From positions 4,290,001-4,322,000 of the forward strand of contig OZ245049.1 in assembly GCA_965224465.1 (NCBI GenBank): 32,000 nt of DNA. Reading direction: 5' to 3'. Shown in pieces: positions 1-32,000 of the stretch. This DNA is from Flavobacteriaceae bacterium. GTDB lineage: Bacteria; Bacteroidota; Bacteroidia; Flavobacteriales; Flavobacteriaceae. The position numbers and the translations under genes are program-made. Position 1 is the first letter of the stretch, and each line of letters opens with the position of its first letter. Below the pieces are notes generated by a model. It saw nothing but the letters and a program-made list of their open reading frames with translations, did no database searches and was not told the DNA's origin.

Positions 1-79
1 TAAATTTAATCATAAAGAATGGGTCAGCTTTTTAAGTACTTCAAGTTACCCTGAAGCTAATGAAATATTATCCTTTTGA
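1..79 (+). CDS. 3' end (partial) of an upstream L-family paralog (putative lipoprotein family)
   Basis: Frame 2 reads KFNHKEWVSFLSTSSYPEANEILSF with stop TGA at 77-79. It aligns with the C-terminal reading of the next copy, NKNHKEWINLIGALGYSDDMFYENK (643-720). The stop overlaps the TTG at 76 (TTTTGA). Confidence 0.45.
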   Translation, partial: KFNHKEWVSFLSTSSYPEANEILSF

Positions 80-720
80 AAACACTACTGGAAATCATTT
101 TAATGACAGTTCTGTTACAATCGTGTAACTCACAAGAGAAAAAAGGAAACAAAAACAATGGAACAATGCAGCAACCATTTGATTTAGCAAATCTTACCTT
201 AAATGAAAATATTGATGATATATTGTTAACAACTCATACATCCTTAAATGACACGTTAATAGTGAACGATTACACCTATTTAGGGAATCAAAGGGTAGCA
301 TTTTCTGAAAAGAACTTATTAGTTTTTAATGGAGCACAACTTTTTAATAAGAACGATGAAGTTAAAAGCCAAGTATTGTTTCATTATGGTAAAATAGACA
401 AAGAATTTGGAGCCATTTATAATGAGAAAGATAACATATTGGGTATGTATTAAATAAAAACAGCAACAGAAAGTAAAGCCGATTTACTTTTTAAAGTCAT
501 TAATTATAGAAAATAAAGAGTAAAAAAATATAAATTAGGTACTATTGAAACCCATCATTGGGTAAATAACAATATGTATTTTTATTATATTATGAAAAAA
601 GAAAATTCAAAAAACGTGTTTTTAAACATATTATTTGTCTTTAATAAAAACCACAAAGAATGGATTAATTTAATTGGTGCGTTAGGATATTCTGATGATA
701 TGTTTTATGAAAATAAATAA
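76..720 (+). pseudogene. L-family lipoprotein gene (L1) interrupted by two in-frame TAA codons
   Basis: N-terminus MKTLLEIILMTVLLQSC is a signal peptide with a lipobox Cys. One frame stays open from 76 to 720 except for TAA at 451-453 and 514-516. The sequence after the stops keeps family motifs (ADLLFKVINY, HHWVNNNMYFYY, NHKEW) that align to L2/L3/L4 and to the partial copy at 1-79. The start is TTG where paralogs have ATG AAA. Confidence 0.55.
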
Positions 721-898
721 AGATACCGGAAGATTTTCAGAAAACTAAATGGTTTATTTTGTTCAATATAAAATCATGAAAAAAGAAATAAATTATTCCT
801 ATCAAGATTGTCTAGTTGAACGATTAAAAATGAATTTTGATTATATTCAGAATATAATAACCAAATAAATATCCAATTAAAACATTAAAAGAAGAGTT

Positions 899-1675
899 AT
901 GAAAGAACCTTATTATATGATTGATTTTAATGCAGGAGCATGCTTATTTGAAATTAGAGTAAACGATCAACCAGTATTAAAAATGAACCTAGAAGGTCAG
1001 GCATCAACAAGAATCCCTATTAATAATGCAATTTTCAATAGTGGAAAACAAGAAGTTTCTGTTAAAATGCTTCCATTGTTAGGGCAAACAAAATTTTCAT
1101 CCAAAGCAGAGCTAAGCTACTCTATAAAGCTGTTTGATACAGTAAATGATTTTCAGTATAAGGAGCAGTATGATGGTTTTGAATCTATGAAAATTGAAAG
1201 TACAACAGCTCTAATAATAACGAATACGTTTTTTTTTAATGCGGAAATTCCATATAAGTTAAAAGATTATTGGAAAGATGGTGGGGAGATAAAAGACATT
1301 GAGGATTATGAAAAAAAAATAAGGAGAGCATATTTAGGGATAATAAACTTAATTAAAGGAGAGCAATTTGATTTGTTTTCTAAAAAGATATCTGATAGAG
1401 AATATAACATAGCTACTTCAATGTACCTTTCTTCAAATGAGTCAAATAGGAGGATTCAGGGTTTAATTAATGATTTAAATAGCGGATATGACTATCTTCT
1501 ATTTGAGGAAGAGTTTGCAATACCTGTTATTTCATCTTACGGAAAAAAAATAGCGTTGAAGAAAATAGACGGAGATCCGGCTTTAGGTTTTGGAAATAAA
1601 GAGAAAAGAGAGCAGCTTCTGTTAGATATAGAGTTTTATTTTAATAAAACAACCAATTCATTTGAAATTATATAA
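899..1675 (+). CDS. A-family protein A1 (uncharacterised, no signal peptide)
   Basis: 258-aa ORF with an ATG start. It aligns end to end with 4340-5110 and 6785-7558. Shared motifs are PYYMIDF..A.C.FEIR.ND, IPIN, E.PY.LK.W, ATSMYLS and a C-terminus ending FE(I/V)I. Confidence 0.75.
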   Translation: MKEPYYMIDFNAGACLFEIRVNDQPVLKMNLEGQASTRIPINNAIFNSGKQEVSVKMLPLLGQTKFSSKAELSYSIKLFDTVNDFQYKEQYDGFESMKIESTTALIITNTFFFNAEIPYKLKDYWKDGGEIKDIEDYEKKIRRAYLGIINLIKGEQFDLFSKKISDREYNIATSMYLSSNESNRRIQGLINDLNSGYDYLLFEEEFAIPVISSYGKKIALKKIDGDPALGFGNKEKREQLLLDIEFYFNKTTNSFEII

Positions 1676-1776
1676 AAGCTGTTCTATCCGAATGGTACTG
1701 TAAAATTAATGTTTTTCTGTTAGTTCGAGTCATTACCTTATCTACCCACAGTTAGTTTAAGTGGACATTATCATTT

Positions 1777-2880
1777 TTGCTTAACCTTACCAACGATTTA
1801 AGTGTTAAATGGCAAAATTTGGATGCTCATGAACATAAAAAACTTCAAAAAAGAGCTGGTAAAATTGGGGCTGAAAAGCGTTGGAAACAAAAGGATGCTA
1901 CTTTTGGATATAGCCTAAAAAGTGAATGGGATAAAAATAGTGCTGGTAAATTTAATAAAGAAAGAGAGTTAAAAGCAGAATATGAAACAAAGTTTAAAAA
2001 ACTTTATGAGATGTTTTCTTCTATTAGTGCCCTGTCCGAAGGTATTACTAGTAAAACAAAAGGGAAAGTACGTTCTACGCCACTAAAAGGTATTCCTGTA
2101 AGTTTTGCTATAAAACCACCTAACTTATCGCTTAGCGGTCAATGGAATTTGGAAAGAGCAAATAATAACAAATTAGGAACTAAAGGTGTTATTGAGTTTA
2201 ATGCAAAACCATTAATAGGTTTAGAAATAACTATTGATTTATTGGGCGCTATTGTTTTTGTTGCTAGCTCTATAGTTGGTGCTAGTTTAGGAGTTGTAGA
2301 ATTATATAAAGAAATTAAAGGAAAGCTTGGAGAAGGTATTGATCTTGGGAATGATAAGGTTGGTGTAAAAGCTAATCTTGACATTTTTATGGATTTAATT
2401 ATATCCAATACTATTAATGTAAAAGCGAAGATTGAATTTAACACAGCAGAATCCGCTAAAGATTCTGACTTTAAAATAGAAGCAGATAGCAAGTTAAAGG
2501 TAGAGTTAAAAGTAGGTGTTATTATAAAAGGAGAAATAGTTATATTAGTAGTTAAGGCAGAAGCTTGTTTTGAAGCTTCTGCAGCAGGAGAAGCGTCTAT
2601 AACATTTGGCCATGGTATTATCTATGATGATAAAGGGCTGTATTACAAACCTAAACTAGGATTTGATGGCTTACATGCCAAATATATTATTCAAGTAAGT
2701 GCTGGTTTAGCTATAAAAATCGCAAAAGATAAAAGTAAAATCAACATAAAACATGGGGGTAAACATACTTTTGCAGAAGGTGATTTTCCAGATGTAATCC
2801 CTTCTTTTGATGTAATTAAAGAACTAGAGGGATATTTTGGTTTTAGTGCTAATATTCCTTTAATCAGTAATAAAAAATAG
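1777..2880 (+). CDS. B-family protein B1: toxin-like, hydrophobic Gly/Ala segment plus amphipathic beta-rich C-terminal domain; possibly an orphan (start-less) cassette
   Basis: 367-codon ORF, paralogous to 5221-6043. The only candidate start is TTG at 1777, and the first in-frame ATG is at codon 79. The frame opens right after TAG at 1753-1755, and homology with B2 begins at 1759, upstream of the TTG. The stop lies 4 nt before the lipoprotein gene L2. Confidence 0.6.
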   Translation: MLNLTNDLSVKWQNLDAHEHKKLQKRAGKIGAEKRWKQKDATFGYSLKSEWDKNSAGKFNKERELKAEYETKFKKLYEMFSSISALSEGITSKTKGKVRSTPLKGIPVSFAIKPPNLSLSGQWNLERANNNKLGTKGVIEFNAKPLIGLEITIDLLGAIVFVASSIVGASLGVVELYKEIKGKLGEGIDLGNDKVGVKANLDIFMDLIISNTINVKAKIEFNTAESAKDSDFKIEADSKLKVELKVGVIIKGEIVILVVKAEACFEASAAGEASITFGHGIIYDDKGLYYKPKLGFDGLHAKYIIQVSAGLAIKIAKDKSKINIKHGGKHTFAEGDFPDVIPSFDVIKELEGYFGFSANIPLISNKK

Positions 2881-2884
2881 AAAC

Positions 2885-3559
2885 ATGAAAGTGATAACGA
2901 CCATAATGATATTAATTATATTAACTTCATGTAACTCTAAGATGAATATAGAGGAATTTGAATTTGACAGGGGAATTCCAATTCAAATCGATGGATTAAA
3001 CAAGGAGTACAGTGTATATGTACCATGGCCTAGTTTGTATAGGCTGAAAAATATAAGTAAGTTTAAATACAATACAATAAAATTTAAAAATGAAAGTATT
3101 GAGTTTAAAGATGAATTATATATCAGAAAGAACAAATTGCTCTTGATTGTAGATTCGTTTGAAATGAATAATTATATAGGATTTGAACTTTCTTTGATTA
3201 ATGAAAAAACAAGTAATGATTTTTTAAATTTGTTTAACAAAAAGTATAAAACTCCATTTAAAAAAAGTGAATATGTAAAAGACAAATATAAGCGTATAAA
3301 ATATTTGTGGATAGATACATTATCTAATAAAATGATCTATTATTATAAGCGTAATGAGTCTGGTCATAAGAATTTTAAAACTGGAGAAAAACAAACTTTA
3401 AGTGAAACTAAAATTATCATACTAAAATTAGGTTTAATAGCTGAGATCGATTCTGATGACAAAAGGAATGATCCAGAAAATTCAAGAAAAATTTTAAAAC
3501 AAAAGCCTAATGCTTTTGATTTGTTAGAAATTTTTAAAAATGAATTTCCTGAAGAGTGA
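2885..3559 (+). CDS. L-family lipoprotein L2 (candidate immunity-type partner of B1)
   Basis: MKVITTIMILIILTSCNS is a signal peptide with a lipobox. The ATG lies 4 nt after the B1 stop (TAGAAACATG). Paralogous to 3615-4300 and more distantly to L1 and L4 (motifs IGF.L.LIN....DFL.LFNKKY.TP and YLW....MIYYY). Confidence 0.75.
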   Translation: MKVITTIMILIILTSCNSKMNIEEFEFDRGIPIQIDGLNKEYSVYVPWPSLYRLKNISKFKYNTIKFKNESIEFKDELYIRKNKLLLIVDSFEMNNYIGFELSLINEKTSNDFLNLFNKKYKTPFKKSEYVKDKYKRIKYLWIDTLSNKMIYYYKRNESGHKNFKTGEKQTLSETKIIILKLGLIAEIDSDDKRNDPENSRKILKQKPNAFDLLEIFKNEFPEE

Positions 3560-3614
3560 AATTTTTCGTTTCTAGTATGAAAATTAAACCGAAACAGAAT
3601 TTAAACTATTAAAT

Positions 3615-4300
3615 ATGAAATTACTTATTCAATTAGTATCAATACTGCTAATAATTATTTCTATAACATCATGTCAAGAAAAAATTGATATTAAAAAATT
3701 AAAATTTGATACTGCCAGTAAAAACCGAAAAATTAATTAAAGATTATAACCTAACTATTCCCTTAAAAGATATTTATAATGTTAGTGATATAGGAAATTA
3801 CCATTATGGAGATATTGAGTTAAAAAAAGAAAGTATTACGTTTAAAGGGGAAAGTAATGTTTACAAGAATGAACTTAGTTTAATTGTGGACTCTTATGAG
3901 ACTAAAAAATATGTAGGTTTTTATCTAGAAATTATTAATGAGGAAATAAGTGATGAATTCTTGTTGTACTTTAACACTACTTATGGTAGTCCATTAAAAA
4001 AGTATGAAAATATTAAATGGAACTATAAAGACCAGATATATATGGAATGCTGAAAAAGGTAATCAGTTTATCTTTTATGATAAACATAATGAAGAACACA
4101 AGAACATAAAAACAGGTAAAGTGCAAGTTTTTAGCAGTACAAAAATTATAATTTTAAAGCATGGTCTTAAATTTGACGATAGAAATCCTTTTCATAGAAA
4201 AGGAGATAAAGAAAAGCTTGAAGTGTATTTTAAAGAAAACCCAGAGTATGCATATCTTTTTCATATTTTCAAAAACAAAGTTTTAGACCCTATAGATTAA
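3615..4300 (+). pseudogene. L-family lipoprotein L3, tandem duplicate of L2 broken by two frameshifts
   Basis: ATG at 3615 gives MKLLIQLVSILLIIISITSCQEKIDIKKLKFD, then a stop at 3738-3740. Homology to L2 continues in the next frame (ORF 3706-4053) and again in the third frame (ORF 4004-4300). The frame changes fall near 3708-3712 and 4025-4035. Confidence 0.7.
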
Positions 4301-4339
4301 TTATTTGAATTTAAGTTCAATAATAAAATATTAAATAAA

Positions 4340-5110
4340 ATGAAAAAAACATTTTACGAAGCTGATTGTAGTGCCTTAAATTGCTTGCTTCAAATTAGAA
4401 TAAATGATGTAGAGGTGTTTACTGCTCCTATTGATGGTCAGATGCGAACAGATATCCCTATTAATATGGGAATCCTTGAAAGCGGAGTGCAAGAAATAGA
4501 AGTTAGGGGATTGCCATTATCCAATTCAATAGCGCTAAATGAGAATGCCTATATACGTTATCAGATTAATGACTTTGACCTTAGTACAGGAAGTTATAAG
4601 TTTATAAAACAGTTTAAAAATCATCAAACTGCTCCTGTACAGAAAGGGAGTCCATTAATAGTTCATAAAAGCACATTTCTAGCAGAAGTTCCTTATAAGT
4701 TAGAGGCATGGCAAAAAGGTTTAGATTTAAAGGATGTTGAAAATATTAAAGCCAAACTGAAAATTGCCTACAATAAACTTATTACGCATTTAAAAAAGGG
4801 AGAGTTTGACAATTTACTTAATGCCTTAAAAAAGCGTGAGAAAAATGCTGCTACAGCAATGTATTTATCTGATAGCGAATCTCAAAATAGAATTTCAAAA
4901 TTGATTTTTGACTTTAAATCAGGCTTTAAGGTAATGCCATTGACATCAAACATAAGACTTGAGTATTCTGCTTATGGAAAGTTGGCTTCTTTAATAAGTG
5001 AAGATAATATGTCTGCCTTACGTCTTGAGAATGAAGACACAGAAGAAGAACTTATTTTACCAGTTACCTTTTATATTCCAGAGGGTAAAACTGAATTTGA
5101 GGTTATTTAA
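4340..5110 (+). CDS. A-family protein A2
   Basis: 256-aa ORF with an ATG start. Full-length paralog of A1 and A3, and the most divergent of the three. Confidence 0.75.
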   Translation: MKKTFYEADCSALNCLLQIRINDVEVFTAPIDGQMRTDIPINMGILESGVQEIEVRGLPLSNSIALNENAYIRYQINDFDLSTGSYKFIKQFKNHQTAPVQKGSPLIVHKSTFLAEVPYKLEAWQKGLDLKDVENIKAKLKIAYNKLITHLKKGEFDNLLNALKKREKNAATAMYLSDSESQNRISKLIFDFKSGFKVMPLTSNIRLEYSAYGKLASLISEDNMSALRLENEDTEEELILPVTFYIPEGKTEFEVI

Positions 5111-5220
5111 TGTTTTAACGAAGACGAAAAGTTGGTTTATTACATAACATATACATAGTTGTCGTTATTTTTTTAATCCTCATACCCCTACGGTAGTTGT
5201 AAAAGCATATCCTGATATTA

Positions 5221-6043
5221 AGTGGACATTATCATTTTTTCTTAACCTTACCAACGATTTAAGTGTTAAATGGAGTGACCAACCGGTATCAAAGCATAAA
5301 GAATTACAAAAAAGAGCGGGTAAAATTGGGGATGAAAAGCGTTGGGAACAAAAGTCGATATCTCATTTAATGCGAAACCGCTTATTGGTATGGAGATGAC
5401 CATAGATTTACTTTGCCTTGAGGTTGGCGCAGTTGCGGGAGCCATAACAGCTGGTGGTGGCTCTCAACCAGCAATGAGGTTGTATAAAGTCATCAAAGGT
5501 AAAATTAATACAGGCATTGAAGTTGGAAATGAGAATTTAGGCGCAAGTATAAAAGCCGATGTATTTATAGATTTGGTTATTTCTAGTACCATAAAAACAA
5601 CAATTGGTTTTGAGTTTAATACTGCAGGAAAAGCAAAAGACTCTAAATTTAGATTAGAAGCGACTAATACGCTAAAAATAGAAATAAAGGCGGGTTTATG
5701 GATTAAGGCAGAGATAGCTTTAGTTATTGTAAAACTTGATGGGTATTTTGAAATGAGCGCAAAAGGCACTGCAGCTGTTACTTTTGGTCATGGTATTAAT
5801 TATGATGACAAAGGACTCTATTATAAGCCTAAATTAGGGTTTGATGGTGTTACTGCCGAATATGTTATAAAAGGTAAGGTAGGACTATCTTCTACTAAAA
5901 AAGTACTAGGAGGCACACCAAGTAGTGATGATATGATTGTTTTAGATAGTGGATATAAAGAACTTGTAAAGCCTTTTGATGTGATTAAAAGTTTAGAGGA
6001 ACTTTTTGAATTTGATGCTAATATACCATTAATTAAAAATTAG
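5221..6043 (+). pseudogene. B-family copy B2: conserved 5' box fused out of frame to the C-terminal domain after an internal deletion
   Basis: 5221-5354 matches B1 1759-1893 and reads KWTLSFFLNLTNDLSVKW...KRAGKIGDEKRWEQK, with no start codon after the TAA at 5200-5202. That frame then terminates at about 5397. The C-terminal domain homologous to B1 residues ~134-367 lies in a different frame (ORF 5342-6043). About 292 nt of B1-equivalent sequence is missing. Confidence 0.65.
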
Positions 6044-6047
6044 AAAA

Positions 6048-6773
6048 ATGAAAATTAAATACCTAATACTAATGTTGTCTGTTACTTTAATGAATTGTAA
6101 TTCGGAAAAAAAAATTGACTTACTATCATTAACATTAAAAGAAGATTTTTTAAAATCAATTGTTGCAAAAAAAGATAGATCTAAATTTAATCTGGATAAA
6201 ATTCATCCATCAACAGGTTTGCCTCTTCTACAAACTACAAATATTAATTGGTTTAAATTCGGTAATACTGAATTGAAACATAATCCTTATGATGGCTCTA
6301 TACAATCCATAGGGTTTTATTTAGAGAAAGCATATAATACAAAAGATAGTTTGTTTACTATAGCAGGATACAGTATAACTATACCTCAAGATGATGAAGT
6401 GTTTAAGGCTTTAAAAAACAAATATGGTACTCCTAAGGAAATAAGTCCAAAGCCAGTAATAAAAGAAACATTGGCGGAAAGACGAGGGAGACTTGGATTA
6501 AAGAATGAAGGCATGCCAAAGAGAACAGCAAAAGATAGTTTACTAGATGGTTTTCATTCTTTTTTATGGAAGTTTAAAGATATTACAATAATCTATTGTG
6601 AATCGTACAATCCGCGTAAAAGGTATGTTGATTTGGACGGGAACCCTATCCAAAATAAGAAGTGGGAGCAAAAAATAACATCATCAGTTTATATTGTAAG
6701 AAATACGCCTATGGATTTAACAAATTCTGGGAAAACTGCTGCTGAAAGACTTATTCAAATATTCACACCTTAA
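6048..6773 (+). CDS. L-family lipoprotein L4 (candidate immunity-type partner of B2)
   Basis: MKIKYLILMLSVTLMNCNS is a signal peptide with a lipobox. The ATG lies 4 nt after the B2 stop (TAGAAAAATG). Distant L-family motifs are present (DLLSLTLKEDF, GYSITIP.DDEVFKALKNKYGTP, FLWKFKDITIIYC). Confidence 0.7.
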   Translation: MKIKYLILMLSVTLMNCNSEKKIDLLSLTLKEDFLKSIVAKKDRSKFNLDKIHPSTGLPLLQTTNINWFKFGNTELKHNPYDGSIQSIGFYLEKAYNTKDSLFTIAGYSITIPQDDEVFKALKNKYGTPKEISPKPVIKETLAERRGRLGLKNEGMPKRTAKDSLLDGFHSFLWKFKDITIIYCESYNPRKRYVDLDGNPIQNKKWEQKITSSVYIVRNTPMDLTNSGKTAAERLIQIFTP

Positions 6774-6784
6774 AAGTAAAATTT

Positions 6785-7558
6785 ATGAGTATTAAACCAT
6801 ATTATATGATAGATTTTAGTGCGTCGGCATGTATGTTTGAAATTCGCATTAATGACTATCCAGTTATCACGCAAAATATTGAAGGACAAGTGTCAACTTA
6901 TATCCCTATCAATTACGCAGTATTAGAAAGTGGCGAACAAGTTGTTTCTGCTACTATGCTACCATTACTTGGAGAAACTACCATACATCCAAAAGCAAAT
7001 TTAAGGTTTAAGATTATGCTTTTTGATGTTACGAACGATTTTGTGTATCAAGAGCAATTTAAAGAATATCAATCTGTAATAGATTTTAATAAAAAACTTC
7101 CAGTTCTAAAGTATGCAGTTACTTTTATTGCAGAAATACCCTATGTTCTTAAAGCCTGGCAAAACGGGCAAGACTTAAGTAAGATAAAAGAGGTTAGTGA
7201 AAAATTAGTTGTAGCCTATCAATACATTGGTCGTTTAATAAATAATAAAAGATATGATACTTTTAAAGCTATAATTGAGCGTAGGGAAAACAATATGGCA
7301 ACTTCTATGTATTTATCTACACAAGAAACACAGTCAAGAGTTCTAGGGTTAATATCAGATTTTAAGTCAGGATTTAAAGTTATGCCAATATCAAAAGGCG
7401 TTGTTGTGCAAATTTATGGAAATGGAAAAGTGGCAGCATTAAAAAAAATAAATGGAGAGTCAGCTTTATATCTCTATAACGAAGAAACTAAAGAAGAACT
7501 TATGCTAGATATTACCTTTTATATTCCAGAAGGGAAGACTGCATTTGAGGTTATTTAA
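6785..7558 (+). CDS. A-family protein A3
   Basis: 257-aa ORF, 11 nt after L4. Close paralog of A1 (PYYMIDFSASACMFEIRINDYPV) and shares its C-terminus with A2 (FYIPEGKT.FEVI). Confidence 0.75.
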   Translation: MSIKPYYMIDFSASACMFEIRINDYPVITQNIEGQVSTYIPINYAVLESGEQVVSATMLPLLGETTIHPKANLRFKIMLFDVTNDFVYQEQFKEYQSVIDFNKKLPVLKYAVTFIAEIPYVLKAWQNGQDLSKIKEVSEKLVVAYQYIGRLINNKRYDTFKAIIERRENNMATSMYLSTQETQSRVLGLISDFKSGFKVMPISKGVVVQIYGNGKVAALKKINGESALYLYNEETKEELMLDITFYIPEGKTAFEVI

Positions 7559-7613
7559 GAGAGACTAACGATACGTAGTCAAGCTAAAAGATTTAATTTT
7601 AAAAAAAAGAGAA

Positions 7614-8333
7614 ATGAATAAAAAAACAATTTTTTTACTAGCTATTTTAATCAGTTTGGGGTTAAAATTATCGGCTCAAGAACAAACAAAATATGACATT
7701 AGTACCTTGCTAGGTGGTGTAGGTTTAACTTCTATATTAAGTGACATCAATAATTACACAAAGAATGAAAAGATAGAAAATGATAAAACAATCGTTTTTT
7801 ATAATATCTATGATTCACATTTTCTGTTTTTAGGTAATCCTGTTAAAAATGTAAAAGTAATAGTGAAAGAAGATCGTGTTCGTAAAATAATGTTTATTAT
7901 TGAAGAAAAGACTATTGATGCTCCTCAATTATCTTACTCTAATTTAAGTTATTTGGGTAGTGAAGAAGGAATTGTTGAAGGAGGCATTCCTTCTGGAATG
8001 GCAAATGAAAATTCAACAGCAACGCCAATAACAAATGAAGAGATAGTTGCTCGAGAAAAAATAAGAATCCAAAAAAAAGCAACGAGAAAAAGTATATTTA
8101 TCCAAGTTATTAATCAGAACACCCCCATAACTCATAAAACAAGGATCTTCCTTGACAATAATTACACTTTTGTGTATGGGCAACCATTGTGTCAATTTGA
8201 TTGTTCCGACTTATGGGAATCGAATTACACGAAAATATTCATAGAAAAAAATAATTATTTAGATGAAACAGGAAAGGATACAAAGGTCTTTATCCGTTCG
8301 TCTCTTATAATACAATCTACATTAACAGATTAA
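7614..8333 (+). CDS. Secreted hypothetical protein (signal peptide, no lipobox Cys)
   Basis: MNKKTIFLLAILISLGLKLSAQEQ resembles an SPase I signal. 239-aa ORF with no recognisable domain. Confidence 0.55.
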   Translation: MNKKTIFLLAILISLGLKLSAQEQTKYDISTLLGGVGLTSILSDINNYTKNEKIENDKTIVFYNIYDSHFLFLGNPVKNVKVIVKEDRVRKIMFIIEEKTIDAPQLSYSNLSYLGSEEGIVEGGIPSGMANENSTATPITNEEIVAREKIRIQKKATRKSIFIQVINQNTPITHKTRIFLDNNYTFVYGQPLCQFDCSDLWESNYTKIFIEKNNYLDETGKDTKVFIRSSLIIQSTLTD

Positions 8334-8452
8334 ATATCATTCGGTAGTGTAATAGGTGTTGGCATAGACCACAACAAAACCAACTATAAATACTGCCTAA
8401 AAATAAGCCCCGAAGCGGAAAAGTTAAATGCAGACCGTAGTGTTTCGGGGAG

Positions 8453-8604
8453 TAATACCAAATACATTTCCATTGACGGTTAAGAAATGGAATTATTTTT
8501 TTTTAGCTAGGCGGAAATTGGAAGGATAGCCTTAGTTAACGTTCTGTTTTTAATAACGCTAGAACGTAAAACAACTTATTTATATCGGTTATTTTGGATT
8601 GTAG
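8453..8604 (+). repeat. Structured intergenic repeat, copy a (full length)
   Basis: taataccaaatacatttcc..gacggtt.agaaatggaatt..agctaggcg..ggatagccttag..acgttctg...gctagaacgtaaaac...tatatcggttattttggattgta. Matches copies at 25757 and 26549 in the same orientation, and 13434, 18770 and 19664 in reverse complement. Confidence 0.85.
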
Positions 8605-8718
8605 GTTGGTGTTGCTTTGTTTTTATAGATGTTGTTTGTTTTTAAATAATATTAAATTCACTTTTAATTTCCGTTGCTTTACGCAATGTAAAATCCAAGG
8701 CAGTGTTAATGATTTCGA

Positions 8719-10461
8719 TTACAAAGTAAAATCTGAGAAATAGGTAATTATGTTTTTTAGGATATTTCCATTTTTATCATCTTCAAAGTTTTTTGTATGC
8801 TCTTGGGTGTCCATATATTTTAGAGATAGTAAAATTTCGGTTTCAATTTCCGTTTCGAATTTTTTTTCTTGGATGTATTTTTGAATATTTTTTATGAGTA
8901 GATCATTGTTTGTATTATAACCTTCGAGTTGAGTATCGGAACTAATTACCCTTGCCAAATGGATGTTTTTGACCTTTTCTAATAAACCCTTTACGATGTT
9001 AGTTTGTAAATCTGTAAGTTTATATGTTTTTATCATATAAGAAATATTTGGCAGGGCTATGTTTTTATGAATGTCATCGTAGCTGTATTTTTCAAAGAAT
9101 CGTTGTTTCTGCATTTGAAAAGGTAATTCCTTTTTTAATTTTTTGATATAAGATTTGTATTCCTTAATTTTGTTGACAGCTTCTTTATTAGATTTTTTGT
9201 AAAATCTAGGTATTGATAATGTGCTTATTGTCAATAAGATAACTGTTTCGTAATCGTGAGGTCTGTCTCTATGGTATATTTTCTCTGTTATTTTGTTTAA
9301 CATTGTTAGATACAGGAAGTTACTTGCTGTTTTGTTTCTGTAGGACCCTATTTCGTCAATTTTAGTTTCGTTTTTACTTTCAAAATAGTTGGTACATTTT
9401 AGCTTTTTTGGAATGGGTGTGTATGTTATTTCTTGTTTTTCAGATTGTTTATTCGCATCTATTTTATTGTTTATGTTCAATAATGTTAAGTAGCTTTTAC
9501 TCGTTTTTTGTGCTTTTTGAATATAGATCAAGGCATTTTTGTTGTCATTTATCAAATAATATGCGGTGGCTATATTTTCTAACGTCTTTAAATAAACTAC
9601 TCTCTGACGACGTTCCTCTAAGTCTAGGTTTTCGTTATATTCTTTCCATTTATTTATGGAATTCTTAACGTTTTCAATGTCATTATTTTTTATGAATATG
9701 GCAAATTCATTGAGGATGTTATTGTATTTTTTTAATTGTAGTTCTTGTTTTTTCCATTTTTTTATATAATAAAAACGGTAATAATTTTTTTTCTTACGAG
9801 TGTTAAAAGCACTTTTTATATAGCCAACTGCATTTCTTTTTAATTTATATATTTGTACATTATTTACAGGGTCTAAATATTCTGTAGCTACAATTTTTTC
9901 CCCGTTTGCATTCACTGTAAAAATGGAACTTATGGTGGAGCTTGTTACATTTTTAATAATTAGAATACTGTTTTTGGAGGTAGTGTTTGATTTGTATTTA
10001 AAGTTAGTTACATCATCTAAAGCAGAATATTTTAGGTTGGATAGTGGTGACAATTGTATAGATCGTTTAAAAAAGTATCCTTTTCCTCTTTCAGAAATAT
10101 ATTGTGTTGCAGTAATTTGTGATATGATAAGTATTTCTTTTGTTATTTTCCCAGTCCTATCTTTCTTTTCATTGATCTGAATTTCAGGTGCGGTATAATG
10201 GAGTTCTAATTCAGAAACAAAATTGGGATAAGCACGATTTTCACTTAATAAATCATTTTTGAAATCGAATGGATAAAGACCTAGGATGTCATTTATTTGG
10301 ATCTCCCTATCATTGGAAAAATGACTCGTTGCGAAAGTTTTTGGTTCCGTAAACTGAAATAATAGTGCTGGTACGTTAGTTTCAATGGTTATGGTTTTTG
10401 ATCGTGTAGATTGTGAAAAAGCGACATTGCTCATCATAATTAGTAGTAATAATATTCTCAT
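8719..10461 (-). CDS. Large secreted hypothetical protein (580 aa, Lys/Asn/Ile-rich)
   Basis: Long ORF with an N-terminal signal peptide, MRILLLLIMMSNVAFSQS. No domain recognised. One segment (ENIATAYYLINDNKNALIYIQKAQK) looks TPR-like. Confidence 0.6.
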   Translation of the reverse strand: MRILLLLIMMSNVAFSQSTRSKTITIETNVPALLFQFTEPKTFATSHFSNDREIQINDILGLYPFDFKNDLLSENRAYPNFVSELELHYTAPEIQINEKKDRTGKITKEILIISQITATQYISERGKGYFFKRSIQLSPLSNLKYSALDDVTNFKYKSNTTSKNSILIIKNVTSSTISSIFTVNANGEKIVATEYLDPVNNVQIYKLKRNAVGYIKSAFNTRKKKNYYRFYYIKKWKKQELQLKKYNNILNEFAIFIKNNDIENVKNSINKWKEYNENLDLEERRQRVVYLKTLENIATAYYLINDNKNALIYIQKAQKTSKSYLTLLNINNKIDANKQSEKQEITYTPIPKKLKCTNYFESKNETKIDEIGSYRNKTASNFLYLTMLNKITEKIYHRDRPHDYETVILLTISTLSIPRFYKKSNKEAVNKIKEYKSYIKKLKKELPFQMQKQRFFEKYSYDDIHKNIALPNISYMIKTYKLTDLQTNIVKGLLEKVKNIHLARVISSDTQLEGYNTNNDLLIKNIQKYIQEKKFETEIETEILLSLKYMDTQEHTKNFEDDKNGNILKNIITYFSDFTL

Positions 10462-11269
10462 AGTTTTTTTTCGGAAGATAATTAAAAAAACATAAGAGAG
10501 TGTCTGAATTGCTGTTTTTTAAGGTAGATCTATTTGTAAATCAGTAAATTATAGTGTGTTTTTTATTGTTTTAGGAACAGGGGTGAACGGTTTTATGAAA
10601 TATTTGAGGGATATTTTCAAGCTTATATTACTTTTTTTTATGGAGGTAATATGTTCTCCTATTTTTTCAAGATATTAACATGGGCTTAGATTTGAAACAA
10701 TTGGTTACTTTTTGCATTCTTAAATTTTTCCCGCTTGATTATTATTAAAAGATACATGTGATTGCTTTATGATATTGAGAAAAAAGGTGATTGTGTTTTT
10801 CTAATTCAACTGCAGGGTCTTGCTTATCTATTTTTTTATTACAACGGTTACTGGTTGAAAAGTTAATTTTCTCTAATTTCGGATCTCGATTTGAATTTAT
10901 TTTCGAATCTCAATATTTAAGCAATGAGAAACAAAGTTTTGGAATGTTTTTGGATTCTTCTCCTGATGGCTGGGCTATGGATTTCTAATATTTTAATTCT
11001 AAATTTACATTTGCGTTAGGGATAGCAGCGGCATCCTTTTTTGTTTTTTATAAAAAAGATATAGCGGATAGCCCGACCCTTGGGGAACGCCCAAAATTGA
11101 GAGATAGATAGGAGAAATTAGAGTTGAGTATGGATTGCTGTGAAATATACTATTGGAAAAGGAAGGGGTTTACGAATCATAAAATAGGTGCTTTCACAGC
11201 AATACTTACCTCGTAAAAATTTAAAAAGGAACTTGTTTAAAACAGGATAACTGTAAAGGATGCTGTTGC

Positions 11270-11312
11270 TAAAAACAAGAAACCCTCACAAACGCTAGGT
11301 TGGTGAGGGTGT
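11270..11312 (-). terminator. Rho-independent terminator of ssrA
   Basis: On the minus strand, a ccctcac/gtgaggg stem (11283-11289 with 11303-11309) directly after the tmRNA 3' end, followed by tttcttgttttt. Confidence 0.7.
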
Positions 11313-11313
11313 T

Positions 11314-11707
11314 TAGTGGAGACGCCGGGAATCGAACCCGGGTCCAAACAAGCAGCCAAAAAGCCTTCTACATGCTTAGTTTTTTCTTAATTTTCGACTT
11401 AGAGCTGATTAAAAACAATCCACAAAAAGCTTATTCTCTTAAGTTTCAAAAAATAATCGAGATGCTTACTTTTCTATGTTAACATTTACGATGCCTCTAT
11501 ATTGAACGCCGCTAACCAAGGCTTTCATGAGACATTTAGCTTGCGCACCTAGTGCGCCGAGGCTCATCCTACTGTAATTCGGATTAAGCAGCCAAAGCGT
11601 AGTTATCTTCGCCGTGTAAAAAATTGAAATTGAGATTTACGAGTGCTATTTCATAACTCGACATGCTTACATTTTCTCTGATCTCGCTGTCAAAACCAGT
11701 CGTCCCC
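11314..11707 (-). ncRNA. ssrA: tmRNA (transfer-messenger RNA)
   Basis: The reverse complement starts GGGGACGACTGGTTTTGACAGCG and ends GGACCCGGGTTCGATTCCCGGCGTCTCCA, giving a tRNA-like acceptor and T-arm. The internal tag ORF ggc gaa gat aac tac gct ttg gct gct taa encodes GEDNYALAA (11584-11613 on minus). Length is about 394 nt. Confidence 0.95.
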
Positions 11708-11959
11708 AATATGTGTATGATCTTGTTCCTCTAATTATAAAGGACTGCAAAAGTACTAAAAAAATCTATACAATTATAAATTTGTAGGTTTCTTTATTTT
11801 CAGATATATTAGCACAATATTTATACCAAAGCGGAAGTTGTTTTATAAATGTTTAAATAGTTAGACTACTTGGTTGTAGAATAGGTGTTTATTAATAATA
11901 TAACCCAATTGTAGTGATGTTAAAACCTGCAATTTTTACATGTAAATCAAAGATATTTT

Positions 11960-13171
11960 ATGAAAATAGGCATTATCAAAGAAAGAAAATCACCACCAGA
12001 TAAGCGCGTAGTATTATCGCCTCAAAAATGCAAAGAGTTATTGAATACTTTTTCTGAATTGGAAATTGTAGTAGAAAGTTCTGATATTCGTGCTTTTTCT
12101 GATCAGGATTATTTAGATGTAGGAATACAAGTGGTAGATAATGTGGATGATTGTGATGTGCTTTTGGGAGTAAAAGAAGTGCCGATTGATGCATTAATAC
12201 CTCATAAAAAATATTTTTTCTTTTCGCATACAATTAAAAAACAATCCTATAGTAGGGACTTGTTGCAAGCTATTTTGAAGAAAGGCATTCAGTTGTACGA
12301 TCATGAAGTAATAACCAATAGTAAAGGGCAGCGTTTGGTTGCTTTTGGAAGGTATGCAGGAATTGTTGGTACGTATAATGGCTTTAGAACTTATGGGTTA
12401 AAATTTGATTTATTTGCTTTACCTAAAGCGGAAACACTTAAAAGTCAAGAAGAATTAATTTCTGAGTTGCGTCTTATTAAAGATAAATTGGTACGTGCAA
12501 AAATTGTATTGACAGGATGTGGGCGTGTAGGAAATGGTGCCAAAGAAATGCTGGATGGTATGGGGATAGAAGAGGTGTCTGTAGATGCGTATTTGAATAC
12601 TGTTTTTTCAGAACCTGTATATGTACAGATAGATGTCTTAGATTACAATAAACGAAAAGATAATAAAACGATAGATAATCAAGATTTTTATGAGAATGCG
12701 AGTGCTTATGTAAGTGACTTTATGCGTTTTGCAAAGGTGAGTGACTTTTATATAGCTGGACACTTTTTTGGAGATGGAGCTCCTTATATATTTACGAGAG
12801 ACGATGCTAAATCTCCTGATTTTAATATTAAGGTAGTGGCAGATATTAGTTGTGATATTGATGGTCCTGTGGCATCAACAATAAGACCTTCAATAATTGC
12901 AGAACCTATTTATGGGTATTTACCAATGTCAGAGCAAGAGGTGTATTTTAAGAACGAGCATGCTATTGCTGTTATGGCAGTGGATAATTTACCTTGTGAA
13001 CTTCCAATTGATGCTTCGGAAGGGTTTGGTACCAGTTTTGCTGAACATGTGATTCCTGCATTTTTTAATAATGATAAAGATGGAGTTTTGGAAAGAGCCT
13101 GCATGACAAAAGAAGGGAAACTAACAAAGCATTTTCTGTATTTACAGGATTTTGTAAATGATAAAGTATGA
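11960..13171 (+). CDS. AlaDH/PNT-family NAD(P) dehydrogenase, saccharopine dehydrogenase (L-lysine-forming)-like
   Basis: 403-aa ORF. The N-terminus MKIGIIKERKSPPDKRVVLSP and the central Rossmann-type VLTGCGRVGNGA are typical of the alanine dehydrogenase / saccharopine dehydrogenase family. Confidence 0.55.
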   Translation: MKIGIIKERKSPPDKRVVLSPQKCKELLNTFSELEIVVESSDIRAFSDQDYLDVGIQVVDNVDDCDVLLGVKEVPIDALIPHKKYFFFSHTIKKQSYSRDLLQAILKKGIQLYDHEVITNSKGQRLVAFGRYAGIVGTYNGFRTYGLKFDLFALPKAETLKSQEELISELRLIKDKLVRAKIVLTGCGRVGNGAKEMLDGMGIEEVSVDAYLNTVFSEPVYVQIDVLDYNKRKDNKTIDNQDFYENASAYVSDFMRFAKVSDFYIAGHFFGDGAPYIFTRDDAKSPDFNIKVVADISCDIDGPVASTIRPSIIAEPIYGYLPMSEQEVYFKNEHAIAVMAVDNLPCELPIDASEGFGTSFAEHVIPAFFNNDKDGVLERACMTKEGKLTKHFLYLQDFVNDKV

Positions 13172-13386
13172 ACGTCACTCCCAGTTTTAATTTAGAAGAT
13201 GTAGCCAAGGCAATAATGCCTTTTGGTAAATACAAAGGAAGGTATCTTATAAACCTGCCCGAATATTATATTGTATGGTACAGAAACAAAGGATTTCCCA
13301 AAGGTAAACTTGGTGATATGATGGGGCTGGTATACGAATTACAATTAAATGGGCTAGAAGATTTAGTGCGCAAGTTACAGCCATAA
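13168..13386 (+). CDS. DUF3820 family protein
   Basis: 72 aa with MPFGKYKGRYLINLPEYYIVWYRNKGFPKGKLG, characteristic of DUF3820. The start overlaps the upstream stop (ATGA). Confidence 0.65.
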   Translation: MNVTPSFNLEDVAKAIMPFGKYKGRYLINLPEYYIVWYRNKGFPKGKLGDMMGLVYELQLNGLEDLVRKLQP

Positions 13387-13388
13387 TA

Positions 13389-13426
13389 AAATCCATCGCT
13401 ACAGTATGTGGCGATGGATTTTTAGT
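13389..13426. terminator. Rho-independent terminator between convergent genes
   Basis: Stem atccatcgc (13391-13399) pairs with gcgatggat (13411-13419), followed by tttt. Confidence 0.7.
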
Positions 13427-13433
13427 TTTTTAT

Positions 13434-13535
13434 TCCAATCCAAAATAACCGATATAAATAGTTTATTTTACGTTCTAGCGTTGTAAAAAATAATTCCATT
13501 TCTAAACCGTCACTCGGAAATGTATTTGGTATTAC
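13434..13535 (-). repeat. Structured intergenic repeat, copy b (short variant lacking the central ~52 nt)
   Basis: The reverse complement reads gtaataccaaatacatttccgagtgacggtttagaaatggaattattttttacaacgctagaacgtaaaataaactatttatatcggttattttggattgg. The agctagg...ggatagcc...acgttctg core is absent. Confidence 0.8.
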
Positions 13536-14884
13536 TCCCAGTCTATTTTTCTTGAGACATACATAACCATTGCTAAAATTAGAAATAAACCAATACTTCC
13601 AGTCAGTAGTGCATAGTTTTCGAGTTGTATAATAGTAAATATAAAACCGTATAATGCAGTTAGCGATAGCGCAATAAAAAGAGGGAATTTTGTGTTTTTT
13701 AAAATAGATTTTGAGTATAAACTGATAAGTAAAATAGTAGAACTACTTGAAATTAAATAGGCTTTAAAGAAGTTACTGTGCTCAGAAATAGAGATGAGTA
13801 AGGTGTAGAATAAAACCAGTGCCAAACCAATCATGATGTATTGAAAAGGATGGATTTTTATTTTACTAATGGTTTGGATAAGGAAAAACACAAGGAAGGT
13901 GAGTGCAATTACTAAATAACCATATTTTGCTGTTCGTTCGTTTTGTTGGTATTGATTTACCGGTATTTTAAAATTGACACCCATGGCATATTTATTGAGG
14001 TTGGGAATATTTTTATGAAATACCTGAGGGAAAGGGCGGTTTATGTGTAGTACTTTCCATTTTGCATCGAAGCCATCTTTTGTTATTTTATCAGAATTAT
14101 AGGGTAAGAATTCCCCTATAAAATTAGCGGTTTTCCAATTCGATTTTATGTTGAGGAGTGTTTTCTTTCCTATTGGGATGATCCTAAATTGTTCAATTCC
14201 ACTTATATTTAATTGCATGCTAAAAGGTGTGGTATCTTGTTGTAATTTAGGATCCAGTTGTATTTTTTTTGTTTCAAGTGTGTGTAATTTTACATTTCCA
14301 CTAGCCATGTTTTCATCGGAATACTTTGAGATAAAGACGTTGTCTTTGTTTGCTATTTGTATGCTTATTTCGTTTGTAATACCTTTTAAATTGGTGGTTT
14401 TAAATATAAAACTAGCCTCATTCCAACAAATATCATTTTCTGAAATAGAAGCATCGAATTTAAGTTCTCCAAAGCTCCCCGTTATTTTATTGGTTCCTTT
14501 ATAGACGGATGCTTCGTAAATTCCTCTTCTTTTCTCTTTGTTTTTAATTGTACTGTCTACTGTCAGTTCTTTTGGGAAAAAATAATAATATTGTGTATGT
14601 TTATGTTTTTTTATCTGTTTTTCTTTATCTATAGTAATAGTTTCCTCCGTATAATAGTTATAGGGTACTTTTAAAATAGGTCCATATAGTAACACTTCTG
14701 TTCCCCATTTATTGTTGATTTCTTTGACCACTATTTCTTGCCTGTAGGATCTTTCTAGGATTAAACTTTTGATGTAAGAAAGAGGGATAAGGAGAACTAA
14801 AATTAAAAAACCTACAGTTAACATTCTTGCAGATATTGAATTTTTTGCCCAATTTCCAATTTTACTTTTTGTTGTTGATTTCAT
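13532..14884 (-). CDS. creD: Cell envelope integrity protein CreD
   Basis: 450 aa. It has an N-terminal TM helix, a large periplasmic region and a C-terminal cluster of TM helices. The N-terminal LLIPL..I..LI.ER motif is typical of the CreD family. Confidence 0.75.
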   Translation of the reverse strand: MKSTTKSKIGNWAKNSISARMLTVGFLILVLLIPLSYIKSLILERSYRQEIVVKEINNKWGTEVLLYGPILKVPYNYYTEETITIDKEKQIKKHKHTQYYYFFPKELTVDSTIKNKEKRRGIYEASVYKGTNKITGSFGELKFDASISENDICWNEASFIFKTTNLKGITNEISIQIANKDNVFISKYSDENMASGNVKLHTLETKKIQLDPKLQQDTTPFSMQLNISGIEQFRIIPIGKKTLLNIKSNWKTANFIGEFLPYNSDKITKDGFDAKWKVLHINRPFPQVFHKNIPNLNKYAMGVNFKIPVNQYQQNERTAKYGYLVIALTFLVFFLIQTISKIKIHPFQYIMIGLALVLFYTLLISISEHSNFFKAYLISSSSTILLISLYSKSILKNTKFPLFIALSLTALYGFIFTIIQLENYALLTGSIGLFLILAMVMYVSRKIDWE

Positions 14885-14937
14885 TTTTTTTACGAATTAA
14901 AAGTACTTTGAATTTCAAAGTATGTGAATAAATTTTT

Positions 14938-15234
14938 TTATTTAAGTTTTATTAATTTTTCTAAAGCAATGATGTGTTTTCTGAATGCCACAGTTCCTTC
15001 TGTAGTTATCGCATAGCTTGTATTGGGTTTTCTTTCGATAAATTGCTTTCGTACCAATATATAGCTTACTTTTTCTAAAGATTTGATGTGGCTGGCTAAA
15101 TTCCCATCGGTAGCACCTAGGAGTTCTTTAAGTTCGTTAAACGTAATAGATTCATGGACGCTTAATGCGGACATAATTCCTAGTCTAATGCGGTGGTCAA
15201 ATGTTTTATTGATATGTGTAAGTATATTTTTCAA
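14938..15234 (-). CDS. Small winged-helix transcriptional regulator
   Basis: 98 aa. RLGIMSAL....ITFNELKELLGATDGNLASHIKSLEK..Y is a wHTH pattern. Co-directional with creD and the membrane protein upstream. Confidence 0.6.
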   Translation of the reverse strand: MKNILTHINKTFDHRIRLGIMSALSVHESITFNELKELLGATDGNLASHIKSLEKVSYILVRKQFIERKPNTSYAITTEGTVAFRKHIIALEKLIKLK

Positions 15235-15262
15235 ACTATAAGAGTGCTTTTTTTAAATGAAT

Positions 15263-15913
15263 TTACGAAATACGTTGGTCGTATTTAAAGTGCATAAAAG
15301 TACCATAAATTATATGAAAACAGCCAAATCCTACTGCCCAGAAATAGAGTCCGTAACCTATAAATTGAGTAGCTATGAATCCTAGTATGATTACAGAAAT
15401 TCCTAAATAACGGATAGTTCCAATGGTGTACTTGCTAGCGTTAACACAAGATAAGCCGTAAAAAATAAGCGTGCTTGGTGCGATAAGTCCTATCATACCG
15501 TAATCTAAAAGAACAAGGACAAAAAAGCCTCCAGTTGCTAATGGAATTGTGAAATTTATGAGCAATCGTTTGGTGCTGCTATCCCAAATGTTTTCCTGGC
15601 TTTTTTTTGCCTTTTTGACAGTGAGAATAATTCCTGTAATTATAGAGGCGCCCGCAACAATAAGCCCGATGATGAATAAATAATTTTCTAAATACAAATT
15701 TTGTGTATAGCTAAGGAGTTCTTCCGAATTGTAGTGGTTTAGAATTAGGTAATGTGCTATTCCAGCTCCAATCAATGCATAAATTCCTGCTAGGATTCCT
15801 GAGAGTCCACTTAGTGAAATAAACCGTGAAGATTTATTTAAAATCGATTTTATTTCTGAAATATCTTCTAGATAATCTGCTTTTTCCATTCTATAGAGTA
15901 CTTTGAAATGCAA
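15263..15913 (-). CDS. Polytopic membrane protein, unknown function
   Basis: 216-aa ORF with several hydrophobic helices. An alternative start at MEKADYLED (15889) is possible. Confidence 0.55.
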   Translation of the reverse strand: MHFKVLYRMEKADYLEDISEIKSILNKSSRFISLSGLSGILAGIYALIGAGIAHYLILNHYNSEELLSYTQNLYLENYLFIIGLIVAGASIITGIILTVKKAKKSQENIWDSSTKRLLINFTIPLATGGFFVLVLLDYGMIGLIAPSTLIFYGLSCVNASKYTIGTIRYLGISVIILGFIATQFIGYGLYFWAVGFGCFHIIYGTFMHFKYDQRIS

Positions 15914-16078
15914 AGTTAATCAAAATCAATCTATTCTCCAAGCTAAATTATTTAATATTTTTTACGGAAAACTTTTCAACAAATAATGTTATTAACTAAT
16001 TGATCTATTGTGATGATGGAACTCATTTATTTTCTAATTTTATTGACGGAAAATTACATAAGAAATAAATTATAAACA

Positions 16079-18628
16079 ATGGACAATCAGCTAGTTTTGG
16101 AAAAAGTGTTTACGCGTGAGGAAGTATTAAAAGCATCTTTAAGTTATTTTAAGGACGATGAGTTGGCAGCAACTACTTGGATGAATAAATATGCGATTAA
16201 AAATAGGGAAGGAGCCTTTTTAGAAAGTACTCCAAATGATATGCATGCACGTATGGCAAAAGAATTTGCTAGAATCGAAGCAAATTATGATGCAACCGAA
16301 ACTCCTAATAAAGGATTATCTGACTATGGTAAAAATCGTCAGAAATTAACAGAAGAAGTTATCTTTGATTTATTCAAAGATTTTAAATATGTCATTCCAC
16401 AAGGGAGTGTTATGTCATCCTTAGGTGATAAAAATACGATTGCGTCTTTATCAAACTGTGTGGTGATTCCTCCAGTATTGGATTCTTATGGAGGTATATT
16501 TTATACAGATCAGCAAATGGCACAACTATTTAAGCGTCGTTGTGGTGTGGGGGTAGATTTGTCTAATTTAAGACCTAATGGTGCTGTTGTTTCTAACTCA
16601 GCAGGGACTACTTCGGGAGCAGTTTCTTTTATGAATCGTTTCTCAAATACCACGAGAGAAGTAGCTCAGAATGGACGTAGAGGAGCTTTGATGTTGACCA
16701 TGGATATTGCACATCCAGATATTGAGGAATTTATAAAAATAAAACAAGATTTAACCAAGGTAACAGGCGCTAATATTTCCATTCGTATTTCTGATGAATT
16801 TATGAAGGCGGTAGTGAGCGATACTGATTATACCTTGAGATTCCCTATTGATAGCAAGGATCCAGAGTTTCGAAAAGTAGTGAGAGCTAAAGAATTATGG
16901 GATACTATTATAGAATGCGCACACAATACGGCAGAACCAGGGTTGATTTTTTGGGACCGTCAACATTATTATTCTACCTCATCCTTATATCCTGGATTTA
17001 AAAACGATTCTACCAATCCGTGTTCGGAAATTGCAATGCAAGGTGGAGATAGTTGTCGTTTAATTGCAGTTAACCTATATAGTTTTGTTATTGATCCTTT
17101 TACGGATAAAGCACGGTTTGATTACAAGAAATTATATGAAGTGGTTTATGATACACAGCGTCTAATGGACGATTTAGTAGACCTTGAATTAGAAGCTGTA
17201 GATAAAATATTTAAGAAGATAGATAGTGACCAAGAGCCTACTGATATTAAAAAAATCGAAAATGACACTTGGAAATTACTTGCAGATACAGGGAAGAATG
17301 GACGTAGAACAGGGTTAGGATTTACCGCATTGGCGGATGCAATTGCTGCTTTAGGTAAAAAATTCGACACCGATGAAGCTATTGATGTTGTAGATGAAAT
17401 TATGAAAGCCAAGTTGGCAGGAGAGTTTGATAGTAGTATTGATATGGCTATTGAACGTGGAAAGTTTAAGATATTTGACCCTAAGATTGAGGACCAATCA
17501 GAATTTGTCCAAATGTTAGTTACAGATTTTCCTGAGATCTATAAAAGGATGATGAAGTATGGTCGTAGAAATATATCTATTAGCACCGTTGCTCCAACAG
17601 GATCTTTGAGTATGTTAGCGCAAGTTTCTTCTGGAATAGAACCTGTGTTTTTATTGAGCTACAAAAGACGTAGAAAAGTAAATAAAGACGATGCACATGC
17701 AAAAGTTGCCTATGTTGATGAGTTAGGAGATGCGTTTGAAGAGTTTGATGTATACCATGCAAAATTAAAAACATGGATGGATCAAACGGGAGAAACTGAC
17801 ATAACAAAAAGTCCTTATGAAGGTGCAACTGCTCCTGAAATTGATTGGAAAAAACGCATAAAAATGCAAGCGTTGGTTCAAAAGTATACTACACATTCTA
17901 TCAGCTCAACTATTAATTTGGCGAGTGATGTTACTACAGATTTAGTGAGTGATATTTATATTGAGTCTTGGGAGAAAGGAGTGAAAGGAATTACCGTATA
18001 TCGTGATGGTTCAAGGTCTGGAATTTTAGTTTCCAATGATACAAAGAATGAACAAGAAAACGAAGATTGTTTTGAACAGACTAAATTCCCTAAACGTCCT
18101 AGAAAATTAGAGGCAAAAGTTGTTCGTTTTCAAAACGATTATGAAAAATGGGTAGCTATTGTTGGGGTTTTAGAAGGGCGACCTTATGAAATATTTACAG
18201 GAAAAGTAGACGATTCTTTTGTGCTTCCAACAACGCTGGATAAAGGCTGGATTATTAAAAACAGAGAAGATAGTGGGAAAGCACGTTACGATTTTCAATA
18301 CGAAGTTAAAAACGGATATAAAGTAACCATGGAAGGTTTGTCTCGTTCTTTTGATAAAGAATATTGGAATTATGCAAAATTGATTTCTGGAATTATTCGT
18401 CACGGAATGCCAATGGCATATGTAGTAGATTTAGTTCAAAATCTAAATTTTGATAATGAGAATATCAATACATGGAAAAATGGAGTGGCGCGTACCTTAA
18501 AGCATTTTGTGCCAGACGGGACTGTAGCTGCTGATAAAAAATGTAGTGAATGTGGAGATCCAGATGGGTTGGTTTATGAAGAAGGATGTCTTATTTGTAA
18601 GAGCTGTGGAAGCAGTAAATGTGGATAA
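16079..18628 (+). CDS. nrdJ: Adenosylcobalamin-dependent (class II) ribonucleotide reductase
   Basis: 849 aa with the active-site region STNPCSEI, an RNR barrel motif (GITVYRDGSR) and a C-terminal Cys-rich tail CSECGDPDGLVYEEGCLICKSCGSSKCG, typical of NrdJ. Confidence 0.9.
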   Translation: MDNQLVLEKVFTREEVLKASLSYFKDDELAATTWMNKYAIKNREGAFLESTPNDMHARMAKEFARIEANYDATETPNKGLSDYGKNRQKLTEEVIFDLFKDFKYVIPQGSVMSSLGDKNTIASLSNCVVIPPVLDSYGGIFYTDQQMAQLFKRRCGVGVDLSNLRPNGAVVSNSAGTTSGAVSFMNRFSNTTREVAQNGRRGALMLTMDIAHPDIEEFIKIKQDLTKVTGANISIRISDEFMKAVVSDTDYTLRFPIDSKDPEFRKVVRAKELWDTIIECAHNTAEPGLIFWDRQHYYSTSSLYPGFKNDSTNPCSEIAMQGGDSCRLIAVNLYSFVIDPFTDKARFDYKKLYEVVYDTQRLMDDLVDLELEAVDKIFKKIDSDQEPTDIKKIENDTWKLLADTGKNGRRTGLGFTALADAIAALGKKFDTDEAIDVVDEIMKAKLAGEFDSSIDMAIERGKFKIFDPKIEDQSEFVQMLVTDFPEIYKRMMKYGRRNISISTVAPTGSLSMLAQVSSGIEPVFLLSYKRRRKVNKDDAHAKVAYVDELGDAFEEFDVYHAKLKTWMDQTGETDITKSPYEGATAPEIDWKKRIKMQALVQKYTTHSISSTINLASDVTTDLVSDIYIESWEKGVKGITVYRDGSRSGILVSNDTKNEQENEDCFEQTKFPKRPRKLEAKVVRFQNDYEKWVAIVGVLEGRPYEIFTGKVDDSFVLPTTLDKGWIIKNREDSGKARYDFQYEVKNGYKVTMEGLSRSFDKEYWNYAKLISGIIRHGMPMAYVVDLVQNLNFDNENINTWKNGVARTLKHFVPDGTVAADKKCSECGDPDGLVYEEGCLICKSCGSSKCG

Positions 18629-18650
18629 GACTAAATATATATCTTAGATT

Positions 18651-18688
18651 AAAACTCGTTGCTGTGAAAATAGTAACGAGTTTTTTTT
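18651..18688. terminator. Rho-independent terminator after nrdJ
   Basis: aaaactcgtt ... aacgagtttttttt. The stem ctcgtt/aacgag is extended by A/T pairs and followed by a T-run. Confidence 0.7.
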
Positions 18689-18769
18689 GAATGTATGCCT
18701 ATTTGAATTTATTAAGAGTACTTTAGATTGATAAATAGAGAAATAATACTTATAGGAGTGCTGTTATAC

Positions 18770-18929
18770 CAATTACAATTCGAAATGAAGGATATAAACA
18801 GGTTGTTTTACATTCTAGCGTTGTTGAAAATTAGAACGATAGCTAAGGCTATCCATCCATTTTTCGCCTAGCTAAAACAAAAAAACAATTCTATTCCTAA
18901 ACCGTCACGTGGAAATGTATTTGGAGATT
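18770..18929 (-). repeat. Structured intergenic repeat, copy c
   Basis: caattacaattcgaaatgaaggatataaacaggttgttttacattctagcgttgttg...gatagctaaggctatcc...cgcctagct...aaaccgtcacgtggaaatgtatttgg is the reverse complement of the copy a/e consensus. Confidence 0.8.
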
Positions 18930-19076
18930 GTTTTATTTCCAGTTGCCTTTTTTGTATTGGAAGAAGTAGGCGCTGGATATTATATTCGTAAAATAGCATC
19001 TGTTGGCTAATTATCGGCATGTTTATTCGTTTAAAAGTGAGCAATACAGTATAAATCAAATAAATACCATCAATAA

Positions 19077-19310
19077 ATGTGGATTAAAACTCAAAATAAT
19101 AAAGAATTAATAAATGTGTGCTCTGTCAAAATTATGAAGAGCGGAAAAAAAACATATCTAATGGCTGTTATAAAGAGTGCTGGATTTATGTCGTCTGGGA
19201 ATAAAATAATAGCAAAATATAAAACGATGGCTGAGGCGGAAATAGCATTGGATAAAATTGAATTAAGTATCACTAATAAAGAGGATATACATGTGATGTC
19301 AAAACACTAA
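19077..19310 (+). CDS. Small hypothetical protein (77 aa)
   Basis: ORF with an ATG start. No recognisable domain, so coding status is uncertain. Confidence 0.35.
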   Translation: MWIKTQNNKELINVCSVKIMKSGKKTYLMAVIKSAGFMSSGNKIIAKYKTMAEAEIALDKIELSITNKEDIHVMSKH

Positions 19311-19670
19311 TTGCAATTGAATCCTATAGAAAATTATTTTTTGCGTCAACAGGAACCCTATCAGTCCATGATGCTCTACGTACGTAGCTTGTTGTTAAAA
19401 CCTAGGTTTGAGATTGTAGAAAAACACAAATATGGAATTCCGTTTTATTATGTTAATAACAAGCCTTTGTGTTATCTAAATATTCTAAAAGGGACTAATT
19501 TTGTAGATATTGCTTTTGTAAAAGGAGCCTTGCTACAGGAGCGGTTTCCAATATTAAAGGATTATAAAAACAGAAAATATACGCGCTCGCTTCAGTTGGA
19601 GAACATTGAAGATATGGATGAGATTGAATTTATAGAATTAGTGAAGACAGCTATTGAAATCAGTAATTAG
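19311..19670 (+). CDS. DUF1801-like (YdhG-like) domain protein
   Basis: 119 aa. The pattern KYGIPFYYVNNKPLCYLN......V.IAFVKG..L resembles the DUF1801 family. The annotated start is TTG, so the true start is uncertain. Confidence 0.45.
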   Translation: MQLNPIENYFLRQQEPYQSMMLYVRSLLLKPRFEIVEKHKYGIPFYYVNNKPLCYLNILKGTNFVDIAFVKGALLQERFPILKDYKNRKYTRSLQLENIEDMDEIEFIELVKTAIEISN

Positions 19671-19800
19671 TTTAATTTACATTCTAGCGTTATTGAAAAA
19701 CAGTGCGATAGCTGAGGATAGCCTTAGATTTCTCGCCTAGCTAAAATATAAAATAATTCCATTTATAAACCGTCACTTGGAAATTTAGTTGGTGTTATTA
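19664..19800 (-). repeat. Structured intergenic repeat, copy d (central hairpin loop inverted)
   Basis: tagtttaatttacattctagcgttattg...gcgatagctgaggatagccttag...cgcctagct...aaaccgtcacttggaaatttagttggtgttatta. The core reads ggatagcc where the same-orientation copy c reads ggctatcc. Confidence 0.75.
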
Positions 19801-19831
19801 ATTGGATAAAAAAAGGAAAAATGCCTCAATC

Positions 19832-19863
19832 AAAAAAAAATAGCCCCATAAAATGGAGCTATT
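19832..19863 (-). terminator. Rho-independent terminator after kdsA
   Basis: The minus strand reads atagctccat ttt atggggctat followed by ttttttttt. The stem has one mismatch. Confidence 0.6.
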
Positions 19864-19883
19864 TAGTAATATATATGTTCTAA

Positions 19884-20702
19884 TTAAAACTGATTAATTG
19901 TTTTTCTAATAGCAACTAACTTTGTTAATAAATCTTCTAAATGATCTAAGTTCAGCATGTTTGCCCCGTCAGATTTTGCATTGGCTGGATCTGGATGGGT
20001 TTCAATAAAAATTCCATCTACACCTACTACAATTCCTGCTTTGGCAATTGTTTCTATTAATTCTGGTTTGCCTCCTGTAACACCACTTGCTTGGTTGGGC
20101 TGTTGTAAAGAGTGGGTGATGTCCAGTATCGTTGGTGCGTATTTTTGCATCTCAGGAATTCCTCTGAAATCTACAATCATATCTTGATAACCAAACATAG
20201 TACCACGGTCGGTAATCCATGCTTTTTCACTCCCGCTGTCTTTTACTTTTTGTACAGCATGTTTCATGGCATCAGGACTCATAAATTGTCCTTTTTTTAA
20301 GTTGACAACCTTTCCTGTTTTTGCAGCCGCTACAACTAGACTGGTTTGTCTTACTAGAAAAGCAGGGATTTGTAAGACATCTACATACTTGGCAGCAAGT
20401 GCCGCATCTGAACTTTCATGAATATCAGTGACGGTTGGTACGTTGAATGTTGAACCTACTTTTTTTAATATTTCCAATGCTTTTTTATCACCAATACCAG
20501 AAAAACTATCTATTCTAGAACGGTTCGCTTTTCTGAAACTCCCTTTAAATATAAATGGGATTTCCAATTTGTCGGTTATCTTTTGTATTTTTTCGCAAAT
20601 TTCCATTGCCATTTCTTCGCTTTCTATGGCGCATGGCCCAGCTAGTAAAAAGAAGTTTCCGCTGTCGGTATGTTTTATGTTAGGAATTAGATTTAAATCC
20701 AT
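19884..20702 (-). CDS. kdsA: 3-deoxy-8-phosphooctulonate synthase (KDO-8-P synthase)
   Basis: FFLLAGPCAIESEE, FKGSFRKANRSRIDSFSGIG and the C-terminal HPDPANAKSDG are typical of KdsA. I place the start at the internal ATG (MDLNLIPNIKH, 20702) rather than the ORF-track start at 20756. Confidence 0.9.
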   Translation of the reverse strand: MDLNLIPNIKHTDSGNFFLLAGPCAIESEEMAMEICEKIQKITDKLEIPFIFKGSFRKANRSRIDSFSGIGDKKALEILKKVGSTFNVPTVTDIHESSDAALAAKYVDVLQIPAFLVRQTSLVVAAAKTGKVVNLKKGQFMSPDAMKHAVQKVKDSGSEKAWITDRGTMFGYQDMIVDFRGIPEMQKYAPTILDITHSLQQPNQASGVTGGKPELIETIAKAGIVVGVDGIFIETHPDPANAKSDGANMLNLDHLEDLLTKLVAIRKTINQF

Positions 20703-21147
20703 GTTGATCGTGTTTTTTTTGCAAATGTACTTAAAATCTAAAAGAGTTGCTGTCAATCCTTATATTTACAGAAAAAAAGTATTGCTTGTAATTGTTAAAA
20801 ATACAAATCAGCAATACGGATTCGAATAATTAAATTGTTTAGTGCCATGTGAGAAGTTTTTATGCACGTAAATAGATGTGTTGTTCAAATACGATAAAAG
20901 CAACAATATTATGGCGTGTTACTGCGTGTTGTTTTTGAGATTTATAACAAGTAATACTAGGTGTAATTAGTACAAAGAAGTAAGATTTTAAATCATTTAA
21001 TCCCACTAGTGGGTTTAATTCCCCGATGCTTGCATCGAAATGATTAAGGTTTTTTTCTTTTTCATGCCTCGTGGGCTTGCGCCGAGGTTATTGACTGTAG
21101 GGAGATGGCTGTAAAAACAATTCAATTAACGGAGTTTAAATAAGTAT

Positions 21148-21837
21148 ATGAAGAAGGTTTATTTTTTATCAGGAACTATGAATAATGAGTGTCTTTGGCA
21201 ATGGGTTTTTCCGGAATTGGAGGGTATTGATCCTGTTTATATTGATATTACCACCGCCAAGTCGTTTGAGGAAATAAACGATTTGATAGCGGATGCAATG
21301 GAAAAACCAGGGATTCTGATAGGGTTTTCTTTGGGAGGATTTTCTGCCTTAAATTTCACAGTGAAATCCCCTCATAAAGTGTTAAAATTGATGATGATTT
21401 GTGCTTCGTCAAAGGGCTTGAATGCGGAAGAAATTAGATTGAGAAATAGCACCATTCATTTTTTAGAAAACCATTTTTATAAAGGAATTTCTTCTGCTAG
21501 AATTAGTCAATTTGTGCATTCGGAAGCCTGTAATTATATGGAGATTTCTGAATTAATTCGAAAAATGGATGCAGATTTAGGTAAAGAGACGTTAATTAGG
21601 CAGTTGAAGGCTACTTCTAGAAGAGCCTCTTTAACGGGAGATTTGAAGGATTTGAAAATGCCTGTTTTATTATTGGGAGCAAGTAACGATATGTTGGTGA
21701 CACCTGATAGTATGGAGGATATGTATTTGGAATTAGAAAACGCTACGTTCGAAATTATTTCAGAAACAGGACATATGATTCCCTTGGAACAACCCAAACT
21801 ATTGGCTTCAAAAATTCAGAATTTTGTATTTAAATAA
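21148..21837 (+). CDS. Alpha/beta-fold hydrolase
   Basis: 229 aa with a nucleophile elbow GFSLGG and a C-terminal His region (ETGHMIPLEQP). Confidence 0.75.
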   Translation: MKKVYFLSGTMNNECLWQWVFPELEGIDPVYIDITTAKSFEEINDLIADAMEKPGILIGFSLGGFSALNFTVKSPHKVLKLMMICASSKGLNAEEIRLRNSTIHFLENHFYKGISSARISQFVHSEACNYMEISELIRKMDADLGKETLIRQLKATSRRASLTGDLKDLKMPVLLLGASNDMLVTPDSMEDMYLELENATFEIISETGHMIPLEQPKLLASKIQNFVFK

Positions 21838-21921
21838 TAGTACCAGTAGCTAAAGTTTATTGTTTAAAATAAACGATAATTGTGTCCTTTTTTGTAAATT
21901 TATCCTTTATAAAACGAAAGG

Positions 21922-23274
21922 ATGAACGTACATTTTATAGCTATAGGAGGGAGTGCTATGCACAACTTGGCATTGGCATTGCATAAAAAAGGAGATCGAA
22001 TAACAGGAAGTGATGATGCCATTTTTGAACCTTCAAAATCTAGATTAAAAAATAAAGGCTTGTTGCCACAAGAAATGGGCTGGTTTTCGGATAAAATCAC
22101 CAAAGAGTTGGATGCTGTAATTCTTGGAATGCATGCCAAAGCTGATAATCCTGAATTGTTAAAAGCTCAGGAACTTGGAATTAAAATATACTCATACCCC
22201 GAGTTTTTATATGAACAATCTAAAAATAAAACACGCGTTGTTATAGGTGGTTCTCATGGGAAAACAACCATTACTTCCATGATTTTACATGTGTTGCATT
22301 ATCATGATGTTGAGGTTGATTTTATGGTTGGCGCTCAGTTAGATGGTTTTGAAACGATGGTGAATTTAACAAATACCAACGAGTTTATGGTATTGGAAGG
22401 TGATGAGTACTTGTCTTCTCCAATAGATAGAAGACCTAAATTTCATCTGTACCGTCCCAATATCGCTTTGATTAGTGGGATTGCTTGGGATCATATCAAT
22501 GTGTTTCCGACTTTCGAAAACTACGTAGAACAATTTTCTATTTTTGTTGATTCATTGGCAAATGGTGGAATTATGGTTTATAATGAGGAAGATGAAGAGG
22601 TAAAAAATATCGTAGAAAATAGCAAGCACCATTTTAAACAATATTCCTATAAAACACCTAATTTTAGGATAGAAGACGGAGTTACCTTTGTGGAAACAGC
22701 TATGGGAGATGTTCCTTTAGAGATTTTTGGGAAACACAACTTACAAAATATGGCGGGTGCTCAATGGATTTGCGCACATATGGGACTTGGAGAAGAAGAA
22801 TTTTACGAAGCAATTGTGAGTTTTAAAGGTGCTAATAAAAGGTTGGAAATCATTAAAAAAACAGCTTCTAATATTGCTTTTAAAGATTTTGCCCATTCAC
22901 CTTCTAAGGTAAAGGCAACCATGGATGCCGTTAAAGAACAGTTTGGAAATAAGCATGTATTGGCTTGTTTTGAACTGCATACGTACAGCAGTTTAAATGC
23001 CGATTTTTTAAAAGAATATAAAGGAACACTTGATGCGGCAGATGAAGCAGTGGTTTTTTACTCTCCAAAAGCAGTGGCGATAAAACAATTGGAGGAAGTG
23101 AGTGAAAAGCAGATAAAAGATGCTTTTGGAAGAGAAGATTTGATTGTTTTTACGGATCCATTAAAGTTTCAATCGTTTTTACTTGCTAAAGAATTTAAAA
23201 ATGTTGCATTGTTACTCATGAGTTCTGGGAATTACGGAGGATTAAATTTTGAGGACTTAGAAAAACGGTTATAA
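21922..23274 (+). CDS. mpl: Mur ligase family protein, Mpl-like (UDP-N-acetylmuramate:L-Ala-gamma-D-Glu-meso-DAP ligase)
   Basis: 450 aa. It has the N-terminal HFIAIGGSAMHNLALAL..KG..ITGSD and the P-loop GGSHGKTTITSM of Mur ligases. Size and N-terminus fit Mpl better than MurC. Confidence 0.65.
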   Translation: MNVHFIAIGGSAMHNLALALHKKGDRITGSDDAIFEPSKSRLKNKGLLPQEMGWFSDKITKELDAVILGMHAKADNPELLKAQELGIKIYSYPEFLYEQSKNKTRVVIGGSHGKTTITSMILHVLHYHDVEVDFMVGAQLDGFETMVNLTNTNEFMVLEGDEYLSSPIDRRPKFHLYRPNIALISGIAWDHINVFPTFENYVEQFSIFVDSLANGGIMVYNEEDEEVKNIVENSKHHFKQYSYKTPNFRIEDGVTFVETAMGDVPLEIFGKHNLQNMAGAQWICAHMGLGEEEFYEAIVSFKGANKRLEIIKKTASNIAFKDFAHSPSKVKATMDAVKEQFGNKHVLACFELHTYSSLNADFLKEYKGTLDAADEAVVFYSPKAVAIKQLEEVSEKQIKDAFGREDLIVFTDPLKFQSFLLAKEFKNVALLLMSSGNYGGLNFEDLEKRL

Positions 23275-23284
23275 ATAAGCTATT

Positions 23285-24097
23285 ATGAAGATCAATAGGA
23301 ATACAAAAATTTCAAGCCTAATAAAGGAAAATCCCAAAACAATTGATGCCATCGCATCTATAAATAAACATTTTAAAAAATTACAAAATCCAATCCTTAG
23401 AAAAGTATTGGCAGCAAGAATTACAATTGCAGATGCTGCTAAAGTAGGAGGAGTGTCTGTAGCAGTGTTTTTTGAAAAGCTTAGCGAGCTTGGCTTTGAG
23501 ATTGAACAGGATCAGGTTGATCAAAATAGTGAGGTTAATGTATTGGAAACTACTGGTAATAAGGAAATAACAGATTTGGTAAGTTTGGATGTACGTCCTA
23601 TCTTAGAAGCTGGTACAGATCCTTTTAAAGCAATAATGGGAGCTGTTAAGAAATTAAAAAAGGAAGAAACCTTAGAAATAATCAATAGTTTCGAGCCCAT
23701 TCCATTGATTCATAAATTAAAAGAAAAGGGCTATGACTCTTGGACTAGACGTTCGGAGGAAGGCGTTGTTTTTACGTATTTTAAGCAGTTAACGGAAGAG
23801 AAAGAAAACGTAAAGTCAGCCCCGATACGTCCATCTAAATCAATAGATTTTGATGCTAAATTAGATTCTTTTAAAGAGAATGTGACAAGAATAGATGTGC
23901 GACTAATGGAAATGCCAGAACCTATGACCTCCATATTGGAGGCGTTAGAACAACTGTCAAATACGTCCGTATTATTTGTAGAGCATAAAAAAGTACCTCA
24001 GTTTTTATTACCAGAGTTGGTGAGTAGAGGTTATGAAATTATGTATAGAGAAATAAATGAACATCATTTACAATTGTTAATTTTTAAACAGGTATAA
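23285..24097 (+). CDS. DUF1858 + DUF2249 (two copies) domain protein
   Basis: The N-terminus I..LI...P.....I......KL.NPILRK.LA.R.TI..AAK..GV is DUF1858-like. It is followed by two LDVR....P.P.....L..L......L......P..L DUF2249-like repeats. Confidence 0.6.
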   Translation: MKINRNTKISSLIKENPKTIDAIASINKHFKKLQNPILRKVLAARITIADAAKVGGVSVAVFFEKLSELGFEIEQDQVDQNSEVNVLETTGNKEITDLVSLDVRPILEAGTDPFKAIMGAVKKLKKEETLEIINSFEPIPLIHKLKEKGYDSWTRRSEEGVVFTYFKQLTEEKENVKSAPIRPSKSIDFDAKLDSFKENVTRIDVRLMEMPEPMTSILEALEQLSNTSVLFVEHKKVPQFLLPELVSRGYEIMYREINEHHLQLLIFKQV

Positions 24098-25380
24098 TGC
24101 AAGGATTACAAACCAATAATGCACCACATCCAAGTGTTATTATTCCTCATTTTGTGTTTGCAGCGATTGCTTTTATAGGGGTGGCTGTATTATTGCTGTT
24201 TAGTGAGAATGCTTTGATACAAGTGTATTTTAGCGGAAAACTAATTGCAATTACTCATTTGACCATATTAGGATGGGCAAGTATGATTATTTTTGGGGCT
24301 TTATATCAATTGATACCTGTTGTGTTTGAAACGTCGCTTTACAGTGAGCGCTTGGCAAAAATTACATTTTACAGTTTGGGGATTTCTGTACTGTTTTTAT
24401 GTTATGCTTTTTGGATTAATAGTTTTTTCGTATTGCTTCCTTATGCAGCTTTGGCAACTTTTATATCCTTGTTGCTCTTTGTAATTAATGTGTTTCTTTC
24501 CTATAAGAAATCCCCTGTAAAAAAAATAGAATCTAAATTTATTTTAATGTCTATTGTATGGCTGGCTGTCACGGAATTAATAGGAACCATGATCGCGTTT
24601 AACTTTAAATTTAATTTTTTAAGTGAAATTCATTTACATTATTTAAAAATTCATGCAACGGTGGGATTTGTTGGTTGGTTTTTATTTTTGATTATAGGTG
24701 TTGGTGCTACCTTGTTACCTATGTTCTTTATTTCTCACGAATTGAATAGAAACTGGTTGCGAAAATCTTTTATATTTTTGAATATGTCGATGTTGTTTCT
24801 GTTAGTTAATGGTTTTTTTGTACATAAAAATATTTTTGAAATAGTCGCCTTTAGTTCTTCGATCATAGGGATTGTCTATTTTCTGAGATATATATATCAA
24901 TCCTATAAAAAAAGATTGCGTAAAAAACTGGATGTAGGAATGCGCTATTCTGCTTTGGCGATGGCATTAATGGTGTTGCCAATAGTTGTATTTATGGTTG
25001 TTTTAAAAGCAGTTTCTATAGAAGATGTTTTTGTAAATAGAGCAGTTATATTATACGGGTTTTCTGTGCTGTTCGGAGTTGTGACTACGTTAATTTTAGG
25101 TCAGACATACAAGACCTTGCCATTTATTGTTTGGTTGTATAATTATCAGCACTTAGTAGGAAAGATAAAAACTCCTTTGCCGAGAGAATTGTATTCAGAA
25201 AAAATAGCAAAGATTCAATTTTATATTCATTTTATGTGTTTGGCGGTCATGAGTATTGGGATTGTTACTCAGCAGATTTTAATTATTAAAGTAGGAAGTT
25301 ATTTACTATTGGTAGTAGGGATATTATATACCATTAATGTGATGAAAATAATAGTACATTCATCTAAAAAAGCAGCTTAA
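24097..25380 (+). CDS. Polytopic membrane protein (>=10 TM), possibly a distant heme-copper-oxidase-subunit-I-like protein
   Basis: 427 aa. The start overlaps the upstream stop (TAATG). Helix motifs H...LGW......GALYQLIPV and HATVGFVGW....IGV..TLLPMF recur and resemble oxidase subunit I helices. The assignment is tentative. Confidence 0.4.
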   Translation: MQGLQTNNAPHPSVIIPHFVFAAIAFIGVAVLLLFSENALIQVYFSGKLIAITHLTILGWASMIIFGALYQLIPVVFETSLYSERLAKITFYSLGISVLFLCYAFWINSFFVLLPYAALATFISLLLFVINVFLSYKKSPVKKIESKFILMSIVWLAVTELIGTMIAFNFKFNFLSEIHLHYLKIHATVGFVGWFLFLIIGVGATLLPMFFISHELNRNWLRKSFIFLNMSMLFLLVNGFFVHKNIFEIVAFSSSIIGIVYFLRYIYQSYKKRLRKKLDVGMRYSALAMALMVLPIVVFMVVLKAVSIEDVFVNRAVILYGFSVLFGVVTTLILGQTYKTLPFIVWLYNYQHLVGKIKTPLPRELYSEKIAKIQFYIHFMCLAVMSIGIVTQQILIIKVGSYLLLVVGILYTINVMKIIVHSSKKAA

Positions 25381-25382
25381 TT

Positions 25383-25697
25383 ATGACAGCAGAAGAGATT
25401 ATGTTATTCGAAATAGAATTGTTAGAATTATTAAAAAAAGTAATAGATCCAGAAGTGGAGATTAATATTGTAGATATGGGATTGATCTATAAGTTAACCT
25501 ATGACGGAAAAGAAATTGTAAATATAGACTTGACTTTTTCTACGCCTTCATGTCCGTTAGGAGAGACAATTATGGCAAATATTAGAGAAACGATATATAA
25601 AAAATATCCTGATTTTATTGTAAGTATAGATTTAGTTTTTGAACCAAAATGGACTCCTGCAATGATTAGTGATGAAGGGAAAGCGATGTTAGGCTAG
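25383..25697 (+). CDS. DUF59 / metal-sulfur cluster assembly factor (SufT/MIP18-like)
   Basis: 104 aa with VIDPEVEINIVDMGLIY and the conserved TFSTPSCPLG motif. Confidence 0.8.
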   Translation: MTAEEIMLFEIELLELLKKVIDPEVEINIVDMGLIYKLTYDGKEIVNIDLTFSTPSCPLGETIMANIRETIYKKYPDFIVSIDLVFEPKWTPAMISDEGKAMLG

Positions 25698-25712
25698 GTG
25701 AAAAATTCAACA

Positions 25713-25749
25713 AAAAAAGTCCGATTTATCAAATAAATCGGACTTTTTA
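25713..25749. terminator. Rho-independent terminator after the DUF59 gene
   Basis: Stem agtccgattta (25718-25728) pairs with taaatcggact (25734-25744), followed by tttt. Confidence 0.75.
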
Positions 25750-25756
25750 ATGATTT

Positions 25757-25911
25757 AATAATACCAAATGCATTTCCAAGTGACGGTTTAGAAATGGAAT
25801 TATTTTCGTTTTAGCTAGGTGAAAGGTCTAAGGACAGCCTTGCTAGCGTTCTGTTTTTCAACAAGACTAGAACGTAAAACAAACTATTTATATCGGTTAT
25901 TTCGGATTGTA
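25757..25911 (+). repeat. Structured intergenic repeat, copy e (full length)
   Basis: aataataccaaatgcatttccaagtgacggtttagaaatggaatt...agctaggtg...aaggacagccttgctagcgttctg...gactagaacgtaaaac...tatatcggttatttcggattgta. Confidence 0.85.
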
Positions 25912-25924
25912 ATTGTATATGTGC

Positions 25925-26359
25925 TTACTTTGTAGCTCTATACCAATTTTGTGTTCTAAAGAAAAAAGAGATGTAGCCACGTACATTTAATTTGTTAGAA
26001 TCTTCTTCGTCAAGCCATATTTTACATTTGTATATTTTTCCTTTTTTAGGATCTAATATGGTTGCTCCGCTATATTCATTTCCGTCTTTTTTTAAACCAT
26101 CTATTATAACCATTCCTTTTATAGGTTGGTCTTTTCGAGGATCGTTGCTCTCGCAATTTTCACAGGTAGCATTTTGTTTGTTTTTGTCTAGTAATTGTAT
26201 GATTTTTGCATAAACCTTTCCGTTTTTTTTGTAAATTTCTACGATAGATTTTTCTTTTCCAGTTTCATCATCTATGGTTTTCCATGTTCCAAAAACGTCT
26301 TGTGCGGATAAGGATCCTACGATTAAAAGGGTGCAAAATGTTGTAAATAAGTGTTTCAT
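25925..26359 (-). CDS. DUF2147 domain protein (secreted)
   Basis: Signal peptide MKHLFTTFCTLLIVGSLSAQ, then GTWKTIDDETGK.KSIVEIYKKNGK.Y.KI and ILDP..GK.YKCK.WL, typical of DUF2147. Confidence 0.8.
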   Translation of the reverse strand: MKHLFTTFCTLLIVGSLSAQDVFGTWKTIDDETGKEKSIVEIYKKNGKVYAKIIQLLDKNKQNATCENCESNDPRKDQPIKGMVIIDGLKKDGNEYSGATILDPKKGKIYKCKIWLDEEDSNKLNVRGYISFFFRTQNWYRATK

Positions 26360-26408
26360 GAGTATTTGTTGTTAATTGTTGTTTACAAAATCAAATATAT
26401 GTTATGTC

Positions 26409-26511
26409 TAATACATTTCCAAATGACTTTTAAAAAAAGGTATTATATAATGATGAGCCTCTTGTTCTGTGGGGGCTTGGAGGCTCGTTTAGAAATAGAA
26501 TATATTATTTT
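26409..26511 (+). repeat. Degenerate, split copy of the 5' half of the intergenic repeat (copy g)
   Basis: taatacatttccaaatgac (26409-26427) and gtttagaaatagaatatattatttt (26487-26511) match the repeat 5' half. They are separated by about 59 nt containing a gagcctc/gaggctc hairpin. Confidence 0.5.
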
Positions 26512-26548
26512 AGAAGCATTCCGAGTATTTTCGAACAGCTTTGTTGTA

Positions 26549-26703
26549 TCATACCAACTACATTTCCAAGTGACGGTTTAGAAATAGAATTATTTTTTGT
26601 TTTAGCTAGGTAAAAACATTAAGGATAGTCTTAGCTATCGTTCTGTTTTTTAACAACGCTAAAACGTAAAACAAACTATTTATATCGATCGTTTTGGGTT
26701 GTA
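26549..26703 (+). repeat. Structured intergenic repeat, copy f (full length)
   Basis: atcataccaactacatttccaagtgacggtttagaaatagaatt...agctaggta...aaggatagtcttagctatcgttctg...cgctaaaacgtaaaac...tatatcgatcgttttgggttgta. Confidence 0.85.
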
Positions 26704-26735
26704 ACTGGTATAATATATCAAAAATGATTCCGTTT

Positions 26736-28238
26736 TTAGTTTTTTCTCCAGAAATATGGAGTAAACAGTATCAATACTGTAAATAATTCCAAGCGGCCAA
26801 TTAGCATTAAGAAAGAGCAAAACCATTTTGCACTGGTACTTAAATGTTCATAATTATCTACAGGACTCACGCTGCCAATAGCAGGGCCAATATTTCCAAG
26901 AGAGGAAGCTGCAGCTCCTAATGCGGAGTTAAATTCCATTCCCATAAAGGTGAGTATTATTGTGCCACAGATAAAAATGAGCATATAAAGAATAAAAAAT
27001 GAAATAATATTCATTACAATCCCTTGGCTAACACCTACGTTGTCGTATCTAATTGGGATAATAGCATTGGGGTGTATTAGTTTTTTGAATTCTAAAAAGC
27101 TATTTTTTATCATGATAACGTGTCTCACAATCTTGATTCCTCCACTTGTAGATCCCGCCGATCCTCCTATAAAAAACAGCGAAAACATAAGTGCGGTTGT
27201 AAAATAGTTCCACATTGTAAAATCGGCACTTACAAAGCCTGTAGTTGTAAGGACAGAAATCACTTGAAAAGACGCATGTCTAAAGGCACTTTCTGCTTTT
27301 CCCCAAACCATTGGGTGGTCTATGCTGGTATGTAAATTAGGGTCTTGTTTAAAAATGATTAGAAAAGTGAGTAAAACTACGAGGAATAGCGTCCCAAAAA
27401 GATAATATTTGAATTCTTCGTTTTGCAATACGCGCTGTATTTTTCCTTTTAAAGCAAAATAGGTGAGGATAAAATTTGTTCCAGCAATAAACATAAAAGC
27501 AATTACAATATACTGTACAACGGGCATATTATTGTAAAATGCCATACTGCTATTTTTTGTAGAGAAACCACCAGTACTTAAAGTTGCCATGGCATGGTTA
27601 ATGGCGTCAAACCATGTCATACCCGCTATTTTTAGCAGAAAGAATTCTACCATAGTAAGGGTAAAATAAATTAACCAAAGTCGTTTTGCAGTTTCTGTAA
27701 TTCTCGGGTGCATTTTGTCGGCAGACGGTCCAGGTGCTTCTGCCATAAAGAGCTGCATTCCACCAATTCCTAATAGGGGTAAAATAGCCACCGTTAGTAC
27801 AATAATTCCCATGCCTCCTATCCAGTGGGTAGCACTTCTCCAAAATAAAATTCCTCTAGGCATGGATTCAATGTCTAGTAAAATGGATGATCCCGTAGTA
27901 GAATAGCCAGAGATGGTTTCAAAAAAAGCATTTGTGTATGAAGGAATGCTACCTGTAAAAACATAGGGTAGGGTTCCTGTAAGCGTTAGCATTAACCATC
28001 CCAAAGTAACAATAAGGTAGCCTTCTTTTTTTTGTAAACTTCCTTTTTTTGTGTTTCGATTAAAAAACCACATTACAAAGCCAAGAGTAATTGTTGTTAG
28101 CCCAGCAATTACTATTCCTTTGAATGCTTCTTCTTCATGATAGAAACTAAAAGGAGCCGCCAATAGCATAAAAAGACCGTTTAGTATTGACGTTAATCCC
28201 AGAAAGCTAAGGATAATTTTAAAGTTAAAGTGCCTCAT
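26736..28238 (-). CDS. trkH: TrkH/KtrB-family potassium transporter
   Basis: 500 aa and polytopic. It carries repeated selectivity-filter-like motifs (SGYSTTG, LSTGGFS, TTTGF, SAGSTSGG) typical of TrkH. Confidence 0.9.
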   Translation of the reverse strand: MRHFNFKIILSFLGLTSILNGLFMLLAAPFSFYHEEEAFKGIVIAGLTTITLGFVMWFFNRNTKKGSLQKKEGYLIVTLGWLMLTLTGTLPYVFTGSIPSYTNAFFETISGYSTTGSSILLDIESMPRGILFWRSATHWIGGMGIIVLTVAILPLLGIGGMQLFMAEAPGPSADKMHPRITETAKRLWLIYFTLTMVEFFLLKIAGMTWFDAINHAMATLSTGGFSTKNSSMAFYNNMPVVQYIVIAFMFIAGTNFILTYFALKGKIQRVLQNEEFKYYLFGTLFLVVLLTFLIIFKQDPNLHTSIDHPMVWGKAESAFRHASFQVISVLTTTGFVSADFTMWNYFTTALMFSLFFIGGSAGSTSGGIKIVRHVIMIKNSFLEFKKLIHPNAIIPIRYDNVGVSQGIVMNIISFFILYMLIFICGTIILTFMGMEFNSALGAAASSLGNIGPAIGSVSPVDNYEHLSTSAKWFCSFLMLIGRLELFTVLILFTPYFWRKN

Positions 28239-28240
28239 AA

Positions 28241-29587
28241 TTAATTAAACAATTTTTCTACTTTATGAATGGCTTCTGGCAAGCAGAAAACCACTGCTTT
28301 GTCGTCTGGTTGAATTTGAAAGTCACCAAAAGTCATAAAGGCTTTTCCATTTCTAATAACACCACCGAAAACCGCTTTTTTTGTCAATTTTATATCTCTA
28401 ACTAGGTTTCTAGTCACTAAAGAACCTTTTTTAACTTTAAATTCTAGCACTTCGGCATCTACATTGTGTAGGTTAACTAATTTAAGGACATCTCCTTTAC
28501 GGACATGCTTGAAAATAGCACTTGCAGCTAGTAATTTCTTGTTTATAAGTGTGTCAATTCCAATGGTTTGCGATATGTTGATATAGTCCATGTTTTCCAC
28601 CAAAGCAATGGTTTTTTTTACACCTTTAGATTTCGCTACTAAACAAGACATAATATTTGTTTCTGTATTTCCAGTAACTGCTACAAAGGCATCCATTTCG
28701 GCGATATCCTCCTCGTCTAATAATTCTACATTACGTCCATCTCCAAGAATTACCAGTGTGTTTGGTATCTTTTCGGCTATTTCATTGGCGCGTTTTTTAT
28801 CATTTTCTACCAATTTCACATTAAAATTGGATTTGCATAATTGTCGCGCTGTTTTAATCCCTATTTTACTTCCTCCTAAAATCATCACATCCTTTACACC
28901 AAATTGTTTTTTCCCAATTAATTTGTAGATATGAGGAATGGATTTTTTAGGTGTTGAAAAATAGACTTGATCTCCAGAACTGTACACGGATTCACCTCGT
29001 GGGATGATTGTTTCGGCACTGTTTTCTGGTTTTATGGCAATGGTTATAAATTCTACTTCGGGAAATTTGTTTTTTGCTTCATGTACAGTCAATCCAATAA
29101 GAGGAGAACTATAGTCTAAGGTACTACCAATGATGTTGAGTATGCCGTTTTCAAATTCTATGGTGTCATTAAAAGCAGATTGTTGTAATAATTGTTGGAT
29201 TTCGTCGGCAGCCAGTTCTCCTGGAGATATCATAAAATCAATTCCTATTTTGACAAAATCAATATCTGGATTGTTTTGATATTCGTGGCTGGATATTCGA
29301 GCAATGGTTTTTTTGGCTCCTAATTGTTTGGCGAGTACCGATATGGTGAAATTAGTGTTTTGAGATTCTGTTACCGCCAACATAATATCTGCCTCGTGAA
29401 TTTTTAAATCCTTGAGGTCTTTTATAGAAGTGGCATCTCCTTTTTTTGTAATCACATCTATATGGTTGCTTACGTATTCTAATCGTTCAGCATCCATATC
29501 AATAATATATATGTCTTGTGATTCAAAAGATAGCAATTTTGCCAGGTGAAAACCTACATCCCCTGCACCTGCAATTATAATCTTCAT
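28241..29587 (-). CDS. trkA: Trk system potassium uptake protein TrkA (tandem RCK/NAD-binding domains)
   Basis: 448 aa with MKIIIAGAGDVGFHLAKLL and a second Rossmann motif, VMILGGSKIGIKTA. It lies 2 nt upstream of trkH. Confidence 0.9.
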   Translation of the reverse strand: MKIIIAGAGDVGFHLAKLLSFESQDIYIIDMDAERLEYVSNHIDVITKKGDATSIKDLKDLKIHEADIMLAVTESQNTNFTISVLAKQLGAKKTIARISSHEYQNNPDIDFVKIGIDFMISPGELAADEIQQLLQQSAFNDTIEFENGILNIIGSTLDYSSPLIGLTVHEAKNKFPEVEFITIAIKPENSAETIIPRGESVYSSGDQVYFSTPKKSIPHIYKLIGKKQFGVKDVMILGGSKIGIKTARQLCKSNFNVKLVENDKKRANEIAEKIPNTLVILGDGRNVELLDEEDIAEMDAFVAVTGNTETNIMSCLVAKSKGVKKTIALVENMDYINISQTIGIDTLINKKLLAASAIFKHVRKGDVLKLVNLHNVDAEVLEFKVKKGSLVTRNLVRDIKLTKKAVFGGVIRNGKAFMTFGDFQIQPDDKAVVFCLPEAIHKVEKLFN

Positions 29588-29645
29588 GTTAAGTGTGTAT
29601 TTAGCACAAATATAAAAATCTTATCTTTAGTAAAAAAATTAAGTT

Positions 29646-30344
29646 ATGAAGACGCCTCCAAAATTGATGACTATAAAATCGTGGTCGGTTGATGATAGAC
29701 CTAGAGAAAAATTATTAAAATATGGAAAAAGAAGTTTGTCAAATGCCGAATTGGTCGCAATTCTAATAGGGTCGGGAAATAGAAACGAAACAGCAGTAGA
29801 TTTATCCAAACGCATTATGGCATCTATTAATAATGATTTGTCTGCTTTTGGAAAAGTATCTGTAGCAGAATTGATGCGCTTTAATGGGATAGGTCAAGCA
29901 AAGGCAATTTCTATTATTACAGCATTGGAATTGGGACGAAGGCAATTGGTTGCCAAGGAGGTGGCTCCTGTTTCTATTGGAGGGAGTAGAGATGTGTACA
30001 CCGTAATGAAACCTTTGATTGGAGATTTGAATCATGAGGAGTTTTGGGTTATTTTTTTAAATAATTCTAATAAAATTATTCATAAAACCCAACTGAGCAA
30101 AGGAGGACTCACAGGAACACTGGTGGATACTAGATTATTGTTTAAGGAAGCAATTGGTTTACTGGCAACGGGGATAATTCTGTGCCATAATCATCCTTCA
30201 GGGAAAGAAAAACCTAGCGAATCTGATAAAGTATTGACACATAAAATTGTAAAAGGAGGCATTACCTTAGATATAAAGGTGCTGGATCATGTGATTATTA
30301 CAGAAAAAATGTATTTTAGCTTTGCCGATGAAGGGCTGTTATAA
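29646..30344 (+). CDS. radC: RadC-family JAB/MPN domain protein
   Basis: 232 aa. SNAELVAILIGSGN (HhH region) and the JAMM motif HNHPSG....PS..D are present. Confidence 0.9.
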   Translation: MKTPPKLMTIKSWSVDDRPREKLLKYGKRSLSNAELVAILIGSGNRNETAVDLSKRIMASINNDLSAFGKVSVAELMRFNGIGQAKAISIITALELGRRQLVAKEVAPVSIGGSRDVYTVMKPLIGDLNHEEFWVIFLNNSNKIIHKTQLSKGGLTGTLVDTRLLFKEAIGLLATGIILCHNHPSGKEKPSESDKVLTHKIVKGGITLDIKVLDHVIITEKMYFSFADEGLL

Positions 30345-30361
30345 ATTTAAAATAAGAGAGA

Positions 30362-31654
30362 GTGCTACTTGTATATACGCATAAAATTACACCACGAGTC
30401 AATTATGTTTTTAAACATATTTTTGTTAGAATCTTACAAATACCTGTTACTTTTACAAATAAAGTAGAGGAGTTTGTGGCGCATAGTGGGCCTAAAATCA
30501 CCTATACAAAAGCACCTTTAGGAACGGAGTTTTTTATTAGAAGTCATGGTTTGTTATTTGAGCAAGGAGTAAACGATGTAGAGATAATTGTTCAAAAATG
30601 GGATGATGAAGCTTGTTTTTTTGCAACAGGAGATACATCTACAATACCGTATGATATTTTTTCTGCTAGTTTTTATTTATTAAGTAGGTACGAAGAATAC
30701 TTGCCTTTTGTGAAAGATGAGCACCAACGGTTTTCTCCTGAGCAAAGTATTGCTTTTAAAAATGGATTTCTAGAAAAGCCTATTATTGATATTTGGGCGT
30801 ATAAGTTTTTAGAATTATTAAAAGATAAATTTCCTGATTATGAATATCCAAAAAGAGAATTTGAATTTATTTCTACGATCAATGTAAGTAAGGCATTTGC
30901 ATTCAAACACAAAGGGATAATACGTACTTTTGGAGGTGTTTTAAATGATTTTTTCACCCTTCGATGGATGAATTTATGGAATCGAATTTTGGTTATTTTT
31001 AATTTTAAAAGAGATCCTTACAATACCTTTGATCACCTTATAAAAATACAAAAAGAAACGGGTATTGAAACGTTGTTCTTTTTTTTAATAAGTAATTACA
31101 CAACTTATGATACAAATATTTCTACAACAAGCGATACCTATGTTTCTCTAATAAAATCGGTTGGAGATTACGCAAAAGTAGGAATTCTCCCTTCTTATTT
31201 TACCTATAATAATTTAGAAAAGTTAAAGAAAGAAAAAACCAAATTAGAAAGTATCACAAATATCCCTGTATTTAGAACACGGCAACATTATTTGAGATTA
31301 AACTTTCCCGATACGTATGAAAATCTACTAGACTTAGATATTTTGGAAGATTATTCAATGGGCTATAATACAGCAGTAGGATTTAGAGCAAGTACTTGTA
31401 CGCCTTTTTATTTCTACAATATAGATTTTGAAATTCAGACACCATTAAAGTTGTTTCCATTTGCAGTTTCTGACAGGGCATTAAATACAATACTAAACTA
31501 TACAGTGGATGAAAGTTTGGTAAAAATTACCGAATTAAAAAACGAAGTTAAAAAAGTGAATGGTACATTTATTACTGTTTTTCATAATGAAAGTGTTGGA
31601 AATTATGGAGAATGGGAAGGATGGAAAACCGTATATAAAAATATAGTAAAATAA
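30362..31654 (+). CDS. Conserved hypothetical protein, polysaccharide-deacetylase-family-like
   Basis: 430-aa ORF with a GTG start. The N-terminus LLVYTHKITPRVNYVFKHIF resembles flavobacterial proteins I recall being annotated as polysaccharide deacetylase family. This rests on memory, not a search. Confidence 0.45.
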   Translation: MLLVYTHKITPRVNYVFKHIFVRILQIPVTFTNKVEEFVAHSGPKITYTKAPLGTEFFIRSHGLLFEQGVNDVEIIVQKWDDEACFFATGDTSTIPYDIFSASFYLLSRYEEYLPFVKDEHQRFSPEQSIAFKNGFLEKPIIDIWAYKFLELLKDKFPDYEYPKREFEFISTINVSKAFAFKHKGIIRTFGGVLNDFFTLRWMNLWNRILVIFNFKRDPYNTFDHLIKIQKETGIETLFFFLISNYTTYDTNISTTSDTYVSLIKSVGDYAKVGILPSYFTYNNLEKLKKEKTKLESITNIPVFRTRQHYLRLNFPDTYENLLDLDILEDYSMGYNTAVGFRASTCTPFYFYNIDFEIQTPLKLFPFAVSDRALNTILNYTVDESLVKITELKNEVKKVNGTFITVFHNESVGNYGEWEGWKTVYKNIVK

Positions 31655-32000
31655 ATGAGAAAAATTACCGACGTTTTTTTTGACTTAGATCATACCTTAT
31701 GGGATTTTGAAGTAAATTCAAAAGTGGCATTTGAAGCCATTTTTAAAACACACAAAATACCTGTTAATATGGAGAAGTTTTTAAACTATTATGTGCCAAT
31801 TAATTTTAAGTTTTGGAAATTATTTAGGGACGAAAAAATAACTAAAGAAACACTTAAATTTGGACGCCTTAAAGAAACATTTGAGATACTTAAAATTAAC
31901 GTATCAAAAGAACAAATAGAATTATTAGCTACGGATTACTTATTAGAATTACCAAATTCTAATGTGCTATTTGATGGAACTCATGAGTTATTGCAGTATT
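31655..32000 (+). CDS. HAD-superfamily hydrolase (YjjG-like nucleotidase), 5' partial
   Basis: The ATG directly follows the upstream TAA. MRKITDVFFDLDHTLWDF contains HAD motif I (DxDxT). The ORF runs off the window end. Confidence 0.75.
   Translation, partial: MRKITDVFFDLDHTLWDFEVNSKVAFEAIFKTHKIPVNMEKFLNYYVPINFKFWKLFRDEKITKETLKFGRLKETFEILKINVSKEQIELLATDYLLELPNSNVLFDGTHELLQY

Follow-up and report, generated by a model that had tools for sequence, protein, structure and literature searches.

What are the unrecognized tandem genes at the left end of a 32,000-nt stretch of a Flavobacteriaceae genome (here called the window), and do they form a toxin/immunity system? A first-pass annotation, made from the sequence alone, had proposed a polymorphic toxin/immunity array with start-less orphan copies in positions 1 to 8333, possibly an undescribed antagonism system. 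The array reading held: homologs carry a delivery N terminus, B-L-A cassettes are exchanged, and the orphans start at a conserved junction. The idea of an undescribed system gave way to cargo of a Bacteroidota T6SSiii, probably related to the Bte3/Bti3 module. Going by synteny, domain make-up, cassette polymorphism, co-variation, the junction, and which genes have decayed and which are retained, the left end of the window is likely a toxin/immunity array of displaced B-L-A cassettes at the distal end of a T6SSiii effector locus.

Layout of the array

As first described, every ORF of real length in positions 1 to 8333 is on the + strand, and three repeating families (A, B, and L) recur in B-L-A modules. 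The region from 76 to 7558 holds three such modules on the + strand (L0ψ-A1, B1-L2-L3ψ-A2, and B2ψ-L4-A3), with the following features.

76..720, + strand: L0ψ, L0-type lipoprotein gene, lipobox LLQSC, two in-frame stops (translation)
899..1675, + strand: A1, intact, 258 aa, without signal peptide; most divergent of the three A copies
1757..1886, + strand: B1 junction, encoding (D)IKWTLSFLLNLTNDLSVKW...KRAGKIGAEKRWK; conserved border at which the constant part of the effector gives way to the variable cassette
1777..2880, + strand: B1, 5'-truncated orphan of the effector C-terminal (B) domain; 367 codons open
2885..3559, + strand: L2, intact lipoprotein, lipobox ILTSC; begins 4 nt past B1
3615..4300, + strand: L3ψ, L2-type lipoprotein pseudogene with two frameshifts, spread over three frames
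4340..5110, + strand: A2, intact A-family gene, 256 aa; cognate of the B1/L2 type
5148..6043, + strand: B2ψ, orphan B-domain pseudogene; 5' piece (5148-5340) and 3' piece (5342-6043) in different frames
6048..6773, + strand: L4, intact lipoprotein, lipobox LMNC; begins 4 nt past B2ψ
6785..7558, + strand: A3, intact A-family gene, 257 aa; cognate of the B2/L4 type
7614..8333, + strand: secreted 239-aa protein, directly 3' of A3; outside the B, L, and A families

The reported 4-nt spacing between the B stop codon and the lipobox gene is true of both copies (TAGAAACATGAAA at 2878 and TAGAAAAATGAAA at 6041). Decay had been assigned, correctly, to L3ψ and B2ψ; the partial L0 and the pseudogene L1 of the first-pass annotation proved to be a single gene with two in-frame stops. 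Positions 94 to 690 align in one frame with an L0-type protein of full length, 213 aa (L010, 16135-16776; 43% identity, E value of 3e-52). In L3ψ, the counterparts of L2 residues 14 to 30, 31 to 141, and 137 to 219 fall in three different frames. L2, L4, A1, A2, and A3 are intact; B1 is headless and B2 is broken. This combination of intact L and A genes with disabled B copies fits retained immunity.

None of the three families matched an entry in Pfam, NCBIfam, PADLOC, or PDB. The claim that every gene of the left 8.3 kb belongs to them fails at positions 7614 to 8333. The 239-aa protein encoded there had no family match and lies outside the L superfamily by hhalign; its sole homolog among the loci, 40% identical, stands directly after A in Aequorivita (L063), and the gene may be accessory to the locus.

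Orphan toxin tails and their junction

B1 and B2 are 5'-truncated effector C-terminal domains that both begin at a conserved junction, DIKW...RWKQK. They share 50% identity over 236 aa (B1 versus 5342-6043; E value of 1e-69). B1 begins at the conserved LNLTNDLSVKWQN, is preceded by upstream in-frame stops, and is missing the ~550 codons with which the full-length gene begins, so that the N-terminal, OmpA, and middle parts are gone; B homologs measure 414 to 940 aa. It is 62 to 64% identical to a Chryseobacterium/Aequorivita type. B2ψ, with ~100 codons deleted between RWEQK and VDISFNAKPLIG, is 66 to 71% identical to an Aequorivita/Aquimarina/Tenacibaculum type. The orphan starts (1757 for B1 and ~5148 for B2ψ) each lie just past the stop of the preceding A gene.

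The 5' box that the first-pass annotation had noted does exist: its copies at 1757 and 5218 match at 55 of 56 nt. Over the longer intervals 1757-1886 and 5218-5347, identity is 105/130 nt, with islands of 55/56 and 41/44, and it falls to 62% in the rest of B and to 53% in the 80 nt upstream. Relative to the box of the window, those of 66 other loci each show at least 10 differences in 58 nt, and the junction of a Flavobacterium chungangense orphan is only about 70% identical. Near-identity of the junctions thus reflects a local event in the window genome and not a general rule. In a nucleotide comparison of Chryseobacterium and Pedobacter alleles, the breakpoints lie 150 to 180 nt after the box start, and homology returns within the final 99 nt of A.

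The B domain is β-rich, with one strongly hydrophobic glycine-rich helix (in B1, the segment LLGAIVFVASSIVGASLGVV, KD mean of 2.2). It has no conserved catalytic residues and no invariant His, Cys, or Ser. Its model (P0005), of low confidence with a mean pLDDT of 57, shows six long β-hairpin strands, and Foldseek gave only weak matches for it, to β-barrels and lipid-binding sheets. At that pLDDT, any mechanism drawn from the fold is weak.

Full-length homologs sit in a probable T6SS effector locus

The first-pass annotation had looked for a full-length B homolog with a trafficking domain. Such homologs exist in other genomes, behind DUF4280 and near vgrG and hcp. In Flavobacteriia and Sphingobacteriia they occupy one conserved locus, and 56 of the 56 full-length loci have the order (Hcp-VgrG-...)-adaptor-like-DUF4280 (PAAR-like)-~920-aa effector-L lipoprotein(s)-A. 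DUF4280 immediately precedes the effector in all 56; 54 have an adaptor-like gene, 47 have VgrG within 10 kb, and 37 have TssD. DUF4280 is the PAAR-like family of IglG (Francisella) and Fjoh_3275 (Flavobacterium johnsoniae) (PMC5014421).

The effector opens with an N-terminal domain and continues through an OmpA peptidoglycan-binding domain and a middle part containing Cys and His to the B domain. The OmpA domain, missing from the shortened B copies of the window, matched PF00691 (E value of 1.5e-15; 57.7 bits versus a cutoff of 27.2) and, in Foldseek, Pal, YfiB, and OmpA-C (probability of 1.00); it is the only domain in the precomputed Pfam annotation of the full-length homologs. B-family members of 745 to 790 aa without OmpA occur in Porphyromonas, Capnocytophaga, and Bacteroidales MAGs, one of them followed only by a signal-peptide-bearing A homolog. 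One distant family member sits between tssC-vgrG and tssF-tssG. The effector family is widespread in Bacteroidota and previously unannotated; our literature search found no paper on the B-L-A effector family in Flavobacteriia.

No DUF4280 gene lies inside the window itself, and we assume that the window's own genome carries a full-length effector and a T6SS. Had it lost, or never possessed, the matching effector or a T6SS, the array would be a stand-alone defensive island of immunity genes and dead toxin stumps, comparable to the acquired interbacterial defense arrays of gut Bacteroidales. Neither B copy is deliverable, L and A are retained, and the 24 kb to the right of the array is housekeeping with no T6SS gene; orphan immunity arrays are known in Bacteroidales (PMC10470768). 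We consider such an island unlikely, given three observations. Orphan B-L-A modules in L010, L061, and L066 stand directly downstream of a full-length effector locus. The window opens in mid-module: L0ψ belongs to the tail of a first module with a B part that must be located upstream. Finally, the right-hand neighbor of the array, AlaDh, also flanks a complete Tenacibaculum effector locus.

Cassettes are exchanged between relatives

In closely related Chryseobacterium pairs, the effector N terminus is 88 to 97% identical, and B and A are only 53 to 55% and 43 to 45% identical, respectively. A constant N terminus thus stands before a variable C terminus and immunity part in close relatives. The partial correlation of A with B, given the N terminus, was 0.78, and the B, L, and A of each window module had their best matches in the same loci. 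A near-constant N terminus, divergent B and A, and co-variation of B, L, and A by type indicate that the three are swapped as one cassette, the logic of polymorphic toxins. The window modules are 35 to 50% identical to each other versus 60 to 70% to copies in other genera and are therefore not recent tandem duplicates.

These data also bear on whether B, L, and A might instead form a non-antagonistic envelope complex, for example a TagL-like peptidoglycan-anchoring T6SS accessory whose copies arose by simple tandem duplication and then decayed. T6SS membrane complexes have peptidoglycan anchors to which the OmpA-type domain is similar (PMC13584744), and deletion of bte3 in Bacteroides fragilis abolishes Hcp secretion (PMC13402684), so such proteins matter for assembly too. 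However, a structural part would not have 53%-identical allelic cassettes behind a 96%-identical N terminus in sister species. Type-matched triads across genera, amplified lipoprotein genes, and truncated orphans would be unexpected as well, and the divergence among the window modules speaks against duplication. We regard this explanation as highly improbable.

L lipoproteins as candidate periplasmic immunity proteins

In 56 of 56 loci, the ORF next after B belongs to the L superfamily and lies no more than ~45 nt past the B stop, and lipoboxes are present in L0, L2, and L4. The first-pass view that paralogs align end to end but are heavily substituted applies to the A family and not to L2 and L4, which gave no BLASTP alignment (E value of 0.4); their kinship was traced only via intermediates and profiles. 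The L0 family, present in 26 loci, is related to the other L types at the profile level only (hhalign, 97.5%). L2 is 41 to 46% identical to the lipoprotein right after the effector in L001 and L020 and is a candidate periplasmic immunity protein for the B1 type. L4, a candidate immunity protein for the B2 type, is 43 to 45% identical to eight tandem genes (246/247 aa) behind a Tenacibaculum maritimum effector, a locus in which L genes have been amplified to eight copies.

A proteins, immunity-type or chaperone

A1, A2, and A3 align end to end with 35 to 45% identity. As had been reported, they carry no signal peptide: the proteins open directly at M..PYY, leaving no room for one. The closest relatives of A1 among the fetched loci are only 42 to 47% identical to it. 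The loci with the best A2 matches (L054, L029, L012, L023, and L014) also carry the best matches to B1, and those with the best A3 matches (L063, L049, L057, L003, and L044) carry the best matches to B2; A3 has 140 homologs at 48 to 67% identity. The AlphaFold model of A3 (pLDDT of 93.4) consists of a β-sandwich (5-116), four helices (137-194), and a small sheet and had no PDB match.

Rather than passively ending each module, A may be an immunity-type protein in its own right. Two features count against the main reading here: the lack of a signal peptide is odd for immunity against a periplasm-acting toxin, and the conservation of A across families (48 to 67%) is far above that of most immunity proteins. 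A possible but less probable alternative is a chaperone or holder function in the cytoplasm, with A keeping the hydrophobic B soluble and helping to load it onto the DUF4280/VgrG spike, in which case L alone would confer immunity and orphan A genes would be hitchhikers between L and the 3' recombination arm. Such a role would suit the absence of a signal peptide from 66 of 76 A-family members near effectors, the single A per cassette (always the last gene), its co-variation with B, and the resumption of homology at the 3' end of A. B also carries a transmembrane-like segment, and Eag/DUF1795 chaperones shield segments of this kind in other T6SS effectors. Yet a dead toxin's chaperone should decay, and all three A genes of the window are intact beside headless or broken B copies. 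Exported versions of A, with a signal peptide or as lipoproteins, behave like immunity genes: some are extra downstream copies, and in a distant locus a signal-peptide-bearing A homolog is the only gene between the effector and tssF. A separate adaptor-like gene is, moreover, already present upstream of DUF4280.

Proposed model of the array

Under the toxin/immunity reading, secretion, site of action, and cassette turnover would run as follows. The ~920-aa cargo effector, with its N-terminal domain as a loading domain, would presumably be mounted on VgrG behind the adaptor-like protein and the DUF4280 spike tip and fired into neighboring Gram-negative cells. The B domain would then act as a non-enzymatic, envelope- or membrane-damaging toxin on the periplasm side, the OmpA domain being the sole feature that points to this compartment. 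The L lipoprotein, one per B type, would provide periplasmic immunity, and A, likewise one per B type, would be a second, cytoplasm-side antidote or a B-specific holder. Fresh B-L-A cassettes may enter by homologous recombination at the DIKW...RWKQK junction. The older cassette would be pushed downstream, where the toxin stump would decay and L and A would be retained as protection against competitors still firing that toxin type.

Comparison with known systems

Membership in the Rhs, CdiA, or MafB classes was ruled out: a Pfam comparison of B1, B2, and the full-length homologs found no YD/RHS repeats with PxxxxDPxGL, no VENN with FHA, and no MafB domain. The first-pass statement that YD repeats, VENN, PxxxxDPxGL, and PAAR are lacking stands for the same proteins. 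Like those classes, the B-L-A system pairs an N-terminal delivery region that stays constant with a C-terminal toxin that varies and an immunity gene tightly coupled to it, has a conserved peptide at the constant/variable junction, and leaves downstream start-less toxin fragments that run from the junction while immunity genes are kept. Unlike them, it lacks YD, VENN, PxxxxDPxGL, PAAR, and MafB elements; its variable part is one homologous domain with alleles 40 to 70% identical, not a set of unrelated toxin folds; and its cassette has three genes instead of two.

Bacteroidales orphan immunity arrays and acquired interbacterial defense islands similarly keep T6SS immunity genes without a functional cognate toxin and show tandem expansions. 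In contrast to both, the array of the window keeps toxin stumps and is probably contiguous with an active effector locus, and no recombinase or mobile-element gene was seen in the window. DUF4280 proteins such as IglG and Fjoh_3275 are delivery partners, not array parts: a DUF4280 gene always immediately precedes the full-length relatives of B.

The closest described system is probably Bte3/Bti3/Ate3/Pte3 of B. fragilis, compared here by description only; a profile search aimed at Bacteroides returned the query alone. Bte3-Bti3 is an effector-immunity pair of the GA3 T6SS with an adaptor, Ate3, and a PAAR-like protein, Pte3, and Bte3 has N-terminal β-sandwiches and a C-terminal open β-barrel (PMC13402684). 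Measured against that account, several features differ. The effector of Flavobacteriia and Sphingobacteriia has an inserted OmpA domain, an extra L-superfamily lipoprotein lies between effector and A, and the A proteins of the window lack a signal peptide, whereas Bti3 is a lipoprotein. The adaptor and PAAR-like genes are upstream in B-L-A loci and downstream of bti3 in B. fragilis, and the cassette switching and orphan arrays seen in the B-L-A family are not described for Bte3 in that text. The likenesses, on the same account, are that both are T6SSiii cargo effectors of 750 to 940 aa that adjoin a DUF4280 PAAR-like gene and a small adaptor-like gene and that end in a β-rich C-terminal domain of ~360 aa without an enzymatic motif. 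Bte3 acts in the periplasm, and the OmpA domain implies the same for the B-family effector. Bti3 is a lipoprotein immunity protein, and the window system likewise has a lipoprotein, L, as candidate immunity protein; Bti3 is also described as a β-sandwich with four helices, which by description is what the A model shows.

Gene content of the B-L-A array

The array in the left ~8 kb of the window is built from three gene families: B, the C-terminal (toxin-candidate) domain of an effector; L, a lipoprotein; and A, a third partner protein. The G+C content of the window is ~31%, and all ORFs of real length between positions 76 and 8333 lie on the + strand.

Genes of the B-L-A array (ψ, decayed copy)
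76-720, + strand: L0ψ, one L0-type lipoprotein gene, uninterrupted in frame apart from two in-frame stops
899-1675, + strand: A1 (A1 to A3, 256 to 258 aa)
1777-2880, + strand: B1, 367 aa
2885-3559, + strand: L2, lipobox gene, 4 nt after the B1 stop
3615-4300, + strand: L3ψ, L2-type gene broken across three frames
4340-5110, + strand: A2
5148-5340, + strand: B2 5' piece, in a different frame from the B2 3' piece
5342-6043, + strand: B2, 233 aa
6048-6773, + strand: L4, lipobox gene, 4 nt after the B2 stop
6785-7558, + strand: A3

The A proteins align over their full lengths at 35 to 45% pairwise identity, and B1 and B2 share 236 residues at 50% identity (E = 1e-69). The three-family array proposed in the first-pass annotation, with its paralog alignments and 4-nt B-L spacing, was borne out with two corrections. 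The lipobox partner 4 nt after B stood, but positions 76 to 720 proved to be one gene rather than a partial L0 and an L1 pseudogene. The division into three families also stood, but L as a simple paralog family did not: L2 and L4 gave no BLASTP alignment (E = 0.4) and are linked through intermediates and profiles.

The toxin parts in the window are disabled, B1 being headless and B2 broken, with ~100 codons absent between RWEQK and VDISFNAKPLIG. L2, L4, A1, A2, and A3 are intact. Intact L and A genes beside disabled B genes are what would be expected were L and A retained as protection. The remaining window encodes housekeeping functions (alanine dehydrogenase, CreD, ribonucleotide reductase, KDO8P/DAHP synthase, Mur ligase, and TrkAH); its alanine dehydrogenase is only 62% identical to that of Tenacibaculum, and Tenacibaculum was rejected as the source organism on this ground. 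A promoter and terminator scan, which does not cover Bacteroidota promoters, returned counts at the level of shuffled sequence.

Two further genes adjoin the array. Directly after A3, positions 7614 to 8333 encode a protein of 239 aa that bears a cleavable-type signal peptide and has no family assignment; its sole relative among 69 loci (40% identity), in an Aequorivita MAG (L063, 13360-14001), also directly follows an A gene. Converging on the array from the - strand (8719-10461) is a gene for a lysine- and asparagine-rich 580-aa protein with a signal peptide, for which no family match was detected beyond a faint match to a TPR end.

Full-length relatives in type VI secretion loci

Relatives of B1 were found in Chryseobacterium, Flavobacterium, and Apibacter (414 to 631 aa as called, often with an OmpA domain). 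The gene order recurring on their contigs is TssD (Hcp) and VgrG, both further upstream than the rest; a protein of ~300 to 390 aa; a DUF4280 protein of ~160 aa; an effector of 916 to 940 aa; at least one lipoprotein gene; and a 257-aa A homolog. The effector opens with a domain of ~235 aa (MAKGIKKI...), followed by an OmpA peptidoglycan-binding domain, then by a middle region with conserved Cys and His residues, and last by the B domain. The start of B1 coincides exactly with the conserved LNLTNDLSVKWQN of these full-length relatives.

Scanning one genome per species revealed 61 further loci in Flavobacterium, Chryseobacterium, Pedobacter, Aquimarina, Sinomicrobium, Kaistella, Mucilaginibacter, Maribacter, Aequorivita, and a Chitinophagaceae bacterium. 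All 56 nonredundant full-length loci have DUF4280 directly upstream of the effector (56/56), an OmpA domain within it (56/56), an L-superfamily ORF no more than ~45 nt from the B stop (56/56), and a following A gene (56/56). The adaptor-like gene was seen in 54/56, VgrG within 10 kb in 47/56, and TssD within 10 kb in 37/56; the adaptor-like gene is common to distant loci (E = 9e-17). [quoted passage not shown] We predict a full-length effector upstream of the window and a T6SS in the source genome.

Three Cys and one His are invariant across 20 distant effector homologs (PCK..., C....HK, and (S/T)CRY), just upstream of the cassette junction in the middle region (e.g., L004, a Pedobacter sp. 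R-06 locus, 6493-9312, residues ~270 to 540). These residues fall within the effector's constant part and may form a zinc site; a remnant of the motif (HSCRY) is seen at positions 5154 to 5170 of the window. In the same Pedobacter locus, 3 kb downstream of A (13406-20774), is a second Hcp-Hcp-VgrG set, followed by a TPR protein and a Rhs/YD-shell protein. One T6SS locus therefore bears both B-type and classical Rhs effectors. A typical Flavobacteriia-type effector-L-A locus also occurs in a betaproteobacterial MAG (L025; contig JASGCW010000001.1, labeled Limnohabitans), most likely through a binning error rather than transfer.

A constant/variable junction and orphan cassettes

B1 homology begins at position 1757, ~80 nt past the A1 stop and just downstream of in-frame stops, and B2 homology begins at ~5148, ~40 nt past the A2 stop. 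Both orphans begin within one short effector stretch, at approximately residues 530 to 555 of 939. From DIKW to RWKQK, 105/130 nt are identical between B1 and B2, in islands of 55/56 and 41/44 nt flanking a 30-nt variable patch; nucleotide identity is 62% over the remaining B sequence and 53% over the 80 nt upstream. The 58-nt box differs from that of the window by 10 to 29 nt in 66 other loci, so peptide conservation alone does not explain its identity within the window. The near-identical box is the footprint left by copies that exchanged sequence inside this genome or species. That it is a general feature of orphans was ruled out by the Flavobacterium chungangense locus (L010), where orphan and main gene share ~70% identity at the box.

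Orphan B-L-A modules also lie downstream of complete loci in L010, L061, and L066, an arrangement that fits the displacement model of Rhs and CdiA loci. These observations provide evidence that the B-type effector family evolves by cassette replacement, leaving behind orphans that bear candidate immunity genes. Synteny, allele swapping, and the junction support and sharpen the earlier toxin/immunity reading of the array: its modules are orphan cassettes of a predicted PAAR-like-dependent T6SSiii effector.

Type matching of B, L, and A

The N-terminal domain, B domain, and A were extracted from each locus and compared in all 1,711 pairs. Between closely related Chryseobacterium species, identity is 88 to 97% for the N-terminal domain, 53 to 55% for B, and 43 to 45% for A; the same picture emerges for pairs from Pedobacter and from Aequorivita. 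Over all pairs, A identity follows B identity (Spearman correlation, 0.67; partial correlation given N, 0.78), and the correlation of A with N is weak once B is accounted for (0.23). DNA homology between alleles extends through all of the upstream region into the effector gene, of which it covers the first 60%; it ends 150 to 180 nt past the DIKW codons near RWKQK and resumes in the last 99 nt of A. These two boundaries define the exchanged unit as the B domain together with L and the greater part of A.

The window modules are type matched in the same way. The best relatives of B1, L2, and A2 share one set of loci (L013/L014, L054, L020, and L001), and those of B2, L4, and A3 share another (L063, L049, L057, L044, and the Tenacibaculum maritimum locus L003). 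Identity is 60 to 71% to these copies from other genera versus 35 to 50% to the array neighbor. This difference identifies the modules as old allelic types and rules out recent tandem duplication.

In two Chryseobacterium loci (L015, 13328-15031; L032, 12564-14112), a conserved trio encoding a GIDE-like protein with two transmembrane segments, LemA, and a small transmembrane protein accompanies the locus; in one cassette type it follows A, and in the other it separates L from A. Nucleotide identity between the two trios is 72%.

The two partner proteins, L and A

L2 and L4 are united in a single family only when single linkage is applied across 74 proteins from 63 loci. Another two lipoprotein groups, and L0 with them, can be added to L only at the profile level, with very high hhalign probabilities. 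Judged from these sequence relationships, L is a very divergent superfamily. A relationship between A and L was rejected, as hhalign aligned signal peptides only. In T. maritimum (CP137245; L003, 4624-9863), eight tandem L4-type lipoprotein genes, alternating between 246 and 247 aa and one of them split, lie between effector and A, so that the presumed immunity gene is strikingly expanded there.

A was modeled with high confidence (pLDDT, 93.4; pTM, 0.87), with a β-sandwich (residues 5 to 116), four helices (137 to 194), and a small sheet. The Foldseek comparison proposed in the first-pass annotation, run against the PDB and BFVD, returned no match at E ≤ 0.001 (TM ≤ 0.27). A is a common and well-conserved protein, its homologs (140 matches, 48 to 67% identity) occurring in three classes. 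Near effectors, 66/76 A-family ORFs start at M..PYY without a signal peptide. In L068, a distant locus (tssC-vgrG-adaptor-like-DUF4280-758-aa effector-317-aa protein-tssF-tssG) with no L gene, the 317-aa protein carries a signal peptide and matches the A profile over 245 columns with very high probability (E = 2.6e-13). The F. chungangense orphan ends with a 331-aa lipoprotein homologous to A, at near-certain probability, and extra exported A-like genes lie downstream in several other loci. Because such signal-peptide and lipoprotein versions exist, A is predicted to act in some lineages as the partner that is exported. In the lineage with OmpA, A lost its signal peptide and the L lipoprotein intervenes between effector and A. 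In Flavobacterium sp. J27 (L012, 8032-8943), the A reading frame continues at its N terminus into a fused lipoprotein signal (MKYFYLYIVIILISSCNKKG...); tblastn gave no L-type match between B and A, and ORF clustering places an L-superfamily ORF directly after B. This fusion may be an intermediate between exported and nonexported forms.

Two candidate roles of A in the window can be weighed. Intact A genes behind dead toxins favor a protective role as a cytoplasmic antidote; single copy number, fixed position, and the missing signal peptide favor a B-specific holder.

Putative action of the B domain

When A, B, L, and their neighbors were scanned against Pfam, NCBIfam, and PADLOC, nothing rose above noise, and PDB sequence searches with the A profile, the B profile, and L2 gave no match; the three families, unrecognized at first pass, were placed in no known family. 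A B-region profile retrieved 334 clusters (50% identity level) at E ≤ 0.001 and 162 at E ≤ 1e-10. OmpA-less forms of 745 to 790 aa occur in Capnocytophaga, Zobellia, Porphyromonas macacae, and a Bacteroidales MAG; a profile of these, aimed at Bacteroides, retrieved nothing beyond the query.

For a 631-aa relative, the AlphaFold model has low overall confidence (pLDDT, 57). Its OmpA domain is clear (Foldseek probability at the maximum to Pal, YfiB, and OmpA-C), and the low-confidence B domain consists of very long β-hairpins around a helical hairpin; the protein's most hydrophobic segment lies in that hairpin, LLGAIVFVASSIVGASLGVV (Kyte-Doolittle mean, 2.2). No invariant His, Cys, or Ser was found in the B domain. 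From its composition and this weak model, we infer that B is a putative nonenzymatic toxin. The OmpA domain would hold the toxin at the peptidoglycan, and B would damage a membrane or bind an envelope component.

A joint reading, which we hold tentatively and consider rather less likely to be right than wrong, would set two layers of protection per cassette, L and A, against one nonenzymatic envelope toxin, with the junction as a dedicated recombination site. L would be the fast-evolving periplasmic lipoprotein layer. A would be the signal-peptide-less descendant of an ancestral exported immunity protein, neutralizing B from the cytoplasmic side or holding it before loading. Bacteroidota T6SSiii effectors would switch three-gene cassettes, and shed orphans, at DIKW...RWKQK. 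If true, this would constitute a new effector module of three components, one of which (A) has a new fold, within a family spanning Flavobacteriia and Sphingobacteriia.

Significance and relation to known systems

To our knowledge, the effectors that T6SSs deliver in environmental and fish-pathogenic members of the Bacteroidota (Flavobacterium, Chryseobacterium, Tenacibaculum, and Pedobacter) are almost uncharted. For Flavobacteriia, a literature search found no paper describing the B family, the cassette of three genes, or the orphans. The main interest lies in this uncharted, widespread effector family of 334 clusters and its partner genes, free of Pfam, NCBIfam, or PADLOC matches; in a conserved third gene whose fold has no PDB match; and in a clean junction between constant and variable parts. 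B1/L2/A2 and B2/L4/A3 are type-matched triads for work on specificity. The question raised is why a signal-peptide-less protein related to exported immunity proteins stays in every cassette.

The array works like the orphan arrays of Rhs, CdiA, and MafB systems, without any of their defining domains. The closest described system is probably that of Bacteroides fragilis GA3. There, the effector Bte3 (768 aa) has N-terminal β-sandwiches and a C-terminal open β-barrel (residues 412 to 768), is toxic only in the periplasm, and needs the adaptor Ate3 and the DUF4280 protein Pte3; the lipoprotein Bti3, a β-sandwich plus four helices, neutralizes it, and structural orthologs are reported in free-living Bacteroidota (PMC13402684). 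The B-type effector locus resembles Bte3 in neighborhood, sizes, and the lack of an enzymatic motif, and the A model would fit the description of Bti3. Compared by description, the B-L-A effectors probably belong with Bte3/Bti3. The recently described Bte3 may in this way be tied to a much larger family bearing a peptidoglycan-binding domain, which, if true, would hint at the site of toxin action.

Follow-up and report, generated by a model that had tools for sequence, protein, structure and literature searches.

A near-identical box shared by two truncated effector genes as the probable recombination junction of an orphan cassette array in a Flavobacteriaceae bacterium

The first 8.3 kb of the analyzed stretch of the Flavobacteriaceae genome (32,000 nucleotides, hereafter the window) would represent the downstream portion of a series of modules joined head to tail, each with the gene order B-C-A. 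As a whole, this region is best explained as an orphan toxin-cassette array of a T6SSiii effector family, in which a near-identical box carried by the two B copies of the window (B1 and B2) would be the recombination junction and the B family an unannotated group of polymorphic toxins of Bacteroidota T6SSiii. We assign this joint reading a probability of roughly 0.8. Crossovers at the box would connect N-terminal halves specific to a lineage with C-terminal halves that are exchanged horizontally together with their own C and A genes, and B1 and B2 would be C-terminal parts left behind or stacked as other modules recombined into the locus, orphaned from both the delivery half and a start signal. 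We infer this route of array build-up and, likewise, that the present value of the array resides mainly in its immunity genes.

Results

The initial annotation of this DNA had described a near-identical repeat at the 5' ends of B1 and B2, and local alignment bears this out, pairing 1757-1893 with 5218-5354 (blastn E=1.5e-35, within 9 kb), with 53 of 54 nt identical in a first block and 45 of 48 nt in a second (Table 1). A global MAFFT alignment of the B regions missed the box owing to the internal deletion in B2. Several of the original boundaries required correction: block 1 of B2, previously located at 5221-5274, occupies 5220-5273, and the divergent stretch between the blocks comprises 33 nt, with 12/33 matching, rather than 45 nt. 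The match reported for block 2 of B2 is real, but its last ~9 nt (GAACAAAAG) belong to the deletion junction. A 30-nt core of the box, AACCTTACCAACGATTTAAGTGTTAAATGG, is present in exactly two copies in the window (1783-1812 and 5244-5273), with no occurrence in 100 shuffles and no exact match in the metagenome contigs searched. Outside this genome, no block 1 sequence matches either box at more than 45/54 nt.

The identity between the two boxes exceeds the expectation from protein constraint. Codons able to differ synonymously are identical between B1 and B2 in 15/15 cases for block 1 and in 12/13 cases for block 2, that is, in 27/28 for the box, as opposed to about 49-58% between genomes, a result that rules out purifying selection alone as the cause. 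The near-identity of both boxes, synonymous sites included, therefore points to recent intragenomic exchange, which may have taken the form of gene conversion or of a duplication of the crossover region during module insertion. The two copies are arranged as direct repeats, not inverted ones, and recombination between them would hence delete or duplicate the intervening DNA instead of swapping it reversibly.

Table 1. Features of the array, in order of position in the window.
Feature	Position	Strand	Description
C0	76-453	+	Lipoprotein-like ORF with lipobox LLQSC; probable immunity gene in the module of effector P0022
A1	899-1675	+	258 aa, A family, final gene of module 0
Spacer, A1 stop to B1 box	1676-1758	+	Without detectable homology, either to the family or to fetched loci
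B1	1756-2880	+	Intact 374-codon orphan, putative C-terminal effector part; no ATG before 2011
Box block 1 of B1	1759-1812	+	KWTLSFLLNLTNDLSVKW; starting point of both the family homology and the B2 identity
Variable 33-nt stretch in B1 box	1813-1845	+	QNLDAHEHKKL; C1-type homologue pattern; 12/33 nt vs B2
Box block 2 of B1	1846-1893	+	QKRAGKIGAEKRWKQK; 45/48 nt vs B2
C1	2885-3559	+	Lipoprotein, putative cognate immunity gene of B1
C1'	3615-4300	+	Frameshifted pseudogene, C1-like lipoprotein; tblastn in three frames, ~41% identical to C1
A2	4340-5110	+	256 aa, A family, closes module 1
B2 5' constant-region remnant	5148-5219	+	HIHSCRYFFNPHTPTVVVKAYPDI; resident P0022/L060 type
Box block 1 of B2	5220-5273	+	53/54 nt vs B1
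Variable 33-nt stretch in B2 box	5274-5306	+	SDQPVSKHKEL; C0-type homologue pattern
Box block 2 of B2	5307-5354	+	3' end is the deletion junction CGTTGG/GAACAAAAG
B2 C-terminal fragment	5336-6043	+	Other frame; ~93-99 codons +/- 1 nt absent vs full-length homologues
C2	6048-6773	+	Lipoprotein, putative cognate immunity gene of B2
A3	6785-7558	+	257 aa, A family, closes module 2; AF2 pLDDT 93
X	7614-8333	+	239-aa ORF; downstream of A in Aequorivita and Aquimarina loci with a B2-type module (L031, L038, L039)

B1 retains an intact reading frame. As initially described, it opens after TAG 1753-1755. Its first in-frame ATG is at 2011, and TTG 1777, which the public annotation uses as the start of a 367-aa protein (P0001), corresponds to TTT in B2. 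The 374-codon frame is uninterrupted in DNA of 29% GC, and no mismatch is found at any of the 72 columns with a conservation of 90% or more in the family. The Bacteroidetes promoter motif TAnnTTTG is absent from the intervals that separate the A stop codons from the boxes. An AF2 model of B1 (pLDDT 65) displays long beta hairpins and a hydrophobic helical hairpin, and a PDB search with this model returned no convincing match. By eye, the 83 nt preceding the B1 box weakly resemble decayed, frame-shifted family sequence, a likeness that neither alignment nor blastn supported.

B2, spanning 5148-6043 as a whole, is dead. It had been read as a single open frame following TAA 5200-5202, a stop codon that is in fact out of frame with the B2 box. 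The frame of the box is open from 5148, downstream of TAA 5145-5147, encodes the family-homologous HIHSCRYFFNPHTPTVVVKAYPDI and ends at 5399, with the C-terminal part (5336-6043) in another frame. At the deletion junction, RW(K)QK is fused out of frame to GTKVDISF, located ~95 codons downstream; 20 conserved columns are lost and 3 conserved columns carry mismatches. The 5' remnant is identical to the longer paralogue P0022 in 25/26 residues, and 89% identical at the nucleotide level over 73 nt to the B gene of a related locus (L060), making B2 a mosaic of a resident-type remnant, block 1 as in B1, a variable patch of its own and block 2 like that of B1. The proposal that both copies are silent or orphan cassettes is upheld insofar as B1 and B2 are start-less, 5'-truncated copies of a gene with complete homologues of ~910-950 aa, are arranged in a head-to-tail array of putative effector-immunity modules and carry a box that coincides with the N/C junction across 61 full-length homologues; it fails for B2 as a usable cassette, given the frameshifting ~95-codon deletion and the changes at family-invariant residues.

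The family to which these copies belong has no Pfam model. B1 matches 26 proteins, of which the long ones contain PF00691 (OmpA), ~200-270 extra N-terminal residues and the box in an internal position, and an exhaustive search yielded 129 cluster representatives (50% identity). Complete members span ~900-955 aa, with the B1-homologous region beginning at around residue 540-575, and in every one of the 61 homologues used for the comparison of N- and C-terminal parts, the frame of the box continues upstream for 230 aa or more. A complete B protein would begin with an N-terminal domain, followed by an OmpA-like peptidoglycan-binding domain, then by a conserved linker (PLQYIWP...HSCRYFSN...YPDIKW-LNLTNDLSVKW-...-KAGKIGAE(K/R)RWKQK) and a beta-rich C-terminal domain of ~330 aa, which is presumed to be the toxin. 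By its translation, the box corresponds to the end of the linker coding region, the most conserved stretch of the family. B is predicted to be toxic and C, perhaps together with A, to confer immunity.

In homologous loci, B genes are genetically linked to PAAR-like and T6SS genes. A DUF4280 gene immediately precedes B in 63/65 related loci, at a median distance of 2.17 kb upstream of the box, and VgrG and Hcp genes are present in 46/65 and 30/65, respectively; no DUF4280, VgrG or Hcp gene lies within the window. TssD, VgrG and DUF4280 genes precede the B homologue in Chryseobacterium arachidis (L002), a DUF4280 gene does so in F. anhuiense (L001), and the L060 locus presents a 386-aa gene, a DUF4280 gene and a 911-aa B gene, in this order. 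This arrangement resembles the Bte3/Ate3/Pte3 loci, in which the B. fragilis effector Bte3 requires the adaptor Ate3 and the DUF4280 PAAR-like protein Pte3 (PMC13402684), in that the effector gene is flanked by a PAAR-like gene of the DUF4280 type and by what may be an adaptor gene.

The B-C-A order is seen in essentially every related locus, and three such modules are stacked in the window. Genes of the C1/A2 type and of the C2/A3 type accompany different B types in related loci. C1 is 25-46% identical to the gene following B in related loci with a C1-type match. The signal-peptide region of C0 matches the gene that immediately follows the orthologue of P0022 in L060, and A1 shares 83% nucleotide and 77% amino acid identity with the A gene behind that orthologue. 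Pfam and NCBIfam searches of all island ORFs assigned no family to A, B, C, X or a 580-aa ORF. A PDB search with the A3 model provided no convincing match, and a PDB sequence-profile search for A was also empty. The 580-aa ORF (8719-10461, minus strand) was considered as an inverted full-length paralogue, as in an inversion shufflon, and is unrelated to the family. The window also contains a tmRNA gene at 11314-11707, a type of gene into which genomic islands commonly integrate.

P0022 is the only longer paralogue in the genome. It is encoded on the same 5.24-Mb contig as the window and, judging from synteny with L060, probably lies just upstream of it. P0022 differs from B1 in 9/18 residues of block 1 and for this reason cannot carry the near-identical box. 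P0022 also presents an internal deletion of ~300 aa with respect to its 911-aa L060 orthologue, breaking the OmpA domain, the only domain that Pfam identifies in either protein. Given this deletion and the diverged block 1, a functional recipient may not exist in the genome. The best hit in a scan of a collection of genome contigs was 64% identical in amino acids.

Comparison of the 61 full-length homologues revealed an N-terminal part that tracks taxonomy and a C-terminal part that has been reassorted, in some cases across bacterial classes. Discordance between N- and C-terminal identity runs in both directions (r=0.44), with a Pedobacter and a Chryseobacterium protein sharing 47% identity in the N-terminal and 90% in the C-terminal part, and two Flavobacterium proteins sharing 86% and 36%, respectively. 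At a threshold of 70% identity, 16 N types and 22 C types occur in 28 combinations, and one C type is associated with 5 N types. Freely placed change-points fell within -30 to +49 aa of the box start in 250/285 discordant pairs, which are phylogenetically non-independent and in which the conserved box blurs the exact crossover position, and in 26/32 representative comparisons. The few outlying breakpoints are located at +93, +160 and -73, and the junction is apparent in alignments as well as in nucleotide identity profiles. Because 26 of the 32 representative comparisons place the switch point within the box or adjacent to it, the box can be regarded, at the level of sequence, as the recombination junction of the family, comparable to VENN in CdiA.

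Arrays in which a 5'-truncated B copy follows immediately after the stop codon of A were also identified in other loci (L013, L040, L063, L067). In other genomes, the orphans are truncated at points ranging from approximately residue 65 to 289 (P0005 numbering), and the box is hence not the sole 5' boundary. In L063, the orphan and the 3' end of the full-length gene share 99.7% identity over 1.3 kb, indicating that exchange between the main gene and arrays of this kind does take place. The L040 orphan is interrupted by IS-like ORFs, and the truncated B copy of L068 contains a stop codon inside the box.

Discussion

The orphan toxin-cassette reading has one credible competitor, which we regard as holding a real though minority chance and which departs from it solely on whether B1 is still useful. 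According to this alternative, the array is evolutionary debris, with B1 and B2 as remnants of pseudogenes that neither have nor will regain a role; selection acts on the neighboring immunity genes, and a single duplication or conversion in the past accounts for the identity of the boxes. Decay is certainly present, since B2 is clearly dead, C1' is a pseudogene and P0022 itself has lost ~300 aa, disrupting its OmpA domain, and it is seen as well in the stop codon within the L068 box and the splitting of the L040 orphan by IS-like ORFs. Retention of immunity genes is, moreover, the main benefit proposed for CDI orphans (PMC3150448). Yet pure debris sits poorly with a B1 frame of 374 codons left unbroken in 29% GC DNA with all 72 highly conserved residues in place, and with the 99.7% identity over 1.3 kb of orphan and main gene in L063.

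Under the orphan-cassette reading, B1 is possibly a reserve cassette today. A bolder version of this idea, which we consider rather unlikely, would hold that YPDIKW-LNLTNDLSVKW-(variable 11 aa)-KAGKIGAE[KR]RWKQK is the dedicated pre-toxin junction of an undescribed class of polymorphic T6SSiii effectors distributed across Flavobacteriia, Sphingobacteriia and Chitinophagia, and that B1 is a reserve warhead that homologous recombination at the box could re-arm. If so, re-arming by deletion or unequal exchange with the upstream gene would alter the toxin and immunity type of the strain.

It is quite improbable, by comparison, that B1 is a gene in its own right with translation starting at TTG 1777, and with the box as a conserved N-terminus under purifying selection. 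The gene caller did annotate P0001 in this manner, and the frame is intact with its conserved residues retained, but all 61 homologues run at least 230 aa further upstream in frame, the complete ones reaching ~910-950 aa, and the presumed start is TTT in B2 and variable (L, F, T, S and others) among homologues. The absence of TAnnTTTG between the A1 stop codon and the box also speaks against this alternative, as does the lack of an apparent delivery route for a protein deprived of the N-terminal half encoded beside the PAAR-like gene, and selection on the protein leaves 27/28 identical synonymous codons unexplained when one of the copies is a pseudogene. The notion that the box is the target of dedicated site-specific recombination, of the shufflon, invertase or integron type, is very improbable: the sharp 5' identity boundary at TTAAGTGG and the tmRNA gene at 11314-11707 might be taken in its favor, but the copies are direct and not inverted, no window ORF contains a recombinase, integrase or invertase domain, the 33-nt patch (12/33) interrupts the identity in a way that a core site would not, and the family junction is spread over ~50 codons, like a homology-dependent crossover.

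By analogy, the B1/B2 array can be considered a further example of a known orphan toxin-cassette arrangement. In Proteobacteria, the CdiA, Rhs and MafB systems are well-documented cases of orphan toxin cassettes that have a recombination junction in common with a main gene. In Neisseria, MafB proteins combine a conserved N-terminal part with polymorphic C-terminal parts, and promoter-less alternative cassettes are found with immunity genes in one island; the protein family, phylum and secretion route of MafB are nevertheless all unrelated to those of the B family. Neither TPS/FHA with VENN, YD with PxxxxDPxGL nor a MafB N-terminal domain was detected in the B copies of the window using Pfam and NCBIfam. 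The resemblance to CdiA orphans (Poole et al. 2011, PMC3150448) encompasses arrays of toxin C-terminal fragments and immunity genes behind a full-length gene, a short junction motif together with variable upstream constant sequence (VENN there, YPDIKW...LNLTNDLSVKW...KIGAE[KR]RWKQK here), an abrupt change in identity at the motif and the IS disruption or decay of some orphans. The systems differ in their likely route of delivery, a two-partner-secretion filament for CdiA and T6SSiii cargo beside a DUF4280 PAAR-like gene here; B proteins lack VENN, with Pfam finding nothing in the window copies; their C-terminal parts are all homologous (32-90% identical) instead of unrelated folds; and B modules come with two to three downstream genes, namely the C lipoprotein or lipoproteins and A.

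Rhs orphans (Koskiniemi et al. 2014, PMC3967940) likewise involve a T6SS-associated polymorphic toxin and a silent orphan C-terminal part with its immunity gene directly downstream, and Salmonella cells expressing the orphan toxin are reported to be selected during serial passage. The 1.3-kb, 99.7% identical copy common to the main gene and the orphan in L063 provides a parallel. On the other hand, Pfam identifies no Rhs/YD-repeat domain in the window B copies or P0022, and the likely main gene here, P0022, is itself internally deleted. AID islands similarly retain immunity genes beyond effectors, but consist of immunity genes only, whereas truncated effector fragments with the junction are also kept here. 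Full-text literature searches returned no description of such orphan cassettes for T6SSiii effectors of environmental Bacteroidota.

The analysis defines an unannotated effector family, a module composed of a PAAR-like gene, B, a lipoprotein C and A, and a sharply localized exchange junction at which putative toxin-plus-immunity modules appear to have been exchanged even between bacterial classes. For annotation, the junction offers a practical handle, in that start-less B fragments should not be called from TTG. The window itself holds one intact and one dead orphan beside immunity genes, the latter probably being what selection keeps, and the junction may help to predict strain-level antagonism types and allows the re-arming of silent cassettes to be tested.

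A repeated box at the 5' ends of two truncated effector copies

The two 5'-truncated copies of the unannotated effector family B, B1 (1756-2880) and B2 (5148-6043), share at their 5' ends a near-identical nucleotide box, made up of two blocks and a variable middle. Local alignment pairs 1757-1893 with 5218-5354, and in a self-comparison this pair is the top repeat of the first 9 kb (E=1.5e-35). A 30-nt core of the box occurs exactly twice in the 32-kb window and in none of 100 shuffles. The repeat described in the initial annotation is therefore real and non-random. Recounting in the codon register set by the AAG TGG (K-W) codons, which start at 1759 in B1 and 5220 in B2, returned the same identities of 53/54 nt for block 1 and 45/48 nt for block 2, with the B2 position shifted by one; the stretch between the blocks is divergent, as had been noted (12/33 identical), and spans 33 nt, not 45. 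The reading of B2 as a single ORF opening after a TAA at 5200-5202 has to be abandoned: that TAA lies outside the reading frame of the box, which stays open between 5148 and 5399, and the rest of the C-terminal homology (5336-6043) is in a different frame.

Some nucleotide similarity is expected, since the two peptides that are most strongly conserved in the family, LNLTNDLSVKW and KAGKIGAE(K/R)RWKQK, are both encoded in the box. Between genomes, identical residues are encoded by the same codon in ~49% (block 1) and ~58% (block 2) of cases; between B1 and B2, the codon is the same at 15/15 and 12/13 such residues, respectively. Among 68 other copies, the closest block 1 match to either box is 45/54. 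Protein selection was ruled out as the keeper of this identity, because one of the two copies, B2, is a pseudogene. As judged from codon usage, the identity of the two boxes reflects recent exchange, or the common origin, of short tracts inside the genome.

The box as a site of reassortment across the family

An exhaustive HMMER search yielded 129 cluster representatives of the B family, with complete members of ~900-955 aa in which the part homologous to B1 begins near residue 540-575. For 61 full-length genes, identity over the 230 aa preceding the box (N part) was compared with identity over the part that follows it (C part). The two correlate poorly (r=0.44) and are discordant in both directions: a Pedobacter and a Chryseobacterium gene are 47% identical in the N part and 90% in the C part, two Flavobacterium genes 86% and 36%, and two Chryseobacterium genes 93% and 48%. 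Rate differences were ruled out as the cause, since the discordance goes both ways. At 70% identity the genes fall into 16 N types, tracking taxonomy, and 22 C types, with 28 combinations among them; one of the C types is found on 5 N types spanning two classes, and two N types each occur with 4 C types.

An unconstrained two-segment search placed the change-points of 250/285 discordant pairs, not all of them independent, at -30 to +49 aa of the box start. Across 32 representative comparisons, pairs with the same N part and different C parts mostly lose identity at +17 to +48, and pairs with the same C part and different N parts gain it at -26 to -3; the crossover is thereby bracketed within the box. 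The switch is also seen in aligned sequences and in nucleotide profiles, where identity between two homologous loci (L010 and L036), for instance, is mostly 86-100% as far as -45 and ~55-75% in the first ~100 nt past the box start. A few breakpoints fall outside the box (+93, +160, -73). These comparisons imply no fewer than a dozen separate reassortment events and identify the box as the recombination junction of the B family. Two full-length family genes were also observed ~24 kb apart on one Aequorivita MAG contig (L031 and L053); their N parts are 96% identical to ~73 aa before the box and their C parts are of different types.

Genetic context and module layout

In F. anhuiense and Chryseobacterium arachidis, the B homologue is preceded by a 345-388-aa gene, a DUF4280 (PAAR-like) gene and a 211-237-aa gene, with TssD and VgrG just upstream in C. 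arachidis. DUF4280 is present in 63/65 fetched loci, at a median of 2.17 kb ahead of the box, VgrG in 46/65 and Hcp in 30/65. The Bacteroides fragilis effector Bte3 requires a DUF4280 PAAR-like protein and an adaptor (PMC13402684). Given this linkage and the Bte3 precedent, the B family is, by its genetic context in homologous loci, a predicted T6SSiii cargo effector.

Downstream of B, nearly every locus carries 0-3 variable lipoprotein genes (C, putative immunity) and then a conserved 257-aa gene (A). The order in the window is C0, A1 / B1, C1, C1' (pseudogene), A2 / B2, C2, A3, X (a 239-aa ORF), which makes up three B-C-A modules, differing in type and arranged head to tail; the remainder consists of housekeeping genes. 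By its sequence, C1' is a pseudogene of a putative immunity gene. The C0-A1 spacer holds only small ORFs (593-718, 776-868), and its comparison with a homologous locus suggests that module 0 lost one or more genes there. For the A proteins 140 homologues were detected, none informatively named; A closes its module in nearly all cases, and extra distant A-like paralogues stand in tandem in four loci (L015, L030, L047, L053). The AF2 model of A3 is confident (pLDDT 93), with a beta-sandwich and a helical bundle, and has no match in the PDB by fold or by sequence; A3 may be a second immunity protein or an accessory factor. About 0.85 kb separates the end of the island from the 3' end of ssrA. Genomic islands commonly integrate at tmRNA genes; no integrase was found in the window.

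Coordinates of features in and around the effector-immunity island
Feature	Position	Strand	Remarks
C0-A1 spacer	454-898		~0.45 kb, versus ~1.0 kb in locus L060, which holds a 331-aa gene there
A family genes	899-1675, 4340-5110, 6785-7558		
C1' pseudogene	3615-4300	+	second C1-like lipoprotein gene, module 1; ~41% identical to C1, broken into three frames
580-aa ORF	8719-10461	-	between island and tmRNA gene; signal-peptide-like N-terminus; no match in Pfam or NCBIfam
Flavo-1 sRNA	11008-11082	+	
tmRNA gene (ssrA)	11314-11707	-	tag peptide GEDNYALAA

An intact headless copy, a mosaic pseudogene and a shortened, probably upstream gene

Translated from 1756, B1 returned 26 protein matches, the long ones (566-631 aa) carrying an OmpA domain (PF00691) and ~200-270 residues further upstream of the box. 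B1 starts exactly at the K-W of the box, and no match was obtained for the 83 nt that separate the box from the A1 stop. B2 keeps 24 more constant-region codons ahead of the box (HIHSCRYFFNPHTPTVVVKAYPDI). After block 2, it has lost ~93-99 codons, plus or minus 1 nt, at a junction (CGTTGG/GAACAAAAGTCGATATC) that lies in a short near-repeat, joins RW(K)QK to GTKVDISF and accounts for both the frameshift and the apparent K-to-E mismatch in block 2. At 72 alignment columns conserved at >=90% in 64 homologues, B1 has 0 mismatches; B2 deviates at 3, one of them the invariant A of GAE, and lacks 20 of the columns. By this comparison, B1 is an intact headless copy and B2 a dead one; the perfect preservation of B1 may reflect recent displacement or continued selection. 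The AF2 model of B1 is moderate (pLDDT 65), with strands 20-28 residues long and, at residues 162-193, a hydrophobic helical hairpin, and gave no convincing fold match in the PDB (TM below 0.15); on this model, a membrane-active toxin is only a guess. A near-invariant H-x-H-S-C-R-Y motif (HSCRY[FY]S) lies ~20-25 aa ahead of the box in the family alignment (B2 5148-5170). Pre-toxin modules of other polymorphic toxins are autoproteolytic, as at the Rhs DPxGL site; that the motif might by analogy be a processing site is pure speculation.

The only longer family member found in the genome, P0022 (566 aa), lies on the same 5.24-Mb contig as the window. Its orthologue in L060 (80% identical) has downstream of it first a lipoprotein gene, with a signal-peptide region that matches window 67-135, and then an A gene 83% identical to A1 in nucleotides; because of these matches, P0022 very probably ends just before window position 1. 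Residues 17-566 of P0022 align with 352-911 of the 911-aa L060 protein (L060:8366-11101) and residues 9-28 with 38-57, and by these two matches P0022 carries an in-frame internal deletion of ~300 aa that takes out the N-terminal domain together with half the OmpA domain. All three B copies of the genome, as aligned here, depart from the canonical 910-950-aa architecture.

B2 is a mosaic. Its 5148-5219 stretch is P0022/L060-like (25/26 aa shared with P0022, 89% nucleotide identity to L060); block 1 matches that of B1 and not that of P0022, which departs from B1 at 9/18 residues; the 33-nt patch is typical of the C-terminal clade to which B2 itself belongs (QP..KHKEL); and block 2 is B1-like again (QKRAGKIG.EKRW). 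Three junctions coincide at the K-W codons, namely the start of B1 family homology, the switch of B2 from P0022-like to B1-identical, and the divergence of P0022 and B2. This coincidence fits a crossover or conversion in the box during module stacking, in an order of events that we infer.

Orphan arrays in other genomes

5'-truncated B copies follow directly on the A stop codon in F. chungangense (L013), Pedobacter L105 (L040), a Marixanthomonas MAG (L063) and an ENA contig (L067), with truncation points from ~residue 65 to 289 (numbering of the homologue P0005). The two orphans of L067 have 209 nt of constant region in common (91%). In L063, 1,316 nt are duplicated at 99.7% (9322-10637 versus 14172-15487), comprising the 3' end of a full-length effector gene, the C gene and the start of A, the second copy lying two modules further down as an orphan. 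Main gene and orphan appear to have exchanged sequence recently; the locus comes from a MAG contig, and the duplication may also be an assembly error. Orphan B of L040 is split just inside block 1 by two ORFs of IS-like layout (96 and 275 aa, 8762-9884), and an Apibacter copy (L068) has a stop codon inside the box. Orphans of cdiA-CT lack initiation signals, keep the junction motif, have variable upstream homology and undergo IS disruption (PMC3150448), and the same features are described for rhs-CT orphans (PMC3967940); the B-family arrays share them.

Proposed mechanism

The best-supported reading of these sequences is that modules consisting of the C-terminal part, C and A swap through homology-dependent recombination within the conserved linker. 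Displaced C-terminal parts would remain downstream as silent orphans, and their immunity genes would stay useful. With the copies in direct orientation, a crossover that involves B1 and the upstream gene would join B1 to the delivery half at the cost of the resident C-terminal part, C0 and A1, which would be lost; an unequal exchange would instead produce a duplication. The prospect of such re-arming in this genome is limited, since P0022 and B1 have at most block 2 in common (36 nt at the amino-acid level), the ~73-nt remnant homology of P0022 is common only to the dead B2, and P0022 itself is deleted. The orphan cassettes proposed in the initial annotation were right in kind, and the idea is strengthened by the comparative data across the family. 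On this evidence, the array is an example of a known arrangement, polymorphic toxin loci with orphan cassettes, in an unannotated, putative T6SSiii effector family of the Bacteroidota.
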